From the IMG/VR virus record IMGVR_UViG_3300005611_000006: 64,000 nt of DNA; one strand, given 5' to 3'. Source of the stretch: a virus (lineage: Duplodnaviria; Caudoviricetes). A program made the position numbers and the translations under genes. The notes below the pieces were generated by a model that was not told the origin of the DNA, searched no databases, and saw only the letters and a program-made list of their open reading frames with translations. Of the stretch, positions 1 through 64,000 are shown one piece after another. Each line of letters starts with the position of its first letter. Position 1 is the stretch's first letter.

Positions 1-1
1 A

Positions 2-547
2 AGAATTAATCTTACTGAAAAAATGAGAAAAAGAGATGCTGCAGCAAATGCGGCATTATCCCTAGCATTTGCTGCAAATGCTGCATCATCACCTGAAGCA
101 TTTCTTCGTTCTGGTCATATTGAAGGACCAGGATTTCAACTAATGTCCAGAATGATGAGAAAGAGAAAAGAAGCAGATAGAAATTTAGATAGTGAAAGAG
201 TGTCAGAACCAGCAAGAAATAAAAAGGAGAGACCAAAGATGAAAACCTTTGAAGAGTTTATGAGTGAAAAAACTGGGATGATGACGGGAGCCGTTGATGA
301 GGCATTTAAGCAAATGCCTGGGGAATTGATGAACAGACAAATTCAAAAATTAGAAAGAAGTAAATTAGATTTGAGGAAAGGAAGACAAACTGAGAAAAAA
401 AGATATAAAGAAATTGATTACGAAAAACAAATGAAAAGAATTCAATTAGCAGGAAAGCAAGATTATAATTCTAAAGGTGAATCATATAGTAAGTTTTATC
501 AAGACCCACTAAAAACTGGAAAGATTCGTGACCATAGATTTAGATAA
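2..547 (+). CDS. hypothetical basic protein, probably 5'-truncated by the window edge; possible head internal protein
   Basis: Frame is open from nt 2 (ORF track starts at 23). Internal MKTFEEFMSE at 239 resembles the T4 capsid-targeting sequence and is preceded by AAGGAG. Confidence 0.6.
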   Translation, partial: RINLTEKMRKRDAAANAALSLAFAANAASSPEAFLRSGHIEGPGFQLMSRMMRKRKEADRNLDSERVSEPARNKKERPKMKTFEEFMSEKTGMMTGAVDEAFKQMPGELMNRQIQKLERSKLDLRKGRQTEKKRYKEIDYEKQMKRIQLAGKQDYNSKGESYSKFYQDPLKTGKIRDHRFR

Positions 548-574
548 TACAACTAATGAGAATAATTAACGATT

Positions 575-730
575 ATGGAAAAAATTAATCTTACTGAAAA
601 TAAAGAAGAAAATATAGATTCTTCTAGATTAAATGAAATTGAAAACAGACTAAAAACACTTGAAAAAAGATTTGACAATCTTATTATGACACTTAAACTT
701 GAATTTTACGAGGGTGGAAAAATATGTTAA
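575..730 (+). CDS. hypothetical protein (51 aa)
   Basis: Translated by hand (MEKINLTENKEE...EFYEGGKIC); tiles the gap between neighbouring genes. Confidence 0.55.
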   Translation: MEKINLTENKEENIDSSRLNEIENRLKTLEKRFDNLIMTLKLEFYEGGKIC

Positions 731-867
731 TTACTACTATAGTAGTTGGACTCATTCAAATAGCACCTAATATTTGTAGAGTCGATATACTCAATCCAGA
801 TATGAGTATTGATGTATTTAATACAAAATGCGAAATTTTATTCGAGGAATCAATTTTAAAAATATGA
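724..867 (+). CDS. hypothetical protein (47 aa, hydrophobic N-terminus)
   Basis: Translated by hand (MLITTIVVGLIQIAPNICRV...); ATGA overlap with the next gene. Confidence 0.55.
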   Translation: MLITTIVVGLIQIAPNICRVDILNPDMSIDVFNTKCEILFEESILKI

Positions 868-1031
868 AAATAGAAATAATTTATCAAAACGGACATTATG
901 AATGGAAGTTTTGGGACGGACCAGATGGTATCGATTATTTTAGAGGAACGGCAAATTCAATTGGTCAAGCAATGGAACATATAATTGAAAAGAAAATTGA
1001 AAATGATAGGTACTACAAAGATACTCTATGA
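864..1031 (+). CDS. hypothetical protein
   Basis: ORF track 828..1031; start moved to ATG 864 (ATGA coupling at both ends). Confidence 0.65.
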   Translation: MKIEIIYQNGHYEWKFWDGPDGIDYFRGTANSIGQAMEHIIEKKIENDRYYKDTL

Positions 1032-1222
1032 AAACTTTATTTTTGTTTTCTTTTTTATTTTTTTGGGATACTTTAGATTTGACTAATAAAACTCCTTTAG
1101 AAAAGTTTTTGAATGAGTTTAACAGACAAAATGAAACTGGAGTATATGAAAAGGTAAAATCTTCTTGTTATGTTGAAGGAGAATTTTACAAAGTTTGTCC
1201 TGAATTTGAGGACACTTTCTAA
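1028..1222 (+). CDS. hypothetical protein
   Basis: ORF track; ATGA overlap; stop codon lies inside palindromic element copy 1. Confidence 0.6.
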   Translation: MKTLFLFSFLFFWDTLDLTNKTPLEKFLNEFNRQNETGVYEKVKSSCYVEGEFYKVCPEFEDTF

Positions 1223-1266
1223 ACCGTCCACTCTGCCCCTGACTCTGCCCCACTCTGCCCTATAAT
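1209..1266 (+). promoter_or_regulatory. palindromic element/promoter copy 1
   Basis: AGGACA-N10-CGTCCA (1209-1230), three copies of ACTCTGCCC, TATAAT at 1261. Confidence 0.75.
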
Positions 1267-1290
1267 GAGTAAGTCATCGAAAGGGAATCA

Positions 1291-1515
1291 ATGGAAATCC
1301 TTGAAATTCAAAATTCGTCTGCTGTGAAGAAAGTTTGCTTCGATTATGATGAGAATAAAGTTGGAGTTGCCTATACTTACAAGCAAGACAATTTTTACTT
1401 TTTTGGGTGTAATGACATTGAAGACTTTAAATCAAAAATTGCATCTGCTGAAAGTGTAGGTAAACTTATTTCTCAGAGTAAGAAAAATGGAACACTTCAA
1501 TCTATTGACATTTGA
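1291..1515 (+). CDS. KTSC-domain-like protein
   Basis: N-terminal SSAVKKVCFD..KVGVAY and C-terminal SVGK resemble the KTSC pattern; 74 aa. Confidence 0.55.
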   Translation: MEILEIQNSSAVKKVCFDYDENKVGVAYTYKQDNFYFFGCNDIEDFKSKIASAESVGKLISQSKKNGTLQSIDI

Positions 1516-1533
1516 GTCAATTTGAAATATAGT
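1505..1533 (+). promoter_or_regulatory. sigma70-type promoter for tRNA-Ser
   Basis: TTGACA-N17-TATAGT. Confidence 0.7.
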
Positions 1534-1541
1534 GATCATAT

Positions 1542-1626
1542 GGAGAGGTGACCGAGTGGATTAAGGTATCAGTCTTGAAAACTGCCGATGTGAAAGCATC
1601 CGTGGGTTCGAATCCCACCCTCTCCG
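1542..1626 (+). tRNA. trnS: tRNA-Ser(UGA)
   Basis: GGAGAGG/CCTCTCC acceptor stem, CT-TGA-AA anticodon loop, long variable arm, GGTTCGAATCC T-arm. Confidence 0.95.
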
Positions 1627-1654
1627 TTGACAATTATACTATATGTGGTATAAT
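1627..1654 (+). promoter_or_regulatory. sigma70-type promoter for tRNA-Val and the downstream ncRNA
   Basis: TTGACA-N16-TATAAT. Confidence 0.75.
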
Positions 1655-1663
1655 TGTCTTATC

Positions 1664-1735
1664 GGGTGAATAACTCAGTGGTAGAGTTCCTCCTTTACAC
1701 GGAGGCAGTCGGGGGTTCAAATCCCTCTTCACCCA
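1664..1735 (+). tRNA. trnV: tRNA-Val(UAC)
   Basis: GGGTGAA/TTCACCC acceptor stem, CCTCC-TT-TAC-AC-GGAGG anticodon arm, GGTTCAAATCC T-arm. Confidence 0.95.
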
Positions 1736-1758
1736 CTTGGAGATTGATCATCTCCATA

Positions 1759-1942
1759 GGGTATGACAGAATAGTTGGTGTGGTCAAGCACCCGACAATG
1801 TATAGTAAGGAAGGCTGTGGTGGCCGCCATATTACCTGGAGACAGGAGATATGAGAACTCATACCAAGAGTCCTGAAAGTTCAGAGGAAAACTTACATTA
1901 GTGAGACCCCTCTGTTGAAGGTATAATGTAATCCTTCTACCC
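1759..1942 (+). ncRNA. structured ncRNA with predicted pseudoknots (possibly manA-motif-like)
   Basis: Closing stem GGGTA/TACCC, several internal hairpins, long-range complements GGTATGA/TCATACC and TACATTA/TAATGTA. Lies between tRNAs with no credible ORF. Confidence 0.6.
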
Positions 1943-2013
1943 ACCCACAACCAAATACCTTGGGACGGATTGCCCCAAAATTGCAGGTTGGTTCACCTGC
2001 TTTATATAAACAA

Positions 2014-2090
2014 CGGAACGTAGCTCAGTTTGGTAGAGCACTCGCTTTGGGAGCGAGATGTCGCAGGTTCGAATCCTGTCGTTCCGACCA
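2014..2090 (+). tRNA. trnP: tRNA-Pro(UGG), CCA encoded
   Basis: CGGAACG/CGTTCCG acceptor stem, CTCGC-TT-TGG-GA-GCGAG anticodon arm, ends ACCA. Confidence 0.97.
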
Positions 2091-2104
2091 CTATTATCAT
2101 TTTT

Positions 2105-2284
2105 ATGAAAATTAATCTTTGGTATTCTAAGCATCTTCATCAATGGCGATGGACACTTTCTGATGATCGTGATAAAACTATTCAGGAATCGGGTCAACAA
2201 AATGATCTTCGCAATGCTATGAATGATGTAGCAAAAACTGTTGAATACATTTTAAGTAATTATAATTCTAATGATCCTCTGTAG
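2105..2284 (+). CDS. hypothetical protein (cyanophage-type MKINLWY...QWRWTL)
   Basis: ORF track 2030..2284; start moved to ATG 2105, downstream of tRNA-Pro. Confidence 0.7.
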   Translation: MKINLWYSKHLHQWRWTLSDDRDKTIQESGQQNDLRNAMNDVAKTVEYILSNYNSNDPL

Positions 2285-2346
2285 CACAGCGGTAGTGCAA
2301 ACGACTGTTAATCGTTGGGTCGCAGGTTCGAATCCTGCCGGGGGAG
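2275..2346 (+). tRNA. trnN: tRNA-Asn(GUU)
   Basis: TCCTCTG/CGGGGGA acceptor stem, CT-GTT-AA loop, GGTTCGAATCC T-arm. Confidence 0.95.
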
Positions 2347-2349
2347 TTA

Positions 2350-2430
2350 GCTTCAGTGGCGGAATGGTAGACGCAGCAGACTTAGAATCTGCCGCCAGTT
2401 GGCGTGGAAGTTCAAATCTTCTCTGGAGCA
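2350..2430 (+). tRNA. trnL: tRNA-Leu(UAG)
   Basis: GCTTCAG/CTGGAGC acceptor stem, GCAGA-CT-TAG-AA-TCTGC anticodon arm, variable arm. Confidence 0.93.
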
Positions 2431-2438
2431 CTACTAAA

Positions 2439-2496
2439 AGGACACTTAAAAAACTGGCACAGTCATCATTGATCCCGGCAAAATATGCTCTATACT
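2439..2496 (+). promoter_or_regulatory. palindromic element/promoter copy 2
   Basis: AGGACA-N10-TGGCAC (2439-2460), TTGATC at 2469, TATACT at 2491. Confidence 0.78.
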
Positions 2497-2516
2497 AAGG
2501 AGGTAATCAAACTTGT

Positions 2517-2663
2517 ATGAAACTTTCAACTCAATTTCTTTTAGGACTAATAGTAATCATTGGATTAAATTCATTTCTAGTAAAGAGAGATAGAGATCTA
2601 ATTCGAGCATACGAAGTATGCACTCAGTTCACTTATCATCCAGATTGCCCTTATCATCAATGA
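2517..2663 (+). CDS. small membrane protein (48 aa)
   Basis: Translated by hand (MKLSTQFLLGLIVIIGLNSFLVKRD...); upstream AAGGAGG; ATGA overlap with the next gene. Confidence 0.6.
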   Translation: MKLSTQFLLGLIVIIGLNSFLVKRDRDLIRAYEVCTQFTYHPDCPYHQ

Positions 2664-2860
2664 AAACAAAAAAGAAATTCGTTAATGTTGAGCCTATTTC
2701 AGAAAAAGCAAGGTTTAGGTTTATTACTGAAATGAATTATTTTCACGCTTGTGAGGTTAAAGAAGAGAAAGATGATATGTATTTTGTTTGTTCTTTGAAT
2801 AAGCAATACTATATGTGGTTACCAAAAAAAGGTAATGATCACTGGAAAGTTATAAAATAA
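2660..2860 (+). CDS. hypothetical protein
   Basis: ORF track 2618..2860; start moved to ATG 2660 (MKTKKKFVNVEP). Confidence 0.7.
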   Translation: MKTKKKFVNVEPISEKARFRFITEMNYFHACEVKEEKDDMYFVCSLNKQYYMWLPKKGNDHWKVIK

Positions 2861-2868
2861 TATAAATA
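2861..2868 (+). promoter_or_regulatory. T4-type late (gp55) promoter
   Basis: TATAAATA upstream of ORF 2893. Confidence 0.65.
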
Positions 2869-2892
2869 TTCCTAGAAGAATAAAAAACTAAA

Positions 2893-3399
2893 ATGGATTC
2901 TAATAATCTCATCAAAAGTTTAACAGAAGCATATCTTGATGTTTATACATCTGATGAAGAAATTGGTGAAGCAACTTCTAATGAAACGGTTGAAGAAAAC
3001 AGTGGATATAATATGGATAAAATTAAGAAGGATCCTCTTGCTTCAATGACTCCTGCAACATTCTTGAAAAATAAAGAGGCAGGACAACAATTTGCATCAC
3101 CTAGAAGAAAAGGTCCTGGTGGTGGTAGAATTCCTTCAAGTCTTGCTCCTTCAAGAACTGCTGCAAATGTTGCAGATATTACTAAAGGAAGTGAGAGAAA
3201 CATTTCAAGATCACGTAGACTTCCTACTGATCCAAAGAGAACCAAAATGGTTAAAAAAGATGGTAAGTGGATGAAGGAAGCATTCGATATTGTACTTGAA
3301 CATCTTCTTGATGAAGGTTATGCAGATAATCAAGAAGCAGCAGTAAAAATTATGGCAAATATGAGTGAAGAATGGGTTAATAGCATTCTTGTTGACTGA
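2893..3399 (+). CDS. late-expressed hypothetical protein, possible head internal protein
   Basis: Late promoter upstream. C-terminal FDIVLEHLLDEGYA...IMANMSEEW module of a kind seen in cyanophage proteins. Candidate gp21 cleavage sites (LTE, IGE). Confidence 0.7.
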   Translation: MDSNNLIKSLTEAYLDVYTSDEEIGEATSNETVEENSGYNMDKIKKDPLASMTPATFLKNKEAGQQFASPRRKGPGGGRIPSSLAPSRTAANVADITKGSERNISRSRRLPTDPKRTKMVKKDGKWMKEAFDIVLEHLLDEGYADNQEAAVKIMANMSEEWVNSILVD

Positions 3400-3456
3400 G
3401 GACACTCTATAAAGTGCCACACAGACCCCTCCGGGGGTCTTTTTTTATGCTATAGT
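3399..3456 (+). promoter_or_regulatory. palindromic element/promoter copy 3
   Basis: AGGACA-N10-TGCCAC (3399-3420), TATAGT at 3451. Confidence 0.75.
3423..3446 (+). terminator. intrinsic terminator embedded in promoter copy 3
   Basis: AGACCCC/GGGGTCT stem followed by a T-tract. Confidence 0.8.
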
Positions 3457-3470
3457 TTACTCGTAAACAA

Positions 3471-3704
3471 ATGAGACAGATGACTTCTTTCACACCAGAA
3501 ACAATCTCAGTTGAATTTACTGAATGTGAACTTCAAGATCTTCGTATTGCAATGATGGATTATACGTCAAAGTGGATGAATTATCATTCAGATTGTATTT
3601 TAGGTGTAGCACCAAAAAATATGAGTGAAGAGGGAGCACGTCTTTGTTATGAAGATGCAAGAAAACTCCAAGAACGTATTATTGTACTTTCTAAGAATTT
3701 TTGA
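3471..3704 (+). CDS. hypothetical protein
   Basis: ORF track; first gene after copy 3. Confidence 0.7.
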   Translation: MRQMTSFTPETISVEFTECELQDLRIAMMDYTSKWMNYHSDCILGVAPKNMSEEGARLCYEDARKLQERIIVLSKNF

Positions 3705-3868
3705 TGAAACAAATTAAAATTGAAAGGATCGTAGAAGACATTGAAAGAAACCTTAAAATAGGTAAGAAATCACTTGAGGATAACGAAAAAAGTTATCCTT
3801 ATGTTGCTGGATTCTATGAAGCAACATTGAAAACTATTTCCTTTATGCTTTCTCAGGAGATTAAATGA
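3704..3868 (+). CDS. hypothetical protein (54 aa)
   Basis: Translated by hand (MKQIKIERIVED...YPYVAGFYEATL); TGATG and ATGA coupling. Confidence 0.6.
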   Translation: MKQIKIERIVEDIERNLKIGKKSLEDNEKSYPYVAGFYEATLKTISFMLSQEIK

Positions 3869-4134
3869 CTTTTTCTAATCTTTCTAAGATCAAACCAAAA
3901 CTTCGCACACAAGGTAGGTTATCTGGTAATTTTGGAAAGTCAAAAGTAAAAGCAGGTTCATCATTAAGTCAAATTGGAGTTACTAAAGCAAAAGTCGTGA
4001 AAGTTACAACACAAGACGAATATCTCAATCGCCTTTACACTGCTTTTGATAAAGCAGAAGATTCTAAATTAAAAGGATTTCTTTATGAAGAGATTCGTAA
4101 AATTCTTGTTCAACGAGGTCAGTGGTCAAAATGA
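3865..4134 (+). CDS. hypothetical basic protein
   Basis: ORF track; CAGGAG RBS. Confidence 0.75.
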   Translation: MTFSNLSKIKPKLRTQGRLSGNFGKSKVKAGSSLSQIGVTKAKVVKVTTQDEYLNRLYTAFDKAEDSKLKGFLYEEIRKILVQRGQWSK

Positions 4135-4385
4135 GTTCTATGTCTGAAATTCAAAAAGCATATGATATTCTCAATGCAGTTGTTCAAAAAGAAAATGGAC
4201 TGCACTTGATGGATATGACAATTTATTCATCTGATGTTGATATTATTCAATATGAGATTCTTCCAGTTCTTGAAAGTATTATTGATTATGAACCCTCAGA
4301 TGAAGAATTGTGTGGAGAACCTTCAATTACAATGAATGAAATGCATAGTGCTGCTCATAAGAGGCACATTGAGATGCATTCTTAA
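4131..4385 (+). CDS. hypothetical protein
   Basis: ORF track 4122..4385; ATGA-coupled start at 4131. Confidence 0.7.
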   Translation: MSSMSEIQKAYDILNAVVQKENGLHLMDMTIYSSDVDIIQYEILPVLESIIDYEPSDEELCGEPSITMNEMHSAAHKRHIEMHS

Positions 4386-4394
4386 CAATAATGT

Positions 4395-4452
4395 GTGCCA
4401 CTTGTAGAACTGGCACAGTGTGCTTGACTTGAGGCGGATAATCCCTTATATT
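4395..4452 (+). promoter_or_regulatory. palindromic element/promoter copy 4
   Basis: GTGCCA-CTTGTAGAAC-TGGCAC, then TTGACT-N17-TATATT. Confidence 0.85.
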
Positions 4453-4475
4453 AGGAGGGTAGTCAAGTCAAGCAG

Positions 4476-4613
4476 ATGACTTCAATTCGATTCACTTACG
4501 ACATTCAAACTCAAGAAAAAGTTTATGTTGTGGTTAAGAAGAATAAATATGTTTTAACCAATTCAATTACGAATGCAATTCGTATATCCCAAAATGAAAA
4601 ACAAGAAAATTAA
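4476..4613 (+). CDS. hypothetical protein (45 aa)
   Basis: Translated by hand (MTSIRFTYDIQTQEKVYVVV...); first gene after copy 4. Confidence 0.55.
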   Translation: MTSIRFTYDIQTQEKVYVVVKKNKYVLTNSITNAIRISQNEKQEN

Positions 4614-4734
4614 TAAACCAATAAAAGAAGACAGTGAAATGTCTTTAGGTGAATTAATTGACACTCCAAAGTTCCAAAAAGAACTTTATAAGTGTTCTCC
4701 TTGTAACTGTTCAAAATCTTCTAAACAAGTCTAA
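4594..4734 (+). CDS. hypothetical protein (46 aa)
   Basis: Translated by hand (MKNKKINKPIKED...CSPCNCSKSSKQV). Confidence 0.4.
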   Translation: MKNKKINKPIKEDSEMSLGELIDTPKFQKELYKCSPCNCSKSSKQV

Positions 4735-4768
4735 TCTAAATCTTGATTTTTACAATTCTTATTTCAAA

Positions 4769-5002
4769 ATGAATTTCAAACTTTCTATTCAAGAATACGA
4801 AAAGCAACTTAAGATTGCAAAGAAAAAATATGACAAACTTTGCAAACAATATAAAAGATGTAAAAGTGCTTATCAAGCAGAAATGATTTCAGAAGATTTG
4901 GAGGACACACGTCAAGACGTTATTGAACTTCAAATTATTGTTAATGAGATTAGGCAAGAGAAAAAACTTCACGAATGTGATTCTTCTCAATTTGTTTACT
5001 GA
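4769..5002 (+). CDS. hypothetical coiled-coil protein
   Basis: ORF track 4658..5002; start moved to ATG 4769. Confidence 0.65.
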   Translation: MNFKLSIQEYEKQLKIAKKKYDKLCKQYKRCKSAYQAEMISEDLEDTRQDVIELQIIVNEIRQEKKLHECDSSQFVY

Positions 5003-5024
5003 TCACTTATCTACGAAAAAAATT

Positions 5025-5276
5025 ATGAATGACATTAATCTTTCTGGTGTGTTTCTAACTGCTGAAGAGCACGGTTGTGTTTATACAGTTGACTCTGAAG
5101 GTGAATTGTTTTATACACCATTATATCAAGATGGTAGTGCAAATCTTGAAGAGTTTGATTTTGTAGATTTTGAAGAAAGTGATGCTGGTGATGAACAACT
5201 TGAAGAAATTCAAGAAGTTCTTTGTAAAATGATGCAAGTTGCAGGTCTTTATTTTAGACCTGCTGTGCCAGTCTAA
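5025..5276 (+). CDS. acidic hypothetical protein
   Basis: ORF track 4923..5276; start moved to ATG 5025; stop codon inside element copy 5. Confidence 0.7.
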   Translation: MNDINLSGVFLTAEEHGCVYTVDSEGELFYTPLYQDGSANLEEFDFVDFEESDAGDEQLEEIQEVLCKMMQVAGLYFRPAVPV

Positions 5277-5322
5277 AAACTGGCACAAAACGCTTGCCAA
5301 GGCACCCAGATGGTGCTATATT
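5265..5322 (+). promoter_or_regulatory. palindromic element/promoter copy 5
   Basis: GTGCCA-N10-TGGCAC, then TTGCCA-N17-TATATT, GCACC/GGTGC hairpin in the spacer. Confidence 0.85.
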
Positions 5323-5349
5323 AAAAAAGTCGATCAAAGGAGTTATTCA

Positions 5350-5496
5350 ATGTCTTCCAATGAAATGGTTCTTCACGATGATTATGAATCATTTGCCAGT
5401 TATCTTGGTGTCGATTACGACGACTATTATGAAATGATCAATGATTTGAATCTTGAATCTGAAGAGATAGAGATTGAATACTCCTTGACTATTTGA
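5350..5496 (+). CDS. very acidic small protein
   Basis: ATG 5350 after AAGGAG; rich in D, E and Y. Confidence 0.7.
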   Translation: MSSNEMVLHDDYESFASYLGVDYDDYYEMINDLNLESEEIEIEYSLTI

Positions 5497-5530
5497 TTAA
5501 ATAATAATAGAACATTTTCCTCTTGGAACA

Positions 5531-5656
5531 ATGAGCACTCCTAATTGGATTCATAATTCTGGAAAGAAAAAGAATCCCCGAGGAGTGTCTAAGGGGAAAC
5601 TTAAATCTCGCAAACAATCTCTTAATCATTTCAAAAGAAAGTACAAATCAAAATGA
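5531..5656 (+). CDS. small basic protein (41 aa)
   Basis: Translated by hand (MSTPNWIHNSGKKKNPRGVSKGKLKSRK...); ATGA overlap with the next gene. Confidence 0.6.
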   Translation: MSTPNWIHNSGKKKNPRGVSKGKLKSRKQSLNHFKRKYKSK

Positions 5657-6093
5657 CTGAATTTGCAGATTTTGTTGCTACAAAACCCAACACAACTTTA
5701 CGAATGGAAAAGGTGATTGACTTGATTGAAAAGTTTTGCGATGTTCTTCGCACAAACTATCAAGAGTACGCAATCTATCAGCATCGTCGTCATATTCTAC
5801 AAAATGATAATGTAGAGTATCATCAAAAGCAAATTGATGAACTTTGTGAAGGTGAAGGTGTGGATAAGTTTGTGTATGAAAAAGGTCGTAAGTACGCAAA
5901 GATTATTCATATCACTAATGCTGGTAATCGAAGTGCTCACGCATTCGTAGATATGAAAACAGGTGATGTATATAAATCTGCAAGTTGGAAATCTCCTGCA
6001 AAGGGAATTCGATATAATCTTCTAGATGAAAAATCTAGAACTGAAATGTATAAGCGTGCAGACTGGGCAGGTTCTTATCTTTATAACAAATGA
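5653..6093 (+). CDS. conserved phage hypothetical protein
   Basis: Motif GRKYAKI...AHAFVD..TGDVYKSASWKSPAKG.RYNL, familiar from phage proteins. Confidence 0.8.
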   Translation: MTEFADFVATKPNTTLRMEKVIDLIEKFCDVLRTNYQEYAIYQHRRHILQNDNVEYHQKQIDELCEGEGVDKFVYEKGRKYAKIIHITNAGNRSAHAFVDMKTGDVYKSASWKSPAKGIRYNLLDEKSRTEMYKRADWAGSYLYNK

Positions 6094-6278
6094 AAGAAGA
6101 ATTCTATGATGGTCTAGAAATCAACTATCAAGGTCAAAATGGCACTGTACGTTTTGTTTGTGATTCTTATATTACAATGTGCATTCATTTAGATGAATTA
6201 AGATTCAGAGATGTTTGTATTGTAATACCTTCAGAAAGATACTCTGAAATTAAACTCAAAAAACAATCTGACAAATGA
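6090..6278 (+). CDS. hypothetical protein
   Basis: ORF track; ATGA coupling at both ends. Confidence 0.7.
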   Translation: MKEEFYDGLEINYQGQNGTVRFVCDSYITMCIHLDELRFRDVCIVIPSERYSEIKLKKQSDK

Positions 6279-6775
6279 CTCCTGAACAAAAGTTTCAACA
6301 ACTCTTTGAAGAAATGTATTCGCTTTGCGATGAACAGGGTTGGGGTGATCCTTTTTCTTACGCAAGATCTAGAGAAATTCATATGGCAGGAGTTCTGAAG
6401 CATCAAATTGCAAAAGAATATAGTGGTGCTGATGCTTATGACGAAGAAGGTGGAGCAGAATATAAATCTACTATTGCAAAAACTATAAATGCAACCTATA
6501 ATGGAATTAGTGTTCAAGACACTTGGGAAGATCAAGAAAGATATTTGATAGAAGATAAAATTGGTAAATATAAGAACCACTATTATGCACGCTATGAAGG
6601 TGGTAAAATTGTAGAAGTTTGGAAGTTAGATTGTAATGATGTACTTGCTATTATTCTTCCTAAAGCAAAGAAACAATATCCTAAGAAAAAGAATGGTAAT
6701 GCAAAAGATCCTCGTATCGGTGTTACTATCTCTAAGACAGAAATTTATTCAGTTGGAACCTGTATTTTTGGATGA
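6275..6775 (+). CDS. putative PD-(D/E)xK restriction-endonuclease-like protein
   Basis: Catalytic-like arrangement RE...GADA-x6-AEYKS; immediately upstream of a methyltransferase. Confidence 0.55.
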   Translation: MTPEQKFQQLFEEMYSLCDEQGWGDPFSYARSREIHMAGVLKHQIAKEYSGADAYDEEGGAEYKSTIAKTINATYNGISVQDTWEDQERYLIEDKIGKYKNHYYARYEGGKIVEVWKLDCNDVLAIILPKAKKQYPKKKNGNAKDPRIGVTISKTEIYSVGTCIFG

Positions 6776-6778
6776 ACT

Positions 6779-7327
6779 ATGATAAACTCTAAAAAAATTA
6801 TGTATTCCTCAGGAAATAATGATGAATCATATACTCCTGATTATGGTGTAAAACCAATTCTAAAATATATCCCTAAAGATGCTGTTGTTTGGTGTCCATT
6901 CGATACTGAAGAAAGCGAATTTGTAAAACAAATTGGGGAGCAGAATGAAGTAATATATTCTCATATTCAAGATGGATCTGACTTTTTAACTTATGAACCA
7001 GAGTTTCATAAGTGGGATGTAATTGTATCAAATCCACCTTTTACAAATAAAAGAAAATACTTTGAACGAGCATTATCTTTTAACAAACCATTTGCATTAA
7101 TTATGACAAATACTTGGTTGAATGATTCTGCACCAAAGCAAATATTTAAGGATAGAGATCTACAACTTCTGATGTTTGATAAAAGGATGAAATTTAATAA
7201 TCCAGATGGTAGACCTAACGATAAGATTACATTTAGTAGTAGTTATTATTGTTGGAATTTTCTTCCGAAACAAATCATAATGGAAAATCTCGATGTGCCA
7301 ACTAAGAAAGCGGCACAAACCACTTGA
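6779..7327 (+). CDS. DNA N6-adenine methyltransferase (small phage type)
   Basis: DESYTP, VWCPFD, DFL and DVIVSNPPF (motif IV). Confidence 0.8.
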   Translation: MINSKKIMYSSGNNDESYTPDYGVKPILKYIPKDAVVWCPFDTEESEFVKQIGEQNEVIYSHIQDGSDFLTYEPEFHKWDVIVSNPPFTNKRKYFERALSFNKPFALIMTNTWLNDSAPKQIFKDRDLQLLMFDKRMKFNNPDGRPNDKITFSSSYYCWNFLPKQIIMENLDVPTKKAAQTT

Positions 7328-7352
7328 CTTCTCAGTCAATCCTCTGTATAGT
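7295..7352 (+). promoter_or_regulatory. palindromic element/promoter copy 6
   Basis: GTGCCA-N10-CGGCAC, then TTGACT-N17-TATAGT. Confidence 0.85.
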
Positions 7353-7374
7353 TACGAAGTAATCAAAAAACAAA

Positions 7375-7509
7375 ATGCACGAATCCACACTCGATCTTTT
7401 TTGTGACCAAGACGATGATAAATTTGCTGAAGAGTTTTGGTTGGAAATTGAAAGGAAAGCAGCAGAACTAGAAGTTACTGTTGATTATTATATGATGGAG
7501 TTTATGTGA
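7375..7509 (+). CDS. small acidic protein (44 aa)
   Basis: Translated by hand (MHESTLDLFCDQDDDKFAEEFWLEIERKAAELEVTVDYYMMEFM). Confidence 0.7.
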   Translation: MHESTLDLFCDQDDDKFAEEFWLEIERKAAELEVTVDYYMMEFM

Positions 7510-7516
7510 TTCCATT

Positions 7517-7587
7517 GCCCTTATAGTTAAAAGGTATAACAGTTGCCTTGTAAGCATCAATTTCCAGTTCAATTCTGGATGAGGGCT
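7517..7587 (+). tRNA. trnT: tRNA-Thr(UGU)
   Basis: GCCCTTA/TGAGGGC acceptor stem, GTTA/TAAC D-stem, CT-TGT-AA loop, CCAG-TTCAATT-CTGG T-arm. One U-U mismatch in the anticodon stem. Confidence 0.85.
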
Positions 7588-7603
7588 TTTACTTAACAAA
7601 ACT

Positions 7604-7660
7604 GTGCCACCTGTAGAACTGGCACAATAAATGAGCACAGATCCCAAAGTGCTCTATATT
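7604..7660 (+). promoter_or_regulatory. palindromic element/promoter copy 7
   Basis: GTGCCA-N10-TGGCAC, GAGCAC/GTGCTC hairpin, TATATT at 7655. Confidence 0.8.
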
Positions 7661-7705
7661 GGTTAAGTGGTTGAGAGAGACCACACTCAAACTTTATTCT
7701 TTTCT

Positions 7706-8914
7706 ATGCCACTTCTTTCTTATCAGAAAACTGCTGTTGCTCAGATCAAAAAGCATAAGAAAGGAACTATCTTCATTCCTACTGGTGGTGGTAAAACATA
7801 TGTCTTTATGACAGATGCAAAGAATCGTATTCAAGAATCTAATTCTCCTCTCACTATTATTGTTGTTGCTCCTCGTATTCTTTTGTCTGAGCAACTTGCA
7901 TCTGAGTTTCAAGAGTTTCTAAAAGATGAAGAGATTTCAATTACTCACGTTCACTCTGGTCATAAGAATGGTACAACAAAACCACACGTAATTGCAACTT
8001 ATGATGCTGCTATAAAAGCATTGAATAAACATCATATTATATTTACAACTTACAAATCTCTTGAGAAGGTGAATGAGTCTGGCATTCCTATGAATGTTGT
8101 TTATTTTGATGAAGCACATAATGCAGTTAAACCAGCAACTCAAGTTGGTGTTGCACATACTTCTCAAGTCTCAGATCATACTTACTTCTTCACTGCAACT
8201 CCAAAGATTGCAATGAATCAGACAAATATCTATGGTTCTAACATTGTCTCGGTGTCTGCTACTGAATTGATAAACGCGGGAACTATTCTTTCTCCTAAAG
8301 TCGAAACTTATGAGTTCAACGAAATACGAACGAAAGAGAATGCGCCACTTGTCGATGCAAGTAATATCATTGGGATTCTGAGTGAAGTCGAGGAGGGGAA
8401 TCCTAAAGTTCTGGTTGCAGCACCATCAACCAAAATTATTTGGGAATCATTGTCACAGACTGCATTGCTTGGTGATCTGAATGCAATGGGTTACACAGTT
8501 ATGCACATCACCTCAAAGCACGGTGCATATATCGACAAGAAAAAAGTAAGTCGTCAAGTATTCTTTGAAAAACTGACAGAGTATGGAAATGATCCCACAA
8601 AGAAAATCATTGTGTTTCACTATTCAATCCTGTCAGAAGGTATCAATGTGCCCGGATTGACTCATTGCATTATGCTTAGGAATCTTCCGACAGTTGAGAT
8701 GTTGCAAACAATCGGTAGGGTCATTCGAGTTGCAAAGGAAGACAGAGATGCTATTGAGAAGAGAAAGATTCAACCAGGGCAATTTGAGTTCTACAAAAAG
8801 TCGGAGGGCAAAATTATCATTCCAGTATCTAAAGGATACGGAGCAAACATTCAACGGAACATTCAGAATCTTGTCGATGCGGTATTTGTACAAGGTCAAA
8901 CTGTAATCTCTTAA
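7706..8914 (+). CDS. SF2 DEAH helicase/ATPase (type III restriction Res-like)
   Basis: YQ (Q motif), PTGGGKT Walker A, DEAH, FTATP, LSEGINVP and QTIGRVIR. Start moved to ATG 7706. Confidence 0.88.
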   Translation: MPLLSYQKTAVAQIKKHKKGTIFIPTGGGKTYVFMTDAKNRIQESNSPLTIIVVAPRILLSEQLASEFQEFLKDEEISITHVHSGHKNGTTKPHVIATYDAAIKALNKHHIIFTTYKSLEKVNESGIPMNVVYFDEAHNAVKPATQVGVAHTSQVSDHTYFFTATPKIAMNQTNIYGSNIVSVSATELINAGTILSPKVETYEFNEIRTKENAPLVDASNIIGILSEVEEGNPKVLVAAPSTKIIWESLSQTALLGDLNAMGYTVMHITSKHGAYIDKKKVSRQVFFEKLTEYGNDPTKKIIVFHYSILSEGINVPGLTHCIMLRNLPTVEMLQTIGRVIRVAKEDRDAIEKRKIQPGQFEFYKKSEGKIIIPVSKGYGANIQRNIQNLVDAVFVQGQTVIS

Positions 8915-8929
8915 TTTTCCGTAATTCAA

Positions 8930-9232
8930 ATGATACAAGAATGGAAATGTATGGTGAAAACACCATCAGGTCGAATTCAAACAATGTTTGTTGATGCTTA
9001 TGACATTGAGGATGCAACTATTGCTGCGGAATCTCAAACTGGAGGAGAAGCAATTAATGTAACTCCGCAATTTACTTCTAGTGATGATGCGGAATATTCT
9101 TCAGATTTTAGTGGAAGTGGATTACTTGGATTGATAATTATTGGACTTTGCTTCTACTTTTGGAAGTGGTTTCTAATGATTGGTGCAATTGGATTCATTT
9201 TATTCCTAATTTATCATTTCTGGGATGAATGA
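8930..9232 (+). CDS. hypothetical membrane protein
   Basis: ORF track; C-terminal hydrophobic helices. Confidence 0.75.
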   Translation: MIQEWKCMVKTPSGRIQTMFVDAYDIEDATIAAESQTGGEAINVTPQFTSSDDAEYSSDFSGSGLLGLIIIGLCFYFWKWFLMIGAIGFILFLIYHFWDE

Positions 9233-9241
9233 GAAGAATGT

Positions 9242-9299
9242 GTGCCACCTGTAGAACCGTCCCTAACACCCCCCACAACCCCCTCAGGGGTGCTATGAT
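9242..9299 (+). promoter_or_regulatory. palindromic element/promoter copy 8
   Basis: GTGCCA-N10-CGTCCC, C-rich -35 zone, ACCCC/GGGGT hairpin, TGCTATGAT extended -10. Confidence 0.8.
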
Positions 9300-9323
9300 T
9301 ACGAAGTAATCAATCAGGGATGT

Positions 9324-9512
9324 ATGTTCATCATTTGTCCAGTTTCTTTTGATCTATGTGATGCAGAATGGTATGATGATATTGATGATGCATCTGAAAA
9401 TGCACTTGAATGGAGTGTTGATCTTCAAGGATCTAATGTAAAAGTTTACGAAGCAATTCTTCGTAATGATGAAACTTACTCTTTCAATTGTCTAAAGTCT
9501 ATTTGTGCTTGA
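9324..9512 (+). CDS. acidic hypothetical protein
   Basis: ORF track; first gene after copy 8. Confidence 0.7.
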   Translation: MFIICPVSFDLCDAEWYDDIDDASENALEWSVDLQGSNVKVYEAILRNDETYSFNCLKSICA

Positions 9513-9513
9513 A

Positions 9514-9717
9514 ATGAACATTTTTCCTCTTGATGATCAACTGGTAATGTTAATTGACCGACTGAATAATGCGGTCAATGTTTGTTATGAAGCACCAGAA
9601 ATTGAAGATCAAGGTTATGCTTATGCGACAGGTTATTCACGATCTGCGATGACTGATGTGGCAGATAGTTTAAGTAAAATTGTTAAACAAATCCGAGAGG
9701 ACAATGCAGAATCTTGA
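9514..9717 (+). CDS. hypothetical protein
   Basis: ORF track 9505..9717; ATG at 9514; GYAYATGYSRSAM motif. Confidence 0.7.
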   Translation: MNIFPLDDQLVMLIDRLNNAVNVCYEAPEIEDQGYAYATGYSRSAMTDVADSLSKIVKQIREDNAES

Positions 9718-9877
9718 AATGTTGATGCAACGTGAACAATTAATGGAAGACATTCATTGTATCATTGAATCAAACTTTGGTGGGGTTGAATACAAAAAGT
9801 TGACGGATCATATCATCGATGATGTAATATGTCAACTTTGTGATGCTGTCTGTAAAAACTTTCCAATTAACAACTGA
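9704..9877 (+). CDS. hypothetical protein
   Basis: ORF track 9680..9877; ATG at 9704 after GAGG. Confidence 0.65.
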   Translation: MQNLEMLMQREQLMEDIHCIIESNFGGVEYKKLTDHIIDDVICQLCDAVCKNFPINN

Positions 9878-10122
9878 TGAACTACACACTAAAAGATCTT
9901 CAAAATCGTGTCAACAATCTGATTGCACAACAGGGTGAAGATGCACCTGTCGCGTGGTGGATTTATACCAATGAGGATGTTTTTACTATTGATGACAATG
10001 GTAATGAACAATATAAACCACTTGATGTTTGTGAAAAAGTCTTATCAAATTTGTGGGACATTGATTACATTCATACTGTAATTGTTGATGCTATTGATGA
10101 AGAACTTCGAGAGACTAATTAA
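9877..10122 (+). CDS. hypothetical protein
   Basis: ORF track; TGATG coupling. Confidence 0.75.
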   Translation: MNYTLKDLQNRVNNLIAQQGEDAPVAWWIYTNEDVFTIDDNGNEQYKPLDVCEKVLSNLWDIDYIHTVIVDAIDEELRETN

Positions 10123-10128
10123 CATCTT

Positions 10129-10186
10129 GTGCCACCTGTAGAAGTGGCACTAACAACCCCCACAGTGCCCCCTGAGGCGCTATAAT
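10129..10186 (+). promoter_or_regulatory. palindromic element/promoter copy 9
   Basis: GTGCCA-N10-TGGCAC, C-rich -35 zone, AGTGCC/GGCGCT hairpin, TATAAT at 10181. Confidence 0.85.
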
Positions 10187-10210
10187 TACGAAGTAATCAA
10201 TCAGACAGCA

Positions 10211-10888
10211 ATGGATCGCTCTCAAGTCATCGCCAAGATTCAATCAATTCTGAAACTTAAGAATGGAACTACATTCGATGGTGAGGCAGATGCTGCCGCT
10301 AAAATGATTGATAAACTTTGTAAACAGTATGGTGTCACTGTTAATGAAGCAACTGAAGTACAAGTTTCTGATGAAGAGTTTTCTTCATTCAAGAGAATCA
10401 ATCAAGCACACGCAACAATCCTGAATGCAATTGCATCTTTTTATGATGCAAAAGCATATCTTAAGAAGAGTGGAGATCTTAAATCTCTTCAGGTGATTGG
10501 TAGTGAGGGTCAGCAAATTCAGGTTAAACTTTACTTTGATTATCTGATTCAGGTAATGGAGAAAGAAGCAGAAGTTGCATATAAAGCAGAGAAAGTCATT
10601 GCTGATATTCAAGGAACTAAAGTATCACGTAGTTTCAAACTTAACTTTAGAAAGGCATTTGCAGATAAGATCTCCATTAGACTTGATGATATGAAAAAGC
10701 AAGAGGGTAGAGTTCACGAAGATAAAGAAGCAGTTTCCAAGAAATTATCTACTATGCGATTTGGAAATGTAAAGAGAGGAACATCTGCTAACGGTGCAGG
10801 TGCGGCATCTGGTAATTCTGTTGGTGCTGGTGTTTCTCTTCATAGGCAAACATCTGGAAGTGTTACAAAACAACTGTGTGGGGTATAA
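10211..10888 (+). CDS. DUF2786-like protein
   Basis: N-terminal IAKIQSILKL...EADAAAKMIDKLCKQYGV pattern and C-terminal SF..AF...I helical region. Confidence 0.7.
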   Translation: MDRSQVIAKIQSILKLKNGTTFDGEADAAAKMIDKLCKQYGVTVNEATEVQVSDEEFSSFKRINQAHATILNAIASFYDAKAYLKKSGDLKSLQVIGSEGQQIQVKLYFDYLIQVMEKEAEVAYKAEKVIADIQGTKVSRSFKLNFRKAFADKISIRLDDMKKQEGRVHEDKEAVSKKLSTMRFGNVKRGTSANGAGAASGNSVGAGVSLHRQTSGSVTKQLCGV

Positions 10889-10933
10889 TTACCCTATTAT
10901 CCTATAAATAAATTTTTTCAATTTACAAGAATT

Positions 10934-11125
10934 ATGACTCCTCAAAAAATTCAAGAATACAAAGATTATGTTATTTCAGTTTTCAATGAAGATGTAAAAA
11001 ATCTTCTTGATGAATTTATTGAAAATGATCCAGAACTTAATCAACTCAATTACGATGATGTTGTTGATTATGTAAATGCTAATCTTAATAGTAAAGTAGA
11101 ATGGGTTGATCAAGTCTCACAATGA
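10934..11125 (+). CDS. hypothetical protein (late promoter upstream)
   Basis: ORF track; TATAAATA at 10903-10910. Confidence 0.7.
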   Translation: MTPQKIQEYKDYVISVFNEDVKNLLDEFIENDPELNQLNYDDVVDYVNANLNSKVEWVDQVSQ

Positions 11126-11135
11126 GACCGACCGT

Positions 11136-11193
11136 GTGCCAGTCCACAAACCGGCACACAACCCTCCCATAACGCCCCCTGAGGCGCTATGAT
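11136..11193 (+). promoter_or_regulatory. palindromic element/promoter copy 10
   Basis: GTGCCA-N10-CGGCAC, CGCC/GGCG hairpin, TATGAT at 11188. Confidence 0.82.
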
Positions 11194-11216
11194 TACAAGG
11201 TAATCAATCAACCACT

Positions 11217-11399
11217 ATGGCAACTCGATACAGTGTCCTCTGTCCTTCACAACCTCAAGAATCTGAATCTGTATTAACATTAGATCAGGCGTGGGATGTA
11301 TGTTATGATCTTGCTGAAGAGTTTGGTTATGCTGAGGTGAGAGATCCTAATGGTGATTACATTGGAGATTGCGGTAATCCTGCATCATTCTTTAACTGA
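11217..11399 (+). CDS. acidic hypothetical protein
   Basis: ORF track; first gene after copy 10. Confidence 0.7.
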   Translation: MATRYSVLCPSQPQESESVLTLDQAWDVCYDLAEEFGYAEVRDPNGDYIGDCGNPASFFN

Positions 11400-11420
11400 T
11401 TCAATCAACCCATTAACAAA

Positions 11421-11663
11421 ATGACTACTTCTACACTTTCAACTAAAACCTATCAAGGTTGGGCAAATTACGAGACTTGGAATGTCGCACTTTATATTGG
11501 TAATCATTATGGACTCTATAATCAAGCAAGGAGATCCAAAACCTATCAAGATCTTGTGAACTATTTGTATAAGTGTGGATCAACTGAAACTCCAGATGGT
11601 GTTGAATGGACTGATACTAAGATTGATGGTATTGCTATTAATGAGATGATGAAAGATCTCTGA
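11421..11663 (+). CDS. conserved phage hypothetical protein
   Basis: YQGWANYETWNVALYI...TPDGV motif, familiar from phage proteins. Confidence 0.8.
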   Translation: MTTSTLSTKTYQGWANYETWNVALYIGNHYGLYNQARRSKTYQDLVNYLYKCGSTETPDGVEWTDTKIDGIAINEMMKDL

Positions 11664-11729
11664 TTGATGAATTGACCTGATGATGTCATTAAACTCATCA
11701 TATTGTACACACTAACTTCTTCTTTTATT

Positions 11730-11885
11730 ATGACTTCCATTAATCTTGATCTCACCCGTGAAGTTGCTATTGATATGCTTCGCAAGGGAAATACTGGTAA
11801 TGAGATTCTTCAGATCCTGAATGCTATTGTTCCTGATCAAGATGATGCACCTAATGAAGGTACACTGGAACCCATTGAGTTCTGA
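11730..11885 (+). CDS. hypothetical protein
   Basis: ORF track 11703..11885; ATG at 11730. Confidence 0.65.
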   Translation: MTSINLDLTREVAIDMLRKGNTGNEILQILNAIVPDQDDAPNEGTLEPIEF

Positions 11886-11892
11886 TACCCTT

Positions 11893-11949
11893 GTGCCACC
11901 TATACAAGTGTCACAATAAATGAGCACAGACCTCAAAATGGTCTATAGT
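11893..11949 (+). promoter_or_regulatory. palindromic element/promoter copy 11
   Basis: GTGCCA-N10-TGTCAC, AGACC/GGTCT hairpin, TATAGT at 11944; near-duplicate of copy 7. Confidence 0.8.
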
Positions 11950-12000
11950 GTATAGGTGGTTGAGAGAGACCACACTTTTGTTCTTTATTCCTTCTCATCA

Positions 12001-12177
12001 ATGACTACTTCACAACGAATGGAACGTCAATTCTTTATTCGATTCATCACACTTGTTAATGATGTGCAAGGATATACTCAACTGCCTTCTGAGATTAATT
12101 CTTCGCGGAAGTCAACTTGGATGAAACAAGTAAAGAATCCAAAAATGAAGAAAGATGCACTGTCTTCCGTGAAATAA
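12001..12177 (+). CDS. hypothetical protein
   Basis: ORF track 11956..12177; ATG at 12001. Confidence 0.65.
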   Translation: MTTSQRMERQFFIRFITLVNDVQGYTQLPSEINSSRKSTWMKQVKNPKMKKDALSSVK

Positions 12178-12222
12178 TGGTATAAATGTTAACATATTAA
12201 AAATATGTTAAAAAACCATTAC

Positions 12223-12302
12223 TTATTCCTCTTAATGTCTCTATTATGTCTCTTAATGCCTGTTAATGTCTCTATTATTCCTCTTAATGCCTGTTAATGT
12301 CT
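12223..12302. repeat. degenerate tandem repeat (about 11-12 bp units, CTCTTAATG[T/C]C-like)
   Basis: ttattcctcttaatgtctctattatgtctcttaatgcctgttaatgtctctattattcctcttaatgcctgttaatgtct. Confidence 0.85.
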
Positions 12303-12326
12303 TCACTTATTGTGATCTTAGCCAGC

Positions 12327-12355
12327 ATAATACCACAAAAACTTCGTGGTGTCAA
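12327..12355 (-). promoter_or_regulatory. leftward sigma70-type promoter
   Basis: Minus strand reads TTGACA-N17-TATTAT. Confidence 0.55.
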
Positions 12356-12362
12356 GAGAACT

Positions 12363-12384
12363 GGGACACTTCACAAAGTGGCAC
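12363..12384 (+). promoter_or_regulatory. palindromic element copy 12 (no clear -10 at the usual distance)
   Basis: GGGACA-N10-TGGCAC. Confidence 0.75.
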
Positions 12385-12392
12385 ATAATAAG

Positions 12393-12435
12393 TTTTCCAC
12401 AACCCTGTGGAAAACTATTAGTAACCTGTGGAAAA
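12393..12435. promoter_or_regulatory. three cyanobacterial-type DnaA boxes (TTTTCCACA)
   Basis: TTTTCCACA at 12393-12401; TGTGGAAAA at 12406-12414 and 12427-12435. Confidence 0.65.
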
Positions 12436-12452
12436 CTTATTAACTCATAGGG

Positions 12453-12482
12453 TTGACAATAACCACACAGTTAGATTATAAT
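12453..12482 (+). promoter_or_regulatory. rightward sigma70-type promoter into non-coding DNA
   Basis: TTGACA-N18-TATAAT. Confidence 0.6.
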
Positions 12483-12773
12483 AACAGTGAAATAACAGCA
12501 GTATTTTAGACCCCCCCCTATTCGTTCATTCTGAGTATTATGAATCAACAACAGTTCGTGTTCTTTATACGTTCTCTAAGGTGTCTATAATCGTCTACAA
12601 TCATACTGAGAGGTTATTCGAGTATAGTTCGTTGTTTTATTATTAGTTCGTGTTATAGACGATTCTGAGAGGAGTTATAACTTTAGAGTTTTCTGGGAGT
12701 TTATAATTGTGTAAGTTATATAATTATAATTAACTTTACCCGATGTATTATTATTATAAAATCTGAAAGGACA

Positions 12774-12838
12774 GTCTATTAGTAATACAATCTAATCCAA
12801 GTATTACTAATAGACAGTCAGGTTAGTATTAGTAATAC
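12774..12838. repeat. 15-bp perfect inverted repeat plus a third partial copy
   Basis: GTCTATTAGTAATAC (12774-12788) / GTATTACTAATAGAC (12801-12815); GTATTAGTAATAC at 12826-12838. Confidence 0.85.
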
Positions 12839-13072
12839 ATTGGCAGTTTCTATTAATAATTCGTGTTCGTTCATTGACAGTTATACCGGGGGGTTTGTGT
12901 TAATTATTATGGGTAATGCGATATAAAAATGCCAAACATCCCTAACCTACAGAGGTGACAAATCGAGAGAGTGATTTCGAGTCAATAAAAAAAATTTTTC
13001 CCAAAATTTTTTAGAGAAAACCTTTTTTGGAGAAAAAAATTTCCGTGGTAAAAAACCTATGAGGGTATTCGA

Positions 13073-13101
13073 TTGACAAGAGATAAATAATCGAGTATCA
13101 T
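13073..13101 (+). promoter_or_regulatory. sigma70-type promoter with an overlapping late-type ATAAATA
   Basis: TTGACA-N17-TATCAT. Confidence 0.65.
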
Positions 13102-13136
13102 TGAGTTGGTACAATATAACCTAATTATTACTTAAA

Positions 13137-13901
13137 ATGGCAAAAGGATTTAGAGTTAAAGCAAAAGCACCAACAACTAAAGAAGAGAAAGAAGATAGTC
13201 TATTTGATATTAACGAATGTAAAGAGAGAATTCGCGGAAAGAGTATTGTATTTTGTCTTCCAGGTAGGGGAGTTTCTTATAGGTATTTGAAGAGTTTTGT
13301 GCAGTTGTGTTTCGACCTAGTTCAAGCAGGGGCAAGCATTCAGATCAGTCAGGACTATTCAAGTATGGTCAATTTCGCTCGATGCAAGTGCCTAGGGGCA
13401 AATGTATTGAAAGGACCTGACCAAATTCCCTGGGATGGAAAGTTGAAGTATGACTATCAGCTTTGGATTGATTCTGATATTGTGTTTAACTCGGATGCAT
13501 TCTGGGCAGTATTTGCGATGGACAAAGATATTGCTTGTGGGTGGTATGCAACTGAAGATGGAAAAACCACAAGTGTCGCGCATTGGCTTGAGGAGGATGA
13601 CTTCAAGAACAATGGAGGAGTAATGAACCATGAGATGGTTGATACGATTGGGCAACGTAAGAAGCCTTTTACAGTTGACTACACAGGATTTGGTTGGACA
13701 TTGATCAAGCACGGCGTGTTTGAGCATCCTGAAATGAAGTATCCTTGGTTTGCCCCTCAGATGCAAGTCTTCGACTCTGGAGAGGTTCAGGATATGTGTG
13801 GAGAGGATGTTTCATTCTGTCTCGATGCTAAGAAGGCTGGTTTTGAGATCTGGTGTCATCCACAGGTCAGAGTTGGTCACGAAAAAATGAGAGTAATCTA
13901 A
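13137..13901 (+). CDS. glycosyltransferase-like protein (GT-A fold)
   Basis: LWIDSDIVF (DxD motif), TGFGWTLIK, GEDVSFC and VGHEK. Confidence 0.75.
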   Translation: MAKGFRVKAKAPTTKEEKEDSLFDINECKERIRGKSIVFCLPGRGVSYRYLKSFVQLCFDLVQAGASIQISQDYSSMVNFARCKCLGANVLKGPDQIPWDGKLKYDYQLWIDSDIVFNSDAFWAVFAMDKDIACGWYATEDGKTTSVAHWLEEDDFKNNGGVMNHEMVDTIGQRKKPFTVDYTGFGWTLIKHGVFEHPEMKYPWFAPQMQVFDSGEVQDMCGEDVSFCLDAKKAGFEIWCHPQVRVGHEKMRVI

Positions 13902-14509
13902 TGATTTTAACTGATGATGTCATTTGGAAACATTGTCATTTAAAAGATCTTTGGATATTTGATAAATTAATTTTAAGTCAGGTTTTGGGATATCGCTGTG
14001 GACCAGTTGGTCTTCAGGTCCCAGAGCCTGATTTTTATTGTATTAGACCAATTACAAATGTACTTGGTATGGGAAGATATGCAAGAATTGAATGGATTCA
14101 GGATAGCACTGATCACTATCATCCAGGAGAGTTTTGGTGTGAGGTTTTTGAAGGAGAACATCTCAGTGTTGATTATTATCAGAAGCAATCTGTATTGGTC
14201 GTGAGAGGGGAAAGAGAAAAGAATGCTCCATTGTATCAGTGGAAGAAATGGGAGAGGTTAGAGAAGCAGGTAGAGTTCCCTCAGGTCCTAAATGAATTAT
14301 ATGATGATTATGAATGGATTAATTGTGAGTTTATTGGAGATAAACTAATTGAGGTTCATTTTCGTAGTAATCCAGATTTTGTTTACAATAATTCTGTTGC
14401 AATTCCTATTTGGGATGGCGCAGAAAATGAAATTAAAAATGAAGAAAATTATAAGTATATTACCTCTTCAGATTATCACCGAATAGGTTTCCTTATTGAC
14501 GAAAAATAA
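13901..14509 (+). CDS. ATP-grasp-like protein
   Basis: DKL, IRP..N..GMG, E.FEGEHLSVD and INCEF...LIEVHFR fit the ATP-grasp pattern. TAATG-coupled start at 13901. Confidence 0.5.
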   Translation: MILTDDVIWKHCHLKDLWIFDKLILSQVLGYRCGPVGLQVPEPDFYCIRPITNVLGMGRYARIEWIQDSTDHYHPGEFWCEVFEGEHLSVDYYQKQSVLVVRGEREKNAPLYQWKKWERLEKQVEFPQVLNELYDDYEWINCEFIGDKLIEVHFRSNPDFVYNNSVAIPIWDGAENEIKNEENYKYITSSDYHRIGFLIDEK

Positions 14510-14535
14510 ATATCATTTAGTTACATTTTCAGCAA

Positions 14536-14706
14536 ATGAAAACAGAAAAAATTAATATATACTGTCAGGGGAGAAAGATTTATACAGGTCTTTCTGAAGA
14601 ATCAATGTTCGAAGTTCTTGATGAATTAACTGAAGAATTTTATGCAACAGGGGTTCCCCTTCCTGAGGATATTATGGTAGAATATACAAGTACCACGGAA
14701 ACATAA
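14536..14706 (+). CDS. hypothetical protein (56 aa)
   Basis: Translated by hand (MKTEKINIYCQGRKIYTGLSEE...); late-type AATAAATA at 14505. Confidence 0.7.
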   Translation: MKTEKINIYCQGRKIYTGLSEESMFEVLDELTEEFYATGVPLPEDIMVEYTSTTET

Positions 14707-14708
14707 TT

Positions 14709-14852
14709 ATGGCACTGCGTCCAGGTAAAAATGGAAAGGACACTATCGAAAGTCGTCCGAAAAAAACGAGACAGGGGAGTTCACAATATACGAAACTCTC
14801 TGCATCGTCTCGGAATGGAAGGCGAAAGCGTTATAGGGGTCAAGGTAAATAA
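14709..14852 (+). CDS. small Lys/Arg-rich protein (47 aa)
   Basis: Translated by hand (...PKKTRQGSSQYTKLSASSRNGRRKRYRGQGK). Confidence 0.75.
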   Translation: MALRPGKNGKDTIESRPKKTRQGSSQYTKLSASSRNGRRKRYRGQGK

Positions 14853-15044
14853 TTCTTTAAAACTATTTCTGACTTGAGAGTCTATGTCTTTTACGTACGT
14901 TAAATGTCAAATACTCTCAGAAAACTGAATAGCGTTAACTTAACGACGCTTTTAATTACAGTGATGGCATCTTCTGCCCTTATCAAAATGTCGGTAGCGT
15001 CATTATATCTTGAGGATTACTTTGATTGAATTCTCTCAGATTCC

Positions 15045-15073
15045 AAGAAGTCTCGTAAGAGGCTTCTTTTTTT
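15045..15073 (+). terminator. intrinsic terminator
   Basis: AAGAAGTCTC-GTAA-GAGGCTTCTT followed by a T-tract. Confidence 0.85.
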
Positions 15074-15115
15074 ATGCTTTGATTTTTATAAGAGTAATTA
15101 TATGCGGCGAGTTTG

Positions 15116-15162
15116 AACTCGCGTTTCTTTCAATAGGTATAACTCGCGTTTCTTTCAATAGG
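15116..15162 (+). repeat. perfect 22-bp direct repeat, two copies
   Basis: AACTCGCGTTTCTTTCAATAGG at 15116-15137 and 15141-15162. Confidence 0.9.
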
Positions 15163-15205
15163 AAAAATCACAATAAATACATATATAATTTTTGAGAAAG
15201 ACAAA

Positions 15206-15610
15206 GTGCCTCTCAATTCAGTATCAATAGGATTTAAAGATATTAGTTTATCTTTTTTAAGACATCCTGTAACAAATGACATTTCAACCTTAAGGGATGA
15301 GGATGCAATCAAAAAGTCAGTAATGAACTTGATTCGCACTCAAGTGGGAGAAAGATTTTTCAATTCACTTTTAGGATCAAATATTGAAGGATCTATATTT
15401 GAACTTGCAACAGATGATTTACTTGATCCATTACAAATTGAAATTGAAACTGTTATTAATAATTTTGAACCAAGAGTAGTATTAAGGAAGGTTGAAGTTA
15501 ATCCTCGACCAGACGAAAATGCATTAAATATTTCTATAAATTACGATATTGTTGGATTAGGTGCTCCTACACAATCAATTAACTTTGTATTACAACCAAC
15601 CCGATACTAA
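15206..15610 (+). CDS. gp25: baseplate wedge subunit gp25
   Basis: FKDISLSF.RHPVTND...AIKKSV.NL..T..GERFF...FEPRV; position before gp6. Confidence 0.92.
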   Translation: MPLNSVSIGFKDISLSFLRHPVTNDISTLRDEDAIKKSVMNLIRTQVGERFFNSLLGSNIEGSIFELATDDLLDPLQIEIETVINNFEPRVVLRKVEVNPRPDENALNISINYDIVGLGAPTQSINFVLQPTRY

Positions 15611-17493
15611 TGGCATTTACACAACTCACGAATTTAGACTTCGATCAAATTCGGGCATCAATTAAGGACTACTTAAGATCAAATTCAACATTTACAGATT
15701 TTGATTTTGAGGGATCGAACTTTTCAATCCTCATTGACATTCTGGCTTACAATACTTATTTGACTGCCTACAACACTAATATGGTGGCAAACGAGGCGTT
15801 TCTAGACTCCGCTACCATTCGTGAGAATGTAGTATCCCTTGCACGTAATATTGGGTATATTCCTTTATCTCGTAGGGCAGCAAGAGCAAGTATATCCTTC
15901 AGTGCATTTGATTTACCTGAATCTTCTTTAACAGCAACTCTTAAAGCAGGTATTATTTGTACTGGAAATTTAAATAATACAAGTTACATTTTCTCGATTC
16001 CTGAAGATATTCAGGTTGGAGTCGTAAATAATAGAGCAAATTTTTTAGATATTGAAATTTATGAAGGAACTTTAATTACAAAAAAGTTCATAGTCGATGA
16101 TTCTCAGCCAAATCAGAAATATATTTTACAAAATCCTTATATTGATACCTCTACAATTAGAGTTGAAGTTAAAAATACCTCTACTGATACTACTTCAGAG
16201 GAGTATACTGCAATAGATAATATCACAAATATCAATTCCGACTCTCAAATATTCTTAATCCAGGAAGTTTCTGACGAAAAGTATGAAATTTTCTTTGGAG
16301 ATGGTATTTTAGGAAAGAAATTAAGTAATAACAATGAAATTACTGTAACTTATATCGTTACAAATGGAAGATCTGGTAACGGAGCATCCAATTTTACGTT
16401 TTCCGGTGTAATTTTAGACAATAATTCCGCAAATATTACTCAAAATAGTGGATCTATCATTGTAAATGAGGCAGCATCTAACGGAGATGAGATACAGAGT
16501 GTTGAATCAGTGCGTTATTATGCACCAAGGCTCTATTCAACGCAGTATAGAGCAGTCACTGCTGCAGATTATGAAGCAATTCTACCATCAATATTCCCAA
16601 ATATTGAATCTGCCACAGCATATGGTGGTGAAGAGTTAGATAATCCAGAATATGGGAAGATTTTTCTTGCAATCAAACCTAAAAATTCAGAATATTTAAG
16701 TGAATACTCAAAAGATTTGATTCGTCAGTCTCTTAAACAGTATTCAGTTTCTGGAATGAGATTAGAGTTTGTTGATGTGAATGTACTTTATGTTGAATTA
16801 TACAGTACTTTCTATTACAATGCAAATTTAATTTCATCTTCATCAAATTTAAAGTCAAATGTTACAAAATCTTTAACAACATTTGCAAATTCTTCAGATT
16901 TAAATAAGTTTGGTGGAAGATTTAAGTATAGTAAAGCAGTTCGTATTATTGACGCAACAAATGAAGCAATTACATCAAATATTACAAAGGTAAGAATTCG
17001 TCGTAATATCCCAGTAACTTTAAATACTCCAACAAAATACTCAATTTGCTTTGAAAATGAATTTAATGTCTTAAATCAGAACCACAATATTCGTTCAACA
17101 GGATTTAAGGTTAACGGAATTAGTGAAACAGTTTATATCGGTGATCAACCAGATTCCAATCTATCTAAAGGAACTTTATTCTTATTTTCTTACGTTGAAG
17201 ATAAAGTTACCATTAAAGTTCAAAACGTTGGATCTATAAATTATACCACTGGAAAAATTGATATAGATAATATAAATGTAACTTCAACTATTTTACAAAA
17301 TAATATAATTGAAATTGATGCAATTCCACATTCAAACGATGTAATTGCTAAAAAATCAATCTATTTGAAATTGGACATCGGAAGAAGTATCATTAGTCCT
17401 GTTAAGGACATAATTTCATCAGGAGAAAATGTTTCCGGAAGTAGATTTACTCCAGAATCAAGTTATTTTTCAGACTCAAAGATAAGAATTTAA
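15610..17493 (+). CDS. gp6: baseplate wedge subunit gp6
   Basis: LDFDQI...FTDFDFEGSN..ILIDILAYNT...RAVTAADYE. Confidence 0.95.
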   Translation: MAFTQLTNLDFDQIRASIKDYLRSNSTFTDFDFEGSNFSILIDILAYNTYLTAYNTNMVANEAFLDSATIRENVVSLARNIGYIPLSRRAARASISFSAFDLPESSLTATLKAGIICTGNLNNTSYIFSIPEDIQVGVVNNRANFLDIEIYEGTLITKKFIVDDSQPNQKYILQNPYIDTSTIRVEVKNTSTDTTSEEYTAIDNITNINSDSQIFLIQEVSDEKYEIFFGDGILGKKLSNNNEITVTYIVTNGRSGNGASNFTFSGVILDNNSANITQNSGSIIVNEAASNGDEIQSVESVRYYAPRLYSTQYRAVTAADYEAILPSIFPNIESATAYGGEELDNPEYGKIFLAIKPKNSEYLSEYSKDLIRQSLKQYSVSGMRLEFVDVNVLYVELYSTFYYNANLISSSSNLKSNVTKSLTTFANSSDLNKFGGRFKYSKAVRIIDATNEAITSNITKVRIRRNIPVTLNTPTKYSICFENEFNVLNQNHNIRSTGFKVNGISETVYIGDQPDSNLSKGTLFLFSYVEDKVTIKVQNVGSINYTTGKIDIDNINVTSTILQNNIIEIDAIPHSNDVIAKKSIYLKLDIGRSIISPVKDIISSGENVSGSRFTPESSYFSDSKIRI

Positions 17494-17494
17494 A

Positions 17495-20400
17495 ATGAAT
17501 CAAGATAAAAAAGTAATTAAAATTAGTGATGTTGTTGAAAATCAAATTCCAGAATTTATTTTCACAGAGAATCCAAATTTTGCAGAATTTTTAAAGCAAT
17601 ATTACATATCACAAGAGTTTCAAGGTGGAACTGTAGATATTGCTGAAAACTTAATTGAGTATAAAAATTTTGATTCGTTTGATTCAAGTAATCTAATCAC
17701 AAAAACAACACTATCTTCTGATATTGATATTTTTGAAGAGACAATTCCTGTAGTATCTACTAAAGGTTGGCCAGAAAAGTATGGTCTTTTAAAAATTAAT
17801 GATGAGATTATAACTTATACTGGAATAACTACAAATTCTTTTACTGGTTGTGTAAGAGGATTTAGTGCAATTGAATCGATTGTAAAGGAAAATGATCCAG
17901 AGTATCTTGTATTTTCACAATCGGAATCAGATTTCCATAAAGATGGGGATTCTGTAGATAACTTAAGTAATTTATTCTTAATTGAATTTTTTAAAAAGAC
18001 TAAATCCCAGTTCATTCCTGGATTTGAAGACTTAAATTTTGATTCTAGAATTGATATTCCCAACTTTATTAGTAAAGCTAAAGACTTTTATCAGTCTAAA
18101 GGAACTGATGAATCCTTTGAAATTTTATTTAAAGTTCTTTTTGGAGAAAAAGTAGAAGTTATTAAACCAAAAGACTTTTTATTCGCTCCTTCAGATGACA
18201 AGTGGATTGTAGTTGAAAACTTTGTTTGCGATTTAGTTGAAGGAGATCCTTTAAAGTTAAATGGTCAAACTCTATATCAAGATAAAAATATTTCAGGATC
18301 AGTTTTAGAGTCTAATGGATCAATTTATTCTGTCAGTTCTTTAAATATTGGAGAAAATATTTTTTATAAAGTTAGTATATTTTCAGGATATTCTAATAAC
18401 TTAAATCCAAAAGGATCTATTTTTGGAGAATTTAAAACTACCCCAAAAACATATGTAGTTTCTGAAGTTTCTAGTAATAGCACTACAATTCCAGTTGTAT
18501 CTACAGTTGGATTTGATAGCAGTGGTAAGTTAATTATTGATGGGTCTGAGATAACTTATACGGATAAGACTTCAACAGAGTTCTTGAACTGCTCAGGAAT
18601 ACAAAGCGATATCAATTCTTCAACTAAAGTATATGCAGATAATTTTGTATATTCTTATGAAGATGGTAATATCAATTCTGTCGTCAAGTTAAGAATTATT
18701 AATACAGTTTCAAATATTGATTCAAGTGGTCTAGTTTTAATAAATGAAGGGGATAAAATTAATATTAAAAACTTAGGATCTACTGAAAAAAGTATATTTA
18801 CAGAATCATTAAATTATAATGTACCATCAATTATTTTTGCCGGAAAAGTTTTTCCTGCTGAAACAAATATAGGTTCATTAGATGAAGGGATTAGCATTAA
18901 TGGTTTTGTGAAAACTAAATATCCACATTACCTAAAAGAGGGTGATGCTGTTGAAGTTTATAATTCATCTAGAGGTGAAAAAATAACTAACTCTATTGTT
19001 AGTAATGTTAACTCTGAGAGATCTTTTACAATTAGTGATGCTCAAAATTTAAAAAATTATAAAAATAACCAAATAAAAATTAGAAGAATTCCGTTTAGAT
19101 CAAATTCTTCAATGTATCCTGAGATTAATGGCATTTTTGCAGTCAACATTCAAAATTCATATGAAGACTCAAATTGTTATTACGTTGAATCAAACGGGTT
19201 GCCAGATAATAACATTAAACCTTACAAGAAAGAATATTCATTCTCCTGTGATAATGATACATTAACTATTATATCTGATAGTAATAATGGATCAGAACAT
19301 TATTATGAAAATGGGGATGTTGTAAATATATCTAATATTGTTGGCGTATCTACTATATTATCTACCAATATTGATTATTATATCAAAAAATTAAATGTTG
19401 ATGAGGTAAAAATTGCTAGAAGTTTACTTGATGTAATACAAAATAATTTTATTACTCCTGATATTGAACAAGTTACTTTAACATCTAAGTCTTTATATGG
19501 AAAACAGTTTACTTCTTCAAAATCATTTAAAAAGATATTAAAAAATATTGATTACACTAAAACTGAAAAAACTACAAAACCGGGATCAATCGGAATTTTA
19601 GTTAATGGTGTTGAGATTCAAAATTATAAATCTTCGGATAAAGTTTATTTTGGAAATTTAGAAAATATAAAAGTTTTAAATTCCGGATCTGGATATGATT
19701 TATTGAATCCTCCTACGTTTGAGATTAACGATGGCACTGATACGACTTCATCAATCATTCCACAGATGGAAGGAATAGTTGAAAGTATTATTGTAAGTGA
19801 TCCTGGGTATGATTATGTAGAAACTCCAATAGTTACTATTAAGAATGGTAGCAACGAAGAGATTAAAACTGAAGTTAGAATGAAACTAATTTCAAGAGAA
19901 CTTGAGTTTAATGCCGCTAATTCTGATATAGTTGCTACTTTAGATATAGAAGAAAAGTTTATATTTACAGAACCCCACAGATTAATTGTTGGTGATGGAG
20001 TAATATATGATTCTTCTTCAGGAACTAAAATTGGAATAGGAACTCAAGTTTCTGATGGAACATTATTAGATGACTCTGTTTATTTTGTTTCTTCTATTGG
20101 TGCTGGAACTTCTTTTAGATTAGCACCAACATATAATGATGCTATAAATGAAACGAATTTAATTAAATTAAGAACTCTTGGAACTGGAATTCAGAAATTT
20201 ACTTCAGTTAAAAAAGTCAAAGTTATAGATTCCGTCAACATAACTGATAGTAATCCGGTATTAAAATATAAAAAAGTTGTAGCGAGAGAAGATGATATCA
20301 ACAAATATGATAACATTATAAACATTAAAAACCATGGATTTTTATCCGGAGATGAAATTTCATATTCATATTCTAGTGGTAGTGGTTTAGATGGTCTTTT

Positions 20401-23400
20401 AGTATCACAATATTATTATATTGTTAAAATTGATGATAATAGTTTTAAATTATCATCAACAAAAAATTTAAACAATATTGTAGATTTTGACCTAATTGAC
20501 AGTTCAGTTCACATCTTTGAATATTCTCCAATAAGAGTAGATATTTTAGGATCGTTAACAATTTCTGGAATTTCTACAATAGGAACTTCTGCAGTATTAA
20601 CCCCAGTAGTTAGAGGATCGATTAATGATATAAAAATTGAAGAATCTGATCCTGAATATAATTCAAACTATACTGCATATCTTAACTATAACCTTAACCC
20701 GACAATTAGAGTTGTTAATGGAAAAGGTGCATTTCTACAACCAGTAATTACTAATGGTAAAATCACTAATGTAATTATTTTGAGCCAAGGTGAAAACTAC
20801 TTTAATTCACTGGAAATTGATGTTATTGGAGTAGGTAATGGAGCAAAGTTATCTCCAGTAGTTGTTAATGGTAGAATTACCAGTGTAAACATTATAAACA
20901 AAGGTATTGGATATGACTCAAACACAACAATTAAAATTAGAACTATAGGATCCAACTTTAGTGCGATAGGTGAAATTAAAAGTTATACTTTAAATGAAGT
21001 TGATAGATATCCAAATTCTATACTAAAGAGAGGTATTATTGTTAATGATGTTTACCACCCTGATCAAAACATATATGGAGTTTATAAGTTAACAGATACT
21101 TTAGAATCTTTATTAAATTTAAATGATGCAAATAGACATTCTCCGATAATTGGATGGGCATATGATGGTTGTCCAATTTACGGACCTTATGCGTATGAAA
21201 ATCCTGATGGTACTGGTAATATTATTGAAATGACCAGTAGTTATAAAAAATCTAAAGTAGGAGATATTCCTTTAGGTCTCATAGAAGATTATTCTTATAT
21301 TCAAAATCGTGGTTCTTTAGATAAGCATAATGGAAGATACTGCATTACTCCAGAGTATCCAAATGGAGTTTATGCATATTTTGCAACTTCAAAATTTCCT
21401 TATTTTATAGGAGATACATATAAGTTCACTCCATTACCAGAAAATTTTGATTTCCATCATACTCAAAATTTAAACTATAATCAATTAGATATTGTTAAAA
21501 ATACTTTACCGTACTACGTTGAAGATGAATTAAATTACTATGATTATTTTGATTATAGACCAAATCCCGAAAAGGAAGAAGCATTTGTACTAAAAAGTTT
21601 ATCAGGAGATATTGATAGTATTGATGTGGTAGATTCTGGTGAAGGTTATTCTATAGGGAGCAAATTAATATTTGATAATACTGGTACAGGTGGATATGGT
21701 GCATCAGCAGAAATTACTGAACTTTCTGGAGTTGGTATCTCATCTATAGAATCTACTACTAAAACAATTCAAAATATAACATTCATTTCAGATAATAATA
21801 CTATTATAGGAGTTGCTACAACTGCACATAATTTCAAAGATGAGTATTTTATAAAAATCTCAGGAATTACAAGCACTACTTTTATATCTTTAAATGGAGT
21901 TAAAAAGATAAATGTTGATGAGATTGTAACAAATCTAGAAGATGCTTTAGATTCTGAGTCTGTAACTGGAATTACAACTTCAATTAAGATTAAAGATTCT
22001 ATAACAATTTTTGATATAGATTCTAAAATAAGAATTTCTAATGAGAATGCAACTGTTATTGGTCTTGACTACTTAAATAATAGAATTAATATCTTAAGAG
22101 AATCTTCATCTCCATCATATGCAGTTGACGAATATGTTTATTTAAATCAAAATAAATTTTATTTTGAAGAAAATAAATCTTTAGATCTCCCAGAAGCAAA
22201 TGTATCATATTATTTTGATTCTAATCTTGTATCTATTGGAATAGATACCTCTGTAGGAGCAGGAAATACTATTACTTCATATCCACTTGGAGTTGGAGTT
22301 TCGCAAACGAAGTACATTAGAACAGCAGGAATCTGGATGCCCAATCACAGATTTAAATCTGGTGAATCTGTATCTTATTCTAATGATAGTGCATTTTTAA
22401 ATGTACAAACAAGTTTAAGTAGTCAGTTCTTATCGGATTTTTCTAATTTATACATTGTAGACTTTGGAAATGATGTAGTTGGATTAACTACTATTCAAAA
22501 TGAGTTTAGTGGATTGTTATATTATACCAGTGCTGGAACAGGAAGACTCCACAAACTAAAAACAAATAGAAATATAATTTCTGGTCAAGCGATATTTAAT
22601 GAAACTATTGTTTCAACAGCATCTTCTCACGGGTTAGATGTTGGTGACAAAGTAAAGTTAAATGTTACTTCTGGTTTAACTACAAATTATACTGTAACAT
22701 ATAGTTCGGGAAATGCAAAACTAAGAATTGATGGTGATAATAATCCAGAAATAAATGTTTACAGAAATCAAAAAGTTGTATTTGATACTTCTGCATCATC
22801 ATTAAATAGAACTCATTTTAAACTGTATACAGATAGTGATTATAAAAATGAATATATTGGAACTGGAAATTCTGGAGTTGAAGTTGTAGTTGGAGTTAAC
22901 TCTGTAACTTTAAATATTCAAGATACAACTTTATCAACTCTTTATTATAATATTGAATCCACATCTAAAAAAGTATTTGATGATGAAACAGTTTTTAATC
23001 ACAATAGAATAAATGTTAAACAAAGTCTTTATAATATTACTAGTGGAATCGTTACTAATACAAATGAATCTTTTACAGTTAATTTACCATATTCTCCAGA
23101 AGAAAATAATTATAGTTCATCTGATTCTAATAAAATTTCTTATACAGTTAGAGAATCTGATGTTTTAGGTCCAATTTCTGAAGTAAAAGTAACTTCTAAG
23201 GGAGTTGATTATAAAAAAATTCCATCTATTAAGAGTGTAGAAGGTGATGGTAAAGATGCCGTACTAATTCCTATAACTAAAAACATTGGAAGAGTATCTG
23301 AAATAGGTCCTTTAGCAGTTAATATATGTCCTTCTGATAAAACTTTAGTTCCAACTTCAAATTTATATTCAGTTCTATATTTAAAAAATAACTATAAAGT

Positions 23401-25675
23401 ATCTACAGTAGACTTAACTTTTTCTGGAAAAAATTATTTAAATCCTCCTAAAGTAAAATTATTTAATACAGAAACAAATTCTTTAGAAGATTCCTTTAGT
23501 GCATTCTGTAATTTAAAAGGAAATACTGTTGACGAAATATTAATTATTAATCCTGGTAATGGTTTACATAGATTTTCTAATAAATTAGTATTTACAGATA
23601 ATTCTAATGGAGTCAAGATTTTAAGTGCAAGTTCTGTACAAGATTCTCCTTCACTGTATACAGTTTCATTAACTCTTGAGACACCATTATCTGGATTTAC
23701 AACTTCAAATCCTCCACCATTTGATCTCAATGATGATATATTTGTTGAAAATCTTGGCACTAACTATGATTCATCAGATTATTCTTATAATACATTTAAA
23801 GTAGTAGGAATAGTTACTAATTATAGTAGTGAGAATGAAACCATATTAAGATATCAAGTCTCTAAGTCTCCTGGTAGTGTGCTTTCATATGATAATGCTT
23901 ATGTAATTAATTCAAATGATCTTCCGCAAGCAAATGTTTCATTGATTCAAAGTTCATTTATTGCTGGAGAAGATATTAATGGTGAAAAGTCCATATCAAA
24001 CAAAATAGATAATTATACAAATAATATTGTAAAAGTTGAAGATTTAGAATCAATAAAAGTTGGAGATGATATTAAAGGAAACTTAAGTTTTTCAGAGGGA
24101 AACGTAGTTAAGATTGATAAATTTAGTTCAAAGTTCAATGTTAGTAATAGTATTTCTAGTAAATTCGGATGGAAAGAATTTAAAGGAAAACTTTCTGTAA
24201 ATGATCAAAATTTATCTGATAACGATTATTATCAAAATTTTTCATATTCTTTACGTAGTAAAATACAAATTTCTGATTGGAATTCTCAAGTTTCTGATTT
24301 AAATCATATTGCAGGATTTAAAAAGTTTAGCGATCTACAAGTAGAATCTAAATCGACTATATCTGGACAACAATCTAATTCGTCTTCTATAGTTAATGTA
24401 TCAATAAATTCTTTTGGAGATATAAACACAAAAAATAATTTTGATCTAGTTTTAGAGGACGTTGATGAAAATAATAATGAATATTCTGAATTATTAAAAT
24501 TCAGGTCTAGGAAACTTTCTGACTATTTACTTTCAGAAGAAAATAGAGTTTTGTCTATAGATAATGTATCAACAAATTTTAATAATCAAACTTCCTTTGC
24601 AGAAATTATAGTAGACACTTTACCAACAATTAATACTGGAGGAATAGTTGCAAAATATTTTGTTCTTATAGAATCTACAACTTCACTTTTTACAGACTTT
24701 GAACTTCCTTTACTTGCAGAAGTTTTTATAACTAAACAAAGTGATTCTATTAATGGAGGAGTAAGTTTAATTACATACTCTTACTTTGAAGACATTCCAT
24801 TAGGAACATTTACTTCTGCATTGAATCCTCAAAATAAAAATGAAATTTTATTGAAGTTTGCACCAATAAATGTTAATAATATAATATCAGCTAGAACTAT
24901 AACAGACTATATTCCTTTAGATGTATCTACAGAAAGTAACAGTTATGGAAATGTTAATAGTGTAGCAATTACTAGCACGTTTCCTGCAGAAAGTTCTCCA
25001 ACACAAAAAGAAATTATACTATCTCCTTTATCTGAGTGCCAGTCTGGTTCAATATATGTTGGTATTGCTTCAGTTGCTTCTCAAATTGAAGAATTTAAAG
25101 AAATTGGATTTTTATATAATGGGACAAATGTTTTATTCACTACTTATTCTGAAAGTGAATTAAATAATTTAGGAGAGGTTGGAATTTCTACAAGTGGAAG
25201 TAATTTAGTTATTACATATGATGGAATTGCAAATACAGGTGTTACTGTGTATGTAGATTCAACCTTACTTGTAGAAACTCAAACTTCTCCAAATCAGATT
25301 CAAAGTGATTATGGACTATTAAATAGTTCAAGGTCACAATTTACTGGAAGTTCCCCAGTAGGACTAACAACAATTACTTCAGATTATGGAGTTTCAAATT
25401 TTATAGTTGAAATTGAAAAAACTGTTGGTGTTACATTAACAAGATCTGTTGCTCAAATAAATGCAGTTCATTATGATATAAACTTCTTAGAGAATAAATA
25501 TTTGGCAAATATTACTTATAGTGCTCTCGGTAATTTCAATGACATAGATTTTGATTTAACTTTCGATCCAGGTTCAAACTCTTATACTCTTTCTTATGTT
25601 CCGTCTGAAGTTGGAACTTTTGATATAAAATTATCTCAAAAGAGTATATTAAGATCCACAAATCCATTATTGTAA
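17495..25675 (+). CDS. gp7: large baseplate wedge protein (gp7-like) with an internal YHYH-like domain
   Basis: N-terminal FLKQYY...KDFYQSKGTDESFEILFKVLFGE; lies between gp6 and gp8; HSPIIGWAYDGCPIYGPY...LDKHNGR. Confidence 0.75.
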   Translation: MNQDKKVIKISDVVENQIPEFIFTENPNFAEFLKQYYISQEFQGGTVDIAENLIEYKNFDSFDSSNLITKTTLSSDIDIFEETIPVVSTKGWPEKYGLLKINDEIITYTGITTNSFTGCVRGFSAIESIVKENDPEYLVFSQSESDFHKDGDSVDNLSNLFLIEFFKKTKSQFIPGFEDLNFDSRIDIPNFISKAKDFYQSKGTDESFEILFKVLFGEKVEVIKPKDFLFAPSDDKWIVVENFVCDLVEGDPLKLNGQTLYQDKNISGSVLESNGSIYSVSSLNIGENIFYKVSIFSGYSNNLNPKGSIFGEFKTTPKTYVVSEVSSNSTTIPVVSTVGFDSSGKLIIDGSEITYTDKTSTEFLNCSGIQSDINSSTKVYADNFVYSYEDGNINSVVKLRIINTVSNIDSSGLVLINEGDKINIKNLGSTEKSIFTESLNYNVPSIIFAGKVFPAETNIGSLDEGISINGFVKTKYPHYLKEGDAVEVYNSSRGEKITNSIVSNVNSERSFTISDAQNLKNYKNNQIKIRRIPFRSNSSMYPEINGIFAVNIQNSYEDSNCYYVESNGLPDNNIKPYKKEYSFSCDNDTLTIISDSNNGSEHYYENGDVVNISNIVGVSTILSTNIDYYIKKLNVDEVKIARSLLDVIQNNFITPDIEQVTLTSKSLYGKQFTSSKSFKKILKNIDYTKTEKTTKPGSIGILVNGVEIQNYKSSDKVYFGNLENIKVLNSGSGYDLLNPPTFEINDGTDTTSSIIPQMEGIVESIIVSDPGYDYVETPIVTIKNGSNEEIKTEVRMKLISRELEFNAANSDIVATLDIEEKFIFTEPHRLIVGDGVIYDSSSGTKIGIGTQVSDGTLLDDSVYFVSSIGAGTSFRLAPTYNDAINETNLIKLRTLGTGIQKFTSVKKVKVIDSVNITDSNPVLKYKKVVAREDDINKYDNIINIKNHGFLSGDEISYSYSSGSGLDGLLVSQYYYIVKIDDNSFKLSSTKNLNNIVDFDLIDSSVHIFEYSPIRVDILGSLTISGISTIGTSAVLTPVVRGSINDIKIEESDPEYNSNYTAYLNYNLNPTIRVVNGKGAFLQPVITNGKITNVIILSQGENYFNSLEIDVIGVGNGAKLSPVVVNGRITSVNIINKGIGYDSNTTIKIRTIGSNFSAIGEIKSYTLNEVDRYPNSILKRGIIVNDVYHPDQNIYGVYKLTDTLESLLNLNDANRHSPIIGWAYDGCPIYGPYAYENPDGTGNIIEMTSSYKKSKVGDIPLGLIEDYSYIQNRGSLDKHNGRYCITPEYPNGVYAYFATSKFPYFIGDTYKFTPLPENFDFHHTQNLNYNQLDIVKNTLPYYVEDELNYYDYFDYRPNPEKEEAFVLKSLSGDIDSIDVVDSGEGYSIGSKLIFDNTGTGGYGASAEITELSGVGISSIESTTKTIQNITFISDNNTIIGVATTAHNFKDEYFIKISGITSTTFISLNGVKKINVDEIVTNLEDALDSESVTGITTSIKIKDSITIFDIDSKIRISNENATVIGLDYLNNRINILRESSSPSYAVDEYVYLNQNKFYFEENKSLDLPEANVSYYFDSNLVSIGIDTSVGAGNTITSYPLGVGVSQTKYIRTAGIWMPNHRFKSGESVSYSNDSAFLNVQTSLSSQFLSDFSNLYIVDFGNDVVGLTTIQNEFSGLLYYTSAGTGRLHKLKTNRNIISGQAIFNETIVSTASSHGLDVGDKVKLNVTSGLTTNYTVTYSSGNAKLRIDGDNNPEINVYRNQKVVFDTSASSLNRTHFKLYTDSDYKNEYIGTGNSGVEVVVGVNSVTLNIQDTTLSTLYYNIESTSKKVFDDETVFNHNRINVKQSLYNITSGIVTNTNESFTVNLPYSPEENNYSSSDSNKISYTVRESDVLGPISEVKVTSKGVDYKKIPSIKSVEGDGKDAVLIPITKNIGRVSEIGPLAVNICPSDKTLVPTSNLYSVLYLKNNYKVSTVDLTFSGKNYLNPPKVKLFNTETNSLEDSFSAFCNLKGNTVDEILIINPGNGLHRFSNKLVFTDNSNGVKILSASSVQDSPSLYTVSLTLETPLSGFTTSNPPPFDLNDDIFVENLGTNYDSSDYSYNTFKVVGIVTNYSSENETILRYQVSKSPGSVLSYDNAYVINSNDLPQANVSLIQSSFIAGEDINGEKSISNKIDNYTNNIVKVEDLESIKVGDDIKGNLSFSEGNVVKIDKFSSKFNVSNSISSKFGWKEFKGKLSVNDQNLSDNDYYQNFSYSLRSKIQISDWNSQVSDLNHIAGFKKFSDLQVESKSTISGQQSNSSSIVNVSINSFGDINTKNNFDLVLEDVDENNNEYSELLKFRSRKLSDYLLSEENRVLSIDNVSTNFNNQTSFAEIIVDTLPTINTGGIVAKYFVLIESTTSLFTDFELPLLAEVFITKQSDSINGGVSLITYSYFEDIPLGTFTSALNPQNKNEILLKFAPINVNNIISARTITDYIPLDVSTESNSYGNVNSVAITSTFPAESSPTQKEIILSPLSECQSGSIYVGIASVASQIEEFKEIGFLYNGTNVLFTTYSESELNNLGEVGISTSGSNLVITYDGIANTGVTVYVDSTLLVETQTSPNQIQSDYGLLNSSRSQFTGSSPVGLTTITSDYGVSNFIVEIEKTVGVTLTRSVAQINAVHYDINFLENKYLANITYSALGNFNDIDFDLTFDPGSNSYTLSYVPSEVGTFDIKLSQKSILRSTNPLL

Positions 25676-25681
25676 AATAAA

Positions 25682-28384
25682 ATGCCAGTATCAGGTTCTA
25701 CAAATTCAGTATATGTACCAACTAGTCTTGGTGTTAATTCCTTTAAGTTAAAGCATAGAGGAGATTCAATTTTCTATAAAATTTTTAATGCATCAGATTC
25801 TGAAATTATAGACCTAGATAGGGATAGAATAAAAATTAAAAATCACTTTTTTAAAACTGGAGAAAAATTAACTTACGAAATTGAGGAAGGTGGACAAAGA
25901 TTAGGAATTTCTACATTAAGTCCTGGAAATACTTTATCAACTTCATTTTTACCAGATGAGGTATATCCAATAGTTGTTGATTCTGAAAATATAAGACTTG
26001 CTTTTAGTACTTCATTAGCAGAATCAAATCAATATATAGATATTACTTCTCTTGGAATTGGAACAGTTCAATCCTTTGAAGCAGAAAAGCAAAATACAAA
26101 GTGTATAATTCTAATTGATAATATTATACAATCTCCAGTTTCTGTTGCATCTACTGTAGGTATAACAGATTTTACCTCAAGTAATTTAGTTTTAAATAAT
26201 TTAGATAACATAAACATAGGATCAACTCTTAAAATAAGTGATGAATTAGTTAAAGTAACAAAAGTTGATTATTCAAATAATACAATAACTATTTTAAGAG
26301 GTCCAGATTACTTAGGTACTGAAAAAGAAGATTTTACATCTGCAACTACAGTTGCTAGTGTAATGTCTGGACAATATAATATTGTTGAGGACGTTATTTA
26401 CTTTTGTGATCCTCCATTTGAAGGTATTAGACTTAAGTATCAATTAACCCCTTCAGATTTTAATTATCTTGATAATTCTTTTAATATATTTGATAGTAAA
26501 ATAGAAACTGGTTCAATTATAACAATATCCTCACAAAATCCCCCAGAAGGATTAGAAGGATCTACAACTTACTTTGCAATTAAAAATACTGAAAATAATT
26601 TCAGCTTTGCCGAAACTTATAATAAAGCAATTTCTGAAGATGCAATTACTATTCAAAATTTAGGTGGAATTGATCCAACAGCACCAGTAACTGATGTTGA
26701 TTTATTTTTATTAGATATAACTGGAGGTAGCACCTTTGAAGGAAGAGTTTTTCTTAGAAGTGATTATACAGGAAATATTGTATTTGATGATTTTTCTGAG
26801 CAATTTAATGGAATAACTTCATCTTTTGAACTTACGCAATCTGGAATATCTACTGTAGGAATAAAGTCTGATAATGGAATTGTTTTGATTAATAATATTT
26901 TTCAGTATCCTGAATTTGATGAATCATTTTATTTTGATGAGTCTGGATCTTCAACAAATATAATTTTTACAGGAATATCTTCTGCAAATGGATTTACTAC
27001 TACTAAAGATTATGATGTGAATGTTAGAGGTCTTCCAAGAAATGGTATTATAGTTTCTTATGGAACAACTAATGGAACTAATTATCAACCTCAAAGAAGT
27101 GCATCTTTATATGAAACTGAAATAGTTGAAGATGGAAATGGATTTTATATTATTGATAATGATAATATTGGAATTGCTTATAGTGGTTCTGGATATAGAG
27201 ATGTCGCAGGATATGCAACTTCAGTATTCTTTGAAAACATATATGGACAAAGAATTTCAGGATATGGTACAGCAATAATTGAAAATGGATATGTAACTAG
27301 TATCGATATTTCCATAGGTTCAACATATTTACCATCAGATCCAACACCAGTTATAAAAATTGATCCTCCAATTCCATATTCAAATGTTGAACTTTCTGGA
27401 GTTTCGAATGGAATTGGTGCTAAAGCATCTTTAGTAGTTAATGATGATGGTACAATATCTAAATTAACTCTTACTAATACAGGATATGGGTATACAGTTG
27501 GAGAAGTTCTTACAATCCCATCTATTGTTGGCACATCTACTCAAATTTCTTCAGAAAGGATAGAATTTACAGTTTTAAGCGTTGGTAAAGATACATTTTC
27601 TGCTTGGAATATCGGTAATCTTAGAAAATTAGATGATTTGAGTCAGTTTGCAAATGGCACTAGAAGATCTTTTAATATTAAAGAAAATGGAGATCTTCTC
27701 AGTTTAGAATCTACTCCAGGATCAGATATAGATATTTCTCAAAATCTTTTAATATTTGTAAATGATGTTTTGCAAACTCCTGAGGATTCATATTCATTTA
27801 CTGGAGGAACTCAAATTATATTTTCTGAAGCTCCTCCAGCAGGAAGTTCTGTAAAAGTATATTTCTACTCTGGTAGTCAAGGTGATACATCTATTGTTGA
27901 CATAATACCTCCAATAGAAATTGGAGATGAACTTAATATAAAGAAAATAGTAGAAAAAAATCCAGAAACTCAGTTAAAAAGAACTGCTAAAAGAATTATA
28001 TCTTCTGATATTTTAAAAACTGAACTGTATGATGATAAAGGTCTATCTTTTGATTCATTTACATATAGACCAATAAGTTTAACACCGCAAAAAAGAGATA
28101 TTTTAATTGGTGGAGAATATATAACTAAATCAAGAGAATCATTAAAATCTAAACTTATTTCTTATACATTTATTACTACTGCACCTGGAACATTTGTAGG
28201 GATAAATACAAATTCTGTTGGAATTGATACTACTTCAATTCAGATTGGTGATTACCTCGAATCTGAGTACACTGATGGACATACCATCATATCAATTTCT
28301 GCTGGTGAAGTTGGTCTATCAACAGACTCTACTTTTGATGGAAGTGTTTCTCCTGTTGATTGTAATATATGGAGAAAAATTTGA
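25682..28384 (+). CDS. virion structural protein (baseplate-associated)
   Basis: Beta-rich G.GY repeats and LLIFVNDVLQ.P..SY...IIFSEAP module; lies between gp7-like and gp8. Confidence 0.7.
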   Translation: MPVSGSTNSVYVPTSLGVNSFKLKHRGDSIFYKIFNASDSEIIDLDRDRIKIKNHFFKTGEKLTYEIEEGGQRLGISTLSPGNTLSTSFLPDEVYPIVVDSENIRLAFSTSLAESNQYIDITSLGIGTVQSFEAEKQNTKCIILIDNIIQSPVSVASTVGITDFTSSNLVLNNLDNINIGSTLKISDELVKVTKVDYSNNTITILRGPDYLGTEKEDFTSATTVASVMSGQYNIVEDVIYFCDPPFEGIRLKYQLTPSDFNYLDNSFNIFDSKIETGSIITISSQNPPEGLEGSTTYFAIKNTENNFSFAETYNKAISEDAITIQNLGGIDPTAPVTDVDLFLLDITGGSTFEGRVFLRSDYTGNIVFDDFSEQFNGITSSFELTQSGISTVGIKSDNGIVLINNIFQYPEFDESFYFDESGSSTNIIFTGISSANGFTTTKDYDVNVRGLPRNGIIVSYGTTNGTNYQPQRSASLYETEIVEDGNGFYIIDNDNIGIAYSGSGYRDVAGYATSVFFENIYGQRISGYGTAIIENGYVTSIDISIGSTYLPSDPTPVIKIDPPIPYSNVELSGVSNGIGAKASLVVNDDGTISKLTLTNTGYGYTVGEVLTIPSIVGTSTQISSERIEFTVLSVGKDTFSAWNIGNLRKLDDLSQFANGTRRSFNIKENGDLLSLESTPGSDIDISQNLLIFVNDVLQTPEDSYSFTGGTQIIFSEAPPAGSSVKVYFYSGSQGDTSIVDIIPPIEIGDELNIKKIVEKNPETQLKRTAKRIISSDILKTELYDDKGLSFDSFTYRPISLTPQKRDILIGGEYITKSRESLKSKLISYTFITTAPGTFVGINTNSVGIDTTSIQIGDYLESEYTDGHTIISISAGEVGLSTDSTFDGSVSPVDCNIWRKI

Positions 28385-28411
28385 TAAATAAGGATAAAAT
28401 AGACTTTTAAA

Positions 28412-29968
28412 ATGCCAGCAATTATATCAGACAATTTAAAAATTCAAAATTGCTCTAATTTTATCTCTCAAGTTGCAGGTTCGGCAAATAATAACAATGA
28501 ATCTAATTACTATATGTTCATTGGACTTGCGAATCCTGATGAGTATTTTTTAGATTGGGATTCAAATCCACAATCACCAATAGATAATACAACTTATCTA
28601 AATTCTTATAGAGATAATATTCTTGGAGTTAAAAGAATAAAAGAATCAGATGTAGTTAGAGTTATTCCTAAAGTTGAGTGGAAGACTGGAACTACTTATG
28701 ATATGTATAGACATGATTATAGCATACATAACCTTACAAAAGTAACTGGATTTAGTAGTTTATACGATAGTAATTATTACGTTATAAATGATTATAGAGT
28801 TTATATTTGTTTAAGTAATGGTGCTTCATTCTCTAATAGTATGAAGGGATTACCTTCTACCATAGCCCCAGTTCATACTGACACTGCAGATTTAACTGAT
28901 AAAGGAGATGGATATGTTTGGAAATATCTTTATACTATTACTCCTGGAGATTTCTTAAAATATGATTCTACTGATTTTATTTCAGTTCCAAATAACTGGA
29001 AAACTTCTTCAGATGCTTCAATCATATCTGTTAGAGGAAATGCTATAGATGGAGAGATAAAAATTGTTCTCATTGAAAAATCTACAGCATACAATATTAC
29101 CTCAAATACTGTTACTTGTAATATTGAAGGGGATGGAACTGGAGCAACTGCATCAGTAACTTTTGACAACTTAGGTAAACCAATCAAAGTTCAAGTTTTA
29201 ACTGGTGGATCTGGATATACTTTTGGAACTTTGAATCTAGATGCTGTAGTTTCTCCTATAGATAGTTCTAATAAGTCTATCTTTAATGTAATTATTCCTC
29301 CAGAAGGTGGTCATGGTGCTGATATATACAAAGAATTGGGAGCGTATAGAGCTTTAGTTTATAGTAGAATAGAAAACTCATTAACAAACCCAGACTTTAT
29401 TGTAAATAATCAATTTGCAACAGTTGGAATTATAAAAGATGTTAAGACATATAATACCTCAGGACTTTTTACAGATGATACTGGATCAGGTTTATATGGT
29501 ATAGCACTTAATACTACTGATGTATTAGCGAGTGATTCATTTATAGAGCAATCATCTACTAATGCTAGAGGAACTTTAATCAGTAGTTCGGAAGTTTCAG
29601 GTGTAACTATAGTAAAATACTCTCAAAGTAGAGATGATTATACAGACTACTATAATTCAAATAATATTATAAAAACTTTCGATCCTTATATTGTAAATCC
29701 AGATTACTCAGGTATAACTACATCTACGGTTTATAGTTCTAGCGAATTTGATATTACTGATGTAACAATTTCTTCTACTAATTATGGTGTTGCAAACATT
29801 AGTGGGAATGAATATGAAGGAGCATATCTTGGTCAAACATTTACATCAGGTATTTCAAAACCTGACATAAATACAAAGAGTGGTGATATTTTGTACGTAG
29901 ATAATCGAGCATCTGTAACCAGATCATCACAACAAAGAGAAGACATTAAAATTATTATAGAGTTCTAA
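28412..29968 (+). CDS. gp8: baseplate wedge subunit gp8
   Basis: W..GTTYDMYRHDY, YRVYICL.NG, DGYVWKYLYTI and GDILYVDNR..REDIKIIIEF. Confidence 0.92.
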   Translation: MPAIISDNLKIQNCSNFISQVAGSANNNNESNYYMFIGLANPDEYFLDWDSNPQSPIDNTTYLNSYRDNILGVKRIKESDVVRVIPKVEWKTGTTYDMYRHDYSIHNLTKVTGFSSLYDSNYYVINDYRVYICLSNGASFSNSMKGLPSTIAPVHTDTADLTDKGDGYVWKYLYTITPGDFLKYDSTDFISVPNNWKTSSDASIISVRGNAIDGEIKIVLIEKSTAYNITSNTVTCNIEGDGTGATASVTFDNLGKPIKVQVLTGGSGYTFGTLNLDAVVSPIDSSNKSIFNVIIPPEGGHGADIYKELGAYRALVYSRIENSLTNPDFIVNNQFATVGIIKDVKTYNTSGLFTDDTGSGLYGIALNTTDVLASDSFIEQSSTNARGTLISSSEVSGVTIVKYSQSRDDYTDYYNSNNIIKTFDPYIVNPDYSGITTSTVYSSSEFDITDVTISSTNYGVANISGNEYEGAYLGQTFTSGISKPDINTKSGDILYVDNRASVTRSSQQREDIKIIIEF

Positions 29969-29971
29969 AAA

Positions 29972-32900
29972 ATGTCACAAAGCACAAATTTAAATGTCAA
30001 TCCATATTATGACGATTTTGATTCCCAAAAAAACTACTATAAGGTACTCTTTAAACCTGGAGTAACTGTTCAAGCAAGAGAACTTACAACTTTACAGTCG
30101 ATTTTACAAAATCAGATTGAAAAATTTGGTAGTAGTTTCTATTCAAATGGTGGAATAGTAATTCCAGGAAACTTTGCATATGACGGAACTTTTACTTGTG
30201 TTGAAGTCGAATCTACGTACAAAGGAGTTGATGTAGAGACATATTTCAATTCTTTAGTTGGAAAAGTTGTAGAGGGTAAAAATACAGGAATTACTGCAAA
30301 AGTAGAAAGTGTTTTATCAAAAATTAATTCTATTAGAAACGTAACAACTTTATATATCAAGTATCAAAAATCTTCATCAGACGACTTTTCTACAGAAATT
30401 TTTGAAAATGGTGAGGAATTGTCAGTACAATCTGATGTAGTTTCAGGAAGTACTTTAATAGAATCTGGACAAGATGTATTTAAAGTAATTTCTCCAGTTG
30501 ATAGAAGTGCTTGTTCTGTTGGTTCTGCTGCAAAAATTGAATCTGGTGTTTATTTTATAAGAGGTTATTTTGTAGATATTGAATCTGATTTAATTTTATT
30601 GGATCAATATACAAATACTCCATCATATAGAGTTGGTTTAAATGTAAAAGAAAGTATTATAGATGCTAATGATGATTTATCATTGTATGATAATGCTCAA
30701 GGATTTTCAAATTATGCTGCGCCAGGAGCAGATAGGTTTAAAATATCTTTATCTTTATCTAAGAAAGAAATTGATGATTTTATTGACAATGATTTTATTG
30801 AACTCTTTAGAGTTGAAAATGGAATAGTCAAAAAAATTAAACAAAATGATCAATACTCCTGGATAAATGATATATTAGCAAGAAGAACTTTTGATGAATC
30901 GGGAAATTATTATGTTTCTCCTTTTGGAGTAGAATCCTTAGAGTCTTTAAATGACAGATTGGGTAATCAAGGATTATATTTGAGTAGTCAAAAAACTTCT
31001 GATGGATCTACCCCATCAGATGATTTAGCTGTTCTTAAAATATCTCCAGGAAAAGCTTATGTTAAAGGATATGAAGTGCCGACTTCTACTGAAGTTTTAG
31101 ATTTACCAAAACCAAGAACTACAAAAGAAGTAGAATCATCCTCTAGCAATTTTTATGCTGCGAATTTAATTAGAGTTAATAATGTTCAAGATTTACCTAA
31201 GATAGGTTTAACCACTGATTCTTCTATATCTCTCTATGATTCTAGATTGGTAAATGGATCTGTTTCAGCAGGAACAACAATTGGACTAGCTAAAATATAT
31301 GATTTTGAATCTCATAATAATTCATATGAAGATGATTCTAGTCAATCTAACTTATACTTATTTGACATTCAGACATATACAAACTTAACTTTAAGTGGTT
31401 CAGTAACTGCAGGTGTTGGAGAGTACGTTCAAGGGCAGTACAGCAATGCCTCAGGATATGTTAAATCTGGATCTGGTGGCGATTTAACTCTATATCAAGT
31501 ATCTGGTGAATTTATTGTAGATGAGCCTTTAATTATTTCTGGCATCTCAACAACTACTAATATTAATTCTATTCAAGACTACTCGATACAAGATATTAAA
31601 TCTGTTGGTGTTGACAATTTTGCTTCAGATACTTTACTTTCTAAAGAAATATCGGTTGATGGACCTTTCGACTTTGTATCAAGTGCAGGAGTTTCGACAA
31701 TAACTGCATTTGATGGAAGTGCATTTGCTACTGGATTTAAAGTTAATGATATTATTAAATACTCTAGATCTGGAGTAGATCTTCCAAGTTTTTCTAAAGT
31801 TACTAATATTAATAACTCTTTAACTAGCGTTACTGTTACAGGAGTTTCTACTGTTACAAATGTTTGTGATGGTGGTATTGGATCGACAACAACTTTACAA
31901 AATATCAAAATAGTTAGACCAGAAGTATTAAACTTTGAAGATTCTTCACTATATTCGAGATTAAATAATAGTAATATTTCAGAAATTAGTTTCTTAAATT
32001 CCAGTATTTTCACTAAAAAATATTATGATGGTCAAACTATTTCCGGCAATTCGATAACATTACCATCTCTACTCAATACAGATTTTGTTTATGCTGCTTT
32101 TGATGAGGAAAGATATAGTTTAGTTGATGATTCTGGTAATGGCATAGATTTATCTTCAGCAACGTTTAATCTTACAAATGGTGGAAAAGATGCAGAATTT
32201 ACAGGATTGAGTGTAGCAACTGCATCTGCAGCAAAGGTGATAACCACTCAAATTAAATCAAATATTTCGCAGAAATTTAAAAAACTACAAAGAGTACAAT
32301 CAGTTGTAGTAAACAGGACAAAATATAATCCCTCTAGAAATGGTGGATTATCTAACTCTACAGTTTATGGAACTAGAGTTGAAGATTCCGAAATAAGTTT
32401 AAATTATGCAGATATAGTTGAAGTTCACGGAGTATATCAATCATCATCTACATCAAATCCAGAGTTACCTTCTATTACATTTTCTGGCACTTCTGCTGGA
32501 AGTTTGAAATTTGGAGAGGTATTTATTGGACAAACTTCTGGTGCTGTTGCAATTTATGCAGAAAGAATAACTAGTAGCAGAATTTCTTTTGTGTATAAGT
32601 CTAGTAATAAGTTTATTGAAAATGAAGATATCAAATTCCAAGAGTCTACAAGAACTGCTACAATATTAACTGTAATTGAAGGAGAAGAAAATATACTATC
32701 AGATTTTATTCTAGATAATGGTCAAAGAAAGCAATTCTATGATTTTGGTAGATTAGTAAGAAAAACAGCATCAAAAGATCCTTCTGCAAGATTAAAAATT
32801 ATTTTTGACTACTTTAAGTTTGAGTCTACAGATTCTGGAGATTTAATTGGAGCAAACAGTTATCAAGAATTTTTATCTAAAAACAAAATTCCAGTTTTCA

Positions 32901-35900
32901 ATGGAATAAAAAATTCTGATGCTATTGATATTAGACCAAGAGTATCTGATTATAGCACTTCATCAAATATAAGTCCATTTGAATATGGATCTAGATCTTT
33001 TGATAATGGTTCAAATAATTCATCTCAAGTACTTTCATCTAATGAATCAATAATTTTTGATTATAGTTTCTATCTTCCCAGAACTGATAAATTAACTTTA
33101 GATAGAAATGGTAATTTTAATTTAGTGCTTGGAGAACCTAGTGAAACTCCAGTTAAACCACAAATAACAGAAGAAGTATTAGATGTCGCAACAATTGTAA
33201 GTTCACCTTACGTTTATGATGCTACAAAAGATATTAATATAATTTTAACTGATAATAAGAGATATACTATGTCTGATTTAAGAGACATAGAAAAAAGAGT
33301 TAATAATTTAGAATATTATAGTACTCTATCTCTTCTTGAAGTTGAAACTAAAAATCTTTTAGTTCAAGATTCTCAAGGTTTTAATAGATTTAAGTCTGGA
33401 TTCTTTGTAGATGATTTCCAAAATTATAATACTTCAAATACTGATTCATCCATTTTTAGGTCAAATATTAGTAATGGATCTTTAAAATCTGAAGTAAATA
33501 AAAATCAAATTACACTCAAGTTAGATTCTAATAATAATACTCAAATAACCGGAGATACATTAACATTAAAATACTCTGAAAATGAGTATCAAAAGCAACC
33601 ATTTGCAAGTAGGATTGTAAATGTAAATCCATTTAACATTGTAACTTGGACTGGAAAACTTCAATTAAATCCATCTTCTGATAGTTGGACTGTAGAAGTT
33701 TCTTCAGTTCAAGAGATTGCTGATGTTGATAGAAGAGGTCAAGTAGATCGTACTAGATCTTCTACTTCTATTCCATACATTAGATCTAGAAATATAGAGT
33801 TTATTGGAACTAGATTAAAGCCATCTACACAGTTTAACTTAATATTTGACTCTAGAAATTTATCAACAAATTCAACAGGAAATACTTATGCATTTCCTAA
33901 GTTATTACAGATATCAAATGTAGTTGGAACATTCTCAATCGGTGAGACTGTTCGAGGATTTGATAATAACGGAAATAGAATTTCATTTAGAATTTGCACT
34001 CCAAACCATAAAACTGGAACATTCAATAATCCAGATTCAACTTATAATGTTAATCCATATGAATCTAATGTTAAAATTCCTTCATCTTATGGTCCTCAGT
34101 CTACAGTATTGAATGTTGATACTTCATCACTTCAAATTTCAAATGAATCTTCTTATTTTGGTAATGTTACTTCTGGTATGAAATTGTACGGATCTTCAAG
34201 TGGAGCAACAGCAACAGTATCAGAATTAAAATTAGTTTCAGATGATAATGGTACTCTAATAGGTAGTATTTTTATTCCTGATCCAGACTCAAGTTCATTG
34301 AAGTTTAAAACAGGCAATACTTCTGTAAAATTAACTACCTCTACTGCTGCTTTAGGAGTTCCAGGAGAGTTTACAAGTTCTGCAGAAACTACTTTTAATA
34401 CTTCGGGAAGTAGAGTAGAGATCAGAACTGTTACTTATTACGATCCTTTAGCGCAGTCATTTATTGTAGAAGAATCAGAGGGTATTGTTCCAACTTCTGT
34501 TGACGTTTTCTTTGCAACTAAAGATTCTACATTACCAGTAACTCTACAGATTAGAGAAGTTTTAAATGGTCTTCCAGGTGGTCCTGATAAAATTGTTGGA
34601 GGTTTGGAAAAAATAATAAACCCAAATAAAGTAAAGGTTAGTAATAATGCTTCAGTTGCAACAAACTTTAAGTTTGATAATTTAACTAGATTAGAGGGAG
34701 GTAAAGAATATGCAATCGTTTTAATTTCAGATTCAAGTGATTATAACGTTTGGATATCTAGAGTAGGAGAAGTTGAAATTTCTACACAATCATTCACCGA
34801 AGCTCAAAAAGTTATAATTAATAAGCAACCATCTTTAGGTTCTCTATTCAAATCTCAAAACGGAACAACCTGGGTTCCAACTCCAGAAGATGATCTTAAA
34901 TTTACAATTAAAAATGCTAAGTTTAGTAATAAAGCAGGAACTTCAATTTTCTTTAATAGTGAAATTCCTACAAGATCAAATGAAAATAAACTTTCTTCAA
35001 ATCCAATTTTTTCAATATCATCATCTGCTTCAGAATATAATAGTGGAAGACATATTTTAGTATTTCATCCAAATCATGGAATGAATTCATTAACTAATAA
35101 AGTTGACATTGAAGGAATTATTTCAGACGTTCTTCCTGAGAAATTAACTGTTGCATATGGAATTACAGATTCTGGTCCAATATCTGTAGCAAGTGATACA
35201 ATATTTGAAGAATTTGAAGGATCTACAGTTAATAACTCTACAGCTTATGTTGTAATTAATGGTGAAATTATAAAATATGAAAATACTGGAAGTGATCAAT
35301 TAGTTGATATAACTAGAGCACAATTTGGAACAACGAAGTTAGATCATCCAGTAAATTCTTTAGTTTATAAGTATGAATTTAATAATGTATCATTGGAAAG
35401 AATTAACAAAACTCACGATATAATTGATCCTACAATAGATTCTTATTATATCCAAGTTGGATCTGGAAGTTTGTTTAGTGAAAGTAAGTTTGGTGGTGGT
35501 GATAAAGTTTATGCATCAAAAAATAAGCAATTTAGTAAGTTAGAATTTGATAATAACTTTATCACTAGATTTGAATCTACTTCTGTTGATTCTTCAGTTA
35601 GAACTGTAAGTTCTACTAGTATAGATGGTAGTGAAGTATCATTCAAGGATAAGGGATATGAATCTGTCGGGATCAATAGTATTAATCAGTTTACAGATCC
35701 GAGAATGGTTTGTTCAAGAATAAATGAAACTACATCATTAAATACTAATCAGTTTAAGGATAATAAATCATTTACTTTACAGTTAACTTTATCGACTAAT
35801 AATCAAGATTTATCACCTATACTAAATTTAAATAATTCAAATTTAATTGTTGAAAATAATAGAATAAATCAACCAATTGGTATAAATTCTTATTCAGTAG

Positions 35901-36325
35901 ACAATAGAATTAACTCAAACGTTGATGATCCAAATGCTTTAATTTATGTTTCAAACAGAGTTGATTTATCTCAAAGTGCATCATCGATAAAAGTTTTACT
36001 TTCCGCTTATAGATCACAATACTCTGATATTAGAGCTCTTTATAAAATTTACAGAGATGACAATCCAGATGAAAATCAAGTTTGGCAATTATTCCCAGGA
36101 TATTTGAATCTTGATGTAAATAATAAGATTATTAACACTTCAAATAATGATGGAAGATCTGATACATCAGTACCTTCTAGTTTAGAAAATGAATACCGTG
36201 AATATTCATTTACAATTGACGAGTTGCCACAGTTTACATCATTTGCTATAAAAATTGTTGGTACAAGCTCTAATCAAGCATATACACCAATTATTGAAGA
36301 TTTAAGAGTAATTGCTTTAAAATGA
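29972..36325 (+). CDS. VrlC-like / DUF4815 virion structural protein
   Basis: NVNPYYDDFD..KNYYKVLFKPG..VQARELTTLQS, APGADRF, RFKSGFFVD and DPLAQSF. Confidence 0.85.
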   Translation: MSQSTNLNVNPYYDDFDSQKNYYKVLFKPGVTVQARELTTLQSILQNQIEKFGSSFYSNGGIVIPGNFAYDGTFTCVEVESTYKGVDVETYFNSLVGKVVEGKNTGITAKVESVLSKINSIRNVTTLYIKYQKSSSDDFSTEIFENGEELSVQSDVVSGSTLIESGQDVFKVISPVDRSACSVGSAAKIESGVYFIRGYFVDIESDLILLDQYTNTPSYRVGLNVKESIIDANDDLSLYDNAQGFSNYAAPGADRFKISLSLSKKEIDDFIDNDFIELFRVENGIVKKIKQNDQYSWINDILARRTFDESGNYYVSPFGVESLESLNDRLGNQGLYLSSQKTSDGSTPSDDLAVLKISPGKAYVKGYEVPTSTEVLDLPKPRTTKEVESSSSNFYAANLIRVNNVQDLPKIGLTTDSSISLYDSRLVNGSVSAGTTIGLAKIYDFESHNNSYEDDSSQSNLYLFDIQTYTNLTLSGSVTAGVGEYVQGQYSNASGYVKSGSGGDLTLYQVSGEFIVDEPLIISGISTTTNINSIQDYSIQDIKSVGVDNFASDTLLSKEISVDGPFDFVSSAGVSTITAFDGSAFATGFKVNDIIKYSRSGVDLPSFSKVTNINNSLTSVTVTGVSTVTNVCDGGIGSTTTLQNIKIVRPEVLNFEDSSLYSRLNNSNISEISFLNSSIFTKKYYDGQTISGNSITLPSLLNTDFVYAAFDEERYSLVDDSGNGIDLSSATFNLTNGGKDAEFTGLSVATASAAKVITTQIKSNISQKFKKLQRVQSVVVNRTKYNPSRNGGLSNSTVYGTRVEDSEISLNYADIVEVHGVYQSSSTSNPELPSITFSGTSAGSLKFGEVFIGQTSGAVAIYAERITSSRISFVYKSSNKFIENEDIKFQESTRTATILTVIEGEENILSDFILDNGQRKQFYDFGRLVRKTASKDPSARLKIIFDYFKFESTDSGDLIGANSYQEFLSKNKIPVFNGIKNSDAIDIRPRVSDYSTSSNISPFEYGSRSFDNGSNNSSQVLSSNESIIFDYSFYLPRTDKLTLDRNGNFNLVLGEPSETPVKPQITEEVLDVATIVSSPYVYDATKDINIILTDNKRYTMSDLRDIEKRVNNLEYYSTLSLLEVETKNLLVQDSQGFNRFKSGFFVDDFQNYNTSNTDSSIFRSNISNGSLKSEVNKNQITLKLDSNNNTQITGDTLTLKYSENEYQKQPFASRIVNVNPFNIVTWTGKLQLNPSSDSWTVEVSSVQEIADVDRRGQVDRTRSSTSIPYIRSRNIEFIGTRLKPSTQFNLIFDSRNLSTNSTGNTYAFPKLLQISNVVGTFSIGETVRGFDNNGNRISFRICTPNHKTGTFNNPDSTYNVNPYESNVKIPSSYGPQSTVLNVDTSSLQISNESSYFGNVTSGMKLYGSSSGATATVSELKLVSDDNGTLIGSIFIPDPDSSSLKFKTGNTSVKLTTSTAALGVPGEFTSSAETTFNTSGSRVEIRTVTYYDPLAQSFIVEESEGIVPTSVDVFFATKDSTLPVTLQIREVLNGLPGGPDKIVGGLEKIINPNKVKVSNNASVATNFKFDNLTRLEGGKEYAIVLISDSSDYNVWISRVGEVEISTQSFTEAQKVIINKQPSLGSLFKSQNGTTWVPTPEDDLKFTIKNAKFSNKAGTSIFFNSEIPTRSNENKLSSNPIFSISSSASEYNSGRHILVFHPNHGMNSLTNKVDIEGIISDVLPEKLTVAYGITDSGPISVASDTIFEEFEGSTVNNSTAYVVINGEIIKYENTGSDQLVDITRAQFGTTKLDHPVNSLVYKYEFNNVSLERINKTHDIIDPTIDSYYIQVGSGSLFSESKFGGGDKVYASKNKQFSKLEFDNNFITRFESTSVDSSVRTVSSTSIDGSEVSFKDKGYESVGINSINQFTDPRMVCSRINETTSLNTNQFKDNKSFTLQLTLSTNNQDLSPILNLNNSNLIVENNRINQPIGINSYSVDNRINSNVDDPNALIYVSNRVDLSQSASSIKVLLSAYRSQYSDIRALYKIYRDDNPDENQVWQLFPGYLNLDVNNKIINTSNNDGRSDTSVPSSLENEYREYSFTIDELPQFTSFAIKIVGTSSNQAYTPIIEDLRVIALK

Positions 36326-36552
36326 ATAAATTCGCCAAAATAGATGGTCATCAAAATTTAATAAGAGATATTAAATCAAATGCAATAATAAATACTGACA
36401 TATCTGAGGGAAGCAATTATTTTCAAAATAGAGAGAAGAGAAAAGAAGACCAAGAAACCATGCAAAAATTGAAAAAAGATATCGATTCTCTAAAATCTTC
36501 AATTGATGAAATTAAATTTTTAATTAAAGGCATAAAAAATGAATCACAATGA
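36322..36552 (+). CDS. conserved hypothetical protein
   Basis: ORF track; KIDGH.NL.RD..SNAIINTD plus a coiled coil. Confidence 0.8.
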   Translation: MNKFAKIDGHQNLIRDIKSNAIINTDISEGSNYFQNREKRKEDQETMQKLKKDIDSLKSSIDEIKFLIKGIKNESQ

Positions 36553-36718
36553 AATTGAACTCAAAAATGTTACAAAGTTATTTGCATTTGAAAATTTATC
36601 TAGAGAAATAGATTCCATTGAAGATATTAATTCCTTAAGAAATGTATGTAAGTGTTACGTTAAACTTTACTTTAAACAACAAGAAACACTAAGTGAAATA
36701 AACATTCTAAATAGTTAA
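36539..36718 (+). CDS. small helical protein (59 aa), NblA-like candidate
   Basis: Translated by hand (MNHNEIELKNVTKLFAFENLSREIDSIEDINSLRNVCKCYVKLYFKQQETLSEINILNS); missing from the ORF track. Confidence 0.6.
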   Translation: MNHNEIELKNVTKLFAFENLSREIDSIEDINSLRNVCKCYVKLYFKQQETLSEINILNS

Positions 36719-36731
36719 AAAAGTAAAAATA

Positions 36732-37553
36732 ATGGCAAAACCTGCATCAAGACAAGAATTAAAAGAATATGCTTTAAGGCAACTTGGTGCTCCCGTTTTA
36801 GAGATTAATATTGCCGATGAACAACTTGATGATAGATTGGATGACGCTCTTCAACTTTTTTATGAGCGTCATTTCGATGGTGTTGAAAGAGTTTACCTCA
36901 AATACAAAATAACTGATGATGACATTAAAAGAGGTAAGGCAAGAGGTGATAGTGAGTCTCTTGGAATTACAACTTATACGACTTCTAGTGGAAATTTTGA
37001 AGAAAATTCAAATTATTTAACTTTACCAGATTCAATTCTTGGAGTTGAAAGAATTTTCAAGTTTGATACAAGCACTGTTTCAAACAATATGTTTAGTTAT
37101 AAGTACCAACTTTTTTTAAATGATATCGCATTTAATGTTGGTTATGATGGATTACTTAATTACGCAATGACAAAAACATATGTTGAGGACATTGATTATC
37201 TAATTACAACAAATAAGCAAATTAGATTTAATAAAAGAAATAATAGATTGTACTTAGATATTGATTGGGGATCAGCAAAAGCGGATACTTATATTATTAT
37301 AGATTGTCAAAGAATTATGGATCCATCAAATTATACTGGAGTCTATAATGATTCATTTTTAAAACTATATTTTACTGCTTCAGTCAAAAAGCAATGGGGT
37401 CAAAACTTAATTAAATTCCAAGGAGTAAAACTTCCAGGTGGAGTAGAGCTTAATGGAAGACAAATTTATGATGATGCTGTTAAAGAATTAGAGTCAATAA
37501 GAGAAAGAATGATGAGTGAATATGAAACTGCTCCTTTCGATTTGATAGGATAA
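36732..37553 (+). CDS. gp13: neck protein gp13
   Basis: SRQELKEYALRQLGAPVLEINI...KKQWGQNLIKFQGVKLPGGVELNG. Confidence 0.95.
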   Translation: MAKPASRQELKEYALRQLGAPVLEINIADEQLDDRLDDALQLFYERHFDGVERVYLKYKITDDDIKRGKARGDSESLGITTYTTSSGNFEENSNYLTLPDSILGVERIFKFDTSTVSNNMFSYKYQLFLNDIAFNVGYDGLLNYAMTKTYVEDIDYLITTNKQIRFNKRNNRLYLDIDWGSAKADTYIIIDCQRIMDPSNYTGVYNDSFLKLYFTASVKKQWGQNLIKFQGVKLPGGVELNGRQIYDDAVKELESIRERMMSEYETAPFDLIG

Positions 37554-37554
37554 T

Positions 37555-38925
37555 ATGTTAAATCCATTTTTTCTTAACGGCAATTATACTGAGCAAGGTC
37601 TTGTCCAAGACCTTATAAATGAGCAATTAAAGATGTATGGCATAGAAGTTTACTATATGCCTAGATCTATTTTTTCGGAAGGAAAAATAATTAAGGAAGC
37701 TATATATTCTAAATTTAAAAATGCATTTCCAATTGAAGCTTATGTAGCAAACTACGAAGGATTTCAAGATAATAGTGTATTAATGAGTAAATTTGGAGTT
37801 AGAGTTACTGATGAGATGAATTTGATTATCTCAAAGGAAAGATTTGAGTTATATATAAGTGAAATGATGAAATCAATTCCAAATGTTAAAAACTACTCCA
37901 GACCAAATGAAGGAGACTTAATTTATATTCCATTAACTGAAAGTTTAATGGAAATTAAATTTGTGGAGAATAGAAAACCATTCTTTCAATTGCAAAAAAT
38001 TTATGTATATGAACTGAGATGTGAAGTATACGAATTAGAAGATGATGAAATTAATACAGGAGTAGCATCTATTGACTCAACATTTAAAAATGAAAGTTAC
38101 TCATCTACATTATCTCTTTCTGGTATAGGGTTAACAGCGACAGCAACAGCAACTGTTGTTAATGGAGGAATTCAAAATGTTGACGTAATTAATGAAGGTT
38201 ATGGATTTACATCTAATCCAACTTTAATTGTAAGCTCTCCAACATCTGGATCTCAAGCTAGAATCGTAGGTACAACAACAAGTTCCAGATCATTAACTTC
38301 TAAGTTAAGTATTAATAAAGTTTATATTGAAGATGGTGGAAGTGGATATACCTCAAAACCAAGTATATCTTTATTTGGTGGAGGTGGATCTGGAGTTCAA
38401 TTTAATGTTGGAATTGCTACAACTGGATCTATTGGATCAGTATCAATTGTAAATAGTGGTCAAGGATATGTTTCTGCGCCAACAGTAACATTTTCTTCTC
38501 CTTCGGGATATGGAGTAACAGCTATTGGAGAAGCAGTATTAAATAATAGTGGAGGAATATCTACTATTAGAATGACAAATTGTGGATCTGGATATACAAC
38601 TGCTCCAACAGTTACAATATCTGCAGGGTCTACTATTTCCACTGGAAACTTTATATTTAATGAGCAAGTAACTGGATCCATATCTAATGCTACTGGATTA
38701 GTAAGAAATTGGGATCCAGATACCAAAGTATTAAAAGTTTATGGTCAAGGAAAAGATTTTATTGTAGGAGATCTGGTAACTGGATCTAATTCATCTGCTA
38801 CATATTTCATTCAAAAATATGAAACATATGAGTCTGATTTTGGATATGATCAGAATGAAGTTATTCAAGAAGAGTCTGATGAAATTCTTAGTTTTGATGA
38901 AATAAATCCTTTTGGAGAAGTTTAA
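37555..38925 (+). CDS. gp14: neck protein gp14 with a beta-repeat insertion
   Basis: EQGLVQDLINEQLKMYG.EVYY.PR, RPNEGDLIY.P and C-terminal NPFGEV. Confidence 0.92.
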   Translation: MLNPFFLNGNYTEQGLVQDLINEQLKMYGIEVYYMPRSIFSEGKIIKEAIYSKFKNAFPIEAYVANYEGFQDNSVLMSKFGVRVTDEMNLIISKERFELYISEMMKSIPNVKNYSRPNEGDLIYIPLTESLMEIKFVENRKPFFQLQKIYVYELRCEVYELEDDEINTGVASIDSTFKNESYSSTLSLSGIGLTATATATVVNGGIQNVDVINEGYGFTSNPTLIVSSPTSGSQARIVGTTTSSRSLTSKLSINKVYIEDGGSGYTSKPSISLFGGGGSGVQFNVGIATTGSIGSVSIVNSGQGYVSAPTVTFSSPSGYGVTAIGEAVLNNSGGISTIRMTNCGSGYTTAPTVTISAGSTISTGNFIFNEQVTGSISNATGLVRNWDPDTKVLKVYGQGKDFIVGDLVTGSNSSATYFIQKYETYESDFGYDQNEVIQEESDEILSFDEINPFGEV

Positions 38926-38957
38926 TTTGTTAAATAATTAACAAGGAGATTAAGAAA

Positions 38958-39812
38958 ATGTTTGGAACTTATTTTTATAATAAAATAATTACAAAGAATG
39001 TTGTTGCATTCGGTACATTATTTAATAATATATCAATAAAAAAACAAGATGAATCTGATAATGATCTTTCTATATTTAAAGTTCCAATTTCTTATGGTCC
39101 AGTACAAAAGTTTTTAGCAAGAATAGAGCAATTTCCTGATGGAAATAGAAAGATTGCAACAACTTTGCCTAGGATGTCTTTTGAAATGGTTTCAATTGAT
39201 TATGATGGATCTAGAAAGTCGTCTGTAATTCAAACATTTAAAACATCTTCATCATCTGATGGAACTTCAATTAATAATGTTTATATGCCAACTCCTTATA
39301 ATATTCAATTTGAATTAAATATTATGTCAAAAGTTCAAGATGATGTACTTCAAATTGTAGAACAAATATTACCATTTTTTCAACCATCATTTAATGTTTC
39401 TATTAATTTTGTTCCAGAAATTAATGAGATTAGAGATGTTCCAATAATTTTAAATAGAATTAATTTTAGAGATGATTACGAAGAAGACTTTAGAAGTAGA
39501 AGGATTATAAATTATACATTAACGTTTACTTTAAAAACATACTTGTTTAGTCAAATTCCATCAGATTCTCAAGGACTTATTAAAAAAGTTCAAGTTGATT
39601 ATGCAACTGATGCAATTAAGAGTGCTAAGAGAGAAGTTAGATATGTATCTACACCAAAAGCTCTTCAAGACTATAACGATGATAATCAAATAAATGAATT
39701 AGATGATCCATTTATTGAGATGGGAGATGATTTTGGATTCAATAGAACCATAACAGAATACCAAGATTTTAAAACATACAGTTCTGCTCAAGGAGTTGAT
39801 GTGGATGTATGA
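38958..39812 (+). CDS. gp15: tail sheath stabiliser/terminator gp15
   Basis: VAFGTLFNNI, KVPISYGP.QKFLAR, LPRMSFE and QIVEQILPFFQP. Confidence 0.95.
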   Translation: MFGTYFYNKIITKNVVAFGTLFNNISIKKQDESDNDLSIFKVPISYGPVQKFLARIEQFPDGNRKIATTLPRMSFEMVSIDYDGSRKSSVIQTFKTSSSSDGTSINNVYMPTPYNIQFELNIMSKVQDDVLQIVEQILPFFQPSFNVSINFVPEINEIRDVPIILNRINFRDDYEEDFRSRRIINYTLTFTLKTYLFSQIPSDSQGLIKKVQVDYATDAIKSAKREVRYVSTPKALQDYNDDNQINELDDPFIEMGDDFGFNRTITEYQDFKTYSSAQGVDVDV

Positions 39813-40258
39813 GTATGATAGAAAAAAAGTATGAAGGTTTAGAGAAAGCCTTAAATATAGAAACTGAAATTGAAAAAAGTATTGATATTGAAGTAGTATC
39901 AAAGGATATTGTAGATATTACATCTGAACAAAAAACATCAGATGATCCTGAAAAAGATTATGAATATACTAGGGCAAACTTATATAAATTGATAGATAGA
40001 GGTCAAGAAGCAATTGAAGGAATTCTTGAATTGGCACAAGAGTCTGAACACCCAAGAGCATTTGAAGTTGCTGGACAATTAATTAAGTCTGTGGGAGATG
40101 TTACAGATAAACTATTAGACCTTCAGAAAAAAATGAAAGACTTGGATGCTCCAACTAAAAAAGGAAATACAACAGTCAATAATGCACTTTTTGTAGGATC
40201 TACCGCTGAACTATCAAAACTTTTAAAACAAGGTCTTCTAAATAATAAAGAAGAATAA
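39809..40258 (+). CDS. gp16: terminase small subunit gp16
   Basis: DYEYTRANLY.LI..GQEAI...HPRAFEVAGQLIK and NNALFVGSTAEL. Confidence 0.95.
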   Translation: MSMIEKKYEGLEKALNIETEIEKSIDIEVVSKDIVDITSEQKTSDDPEKDYEYTRANLYKLIDRGQEAIEGILELAQESEHPRAFEVAGQLIKSVGDVTDKLLDLQKKMKDLDAPTKKGNTTVNNALFVGSTAELSKLLKQGLLNNKEE

Positions 40259-40267
40259 TCTTAACTC

Positions 40268-41296
40268 ATGAGATCACTTAATTTAAATGAGGAGGGACTA
40301 CGTGATTGGTTTGGAAAGTCCAAATCAAAAGATGGTAAACCTGGATGGGTGAATGTCGTTACTGGAGGAACTTGTGCAAGTGATAAACCAGGAGAAGGAG
40401 TTCCTAAATGTGTTTCTTCTACAAAAAGAGCAAGTATGACACCAGAAGAAAGAAGATCTGCTGCAAGAAGGAAAAAAGAAAAAGATCCTGGTCAACAACA
40501 AAAAACTGGGGCAGCAAAACCAACTTATGTTTCTACAGATACTAAGAAAAAAATGAAAGAAGAAGTAGACACAAGAAGAGCACCAAAAGAATTAGTTGCT
40601 AGGTTGAGTGCCAGAAGAGAAGGAGAGATGGCACAAGACGGTCCTAATAAAGCAGCATATGATGCTAAGCAAAGACTTCTTGCCAAATCAAAAGCAAAAA
40701 TGAAAAAGGAAGAATTGGAATTAGATGAAGCAAAAGATAAGAAAGGAAAAAGTAGTGGCAAGAAAGATGCTTGCTACAGTAAAGTAAAATCACGTTATAG
40801 TGTTTGGCCATCTGCTTATGCATCTGGAGCATTAGTCAAGTGTCGTAAGGTTGGTGCAAAAAATTGGGGAAACAAATCTGAGTCTGCAGAAGCTAACGCT
40901 AAAATGTTAGCAGGTGAAAGATATTGTGATCTCTGCCAAAAGATGGAAAAAAGAGATGAGTGTATGTATGGTCCTAAAATGTGGGATAAGCATTCAAGAG
41001 GAATTAGTGAAGATTGTGTACCAGAACAAAAAACTTTTGATCAATTCATTTTAGAATCTGCTGCTTGGACAAGAAAAGAAGGACAGAATCCTGAGGGTGG
41101 ACTCAATGACGCAGGACGTAAGTCTGCCAAAGCAGATGGACATAACTTAAAACGACCTTCAAAGAAAGTTGGTAATAAGAGAAGAGATTCATTCTGCAAA
41201 AGAATGAAAGGTATGAAGAAGAAACTCACTTCTGCCAAAACTGCTAATGATCCAGATAGCAGAATCAACAAAAGTTTAAGAGCTTGGAATTGCTGA
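40268..41296 (+). CDS. modular basic protein, probable head internal (poly)protein
   Basis: Several Cys/Trp-containing basic modules separated by x-x-E linkers; internal QKTFDQFILE. Confidence 0.7.
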   Translation: MRSLNLNEEGLRDWFGKSKSKDGKPGWVNVVTGGTCASDKPGEGVPKCVSSTKRASMTPEERRSAARRKKEKDPGQQQKTGAAKPTYVSTDTKKKMKEEVDTRRAPKELVARLSARREGEMAQDGPNKAAYDAKQRLLAKSKAKMKKEELELDEAKDKKGKSSGKKDACYSKVKSRYSVWPSAYASGALVKCRKVGAKNWGNKSESAEANAKMLAGERYCDLCQKMEKRDECMYGPKMWDKHSRGISEDCVPEQKTFDQFILESAAWTRKEGQNPEGGLNDAGRKSAKADGHNLKRPSKKVGNKRRDSFCKRMKGMKKKLTSAKTANDPDSRINKSLRAWNC

Positions 41297-41297
41297 T

Positions 41298-41612
41298 ATG
41301 AAAAGTTATAAAGAGTTTATTTCAGAGAGCATCAATATTCAAGGTGACTTCAATGGAACTTTAAATATTGGATCTGCTCCAGAACCACAAAGAGTTGGCG
41401 AAGAATTCTCTGCAGACTTTGTTTGGCAGGGAAGCATTTATAGAGTTGAGATGGTTTCTGAAAATGGAATTCCATCTAGGGGGGAATTAGCAGAGCAACT
41501 TCAAGGTGAGTATCCTGGAGCAGTTGTGCATAATATCTACCCAACATCGCCAAAAAATACAAATATTACTAAAGTAAATAGATATCATCCAAGTAAATTA
41601 GAATGGATTTAA
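41298..41612 (+). CDS. hypothetical protein with an N-terminal capsid-targeting-like sequence
   Basis: Begins MKSYKEFISE (T4 internal-protein CTS is MKTYQEFIAE). Confidence 0.75.
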   Translation: MKSYKEFISESINIQGDFNGTLNIGSAPEPQRVGEEFSADFVWQGSIYRVEMVSENGIPSRGELAEQLQGEYPGAVVHNIYPTSPKNTNITKVNRYHPSKLEWI

Positions 41613-41615
41613 ATT

Positions 41616-42938
41616 ATGGCAATTTGGAATATAACTACACAAGATTATTTAAATCAGGAGAGAAGTCTTTTTGAAGTTTTTGGTGTTGCAACAAGGGATG
41701 GAAATGTTGTAGATAGATTTAATCGTTTTCCAGTTGATGTTCTTCCAGCAAATGCAGATGCTTTTGGGAGAACTAGAATATCTCAACCACTTACACTATT
41801 TGATAGTTCTCACAGATATAGAGATAATAATCTTTGGGAAAGTTTGATTGTAGGCACTGGTTCTACAGTTGGATTTGTAACAACTCAAGGATTAGTCAAT
41901 ATTGGTATTGGAACTACTGCTGGTTGTTCAGTAATTAGAGAAACTACTAAGACATTCTCATATCAACCAGGAAAATCTTTGCTTGTGTTGAATACTTTTG
42001 TTCCTGCCGCACCAAAAGAAAATCTAAGACAAAGAATTGGATATTTTGGTGCCGATAATGGAATGTATTTTGAGATTAATGGCACAACTCCTTATTTTGT
42101 AGAGAGAAGTTTGTCTACTGGCACTCAAACTGAAGTAGCACAAGCAAATTGGAATGGTGATAAGTTGGATGGAACTGGTCCATCTGGTATTACATTAGAT
42201 ACATCCAAAGCACAAATTCTTTGGATGGATATTGAGTGGCTGGGTCTTGGCACAGTCAGAATGGGATTTGTGATAAACGGACAGTTTATCCTCTGCCATT
42301 CATTCCACCACTCAAACTTAATTGAATCCACTTACATCACAACAGCATCTCTTCCTTTGAGATATGAGATTGCGAATACTGGTATTACTACAAGTAGTAG
42401 CACTATGAAGCAAGTTTGCTCTACCGTAATTTCTGAAGGTGGTTATGAATTGAGTGGATTGCAACAGGCAGTTCAGACACCAATTACAGCACCAGTAGAT
42501 TTACCTTCTCCTGCAGGAACTTATTATCCAGTCATTTCAATTCGTCTCAAATCTTCTCCAGATAGATTAGATGCGATTGTAATTCTGACAGCACTATCCA
42601 TAATGGGTATTGGAAATGGACCAGAATACAACTGGCAAATGAGAGCATCAGCAACTACTACTGGTGGCACTTGGGTCAGTGCTGGTGTTGATAGTTCTGT
42701 TGAATACAAGATTGGTGGAACAAGTATAAGTGGTGGAAGAATTTTAGCATCAGGTTTCTTTTCATCAACCAATCAATCTTCCACATCAGTAGATATTCTG
42801 AAAGAAGCACTATTCAAGTTTCAGTTAGAAAGAAATGGATTGACTGGAACTCCTTATGAATTGACACTTGTATGTGCATCTAACACTGCTGGTGCTGATG
42901 TTTTTGCTTCACTGGACTGGGAAGAAATTAGTAGGTAA
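41616..42938 (+). CDS. probable virion structural protein (beta-rich)
   Basis: 440-aa Thr/Ser/Gly-rich ORF with DAFGR.R.S.P.TLFD and YQPGKS motifs; in the late region. Confidence 0.65.
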   Translation: MAIWNITTQDYLNQERSLFEVFGVATRDGNVVDRFNRFPVDVLPANADAFGRTRISQPLTLFDSSHRYRDNNLWESLIVGTGSTVGFVTTQGLVNIGIGTTAGCSVIRETTKTFSYQPGKSLLVLNTFVPAAPKENLRQRIGYFGADNGMYFEINGTTPYFVERSLSTGTQTEVAQANWNGDKLDGTGPSGITLDTSKAQILWMDIEWLGLGTVRMGFVINGQFILCHSFHHSNLIESTYITTASLPLRYEIANTGITTSSSTMKQVCSTVISEGGYELSGLQQAVQTPITAPVDLPSPAGTYYPVISIRLKSSPDRLDAIVILTALSIMGIGNGPEYNWQMRASATTTGGTWVSAGVDSSVEYKIGGTSISGGRILASGFFSSTNQSSTSVDILKEALFKFQLERNGLTGTPYELTLVCASNTAGADVFASLDWEEISR

Positions 42939-42943
42939 TTCTT

Positions 42944-44587
42944 ATGAGTGATATATATCTTGGCAATCCTTTACTAAAAAAGGCTAATACTCCAATTGAA
43001 TTTAGTGAAGAACAAATTATTGAATTTATTAAATGTAAAGAGGATCCAGTTTATTTTGCCCAAAAATATATTAAAATTGTAAACGTAGATAGGGGATTAA
43101 TACCCTTTGAAATGTATGATTTTCAAAAAAAGTTAATTCGTAATTTCCATCAAAATAGATTTAATATATGTAAAATGCCAAGACAGAGTGGTAAAAGTAC
43201 CACTGTTGTTTCATATCTTTTACATTATGCTCTTTTCAATGATAGTTCAAATATTGCAATTCTTGCTAACAAAGCATCCACAGCAAGAGATCTTTTAGGT
43301 AGATTGCAAACTGCTTATGAAAATTTGCCTAAGTGGTTGCAACAAGGAGTTCTTGCTTGGAACAGAGGATCTTTAGAAATTGAAAATGGATCAAAGATTG
43401 TAGCGGCATCAACATCAGCATCTGCTGTTCGTGGTGGATCATATAATATTATATTCTTAGACGAATTTGCATTCATCCCAAACCATCTTGCAGATCAGTT
43501 TTTTGCATCTGTATATCCTACAATTTCTTCTGGTACTTCAACCAAAGTAATTATGGTTTCTACCCCACACGGTATGAACCATTTTTATCGTTACTGGCAC
43601 GATGCTGAAAGAGGAAAAAATAAATATGTGGCAACTGAGGTTCATTGGACCGAAGTTCCTGGGAGAGATGATAAATGGAGAGAAGATACAATTGCAAATA
43701 CTTCTGAACAACAATTCAGGGTTGAGTTTGAATGTGAGTTCTTAGGATCAGTAGATACTCTTATTGCACCTAGTAAGTTGAGGAGTATGGTTTATGATGA
43801 TCCAATTAAAAGAAATGCAGGATTAGATATCTATGAAAATCCCATTTTAGACCACGATTATTTAATTACTGTAGATGTTGCAAGAGGAGTTGAAATTGAT
43901 TACTCAGCGTTCATAGTTTTTGATATAACGACTTTTCCACATAAGATAGTTGCAAAATATAGAAATAATGAAATAAAACCAATGATATATCCTTCAGTAA
44001 TTCATCAAGTTGCAACATCTTATAATAATGCTTTTATATTATGTGAAGTTAATGATGTTGGAGATCAAGTTGCTAGTATATTACAATATGATTTAGAATA
44101 TCAAAATTTACTTATGTGTTCGATGAGGGGTAGAGCTGGTCAATTGGTTGGTCAGGGATTCTCCGGTAAGAAGACTCAACTTGGAGTTAAAATGTCGAAG
44201 GTGGTAAAAAAAGTAGGATGTTTAAATTTGAAAACTATTATAGAAGAAGATAAACTAATATTCAATGATTATGAAATTATTTCAGAACTAACTACATTTA
44301 TTCAAAAATCAAATTCTTTTGAAGCAGAAGAAGGTTGTAATGATGATTTAGCAATGTGCCTTGTAATTTATGCTTGGTTAGTTGCACAAGACTACTTTAA
44401 AGAATTAACTGATCAAGATGTAAGAAAACGACTATATCAAGAGCAAAAAAATCAAATTGAACAAGATATGTCTCCTTTTGGATTTATTTTGGATGGTAGA
44501 GAATCTACTTCACTAGTAGATTCTGAAGGTGACATTTGGCATTTAGATGAATACGGAGATAAGTCTTATATGTGGGAGTATAGATAA
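42944..44587 (+). CDS. gp17: terminase large subunit gp17
   Basis: YLGNPLLKKAN, PRQSGKST Walker A, IFLDEFAF Walker B and DDLAM. Confidence 0.98.
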   Translation: MSDIYLGNPLLKKANTPIEFSEEQIIEFIKCKEDPVYFAQKYIKIVNVDRGLIPFEMYDFQKKLIRNFHQNRFNICKMPRQSGKSTTVVSYLLHYALFNDSSNIAILANKASTARDLLGRLQTAYENLPKWLQQGVLAWNRGSLEIENGSKIVAASTSASAVRGGSYNIIFLDEFAFIPNHLADQFFASVYPTISSGTSTKVIMVSTPHGMNHFYRYWHDAERGKNKYVATEVHWTEVPGRDDKWREDTIANTSEQQFRVEFECEFLGSVDTLIAPSKLRSMVYDDPIKRNAGLDIYENPILDHDYLITVDVARGVEIDYSAFIVFDITTFPHKIVAKYRNNEIKPMIYPSVIHQVATSYNNAFILCEVNDVGDQVASILQYDLEYQNLLMCSMRGRAGQLVGQGFSGKKTQLGVKMSKVVKKVGCLNLKTIIEEDKLIFNDYEIISELTTFIQKSNSFEAEEGCNDDLAMCLVIYAWLVAQDYFKELTDQDVRKRLYQEQKNQIEQDMSPFGFILDGRESTSLVDSEGDIWHLDEYGDKSYMWEYR

Positions 44588-44598
44588 ATGAAGAAAAT

Positions 44599-44606
44599 TA
44601 TAAATA
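44599..44606 (+). promoter_or_regulatory. late promoter for gp18
   Basis: TATAAATA followed by a GAGGAG RBS. Confidence 0.75.
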
Positions 44607-44642
44607 CTTTTAGACAAAAATGAAGCATTTAGAGGAGTTAAA

Positions 44643-47255
44643 ATGGCTTTACGCTTAGCATCTCCAGGGATTAGTATTAGAGAAGTAGACTTAACTAGAG
44701 GGTCAGTTAATGCTACTTCTACTTTGTCTGCAGGAATTGCAGCACCATTTGAAAAAGGTCCTGTAGAGGAAGTAGTTGCTATTAATAATGAAAATGAATT
44801 AATTCAAGTATTTGGAAAACCAAGTAAAAATGATTACCACTATGAGCATTGGTTCTCAGCTTCAAACTTTTTATCTTACGGCGGAAGTTTAAAGGTAGTA
44901 AGATCGGACTCCAGTAATCTTAAAAGTTCAAATGCTGCAGTTGGTGCAGCTTCAACATCACTTAAAATTAATAACTACGAAAGTTATCAATCATCATCTT
45001 CTTCTGGATACTATTGGGCAGCAAAAACTCCAGGATCTTGGTCAGATTCTATTAAAGTTTGTATAATTGACAATTTTGCGGATCAAACTTTTTCTGGATT
45101 AAGTACCTCAGGAATTGCTGTTGGATATGCAATTACTCAAACAGTTTCTGCCAATGAAGAAGTAAAGGGAATTGTAACTGGAGTAGGAAGTTCTGAATTT
45201 TATGTTAAGATTGTAAGTAAAACTAATACTTCATCTGGAACTGCAGTAACAACCTCACAAGAATATACCGAGAGAGGAAAGTATTCCTTTAAAACGACAT
45301 ACGATTTTTATGTTAATGGAACTCTTGGTGCAGGATCAACCACGGTTTCAGTAACTAGAGCGGGATTAGGTACGAATACAGCTCAAACTATCGGAGCAGG
45401 AACAAGTTTAACTTTATTAGATAAGACTGGATCTACTGTAGTACAATTAGCCGGAGGAGATGTTTTCACTTCATCGGAAGATGAACTTACAGTATCTAAT
45501 GTTTCTGGAATTTCTACAGGAACTGTAATTGGAGTTGGAACTGAACTTCTTTATGTCAATGCGGTATCTGGCAATAACTTAGTAGTAAGAAATGGTGGCA
45601 CAAATTATAATAGTTATGGAACAGTTCAATCTGAGCATCAAGATGGTGCAGTAGTTACAATTTATTCATATATACAAGATCATGTAGAAGTATCAGAAGA
45701 AGCTCTTTCTGATTCTACTACTTTAAAATTAAGTGGAATTGGAAGTATTACTGCAGACGATTACCTAATTGATCAACTATCTAATGAAGTAATTAAAGTA
45801 AATACTATCTCAAATACTGGTGTTTTAACTGCATCTAAAATTGATGATTGGTATAGTTCTCAATATATTTTAAAAACAGCAGATGGTGATACCAGAAATC
45901 TTCTCTGGAGGGATGTTGCACCAAGACCACAAACTAATGAATATGTAACAACAAGAAATGGTGGAAACGACTCTTTCCACATAGTTGTTGTTGATGGTGT
46001 AAAGGGATTAAATAACAATAATTCTGTTGCTCAAGAAAGATTAGAAACATTTTTAAATCTTTCAAAAGCATCTGATGCACAAATTTCTCCAGCAGAAAAA
46101 GTTTACTATAAAGATTATCTAGCATTAAATTCTCAATTTATTTACGCTGGTTCAGTATTAGGATCAGATAGCTGGTGGAACTTGTATCCAGTTGCTTCAA
46201 ATTTCTCAAGTGGAAATACTCCACTTTCAACTTCATTGGGTCTTTGGGGTCAAGAGTCTTCTGGAGTTTACTTTAACGCAATTGGTAATAAATCTTTTAC
46301 TTTGACTGGAGGTAAGGATTACTCTGGAACAAATAATATTGGTGGATTTGAAGTTTCAAACTCTGATATTGAGTCTGCTTATGACAAACTATCAAATGAA
46401 AATGAAGTTTCACTAAATTTCTTACTTCAGGGTGGTTCATCTGGAACTACTCAGTATGAACAGCAAAAAGCAAATTATATAATTGGAATTGCAAATCAAA
46501 GAAAAGATTGTATTGCATTTATTTCACCAAATAGAACAAGTCTTGTTAATGTTACGACAGAATCTCAAAAACTATCAAATGTTCTTGAGTTTTTCACGCC
46601 ATTAACTTCTTCATCTTATGCTGTTTTTGATTCTGGATATCAATATTTTTATGATAGATTTAACAAGGATTTCCATTATATGCCTTGTTCATCTGATGTT
46701 GCTGGACTTTGTGTTAAAACTGATATAGATCAGTTCCCTTGGTATTCTCCAGCAGGAAAAGTCAGAGGTTCTTTAAAGAATGTAGTAAAACTAGCATATA
46801 ATCCTAACCAATCTGATAGAGATAGTTTATACTCAAATAGAATTAATCCAATTATAACTTCTCCAGGTTCTGGAACCATTCTATTTGGCGACAAGACTGC
46901 ACTTTCATACTCTTCGGCATTCGATAGAATAAATGTTCGTAGATTGTTTATTACAATCGAAGGAGCAATTAGATCTGCTGCTGATGCACAACTATTTGAG
47001 TTTAATGATGGTGCTACAAGAGCAAACTTTATTAATATTGTTGAACCATATTTAAGAGATGTTCAAGCAAAAAGAGGAATTACTGATTTCCTCTTAATTT
47101 GTGATGAAACTAATAATACTCCAGCGGTTATTGATCGTAATGAATTTGTAGCTGATATCTATGTGAAACCAGCTCGTTCAATTAACTTTATTGGACTTAC
47201 ATTTATTGCTACGAGAACTGGAGTTTCATTCCAGACCGTTGCAGGAACAGTTTAA
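44643..47255 (+). CDS. gp18: tail sheath protein gp18
   Basis: LASPGI..REVD, PWYSPAG..RG, GDKT, FDRINVRRLF and KPARSINFI. Confidence 0.97.
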   Translation: MALRLASPGISIREVDLTRGSVNATSTLSAGIAAPFEKGPVEEVVAINNENELIQVFGKPSKNDYHYEHWFSASNFLSYGGSLKVVRSDSSNLKSSNAAVGAASTSLKINNYESYQSSSSSGYYWAAKTPGSWSDSIKVCIIDNFADQTFSGLSTSGIAVGYAITQTVSANEEVKGIVTGVGSSEFYVKIVSKTNTSSGTAVTTSQEYTERGKYSFKTTYDFYVNGTLGAGSTTVSVTRAGLGTNTAQTIGAGTSLTLLDKTGSTVVQLAGGDVFTSSEDELTVSNVSGISTGTVIGVGTELLYVNAVSGNNLVVRNGGTNYNSYGTVQSEHQDGAVVTIYSYIQDHVEVSEEALSDSTTLKLSGIGSITADDYLIDQLSNEVIKVNTISNTGVLTASKIDDWYSSQYILKTADGDTRNLLWRDVAPRPQTNEYVTTRNGGNDSFHIVVVDGVKGLNNNNSVAQERLETFLNLSKASDAQISPAEKVYYKDYLALNSQFIYAGSVLGSDSWWNLYPVASNFSSGNTPLSTSLGLWGQESSGVYFNAIGNKSFTLTGGKDYSGTNNIGGFEVSNSDIESAYDKLSNENEVSLNFLLQGGSSGTTQYEQQKANYIIGIANQRKDCIAFISPNRTSLVNVTTESQKLSNVLEFFTPLTSSSYAVFDSGYQYFYDRFNKDFHYMPCSSDVAGLCVKTDIDQFPWYSPAGKVRGSLKNVVKLAYNPNQSDRDSLYSNRINPIITSPGSGTILFGDKTALSYSSAFDRINVRRLFITIEGAIRSAADAQLFEFNDGATRANFINIVEPYLRDVQAKRGITDFLLICDETNNTPAVIDRNEFVADIYVKPARSINFIGLTFIATRTGVSFQTVAGTV

Positions 47256-47275
47256 TTTAACCAGGAGAAAAAACA

Positions 47276-47902
47276 ATGCCACAATTTCAAGATAGAACTA
47301 TTGAAAAGTTCAAAAAACAACTAAAAGGTGGAGGAGCTCGTAGTAATCTTTTTGAAGTAAGTTTTGGTACTGCTCCCTCTTCAACATTCACTTTACCGCC
47401 TACTGGAGATCAGATCAATTCTGACGATTATATGTTGATTAAATCTGCTGGTCTTCCTGCATCTACTATTACTGAAATTCCAATTGCTTTTAGAGGAAGA
47501 ACTTTAAAAATTGCTGGAGACAGAACTTTTGATATCTGGACAATCACTATTATTAATGATGTAGACTTTAAGTGGAGAAATATTTTTGAAAGATGGATGA
47601 ATTATATTGTAAAAGTTTCTGATGGAAGTGGTTCTATTGATCCAAGTGAATATATGGTGGATATGAATGTAACTCAATTATCTAAGGGTCCTGGAACTTC
47701 ATTAGGAACTCCTGGAACTCAGGGTGGCAATATTGATGTTTTAAGAAAATATATTGTCCATAGTGTATTCCCAACTAATATATCTCAAATTGACTTGTCT
47801 TATAATAATGAAAATGAAGTTGAAGAATTTACTGTAGATCTTCAAATTCAATGGTGGGAAGCTGCAGATAATAATAATAGTCCAGAGTCTCAAGTCATCT
47901 AA
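47276..47902 (+). CDS. gp19: tail tube protein gp19
   Basis: GGGARSNLFEV, FRGR.LKIAGDRTF..WTITIIND and FPTNISQIDLSY. Confidence 0.96.
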   Translation: MPQFQDRTIEKFKKQLKGGGARSNLFEVSFGTAPSSTFTLPPTGDQINSDDYMLIKSAGLPASTITEIPIAFRGRTLKIAGDRTFDIWTITIINDVDFKWRNIFERWMNYIVKVSDGSGSIDPSEYMVDMNVTQLSKGPGTSLGTPGTQGGNIDVLRKYIVHSVFPTNISQIDLSYNNENEVEEFTVDLQIQWWEAADNNNSPESQVI

Positions 47903-47927
47903 ATACTAGAAAGTTTAAATTTACACA

Positions 47928-49577
47928 ATGGCAAAGTTATTTGGATTTTCTATTGATGATGAAAAAAATAAGCCTAAGGGTGTTATATCCCCCGTTCCCG
48001 TAAATAACGAGGACGGGGCAAATTATCATTTAACAAGCGGATTTTCTGGTCAATATGTAGATATTGAAGGAGTATTTAGAAATGAATATGACCTAGTTAA
48101 AAAGTATCGTGAAATGTCACTTCATCCAGAGTGTGACAGTGCAATTGAAAATGTTGTAAATGAAGCTATTGTAAGTGATTTAAATGATAGTCCTGTGGAA
48201 ATTGAACTTAGCAATTTAAATGCTAGTGATGGATTAAAGAATATTATACGTGAAGAATTTAAATATCTTAAAGATTTAATGGATTTTGATAAAAAATCCC
48301 ATGAAATCTTTAAGAATTGGTATGTAGATGGAAGACTTTATTATCATAAAGTTATAGATTTAAAAAATCCATCAGCAGGAATTCAAGATATTCGTTATAT
48401 TGATCCTTTGAAAATTAAATTTATGCGTGTTGAAGATAAGAATAATTATAATATAGGATATTCTAATATTAAAGATATAAAAGATTCAAGTACTATTAGA
48501 GAACCAAATATTAATGAATTTTTTATATATACTCCATCTACCACTACACAAAAATATGGTGGAAGTAATATAGGTGTAAAAATTGCAAAGGATTCTATTA
48601 CATATGTTACTTCTGGTCTTATCGATAGAAATAAACAACTAACACTTTCTTACTTACATAAAGCAATAAAATCACTCAATCAATTGAGAATGATTGAAGA
48701 TGCACTTGTAATTTATCGTTTATCTCGCGCTCCAGAGAGGAGAATATTTTATATTGATGTTGGAAATCTTCCTAAGGTAAAGGCAGAACAATATCTTCGT
48801 GAAGTTATGAATAGGTATCGTAATAAGTTAGTTTATGATGCAAATACTGGTGAGATGAGAGATGATAAAAAATTTATGAGTATGATGGAAGATTTTTGGC
48901 TTCCAAGAAGAGAAGGTGGAAGAGGCACAGAAATTTCTACTCTTCCTGGAGGACAAAATCTTGGAGAACTTCAAGATGTTCAATATTTTCAAAAGAAGTT
49001 ATTCAGATCACTAAATGTTCCTGAATCAAGAACTGCTTCTGATGGTGGATTCAATTTAGGACGTTCTTCAGAAATTCTAAGAGATGAATTAATGTTTACT
49101 AAGTATGTAGGAAGACTGAGGAAGAGATTTAGTAACCTTTTTCATGATATTCTTAAGACACAATTAATCCTTAAGAATATAGTTACTCCTGAAGATTGGG
49201 AGCAAATGAGTGATCATATTCAATATGATTACTTGTATGATAATCATTTTTCAGAGTTGAAAGATTCTGAACTTATGACTGAAAGAATTAATCTACTAAT
49301 GGCAGTTCAACCTTATGTTGGAACTTACTACTCTCAAGATTATGTCAAGAGAAAGATTTTAAGACAAACTGATCAAGAAATCATAGATCAAAAGAAAATA
49401 ATTGAAAAGGAAATTAATGATGGAGTTTATCCAGATCCACAATTAGTTCCTCCAGTAGATTCTGATGGTAATCCAATGATTGATGGTCAACAAATGATGG
49501 GTCAAGTTCCAAATGAACCAGAAGTATCTGGAGCAGATAAGGCAACATCTATAGATTCCAAAGCTGCAGAAATATAA
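47928..49577 (+). CDS. gp20: portal protein gp20
   Basis: RAPERRIFYIDVGNLPK.KAEQYL and EDFWLPRREGGRGTEI.TLPGGQNLG. Confidence 0.98.
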   Translation: MAKLFGFSIDDEKNKPKGVISPVPVNNEDGANYHLTSGFSGQYVDIEGVFRNEYDLVKKYREMSLHPECDSAIENVVNEAIVSDLNDSPVEIELSNLNASDGLKNIIREEFKYLKDLMDFDKKSHEIFKNWYVDGRLYYHKVIDLKNPSAGIQDIRYIDPLKIKFMRVEDKNNYNIGYSNIKDIKDSSTIREPNINEFFIYTPSTTTQKYGGSNIGVKIAKDSITYVTSGLIDRNKQLTLSYLHKAIKSLNQLRMIEDALVIYRLSRAPERRIFYIDVGNLPKVKAEQYLREVMNRYRNKLVYDANTGEMRDDKKFMSMMEDFWLPRREGGRGTEISTLPGGQNLGELQDVQYFQKKLFRSLNVPESRTASDGGFNLGRSSEILRDELMFTKYVGRLRKRFSNLFHDILKTQLILKNIVTPEDWEQMSDHIQYDYLYDNHFSELKDSELMTERINLLMAVQPYVGTYYSQDYVKRKILRQTDQEIIDQKKIIEKEINDGVYPDPQLVPPVDSDGNPMIDGQQMMGQVPNEPEVSGADKATSIDSKAAEI

Positions 49578-49605
49578 ATAGTTTCATAAAAAATGAGGTA
49601 TTTTA

Positions 49606-49785
49606 ATGGAAGATAATAATGATCTTATGGACATTATTTTAGATGGCAGTTCTCCTGAAGAAGTGTCTGATAAAATCAAACAATTACTATATGCAAAGTC
49701 TATTGAAAAAATTGATAGTTTAAAACCACAAGTTGCTCTTAGTATGTTTAAAGCTGATGATTCAGATAGTTCAGAGGAAGATTGA
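49606..49785 (+). CDS. small acidic prohead-core-type protein (gp67/68 position)
   Basis: Translated by hand (MEDNNDLMDIILDGSSPEEVSDKIKQLLYAKS...); TATAAATA at 49573; GAGG RBS. Confidence 0.7.
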   Translation: MEDNNDLMDIILDGSSPEEVSDKIKQLLYAKSIEKIDSLKPQVALSMFKADDSDSSEED

Positions 49786-50312
49786 TGTCATTTAAAGTAG
49801 TACAAACTGTAAATAATTTATCAGTTTCGACTGGAGTATCTACAAGTGTCCCAATTGAATTGAATAGTGGATATTTAAAATTAACTCCTACTGTAGGGTG
49901 TAGTGTTGCTACTGGCAATTCGCCAACAGCATCGTCTAATGATTTTTATATTCCTGCTAACGAAAGTGAAGTTTTAAAAGAAAGAGTTGCTCGTCAAAAG
50001 ATTTCTGGTATTACTACTGGAGCAACAACAATTGTTTCATTTTCTCAAAATTCTTCAAATCCCTTTCTTGTTGGTGATTATGTAACAATTTCAAATGCTT
50101 CACCTTCAGGAATTAATACCTCACATAATTTAATATCTGCGATATCTGAAGATCCTTTAACTGGGATTGTTAGTCTTACTATTAACTATAATAGTTCTTC
50201 GGTAACAGGAGTAACTGTTAATAATGCATACTTGGCAAGAAGCGTAAAAGTTTCTGGATTAGGTGTTAGTTCTGGACTTTTACATATTACAGAAGTACAA
50301 ATTACATCTTAA
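49785..50312 (+). CDS. hypothetical virion-associated protein
   Basis: ORF track; TGATG coupling; lies between gp20 and gp21. Confidence 0.75.
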   Translation: MSFKVVQTVNNLSVSTGVSTSVPIELNSGYLKLTPTVGCSVATGNSPTASSNDFYIPANESEVLKERVARQKISGITTGATTIVSFSQNSSNPFLVGDYVTISNASPSGINTSHNLISAISEDPLTGIVSLTINYNSSSVTGVTVNNAYLARSVKVSGLGVSSGLLHITEVQITS

Positions 50313-50317
50313 ACAAA

Positions 50318-50968
50318 ATGAAACTAATAACGGAAGAAATCGAATCAGTAAAAATTATTACTGAAGAATCAGATGGAAAGCAATCGTTATACATTACTGG
50401 TCCTTTTCTTCAGGCAGAAGTTACTAATAGAAATAATAGATGCTATCCTTTTCAAATTTTAGAAAGGGAAGTTAAGCGTTATAATGATAATTTTATTAAA
50501 AAAGGTCGTGCTTTAGGAGAACTTGGACACCCAAATGGTCCAACTGTAAATTTGGATCGTGTTTCTCATATGATTACTTCATTAAAACCTGAAGGAAATA
50601 ATTTTATTGGTAAAGCAAAAATTCTTGATACCCCTATGGGTAATATTGCTAAATCACTTATTGAATCTGGAGTAACTCTTGGTGTTTCTACTAGAGGAGT
50701 TGGTTCTTTAGTCGAAAAAAATGGTATTAAGTATGTAGCAGATGACTTTATGCTATCTACTGCTGCAGACATTGTTGCAGATCCATCTGCTCCAGACGCC
50801 TTTGTTCAAGGAATTATGGAAGGTAAAGAATGGGTTTGGGATGGTGATATTTTAAGAGAAATGAATGCATCAAATACTAAAAAAAGAATTGAATCATTAT
50901 CAAGAAAGAAATCATTAAACGAAAGAAATAAACTTAAACTATTAAATGATTTTCTTTCAAATCTGTAA
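50318..50968 (+). CDS. gp21: prohead core protease gp21
   Basis: RALGELGHP.GPTVNLDRVSH, LGVSTRG.GS and DIVADPSAPDAFV. Confidence 0.97.
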   Translation: MKLITEEIESVKIITEESDGKQSLYITGPFLQAEVTNRNNRCYPFQILEREVKRYNDNFIKKGRALGELGHPNGPTVNLDRVSHMITSLKPEGNNFIGKAKILDTPMGNIAKSLIESGVTLGVSTRGVGSLVEKNGIKYVADDFMLSTAADIVADPSAPDAFVQGIMEGKEWVWDGDILREMNASNTKKRIESLSRKKSLNERNKLKLLNDFLSNL

Positions 50969-51019
50969 TTTATAAATAAATATAGAATAAATTAAAGATT
51001 TTTATTCGGAGTATAAAAA

Positions 51020-52180
51020 ATGAGTATCGGTAACGACTTACAAGAAATGGAAGTATCTACTAAAAAATCTGTAACGGCAGTAAATAAAAATGCAAAGCCT
51101 GCAGATCCAATGTCTAAAATGACTACTGGGATTCCTGATGGTCAAACTGGTAACTGGGAAGATCTTGGGGGACCAACTCCTTTTAATTCTCGTTCTACCG
51201 ATGACTCTAATAAGTTAAAGACTCCTGGTAAAACTCTTAAGCAAGTTTCAAACATAGTAACTAAAGGTGCAAAAAGCGCCGAAGGTATGGAGAAATATTC
51301 TGAAGAGTCTGAGTATGAGGAAGAATTAGTTGAAAAGGTAGAGGATGAGGAAGAGGGTGAAGAGAATGAAGAAGAATCTTCTTGCGATGATAAGGAAGAC
51401 AAGAAAAATAAAAAGAAGATGAAAGAAGAAATTGAAGAAGATAGTGAGGAAGAAACTGAAGAAGACTATGAACTCGATTTCAGTGAAGATGTAAAAGCTT
51501 TAATCGGTGAAGAAGATCTATCCGAAGATTTCAAAAGTAAGGCATCTCTTATTTTTGAATCTGCTGTAAGAACTAAAGTCAATGAAATCAGAGAATCTCT
51601 TCAGCAAAAGTACGATCAAAGTATGTCTGAAGAGGTTGTAACAATCAAAGAAGAGTTAACTGAAAGAGTTGACTCATATCTAGAATATGTATCTGGAGAG
51701 TGGATTGAAGAAAACTCTCTCCAGATTGAAACTGGTCTGAAGGGTCAACTTTCAGAATCATTTATGAGTGGTTTAAAATCACTTTTTGAAGAACATTATG
51801 TAGAAATCCCTGAAGATAAATATGATGTATTAGAAGGAATGGTCGGAAGACTAGATGAAATGGAGTCAAAACTCAATGAACAGATCGAAAGAAATGTTCA
51901 ACTAAATAGAAGACTTAGTGAAGCTGTAAGCGACACTATCTTAAATGATGTTTCTGAAGGGTTAGCTTTAACTCAGAAAGAAAAACTTGCAAGTCTTGCA
52001 GAAAGTGTTGAGTTTGAAAGTGAAGAAGACTATCGTGAGAAACTAGAAACTCTTAAAGAGTCGTATTTTACGAGAACTGCACCTACTTCTTCGGAAGAAG
52101 TTTTATCCGAAGGTGTAACCCAAGATTTTGGTCCTAGAATGGATTCTTATATCAAAGCAGTTACTAAATTCTCTAAGTGA
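51020..52180 (+). CDS. gp22: prohead core scaffold gp22
   Basis: Acidic coiled coil, LSEDFK.KA..IFE.A and VD.YLEYV..EW.EEN; TATAAATA at 50971. Confidence 0.93.
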   Translation: MSIGNDLQEMEVSTKKSVTAVNKNAKPADPMSKMTTGIPDGQTGNWEDLGGPTPFNSRSTDDSNKLKTPGKTLKQVSNIVTKGAKSAEGMEKYSEESEYEEELVEKVEDEEEGEENEEESSCDDKEDKKNKKKMKEEIEEDSEEETEEDYELDFSEDVKALIGEEDLSEDFKSKASLIFESAVRTKVNEIRESLQQKYDQSMSEEVVTIKEELTERVDSYLEYVSGEWIEENSLQIETGLKGQLSESFMSGLKSLFEEHYVEIPEDKYDVLEGMVGRLDEMESKLNEQIERNVQLNRRLSEAVSDTILNDVSEGLALTQKEKLASLAESVEFESEEDYREKLETLKESYFTRTAPTSSEEVLSEGVTQDFGPRMDSYIKAVTKFSK

Positions 52181-52245
52181 AAATTCTTACATAATAAATA
52201 TTTTTAGATTAAAAACACTTTTAACAAGACAAAGGAGAAAAGCAA

Positions 52246-53679
52246 ATGTTCCTTTCAGAACAATTGCAGAACAAGTGGCAACCCTTACTTGAAGCAGAAG
52301 GAGCTGGTGCAATCACCGATCCTTACCGTAAGGCTGTTACCGCTGTTCTGTTAGAAAACCAAGAAAGATTCCTCGCAGAGGAAAGAGGATTTTTATCAGA
52401 AACCCCTGCTGGATCTTATGCAAGCCAAGCTGGAGCTGCTGGTGCTGCTGGATTTAGTGGTTCGGCAGGTGCAACTGGACCTGTTGCTGGTTTTGATCCT
52501 GTTCTAATCTCTTTGATTAGACGTTCAATGCCTAACCTCGTTGCTTATGATCTCGCTGGCGTTCAACCAATGAATGGTCCTACCGGACTTATCTTTGCAA
52601 TGAGAGCTAAGTATGTAGATCAGAACGGTGCAGAAGCACTATACAACGAAGTTGATACTGCATACTCTGGTCAGGATGATGGATTCAATACCACTACTGG
52701 AAACTATACTGGTGGTACTGATGACGGTGCATCTGTTGGTTTCGGAACCACTGGATTCGCAGGTGGCGGATCTGCAGCTGGAAGCAACCCTGGAGATCTA
52801 AACAACGCTGGTGCTACTGGAACTGAGTACAGAGTTGGCCAGGCAATGAGCACCTTTGATGCTGAGAGTCTTGGATCAGAAGCTGGTGATCAGTTCAACC
52901 AGATGGCATTTGCTATCGAGAAGCTTGCCGTTACTGCGAAGTCAAGAGCACTCAAGGCTGAATACACTTTGGAACTTGCTCAAGACCTTAAGGCGATTCA
53001 CGGTCTCGATGCTGAAGCTGAATTAGCAAATATTCTCTCTACTGAGATTCTTGCTGAAATCAACCGTGAAGTCATCCGTACCATCTACAAGATCGCTGAA
53101 CCAGGCGCTCAGGCAAATGTTGCCACCAATGGTGTATTTGACCTTGATGTTGACTCTAACGGTCGTTGGTCTGTTGAGAAGTTCAAGGGTCTACTCTTCC
53201 AGTTAGAGCGTGATGCTAACGCTATCGCTCAAAGAACTCGTAGAGGAAAGGGCAACATTGTTATGTGCTCTGCTGATGTTGCTTCTGCACTAACAATGGC
53301 AGGTATCCTTGATTATACTCCTGCACTCAATGCTAACCTTAACGTAGATGATACTGGCAACACATTTGCTGGTACTATCAATGGTAAGTTTAAGGTCTAC
53401 ATTGATCCATATGCTGCTAACGTATCTGCTAATCAGTACTACGTTGTTGGTTATAAGGGTTCTAATCCTTATGATGCTGGTCTTTTCTATTGCCCATACG
53501 TTCCTCTTCAGATGGTTCGTGCTGTTGGACAAGACACTTTCCAACCAAAAATTGGATTCAAGACTCGTTACGGTATGGTTGCAAATCCATTTGCTGCTGG
53601 AACCGATCAAGACGAAGGTGGAATCAGAGCAAACAGAAACCGCTACTACAGAAGAGTTCAAATCAGAAATCTTATGTGA
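52246..53679 (+). CDS. gp23: major capsid protein gp23
   Basis: FDPVLISLIRRSMPNL.AYD..GVQPM.GPTGLIFAMR, KSRALKAEYT.ELAQDLKAIHGLDAE and FQPKIGFKTRYG. Confidence 0.99.
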   Translation: MFLSEQLQNKWQPLLEAEGAGAITDPYRKAVTAVLLENQERFLAEERGFLSETPAGSYASQAGAAGAAGFSGSAGATGPVAGFDPVLISLIRRSMPNLVAYDLAGVQPMNGPTGLIFAMRAKYVDQNGAEALYNEVDTAYSGQDDGFNTTTGNYTGGTDDGASVGFGTTGFAGGGSAAGSNPGDLNNAGATGTEYRVGQAMSTFDAESLGSEAGDQFNQMAFAIEKLAVTAKSRALKAEYTLELAQDLKAIHGLDAEAELANILSTEILAEINREVIRTIYKIAEPGAQANVATNGVFDLDVDSNGRWSVEKFKGLLFQLERDANAIAQRTRRGKGNIVMCSADVASALTMAGILDYTPALNANLNVDDTGNTFAGTINGKFKVYIDPYAANVSANQYYVVGYKGSNPYDAGLFYCPYVPLQMVRAVGQDTFQPKIGFKTRYGMVANPFAAGTDQDEGGIRANRNRYYRRVQIRNLM

Positions 53680-53699
53680 TTTTGGTTTCACATTTACAG

Positions 53700-53724
53700 G
53701 AGGGGCATTTGCCCCTCTTTTTTT
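53700..53724 (+). terminator. intrinsic terminator after gp23
   Basis: GAGGGGC-ATTT-GCCCCTC followed by a T-tract. Confidence 0.88.
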
Positions 53725-53754
53725 ATGCTAATAAATAATACAAAAAGGAGAGTG

Positions 53755-54309
53755 ATGGCAAGAAATCCTTGGGATAATCAACCTACAAATAGAAATTTTC
53801 TTTCTCCAGTTGGTTTCAAATTTATATTAAATAAAGCACCTAAAGTAGATTTTTATTCAAATTCTGCAAGTATTCCAGCAATTACTTTAGGATCTTCTTT
53901 ACAAACTAGATATGGTAAAAACATTGATATCCCTGGTGATAAAATGACATATGGGGATTTGAATATAAGATTCCTAATTGATGAAAACTTAGAAAACTAT
54001 TTGGAAATTCATAATTGGATGACTGGATTAGGATATCCATTTAGTTTAGAGCAGTATAAAGATTTAAAAGAAAATGATCCAGATTATGATGTATCTAAGA
54101 TAAGTACAAGATCCTTATTTTATGAAGTATCTGATGGATCATTAAGTATTTTAAATAGTAATTTTACAGAATCCGCAAGGGTTATTTTTTACGATTTATA
54201 TCCAGTATACCTTTCTTCATTAGACTTTGATGCTACAGAAGAAAATATAAATTATTTTACAGCACAAGTAAACTTTAAATATACTTATTACGAATTTAAA
54301 AATAATTAA
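53755..54309 (+). CDS. gp3: tail completion protein gp3
   Basis: NFLSPVGFKF...PGDK..YGDL..RFLIDEN.ENY.EIHNW; ATG 53755 after AAGGAG. Confidence 0.9.
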   Translation: MARNPWDNQPTNRNFLSPVGFKFILNKAPKVDFYSNSASIPAITLGSSLQTRYGKNIDIPGDKMTYGDLNIRFLIDENLENYLEIHNWMTGLGYPFSLEQYKDLKENDPDYDVSKISTRSLFYEVSDGSLSILNSNFTESARVIFYDLYPVYLSSLDFDATEENINYFTAQVNFKYTYYEFKNN

Positions 54310-54740
54310 TGATGAATCTTGAAGAAATACAAAATATGTGGAAAGAAGATTCTAAGATTAATATTGATGATCTTCACAACGAATCCTTAAAAGTTTCAAC
54401 TTTACATTCAAAATATTATGAAATATATAATAACATTTCATTATTAAGAAAAAGAACAGAAAGTCAATATAAAATTAAAAAATTAGAAAGATATAATTAT
54501 TATAATGGCAAAGCAGATCCAGAGGTATATAAAAAAGATCCATTTCCATACAAAGTAAGAGATAAAGAGTCATTACAGAGACATTTAGATGCAGATAAGC
54601 ATCTGTCTGAACTTGTGATGAAAATAGAATATTACGATACAATTTTAAAATTTTTAGAAGAAATTATAAAAACAATATCAAACAGAACATATCAAATTAA
54701 GAATTCAATAGACTTTTTAAGATTTCAATCAGGATTATAA
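54309..54740 (+). CDS. uvsY: recombination mediator UvsY
   Basis: W..DSKI..DDL..ESL...LHSKY...R.YQIKN.IDF.RFQ.G. Confidence 0.92.
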   Translation: MMNLEEIQNMWKEDSKINIDDLHNESLKVSTLHSKYYEIYNNISLLRKRTESQYKIKKLERYNYYNGKADPEVYKKDPFPYKVRDKESLQRHLDADKHLSELVMKIEYYDTILKFLEEIIKTISNRTYQIKNSIDFLRFQSGL

Positions 54741-54741
54741 T

Positions 54742-56205
54742 ATGTCATATTTAATTATTTCAAAAAAGAATGAAGTTTATCTAAAAATAGATTGTGAACC
54801 TCACGTTAAATATGAGTTATCAGATCAATTTACTTTTGATGTTCCTGGTGCAAAGTTTATGCCTCAATATAGGAGTAAGCATTGGGATGGTAAAATTAGA
54901 CTTTTTAATATTCAAACTGGAGAAATTTATATTGGATTATTAGATAAGATCATTAACTTTTGCAATAATCATAATTATAAGTTTGAATTAAAAGATAATA
55001 AATTCTATGGAATTCCTGGAGAAATTAATGAGATGATTTCTTTAGAAGGAGTAAAAGATTATATGAAGAGTATATGTTCTCATGAACCAAGGGATTATCA
55101 AGTTAAAGGAGTTTATGAAGCTTTAAGATATAATAGAAAACTAACAATATCTCCAACTGCTTCTGGAAAATCTCTGATGATATATTCTGTAGTTAGATAC
55201 TTTACAGAACAAGATAAAAATACACTCCTTATAGTGCCCACTACATCGCTTGTAGAGCAGATGTATAAGGACTTTGAAGACTATGGTTGGGATGTAGAAA
55301 AACACTGTCACAGGGTCTATGGAGGCAGTGATAGGACATCTAATAAAAGTGTTACCATATCTACTTGGCAATCAATCTATAAATTAGATAAAAAATTCTT
55401 TGATAATTTTCAAGTCGTTATTGGTGATGAAGCTCATCAATTCAAATCTAAATCTTTAATTAGTATTATGACAAAATTGTTTGATGCAAAATATAGATAT
55501 GGATTCACAGGTACTTTAGATGGAACTCAAACTCATAAATTAGTTCTTGAAGGTCTATTTGGATCATCTTATAAACTAGTTAAAACAGATGAATTAATTA
55601 AGCAAGGATATCTTTCCAAACTAAAAATTAATGTGATTTTGTTAGGTCACGAAGCAAAGAAAATTGAAGACTACGAATCTGAAGTTCAATATCTAATTAC
55701 TCACGAAAAGAGAAATAATTTCATACGTAATTTAACTTTAGATTTAAAAGGAAATACTTTAGTCCTTTTTAATAGAGTAGAATCTCACGGTAAACCTCTT
55801 TTTGACTTAATAAATAGTAAGGCAGATAAGAATAGGAAAATATTCTTCATTCATGGTGGAGTTGATACCGAAGATAGAGAAAAAGTCAGAGAAATTACTG
55901 AGAAAGAAAATGATGCAATAATAGTTGCATCATATGGTACTTTTTCTACTGGTATTAATATCAAAAAACTTCACAATGTTATATTTGCTTCTCCTTCAAA
56001 ATCTAGAATTAGAAACCTTCAATCAATAGGAAGAGTTTTAAGAAAGGGAAAAGGAAAGATTTCAGCTACTTTATATGATATTGCAGATGATATAACATAC
56101 AAAGGTATGAAAAATTATACTCTAAATCATCTAGTTGAAAGGATTAAAATATATAATGAAGAAAACTTTGATTATGACATTATCAATGTAAATTTAAAAA
56201 AGTAA
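54742..56205 (+). CDS. uvsW: RNA-DNA/DNA helicase UvsW
   Basis: WDGKIRLF, SPTASGKS, DEAH, GFTGT and LQSIGRVLR. Confidence 0.96.
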   Translation: MSYLIISKKNEVYLKIDCEPHVKYELSDQFTFDVPGAKFMPQYRSKHWDGKIRLFNIQTGEIYIGLLDKIINFCNNHNYKFELKDNKFYGIPGEINEMISLEGVKDYMKSICSHEPRDYQVKGVYEALRYNRKLTISPTASGKSLMIYSVVRYFTEQDKNTLLIVPTTSLVEQMYKDFEDYGWDVEKHCHRVYGGSDRTSNKSVTISTWQSIYKLDKKFFDNFQVVIGDEAHQFKSKSLISIMTKLFDAKYRYGFTGTLDGTQTHKLVLEGLFGSSYKLVKTDELIKQGYLSKLKINVILLGHEAKKIEDYESEVQYLITHEKRNNFIRNLTLDLKGNTLVLFNRVESHGKPLFDLINSKADKNRKIFFIHGGVDTEDREKVREITEKENDAIIVASYGTFSTGINIKKLHNVIFASPSKSRIRNLQSIGRVLRKGKGKISATLYDIADDITYKGMKNYTLNHLVERIKIYNEENFDYDIINVNLKK

Positions 56206-56206
56206 T

Positions 56207-56587
56207 ATGGAAGAAAGTTTTTATTCAACAATAAAGTTAATTTCTGGTGAAGAAATATTCTCTACAGTATGTGTTTCAAATGAAGAAGATGAAACATTTT
56301 TACTTTTAGATAATCCTGTAGTAATGTCTCCTTTATTCTCTAAAAAAAACTATTTTATGGGATATAAAGTTAGTCCTTGGTTAAGTATTACAGATGATGA
56401 ATTATTTGTACTTCGTATTCAAAATGTAATTACTATGACTGAAGTTAAGAATCCTCAGATCATTAGTGCATATAAAAAATATATAAGAAATAGTTCTCAA
56501 GTTCCAGTTAATTCTCATATTGGACTACTCTGTAAAATAGATGAAGCAAGAGAATCCCTAGAGAAAATCTATAAGTCTAATAGTTAA
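56207..56587 (+). CDS. conserved hypothetical protein (between uvsW and gp55)
   Basis: IKL.SGEEI...NPV...PW pattern; gene order. Confidence 0.8.
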   Translation: MEESFYSTIKLISGEEIFSTVCVSNEEDETFLLLDNPVVMSPLFSKKNYFMGYKVSPWLSITDDELFVLRIQNVITMTEVKNPQIISAYKKYIRNSSQVPVNSHIGLLCKIDEARESLEKIYKSNS

Positions 56588-56623
56588 TTAAGCTATTACT
56601 AATCTTTCAACCCTAACAGAGTT

Positions 56624-56652
56624 ATTATATTCATATTTCTAGGTTGTGTCAA
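56624..56652 (-). promoter_or_regulatory. perfect-consensus antisense sigma70 promoter
   Basis: Minus strand reads TTGACA-N17-TATAAT. Confidence 0.7.
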
Positions 56653-56656
56653 GCTC

Positions 56657-56685
56657 TTGTCAAGATATCATAAAAATGGTATACT
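56657..56685 (+). promoter_or_regulatory. sigma70-type promoter for the gp55 operon
   Basis: TTGTCA-N17-TATACT. Confidence 0.7.
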
Positions 56686-56731
56686 TTAATGATTAAATAG
56701 TACAAAAATAATTTAAAGGGTGAGTAATACT

Positions 56732-57205
56732 ATGGCAAAGAAAAGATCAGAACATTATGTAAGTAATAAAGATTTTCTACAAGCTTTAATAGATTATAGA
56801 AAGCAAGTAGAATTTGCTAAAGAGTCTGGAAAATCAAAACCAAAAATTCCTAATTATATTGGAGATTGTTTTTTAAAAATTGCAACACATTTATCATATA
56901 AACCAAACTTCGTGAATTATATGTTTAAAGAAGATATGATAAGTGATGGAATTGAGAATTGTGTTCAATATATCGATAATTTTGATGTTTCTAGACCAAA
57001 TCCATTTGCATATTTTACTCAAGTAATTTATTATGCTTTCTTAAGAAGAATATCTAAAGAAAAAAGACAACTTGAGATTAAATCTAAAATTATTCATAGA
57101 TCTGGATTTGATGAAGTATTTACTGCAGATTCATCTGATATTGGTTATAGTTATGGAGATATGAATGGAATTAAAGATAGTGTAAATTATAAATTTTATT
57201 CATGA
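56732..57205 (+). CDS. gp55: late-transcription sigma factor gp55
   Basis: HYV.NK.F, YIG.CFLKIA.HLS.KPNF.NY...DMI.DGIENC and NPFAYFTQ..Y.AF.RRI. Confidence 0.96.
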   Translation: MAKKRSEHYVSNKDFLQALIDYRKQVEFAKESGKSKPKIPNYIGDCFLKIATHLSYKPNFVNYMFKEDMISDGIENCVQYIDNFDVSRPNPFAYFTQVIYYAFLRRISKEKRQLEIKSKIIHRSGFDEVFTADSSDIGYSYGDMNGIKDSVNYKFYS

Positions 57206-58233
57206 AAGTAGCAATACTAACTGATACTCACTATAATTTTAAGAAGGGAAATAAAGTTTTTCACGATTATTTTGAGATGTTTTATAAAAATATTTTCTTT
57301 CCAACTATAGAGGAAAGAAATATTGATACTATAATTCATCTTGGAGATATTTTTGATAATAGAAAATCTACTGATTATTGGAGCATTGAATGGTCTAGAA
57401 GAGTTATTTTCGATCCCCTTAAGAAATATAATGTCCACGCAATAGTTGGAAATCATGATATATTTTATAAAAATACTAATGACTTAAATAGTCCTTACTT
57501 ATTATTAAAAGACTATTCAAATATTGAAGTATATTCAAAACCTAAAGAAGTTGTTTTAGATAATCTAAAAATTCTTTTTGTACCTTGGATATCTACAGAT
57601 CAAGAAAACGAATCTATAGATATAATTGAATCTACATCATCTAAAGTTGCGATGGGTCATCTTGAACTTGGTGGATTTCACGTTTTTAAGGGACATATTC
57701 AAGAACCAACTAAATTTGATGAATATTTTAAAAAATTTGAAAAAGTTTTTTCCGGACATTATCATACAAGAAGTGATAATGATAAAGTTTTTTATATAGG
57801 AAATCCTTATCAAATGTTTTGGAATGATTATAAAGATGAAAGAGGATTCGTTATATTTGATACTAATACTTTAAGTGTAGAATATATCAATAATCCATAC
57901 GAAATTTTTAAAGTAATACATTATGATGAAGATAATATTCCTAATGATCTTAGTGAATATAAAAACTGTGTAGTAAAATTGATAATAAAAAATAGAACTG
58001 ATCAGAAAAAGTACGAAAAGTTTTTTGATAAATTGTATAAAGAAAATCCTTATGAATTAAAAGTAATTGAAAATATAGAGATAAAAAAAGATTTTGATGA
58101 GGAGCAATTTTTAAATACAGAAGATACTTTATATCTACTAAAAAAATATGTAGATGAATCTGAAATTCAGTTAAATAAGAAAAAGATTAAAAATCTTATC
58201 AATTCAATTTATCAAGAATCATTTCAGATATAA
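57202..58233 (+). CDS. gp47: recombination endonuclease subunit gp47 (Mre11/SbcD-like)
   Basis: TDTH, HLGD.FD, GNHD and SGHYH phosphoesterase motifs. Confidence 0.96.
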   Translation: MKVAILTDTHYNFKKGNKVFHDYFEMFYKNIFFPTIEERNIDTIIHLGDIFDNRKSTDYWSIEWSRRVIFDPLKKYNVHAIVGNHDIFYKNTNDLNSPYLLLKDYSNIEVYSKPKEVVLDNLKILFVPWISTDQENESIDIIESTSSKVAMGHLELGGFHVFKGHIQEPTKFDEYFKKFEKVFSGHYHTRSDNDKVFYIGNPYQMFWNDYKDERGFVIFDTNTLSVEYINNPYEIFKVIHYDEDNIPNDLSEYKNCVVKLIIKNRTDQKKYEKFFDKLYKENPYELKVIENIEIKKDFDEEQFLNTEDTLYLLKKYVDESEIQLNKKKIKNLINSIYQESFQI

Positions 58234-58235
58234 TA

Positions 58236-58517
58236 ATGTTTATACTTACTGTTAATGGAAATAGTTTAGAAGGTGTATTTTCAGTTGCTAATGAAGATAA
58301 AGAAAAAGTTCTTTTAATATTTGTTGAAGAAGATGATGCATCAAGATATTTAATGATGTTAGAAGAACTTGGATATATTGGTATAGAAGTTACAGAGGTT
58401 GATCCTGAAGTAGCAATTTTAACCTGTGAGCATTTCAATTATCAGTATGCTATAATTACTCCTAATGAATTAGTTATTCCACCAAATTATGATTATATTT
58501 CAAAAGCTAAAGTATAA
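58236..58517 (+). CDS. conserved hypothetical protein
   Basis: F.EEDDA.RY..ML...IITPNELVIPP; lies between gp47 and gp46. Confidence 0.8.
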   Translation: MFILTVNGNSLEGVFSVANEDKEKVLLIFVEEDDASRYLMMLEELGYIGIEVTEVDPEVAILTCEHFNYQYAIITPNELVIPPNYDYISKAKV

Positions 58518-60207
58518 AAATTTCTTAAGTTCTGGAAACTATTGGACGGATATAAACTTCACTAAACATAGATCAACATTAGTTGTTGGTCAAAATGGTG
58601 CAGGAAAAAGCACAATGCTTGATGCATTAACTTTTGTTCTTTTCAATAAACCATTTAGAAAAATTAATAAATCTCAATTAGTAAACACTGTAAATGAAAA
58701 AGAATGTTATGTTGAAATTACTTTTACTATAGGAAGCGAAGAATATAAAATAGTTCGTGGAATTAAACCTAATATTTTTGAAATATACAAAAATGGAAAA
58801 ATATTTGATAAGTTAGCATCTTCTGTAGACCAACAAAAACTTCTAGAGCAAAATATATTAAAGTTAAATTATAAGTCATTTACACAAATTGTAATTCTTG
58901 GATCATCTAATTTTGTTCCTTTTATGCAATTGTCTCTTCAGAGTCGTAGAGAGGTTGTTGAAGATATCTTAGATATTAAAGTTTTTTCTTCAATGAATGA
59001 AACTGCAAAAGTATATTTGAAAGAAGTTAAAGATAAGATTAAGCAATTAACATATAAAAAAGATAATATAGAATATAAAATAGAAACTCAAAATAAACTA
59101 ATAGAAAAACTTGATAAAGCAGAGAGCAATTTTGTAGATGATAAGAAGAATAAAATTAGAGAGTTAGAAATTGAAAAAAATAAAATAAGGGATATTATAG
59201 ATAAAATAATTTCTAAAGTTGAAGATTTGAATAGTATATCTGTAAATTATTCTGATTCTATTTCAAGGTTAAAAAAGTTTGAATCTCTTAAGGGTAAAAT
59301 ACAACAAAAAATTTCATCTATAGTTAATGACCATAAATTTTTTACTGATAATACGGTTTGCCCTACCTGCAAGCAAAACATTGATGAAGATTTTAGATTA
59401 AATAAAATTGAAGAAACTCAAAGTAGTGCAAAAGAACTTCAAAAAGGTTTCAAAGATTTAGAACTAGCTATTAAAAATGAAGAAGAGAGGGAAGAAAAAT
59501 TTACTTCAATATCAAAAGAAATTATTTCTTTAAATAATGATATATCTAAAAAAAATACTACTATTTCTGAGTATGAAAAACAGATCGTATCATTACAATC
59601 GGAAATTCAAGCTATTATCGAAAACACTGAAGAGAGAGATATTGAAATAAAAAAAATACAATCTCTTAAATCTGAATATGAAAATTGTTTTAATGAAATT
59701 TCTTCAAACAAAGAAGAATTGATAAATTATGAGTTTATTATTTCTTTATTGAAAGATGACGGTGCTAAAACAAAAATTATAGATAAGTATTTACCTTTAA
59801 TTAATCATAATTTGAATAAGTATCTAGATTTATTGGAGTTTTCAATTAATTTTACATTAGATGAAGAATTTAATGAAAAAGCTTTAAATCCAATTTATGA
59901 AGATTTTTCATATTCTTCTTTTAGCGAAGGTGAAAAGATGAGAATTGATTTGTCACTTTTATTCACTTGGAGAGAAATTGCAAAAGTAAAAAATTCCACA
60001 AATACAAATTTATTAATACTTGATGAAATTTTTGATAGTTCTCTTGATGACTTTGGTACAGATAATTTTACAAAGATTATTCGTTATGTTGTTGAAAAGT
60101 CAAACGTTTTTGTAATATCTCATAAAAGAGAAGAACTTGAAGAAAAATTTGAAAATACTCTAAAGTTTGAGAAACAAAAAGGATTTAGTATGTTATCTTC
60201 TAATTAA
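58489..60207 (+). CDS. gp46: recombination ATPase subunit gp46 (Rad50/SbcC-like)
   Basis: GQNGAGKST Walker A, CPTC hook, FSEGEK signature and LILDE. Confidence 0.97.
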   Translation: MIIFQKLKYKNFLSSGNYWTDINFTKHRSTLVVGQNGAGKSTMLDALTFVLFNKPFRKINKSQLVNTVNEKECYVEITFTIGSEEYKIVRGIKPNIFEIYKNGKIFDKLASSVDQQKLLEQNILKLNYKSFTQIVILGSSNFVPFMQLSLQSRREVVEDILDIKVFSSMNETAKVYLKEVKDKIKQLTYKKDNIEYKIETQNKLIEKLDKAESNFVDDKKNKIRELEIEKNKIRDIIDKIISKVEDLNSISVNYSDSISRLKKFESLKGKIQQKISSIVNDHKFFTDNTVCPTCKQNIDEDFRLNKIEETQSSAKELQKGFKDLELAIKNEEEREEKFTSISKEIISLNNDISKKNTTISEYEKQIVSLQSEIQAIIENTEERDIEIKKIQSLKSEYENCFNEISSNKEELINYEFIISLLKDDGAKTKIIDKYLPLINHNLNKYLDLLEFSINFTLDEEFNEKALNPIYEDFSYSSFSEGEKMRIDLSLLFTWREIAKVKNSTNTNLLILDEIFDSSLDDFGTDNFTKIIRYVVEKSNVFVISHKREELEEKFENTLKFEKQKGFSMLSSN

Positions 60208-60213
60208 GACTAC

Positions 60214-60242
60214 TTGACAATAAAATTTAAATAGTATAAAAT
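60214..60242 (+). promoter_or_regulatory. sigma70-type promoter
   Basis: TTGACA-N17-TAAAAT. Confidence 0.65.
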
Positions 60243-60266
60243 TAATTTGAGGTTGAATATTTAATT

Positions 60267-60602
60267 ATGTCTGAAAACTTGGATTCTTTTACATTAAAAA
60301 GTAATAATCTTTGGAAATATGAAGAAGATAAAACTTTAAAAGAAATAGCAAATTATATCACAGAAACGTATAAAGGTCACTATACTTCTCAAGAATCTAA
60401 GACTCAAACACTTGATTTGATTGAAAGTATCGGTGATGCGGAACCATTTTGCAGGAGCAATGCAATCAAATATCTTTCTAGGTTTGGTAAAAAGAATGGT
60501 AAGTCAAGACTTGACATTCTTAAAGTGATTCACTACTGTGTTCTTCTTTACCACTTCTCTGGTCTACATAAAAAAACTACTGATAATTATGAAACTTTCT
60601 GA
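60267..60602 (+). CDS. DUF3310-like protein
   Basis: HY...QTLDLI...FC.SNAIKY.SR.GKK.G....DI.K..HY. Confidence 0.75.
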   Translation: MSENLDSFTLKSNNLWKYEEDKTLKEIANYITETYKGHYTSQESKTQTLDLIESIGDAEPFCRSNAIKYLSRFGKKNGKSRLDILKVIHYCVLLYHFSGLHKKTTDNYETF

Positions 60603-61254
60603 ACAAACTATCAAACTTCTTGAAAACTTTTCTACAATTAATGAATCTATTCTGATTAAAAGTGGAAATAGGATTCGTACTATTTCCGTTATGAAAAATA
60701 TTTTTGCGGAAGCAGAGGTTCAAGAACAATTTCCAAGAGATTTTGCAATTTATGAATTGAAGCAATTTTTAAATGGTCTCTCACTTCACGATGATCCTGA
60801 TCTAGATTTCACAAACGAATCTTATCTTCTAATTAAAGAAGGTAAGCGTTTGGTTAAGTATTATTTTGCAGATCCTGAGATTATTGTTGCTCCACCGGAT
60901 AAGGAAATTTGCTTGAATTCAAAGGATGTTTGTTTTCAAGTAGAGCATTCACAACTTTCTAAACTTATGAAAGCAGCATCTGTTTATCAACTACCAGATC
61001 TTACAGTATCTGGAGAAGATGGAAGTATTAGACTTTTGGTTCGTGATAAGAAGAATAGTAGTTCTACTGAATACTCTATTTTGGTTGGCGAAACTTCTGA
61101 AGAGTTTACTTTGAATTATAAAATTGAGAATATGAAGATGATTCCCGGATCTTATGATGTAGTAATTTCTTCAGACTTGCTTTCTGAATTTAAAAGTTCT
61201 AAATTTGATTTGAAATATTACATCGCTCTTGAATCCGATTCTACATTCGGATAA
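60589..61254 (+). CDS. gp45: sliding clamp gp45
   Basis: MKLS..T..LL.NFS.IN.SI, FP.DFAIY.L..FL and YYIALE. Start moved to ATG 60589. Confidence 0.95.
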   Translation: MKLSEQTIKLLENFSTINESILIKSGNRIRTISVMKNIFAEAEVQEQFPRDFAIYELKQFLNGLSLHDDPDLDFTNESYLLIKEGKRLVKYYFADPEIIVAPPDKEICLNSKDVCFQVEHSQLSKLMKAASVYQLPDLTVSGEDGSIRLLVRDKKNSSSTEYSILVGETSEEFTLNYKIENMKMIPGSYDVVISSDLLSEFKSSKFDLKYYIALESDSTFG

Positions 61255-61288
61255 GTCAAAAATTTACTTCAAACTTGATTAATTTATT

Positions 61289-62233
61289 ATGAGAAATGAT
61301 TTTTTGTGGGTGGAAAAGTATTCCCCCAAAAAAATTGAAGATTGTATTCTTCCCGAAAGCACTAAAAAGACATTTCAAGATTTTGTAGATAAGGGAGAGA
61401 TCTCAAATCTTTTACTTGCTGGTCCTCCCGGAATTGGAAAAACTACTGTAGCTAAAGCACTTTGTAATGAACTAGGAGCAGATTATTATGTCATCAATGG
61501 ATCCGATGAAGGTAGATTTTTGGACACGGTTAGAAACCAAGCAAAGAACTTTGCTTCGACCGTATCAATTCAAGCAACTTCTAAACACAAAGTCATCATC
61601 ATTGACGAGGCAGATAACACGGGGAACGACGTACAACTCCTCCTACGGGCAAATATTGAGGCATTTTATAACAATTGCAGATTCATCTTCACCTGCAATT
61701 ACAAAAACAAAATCATTGAACCTCTTCACAGCAGATGTGCAGTTGTCGAGTTTGGCATCAGATCAAAAGACAAACCAAAGATCGCAGCAAAGTTCTTTGA
61801 GAGGCTCAAAGAGATCTTGGATAAAGAAAAAGTTGAAGCAGACGATAAAGTTCTTGTTCAATTAATCAATAAGCATTTTCCTGACTGGAGAAGAGTACTC
61901 AATGAATGTCAGAGGTACTCTGTTTCAGGAAAAATTGATTCAGCAATTCTTGCAACTTTTTCTGATGTAAAGATTGATGACATTATCAAACATCTTAAAA
62001 CTAAAAACTTTACAGATGTACGTAAATGGGTAATAGCACACCTAGATAATGATTCTGGATCATTACTAAGGATGGTTTATGACGGTCTATACCAACACCT
62101 AGATGGTCCTAGCATTGCTGCTTGTGTACTTATTGTATCAAAGTATCAATATCAATCTGCTTTCGTTGCAGACCAAGAGATCAACCTTCTTGCTGCTTTA
62201 ACGGAAATTATGTGTGAGTGTAATTTCAAATGA
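61289..62233 (+). CDS. gp44: clamp loader large subunit gp44
   Basis: LWVEKY.P, GPPGIGKTT, IIDEAD and PLHSRC. Confidence 0.97.
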   Translation: MRNDFLWVEKYSPKKIEDCILPESTKKTFQDFVDKGEISNLLLAGPPGIGKTTVAKALCNELGADYYVINGSDEGRFLDTVRNQAKNFASTVSIQATSKHKVIIIDEADNTGNDVQLLLRANIEAFYNNCRFIFTCNYKNKIIEPLHSRCAVVEFGIRSKDKPKIAAKFFERLKEILDKEKVEADDKVLVQLINKHFPDWRRVLNECQRYSVSGKIDSAILATFSDVKIDDIIKHLKTKNFTDVRKWVIAHLDNDSGSLLRMVYDGLYQHLDGPSIAACVLIVSKYQYQSAFVADQEINLLAALTEIMCECNFK

Positions 62234-62394
62234 AAAAGAAAACAACACCACAAAATGTAGAAGAAGCAAATAGAGGTTTGTTTACTTCTACAATGAATTT
62301 ACCTGAAGCTGCTGAGCATTGTGGAATGACTCAAAAAGAAATGAAAATGACTTTTAGAGAATTTTTAAAATACAATAAATCTGATTGGATTTGA
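62230..62394 (+). CDS. small HTH-like protein (54 aa)
   Basis: Translated by hand (...MNLPEAAEHCGMTQKEMKMTFREF); ATGA overlap with gp44. Confidence 0.7.
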   Translation: MKKKTTPQNVEEANRGLFTSTMNLPEAAEHCGMTQKEMKMTFREFLKYNKSDWI

Positions 62395-62396
62395 TT

Positions 62397-63005
62397 ATGA
62401 AAGGGATTGAAATTTTGGATGAAATTTTAACGGAAATGAATATCATTCAGGAAGAATATAAGCAAATATTGTATTATTATGTTTATGCAATTTTCTTTCC
62501 GAATGGTAATTTTTACATAGGGTCTCGTCAGTGCAAATGCAAACCGGATGAAGATAAAAAATACACTGGTTCCTATAAAGATAAAAGCAATGGTGATGGT
62601 AAAAAGATCATTTTAAAAACTTTTTCTAATGAAAATGAAATGACTTTTTATGAGACAAATTTAATTCAAAAATTTAAATCGTATTCAATTTGCATTAATG
62701 CAAATTCGTCTCCGCGAGTTTGTACTAATATTAACTTTAATAATGAAGTTTTTAAAACATCTGATCTGGCGAATATTTATGGATATACAAGTTCATCAAC
62801 ACTTTCTAATTGGTGTGTAATTGCTGAAGTTAATAGATTTAGGATGGGAAAATACTTTTATATGAATAATGAAGATAAACTAAAACTTGATGAGTTATCA
62901 AATTTTATTAAATCTGGATATACTTATGAGGATTATCTTAAAACTAAAGGTAAATCAAATGAAGAAATTAAAAGTATCCTTTCAAAAGTAAAGGGTTTAA
63001 ATTGA
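62397..63005 (+). CDS. GIY-YIG (Seg-like) endonuclease with a C-terminal HTH-like region
   Basis: YVY...FYIGSR...YTGS...E..LI...IN, then TSDLANIYGYTSSSTLSNW. Confidence 0.7.
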   Translation: MKGIEILDEILTEMNIIQEEYKQILYYYVYAIFFPNGNFYIGSRQCKCKPDEDKKYTGSYKDKSNGDGKKIILKTFSNENEMTFYETNLIQKFKSYSICINANSSPRVCTNINFNNEVFKTSDLANIYGYTSSSTLSNWCVIAEVNRFRMGKYFYMNNEDKLKLDELSNFIKSGYTYEDYLKTKGKSNEEIKSILSKVKGLN

Positions 63006-63052
63006 CTATCTCTTGGTTTTTTATCTTAAACTTCCCTATCGTAAACCTGATT

Positions 63053-63886
63053 ATGAAATCACTAAAGACTCCCCTTAGATATCCTGGTGGAAAGAGTAGA
63101 GCACTAACTAAATTATCCCAGTTTCTTCCAGATATTTCCAATTATAATGAATTTAGAGAACCATTTGTTGGCGGAGGTTCTGTAGCAATCTATGTTACTA
63201 AAATGTATCCAGATATTCCTATTTGGGTTAATGATTTATATGAACCTCTTTATAACTTTTGGGTACAACTACAGGTAAACTCTAATGAAATTAGGTCTAA
63301 ACTTGTACAACTTAAACAAAGGCACCCTGACCCTAGTTCAGCGAAATTTCTTTTCTTGGAATCTAAAGAGTATCTTTCTCAAGAACCCAGAAAATGTGAT
63401 GCTACGTCTCGTGCTATCTCTTTTTATATTGCTAACAAGTGCTCTTTTTCTGGTCTCACTGAGTCCTCATCCTTTTCTTCCGAAGCATCTGAATCAAACT
63501 TCTCAATGCGAGGAATAGAAAAACTACCAGAGTACTCTAAAATAATTAAGAATTGGAAGATTACCAATTTTTCTTATGAACAATTACTTACAAACGATAG
63601 TAGAACTTTCGTTTATCTTGATCCTCCTTACGACATTCGGGATTCTTTATATGGTCATAAGGGCAATATGCATAAAGGATTTGATCATGATAAGTTTGCT
63701 GAAAATTGCAATAGTTTTCGGTGTCCTATTCTTATCTCTTACAACAATGACGATAAAGTAATTGATAGGTTTACTGATTGGAAAACTGCTGAGTTTTCTC
63801 ATACTTATACAATGAGATCAGTTGGAACATATAATAAAGATCAGCAGGAAAGAAAGGAATTAGTTTTATTAAATTATGATCTATGA
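63053..63886 (+). CDS. dam: DNA adenine methylase (Dam/D12 class)
   Basis: LRYPGGKS, EPFVGGGSV, VND and YLDPPY. Confidence 0.92.
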   Translation: MKSLKTPLRYPGGKSRALTKLSQFLPDISNYNEFREPFVGGGSVAIYVTKMYPDIPIWVNDLYEPLYNFWVQLQVNSNEIRSKLVQLKQRHPDPSSAKFLFLESKEYLSQEPRKCDATSRAISFYIANKCSFSGLTESSSFSSEASESNFSMRGIEKLPEYSKIIKNWKITNFSYEQLLTNDSRTFVYLDPPYDIRDSLYGHKGNMHKGFDHDKFAENCNSFRCPILISYNNDDKVIDRFTDWKTAEFSHTYTMRSVGTYNKDQQERKELVLLNYDL

Positions 63887-64000
63887 ATTGAAAGATTGGT
63901 TGAATTCTATCAATCAAACAAAGAAAAACTTGATGGATGAAAATCCTTTATCTGAAAAAGAATACTCTCCATTTGTAATAAACAAGTGTTTATCTGGACA
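63876..64000 (+). CDS. gp62: clamp loader small subunit gp62 (3'-truncated)
   Basis: Translated by hand (MIYELKDWLNSINQTKKNLM...EYSPFVINKCLS); gene order. Confidence 0.85.
   Translation, partial: MIYELKDWLNSINQTKKNLMDENPLSEKEYSPFVINKCLSG

Follow-up and report, generated by a model that had tools for sequence, protein, structure and literature searches.

The window analysed here is a 64,000-nucleotide stretch of DNA from a tailed phage (Caudoviricetes), whose core genes (terminase, sheath, portal, capsid) match those of Synechococcus and Prochlorococcus myoviruses, with the nearest match in S-SRM01 at 77% nucleotide identity; tRNAs and a manA RNA were also found. Within 1.2-12.4 kb, each of twelve small-gene groups is headed by a putative promoter unit, which consists of a 22-bp two-armed site and a -10 box (Table 1). 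A preliminary description of this DNA had listed twelve copies of the 22-bp element, and a motif search of the window recovered every one of them at its coordinate, all on the plus strand.

The repeated element in the window

Matches to GTGCCA-N10-TGGCAC with at most three mismatches number 16 in the window and include 10 of the 12 copies; the shuffled window yielded 5.6 +/- 2.2 matches, and 16 were reached in none of 100 shuffles. A variant arm, AGGACA, occurs in the copies at 1209 and 3399. The ten central positions had at first been taken for a free spacer, a reading that had to be corrected: all twelve copies have YY at positions 8-9 and AA at positions 14-15, so that each arm is 9 bp long (GTGMCASTT) and the full consensus of the element becomes GTGMCASTT-N4-AASTGKCAC. 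A matrix derived from the twelve copies scores them at 19-36 bits (10.5-34 bits when each copy is left out in turn, with the lowest value for the copy at 1209), as against a top score of no more than 13.3 bits in positions 12,400-64,000. The remaining 51.6 kb of the window hold no copy, in agreement with the earlier remark that the element had not been noticed in the roughly 50 kb of core genes.

A TAnnnT hexamer lies 29-30 nt past the end of the element in 11 of the 12 copies, the exception being that at 12363, while random positions have one at this gap in 4.4% of cases; this is the -10 box that had been described as starting 30-31 nt after the element. A -35-like hexamer is recognisable in about five of the twelve copies only. 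Genes upstream frequently run into the element, as had been remarked, with ORF stops at 1222, 3399, 5276 and 7327 inside or at it. We read the set as eleven probably working copies, and one orphan dyad (12363), of a composite promoter.

Table 1. Putative promoter units of the window, with the genes that they head.
Feature	Span	Strand	Dyad	-10 box	Genes headed	Remarks
Unit 1	1209-1266	+	1209-1230; AGGACACTT-N4-AACCGTCCA	TATAAT, 1261-1266	ORF 1291-1515, then tRNA/manA RNA block	Weakest dyad of the set, host-like type; stop codon of ORF 1028-1222 lies within dyad
Unit 2	2439-2496	+	2439-2460	TATACT, 2491-2496	ORFs 2517-3399	
Unit 3	3399-3456	+	3399-3420	TATAGT, 3451-3456	ORFs 3471-4385	Spacer holds intrinsic terminator hairpin with T-run, 3423-3447
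Unit 4	4395-4452	+	4395-4416, perfect-armed	TATATT, 4447-4452	ORFs 4476-5276	-35-like TTGACT at 4424
Unit 5	5265-5322	+	5265-5286	TATATT, 5317-5322	Six ORFs, 5350 to 7327, including DUF7717 protein and DNA methyltransferase-like ORF	-35-like TTGCCA; dyad encloses stop codon of upstream ORF
Unit 6	7295-7352	+	7295-7316	TATAGT, 7347-7352	ORF 7375-7509, tRNA-Thr	-35-like TTGACT; dyad embedded in 3' end of methyltransferase-like ORF 6779-7327
Unit 7	7604-7660	+	7604-7625	TATATT, 7655-7660 (29-nt gap)	SF2 helicase ORF 7706-8914; ORF 8930-9232	Leader hairpin 7667-7684 after -10 box
Unit 8	9242-9299	+	9242-9263	TATGAT, 9294-9299	ORFs 9324-10122	Right arm degenerate (CCGTCCC)
Unit 9	10129-10186	+	10129-10150	TATAAT, 10181-10186	ORF 10211-10888 (DUF2786/DUF7168); ORF 10934-11125	
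Unit 10	11136-11193	+	11136-11157	TATGAT, 11188-11193	ORFs 11217-11885	
Unit 11	11893-11949	+	11893-11914	TATAGT, 11944-11949 (29-nt gap)	ORF 12003-12177	Leader hairpin 11956-11973 after -10 box, the same one as in unit 7
Dyad 12	12363-12384	+	12363-12384; GGGACACTT-N4-AAGTGGCAC	No TAnnnT at usual distance	No ORF behind	3' of it, 16-bp perfect inverted repeat and separate consensus TTGACA-18-TATAAT promoter, 12453-12482

Spread among cyanophages, palindrome and recombination

The consensus (at up to two mismatches), followed after 29-32 nt by TATAAT, was found in the genomes of Syn9, S-PM2, P-SSM2, S-SRM01 and S-SKS1, in which the reversed pattern used as a control gave 0-1 matches. The motif is likewise present in more than 120 IMG/VR loci, and in about 1 Mb of IMG/VR loci the matrix identified 623 sites, 430 of which are followed by a strong -10 box after a gap of 29-32 nt, versus about three for each other gap position. 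Family-wide, the spacer between dyad and -10 box has almost no information content, and a -35 match of at least 4/6 is present in just 31% of the sites. Phage genomes carry the near-perfect palindrome 5-20 times each. The roughly 15 sites found in an 89%-complete relative (171 kb) all lie within one 15-kb stretch. The element appears to be a promoter class common to cyanobacterial T4-like phages, not an oddity of this window.

The palindrome could be imagined as a nucleic-acid hairpin, at which the upstream transcript would be terminated, attenuated or processed, or as a cruciform serving recombination. A similar layout is known from the promoter-early stem-loop (PeSL) cassettes of T4-like coliphages and vibriophages (RB49/phi1, PST/T4, nt-1/KVP40), where a stem-loop is followed by an early promoter amid ORFans (Arbiol 2010, PMC2839356; Comeau 2014, PMC4122927); furthermore, the ends of upstream ORFs fall in or at the element, and a stem of 6-7 bp is possible for perfect copies. 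However, a covariation test over 671 sites revealed that complementarity between mirrored positions occurs just at the rate expected of independent columns, and positions 7/16 even avoid complementarity (0.33 observed versus 0.48 expected). The two arms thus vary independently, which argues for a protein site rather than a hairpin, and the sequence of the arm itself is conserved, beyond mere pairing. Moreover, the stem is broken in 5 of the 12 window copies, where a GTGCCA-type arm stands opposite a GGGACA- or GTGTCA-type arm, and no T-run follows the palindrome; the sole terminator-like hairpin with a T-run inside a promoter unit, on the same strand, is a separate insert after the dyad of unit 3, apparently where termination is wanted. 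A hairpin is on these grounds a very unlikely explanation, and the element behaves, to judge from its letters, as a protein site.

Comparison of gene order among relatives revealed one deletion bounded by elements. A close relative (G001) lacks window positions 10204-11152, which hold exactly the two genes between the elements at 10129 and 11136, and its junction is a chimeric element with unit 9 as the left and unit 10 as the right partner. The crossover lies downstream of the dyad, within a stretch of roughly 57 bp (window 11153-11210) where the parental units overlap in alignment, which fits ordinary homologous recombination. The deletion variant was met again in metatranscriptomes, in three samples, although metatranscriptome contigs break at the repeat. 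Of the gene-sized differences among the three genomes compared, three others do not have an element on each side; the indels 5500-5652 and 9516-9730 have an element at neither end, and the indel 10892-11133 adjoins an element edge. In a more distant relative (L077), gene neighbours have changed without transfer as element-bounded units.

A dedicated gene-capture or shuffling system, in which the elements are mainly site-specific or integron-like cassette boundaries and their promoter role is secondary, would account for a cassette-sized deletion exactly between two elements, for its recurrence in the three samples and for the indel abutting an element. Nevertheless, we hold such a system to be highly improbable: a crossover downstream of the dyad fits ordinary homologous recombination, two indels are free of elements at both ends, the genes of L077 were not moved as bounded units, a screen of the ten longest ORFs in the early region of the window found no recombinase, and the fixed 29-32 nt to the -10 box represents a transcriptional constraint. 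The 'recombination platform' of the preliminary description is supported only in the weak sense of PeSL, given one two-gene deletion by element-element crossover, but not in the sense of a dedicated site-specific system, to which nothing points and which three other indels do not support. As direct repeats of roughly 60-90 bp, the units would at times allow ordinary homologous recombination to delete or move the genes between them, like PeSL in coliphage RB49.

Host Yfr2 promoters and the candidate regulator

The phage matrix also recognises sites in host genomes. Among 42 Yfr2 (Rfam Cyano-1) loci of Cyanobiaceae, 32 have their best match, out of all positions in the 3-kb locus, at 57-63 nt upstream of the RNA model, and TAnnnT follows 29-32 nt past the match in 27 of the 42. 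A phage-like dyad stands 29-32 nt before TAnnnT in most Synechococcus/Cyanobium-type loci; the HL-Prochlorococcus-type loci are ambiguous. According to column frequencies, the 9-bp arm GTGMCAGTT / AACTGKCAC is common to phage and host sites. The host sites, numbering 1-6 per genome, are weak (at most 17 bits versus 19-36 bits in the phage window), and the strict palindrome is, at up to two mismatches, essentially absent from five host genomes.

Host yfr2 promoters are published as being bound and activated by the GntR-family regulator PlmA, which in Prochlorococcus MED4 is PMM1637 (PMC6191309). This protein was recovered by pull-down with the yfr2 promoter; in EMSA it shifts the promoters of yfr2 and of yfr4, and it raised expression from both in an E. 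coli GFP assay, the published binding and activation being those of the MED4 yfr2 and yfr4 promoters only (Lambrecht et al. 2018, PMC6191309). The PMM1637-responsive element of marine picocyanobacterial yfr2 promoters, CGRE1, is 21-22 nt long, has the form CAAC/TAAC-N13-14-GTTG/GTTA, in which GTTG or GTTA is preceded by its inverted repeat, and begins 55-57 nt before the start site (PMC6191309), a position that cannot be reconciled with the coordinates found here in every host clade; the MED4 genome has no further CGRE1 (PMC6778093). As we read it, the published CGRE1 has the everted order CAAC-TGKCAC-N1-2-GTGMCA-GTTG (AACTGKCAC-N1-2-GTGMCAGTT), whose best matches in host genomes (0-3 mismatches) sit at Yfr2 genes; in the window, the everted ACTGGCAC-A-GTGCCAGT has no match at up to three mismatches. 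The arms of the phage element stand in reverse relative order to CGRE1, so that PlmA cannot simply be taken to bind the site as the phage has it.

Each of five Synechococcus genomes contains one full GntR gene (334-468 aa), and no GntR protein was found in five cyanomyovirus genomes. The dyad might instead be bound by a phage-encoded protein, either a virion-delivered activator or an early-made repressor by which the early promoters would be silenced. This would suit a near-perfect palindrome that is plentiful in phages and essentially absent from the five host genomes, a fit to the consensus far closer than that of any host site, and an arrangement of arms unlike the published CGRE1. On the other hand, the Yfr2 promoters of the hosts have this arm, and in many cases the complete dyad, in a register identical to that of the phage (the 32 of 42 loci), so that some host protein for the site must exist; no GntR domain was found in the five phage genomes, and no DNA-binding domain was detected in the ten longest ORFs of the window's early region. 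We consider a phage protein unlikely, and the best candidate activator of the phage dyad is most likely PlmA, since the same arm and the same distance to the -10 box recur at host Yfr2 promoters and PMM1637 binds and activates yfr2. That the units form an activator-bound regulon, as the preliminary description proposed, is still the best reading and is what we infer from the rigid -10 spacing, the lack of a -35 in most copies, the independent arms and the host Yfr2 sites.

The explanation that we favour, and regard as reasonably probable, is a composite promoter before small accessory 'early-type' gene groups of T4-like cyanomyoviruses, with a dimeric activator and PeSL-like recombination. The dyad would be the protein-binding site at about -64 to -43, with its centre near -53.5, followed by a free C-rich spacer of 29-30 bp, usually without a -35, and by a -10 box that host RNA polymerase would recognise through the primary sigma factor. 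Most likely, a dimeric activator on the dyad replaces the missing -35 contact, and this activator is most likely PlmA, the host's single GntR-family regulator. The phage copies would be near-consensus versions of the host site, which could switch the genes on right after injection with no phage protein needed. A broader proposal is more tentative and, in our opinion, somewhat doubtful, namely that T4-like cyanophages have put all of their immediate-early expression under the control of PlmA via re-arranged near-consensus Yfr2-promoter sites before every early gene group, with the units doubling as PeSL-like recombination substrates. If true, early phage expression would read the nitrogen and light status of the host, as PlmA is a partner of PII-PipX signalling, and the repeated units would also add and remove accessory genes in a PeSL-like manner.

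Comparison with known systems

For T4-like cyanophages (Syn9, P-TIM40), Doron et al. 2016 reportedly described a 'novel regulatory element' of early genes, which is said to stand before these genes, to differ from a standard sigma-70 promoter and to be abundant and conserved in this phage group; 'host-like promoters' are said to serve other genes, and the study is not known to name a binding factor. The early timing proposed for the element-headed genes is likewise taken from that study. The phage group is the same, the conservation fits the motif counts found here in isolates and IMG/VR loci, and the separate consensus TTGACA-N16-18-TATAAT promoters of the window fit the 'host-like promoters'. 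The window dyad is probably this early-gene element, and the preliminary description was probably right to suspect an already known cyanophage motif; the literature searched, which did not include Doron et al. 2016, yielded no description of it. The promoter type is in our view real and interesting, yet not new.

With PeSL, the window shares repeated composite units that head ORFan groups in a hyperplastic region, and recombination between neighbouring copies that deletes the intervening genes by a crossover in the promoter/leader part (in RB49, and in the G001 deletion here). The PeSL stem-loop, however, is a structure-defined terminator (GN-loop-CN) beside a full sigma-70 promoter, whereas the phage element is a sequence-defined palindrome with no covariation, no T-run, a rigid -10 distance and mostly no -35: of a sigma-70-like promoter, the window copies possess the -10 box in 11 of 12 cases and a -35-like hexamer in about five of 12 (31% of sites family-wide, at 4/6 or better). 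Activator-dependent promoters lacking a -35, such as the MotA-dependent middle promoters of T4 and class I CRP-type promoters, resemble the phage element in combining a good -10 box with an upstream protein site whose position is fixed. The MotA box, though, is asymmetric, centred at -30 and dependent on phage MotA and AsiA, which are missing from cyanomyoviruses (PMC2984593), and the CRP site has neither the sequence nor the spacing of the phage dyad, which is centred near -53.5. CGRE1, whose regulator acts positively, shares with the phage element the 9-bp arm and the place upstream of the -10 box; its arms are everted and the host sites weak, whereas the phage has GTGMCASTT-N4-AASTGKCAC in near-consensus form, at 10-20 sites per genome. 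The phage promoter type appears to mimic the promoters of the host Yfr2 small RNAs.

Predicted promoter units of the early region

The window derives from a T4-like cyanomyovirus. Its part from 13.1 kb onward carries the genes for baseplate, tail, terminase, sheath, portal and capsid, which share ~73-77% nucleotide identity with those of Synechococcus and Prochlorococcus myoviruses (best S-SRM01 and S-SKS1). About 35 small ORFs, six tRNAs and one manA RNA occupy the first 12.4 kb, and several DUF proteins, a helicase and a methyltransferase-like ORF are encoded in this early region. Several Synechococcus phages (S-B43, S-B05, S-H68, RB11-B) share the 210 bp of the manA motif at ~93% identity, but there the stretch carries no annotation.

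Twelve copies of a 22-bp two-armed element (the dyad), with starts from 1209 to 12363, lie in the early region at exactly the positions claimed in the preliminary description, all on the + strand. A matrix built from them scores its own copies at 19-36 bits and reaches at most 13.3 bits across 12.4-64 kb, in keeping with the preliminary description, which had not noticed the element in the core genes; absence outside the early region was checked over the window itself and one relative that is 89% complete. The -10 box said to accompany the dyad is likewise present, as TAnnnT at 29-30 nt past the element in 11 of 12 copies (4.4% of random positions in the region have it at the same distance), and the hexamers are mostly TATAAT, TATAGT or TATGAT. 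These eleven combinations of dyad, spacer and -10 box are numbered as predicted promoter units 1-11 along the window, the dyad at 12363 being an orphan. If the -10 hexamer is placed at -12 to -7, the dyad reaches from about -64 to about -43; a -35 box is recognisable in about five of the twelve copies. Because the spacer within the element is constrained in all copies (pyrimidine at positions 8-9, AA at positions 14-15), the unit consists of two 9-bp arms, GTGMCASTT and AASTGKCAC, with 4 bp between them.

Upstream ORFs end inside or at the element, as had been claimed. The methyltransferase-like ORF runs right through the element at 7295, whose dyad encodes its last 11 codons, and its stop lies in the -35 region of the promoter there, a complete overlap of coding and regulatory sequence. 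At the unit starting at 3399, an intrinsic terminator would block read-through from ORF 2893-3399 ahead of the next start site.

The leader TACGAAGTAATCAATCA, shared by four units, forms an inverted repeat ATTAC-GAA-GTAAT together with the -10 box, is widespread among IMG/VR copies as 'tataattacaaggtaatcaa' and lies inside the shared stretch that holds a crossover described below. Units 7 and 11 have in common an identical 18-nt hairpin, GTGGTTGAGAGAGACCAC (7667-7684 and 11956-11973, + strand), which begins ~7 nt past the -10 box, would therefore lie at the 5' end of the transcript and may be a stabilising 5' stem-loop. Their spacers are similar too (AATAAATGAGCACAGA...), and spacer and leader of this type also occur in several IMG/VR contigs (L014, L031, L049, L068, L069, L114).

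Dyad-free promoters of near-perfect host type are a second promoter class, distinct from that of the dyad. Two stand immediately 5' of tRNA-Ser and tRNA-Val, one lies in a long non-coding stretch and one precedes the first ORF of the structural region (13137). The non-coding stretch (12180-13136, about 950 bp) has no + strand ORF of at least 60 aa and is ~85% conserved in G001 and G002, two close IMG/VR relatives of the window; a variant substituting 12221-12291 was seen in metatranscriptome contigs. As its repeats are iteron-like, the stretch may serve as an origin or encode a non-coding RNA.

Features located in the window
Feature	Position	Strand	Description
manA RNA motif	1738-1947	+	Rfam RF01745, 82.7 bits, E 3e-20; flanked by tRNA-Val and tRNA-Pro
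Intrinsic terminator	3423-3447	+	GACCCC-TCCG-GGGGTC then T7; 7-bp GC-rich stem, 4-nt loop
N6-adenine methyltransferase-like ORF	6779-7327	+	phrog_799; NPPF motif
Conserved leader TACGAAGTAATCAATCA	7353-7370, 9300-9317, 10187-10204, 11194-11211	+	directly past -10 box, four units
Dyad-free promoters	1505-1533, 1627-1654, 12453-12482, 13073-13101	+	near-perfect host type, TTGACA-N16-18-TATAAT/TATAGT/TATCAT
Five copies of ATKCCTSTTAATGYCT	12225-12302		alternating 21/10-bp spacing
Perfect inverted repeat	12386-12401 / 12427-12442		16 bp
Imperfect inverted repeat	12752-12837		37-nt

Distribution among cyanomyoviruses

The exact pattern occurs in at least 120 IMG/VR loci, and many contigs among the matches listed carry 4-9 copies in the same layout. 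At up to two mismatches it was found twice in Syn9, 5 times in S-PM2, about 11 times in P-SSM2, about 10 times in S-SRM01 and about 4 times in S-SKS1, while a reversed control pattern gave 0-1 in these five genomes. All detected sites (about 15) of the 89%-complete, 171-kb relative are confined to 153-168 kb. Over about 1 Mb of the IMG/VR loci the window matrix recovers 623 sites. A strong -10 box stands 29 nt past the site in 44 of them, 30 nt in 255, 31 nt in 113 and 32 nt in 18, against about 3 for any other gap. The 29-30 nt between dyad and -10 box are C-rich and almost information-free, and 31% of these spacers, versus 9% of shuffled ones, match a -35 box at 4 or more of its 6 positions. 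We infer that the element behaves like an activator-dependent promoter.

According to the abstract of Doron et al. 2016, a novel regulatory element reportedly governs the early genes of Syn9 and P-TIM40, middle genes are said to stand under host-like promoters, and the elements are said to be abundant and conserved in T4-like cyanophages. This picture is matched by the window, also in its TTGACA-N16-18-TATAAT promoters, which stand upstream of tRNA genes as well as at 12453 and 13073, and the dyad is probably the early-gene motif of that study. A literature search, which did not reach Doron et al. 2016, found no published description of the dyad; the promoters predicted by Sullivan 2010 are of the BPROM, T4-late, Pho and NtcA types only, and the palindrome is unmentioned there. 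The promoter class appears to be already published; what the window contributes is one more instance with some supporting tests, not a discovery.

Protein site or hairpin, and the host Yfr2 promoters

The dyad could be read either as a stem-loop of the kind that defines the PeSL cassettes (promoter-early stem-loop) of T4-like coliphages or as a protein-binding site. Among 671 distinct oriented sites, Watson-Crick complementarity of mirrored positions equals the expectation from independent columns (0.71 observed vs 0.69 expected at positions 2/21, 0.59 vs 0.56 at 4/19) and falls below it at positions 7/16 (0.33 vs 0.48), where G..G and C..C are the commonest pairs. The stem is broken in five of the twelve window copies, in which a GTGCCA-type arm faces one of GGGACA or GTGTCA type, and no T-run follows the palindrome in the window copies. 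Moreover, the unit at 3399 has its own canonical terminator, placed between dyad and -10 box, so that termination, where wanted, is a separate module. Lack of covariation, broken stems, the missing T-run and the separate terminator together suggest two arms that are read independently by a dimeric DNA-binding protein, and we argue for the dyad as a putative site of such a protein and not a PeSL-type stem-loop. A sigma-54 promoter was also considered and rejected, since no TTGC stands at the proper distance after the right arm TGGCAC, which equals a -24 box; to our knowledge, cyanobacteria lack RpoN.

In five complete marine Synechococcus genomes the strict palindrome GTGCCAS-N6-AAS-TGGCAC, at up to two mismatches, occurs 0-4 times versus 10-26 for the reversed control. 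The reading that hosts possess no such site was overturned by a matrix scan of Yfr2 loci. Yfr2 genes were located with the Rfam model Cyano-1 (RF01701), whose matches start with the Yfr2 5' motif GUGAGGAG; RF01116 (Yfr1) and RF01117 (a microRNA) were ruled out as Yfr2 models. The 42 loci, 13 from the five Synechococcus genomes and 29 from a spread of 61 Cyanobiaceae genomes (including low-GC ones of 1.6-1.9 Mb, presumed Prochlorococcus), were scanned over 3 kb each, i.e. about 6,100 positions on both strands. In 32 of them the single best match to the phage matrix lies 57-63 nt upstream of the RNA model, and in 27 of the 42 a TAnnnT follows 29-32 nt past the best match. The left arm of the host sites (e.g. 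GTGACGGCTGTGGAACTGACAC, CGGACAGCTGAGCAACCGGCAC, AGGACAGTTCAAATAGCGCCAC) is conserved as GTGMCAGTT or rGGACAGTT; their right arm is weak.

Some host promoters possess an extra inverted copy upstream (CAAC-TGKCAC-N1-2-GTGMCA-GTTG). It agrees with CGRE1, the element of yfr2 promoters responsive to the host regulator PlmA, as that element has been described: 22 nt long in high-light strains, 21 nt in low-light strains and Synechococcus, and containing GTTG or GTTA with an inverted repeat of it at a distance of 13-14 nt (PMC6191309); as the paper prints no sequence, the form used here derives from that description and the host loci. The best matches to this everted form across the five Synechococcus genomes (0-3 mismatches) all adjoin Yfr2 genes, and none was found in the window. 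The arm arrangement of Yfr2 promoters varies among host clades. Some Synechococcus promoters (L215, L218, L219, L221, L222) have an everted CGRE1-type palindrome CTGGCAC-A-GTGCCAG beside the -10 box, at about -39 to -19, which together with a weak phage-like dyad further upstream makes three arms in a row.

The GntR-family protein PMM1637, a PlmA homologue, was pulled down with the yfr2 promoter by Lambrecht et al. 2018; its EMSA shifts need the motif and residue R50, and the wild-type protein raises GFP from the yfr2 and yfr4 promoters (PMC6191309). According to a follow-up paper, the MED4 genome has CGRE1 nowhere else (PMC6778093). The five Synechococcus genomes carry one full GntR gene apiece (334-468 aa), and none was found in five cyanomyovirus genomes. 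On the sequences compared, the simplest interpretation would make the phage promoters strengthened and re-arranged copies of the host site, served by host PlmA. However, the phage arm order differs from the CGRE1 form tested biochemically, and the position of '-55 to -57' in the CGRE1 paper is not matched for all host clades.

Exchange between copies and relation to known systems

G001 (contigs L126, L114 and L127) and G002 (L069), both from IMG/VR, match the window at 85-95% identity across most of the early region that aligns. G001 lacks window 10204-11152, precisely the pair of ORFs that the elements at 10129 and 11136 enclose, and its single remaining element is chimeric, with dyad and proximal spacer as in the 10129 copy and leader and downstream gene as in the 11136 copy. 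The crossover falls inside a stretch of roughly 57 bp (window 11153-11210) over which the alignment shows an overlap of the parental units; this stretch starts where the 11136 dyad ends and takes in its spacer, -10 box and leader. G002 lacks ORF 10934-11125 only, the right breakpoint abutting the dyad at 11136, and its junction recurs in contigs of three metatranscriptome samples. Parts of 7000-12500 were matched in seven metatranscriptome runs, four of which were compared; the contigs are short unitigs that end at the repeated promoter (e.g. 10174, 10203, 11181) and hence carry no start or strand information, and DNA carry-over is possible. No element borders the indels at 5500-5652 and 9516-9730 on either side, and in L077, a more distant relative, homologues of window genes stand beside other neighbours without having moved as element-bounded blocks. 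The proposal of a recombination platform stands insofar as the repeats act as recombination substrates, as in the G001 chimera, but there is no sign of a dedicated capture system.

Cyanomyoviruses lack the T4 RNA polymerase-reprogramming proteins Alt, ModA/B, MotA and AsiA (MotA, AsiA: PMC2984593), which makes it a mechanistic question how they start their programme. A promoter class copying the host Yfr2/PlmA site would name a concrete, testable host factor, and the PlmA link, if true, would tie phage take-over to host nitrogen and light signalling; this link, supported here at the sequence level, is the testable part. The element is also a practical marker of early-type accessory regions in uncultured cyanophage contigs, and the G001 crossover shows a route of gene gain and loss in such regions. 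A deletion between copies, as in G001, is the behaviour of PeSL elements in RB49 and phi1 (PMC2839356). The cyanophage element is like PeSL in its genome role, without the stem-loop and terminator that define the latter, and it shares arms and register with the host Yfr2 promoters, not the published CGRE1 arrangement.
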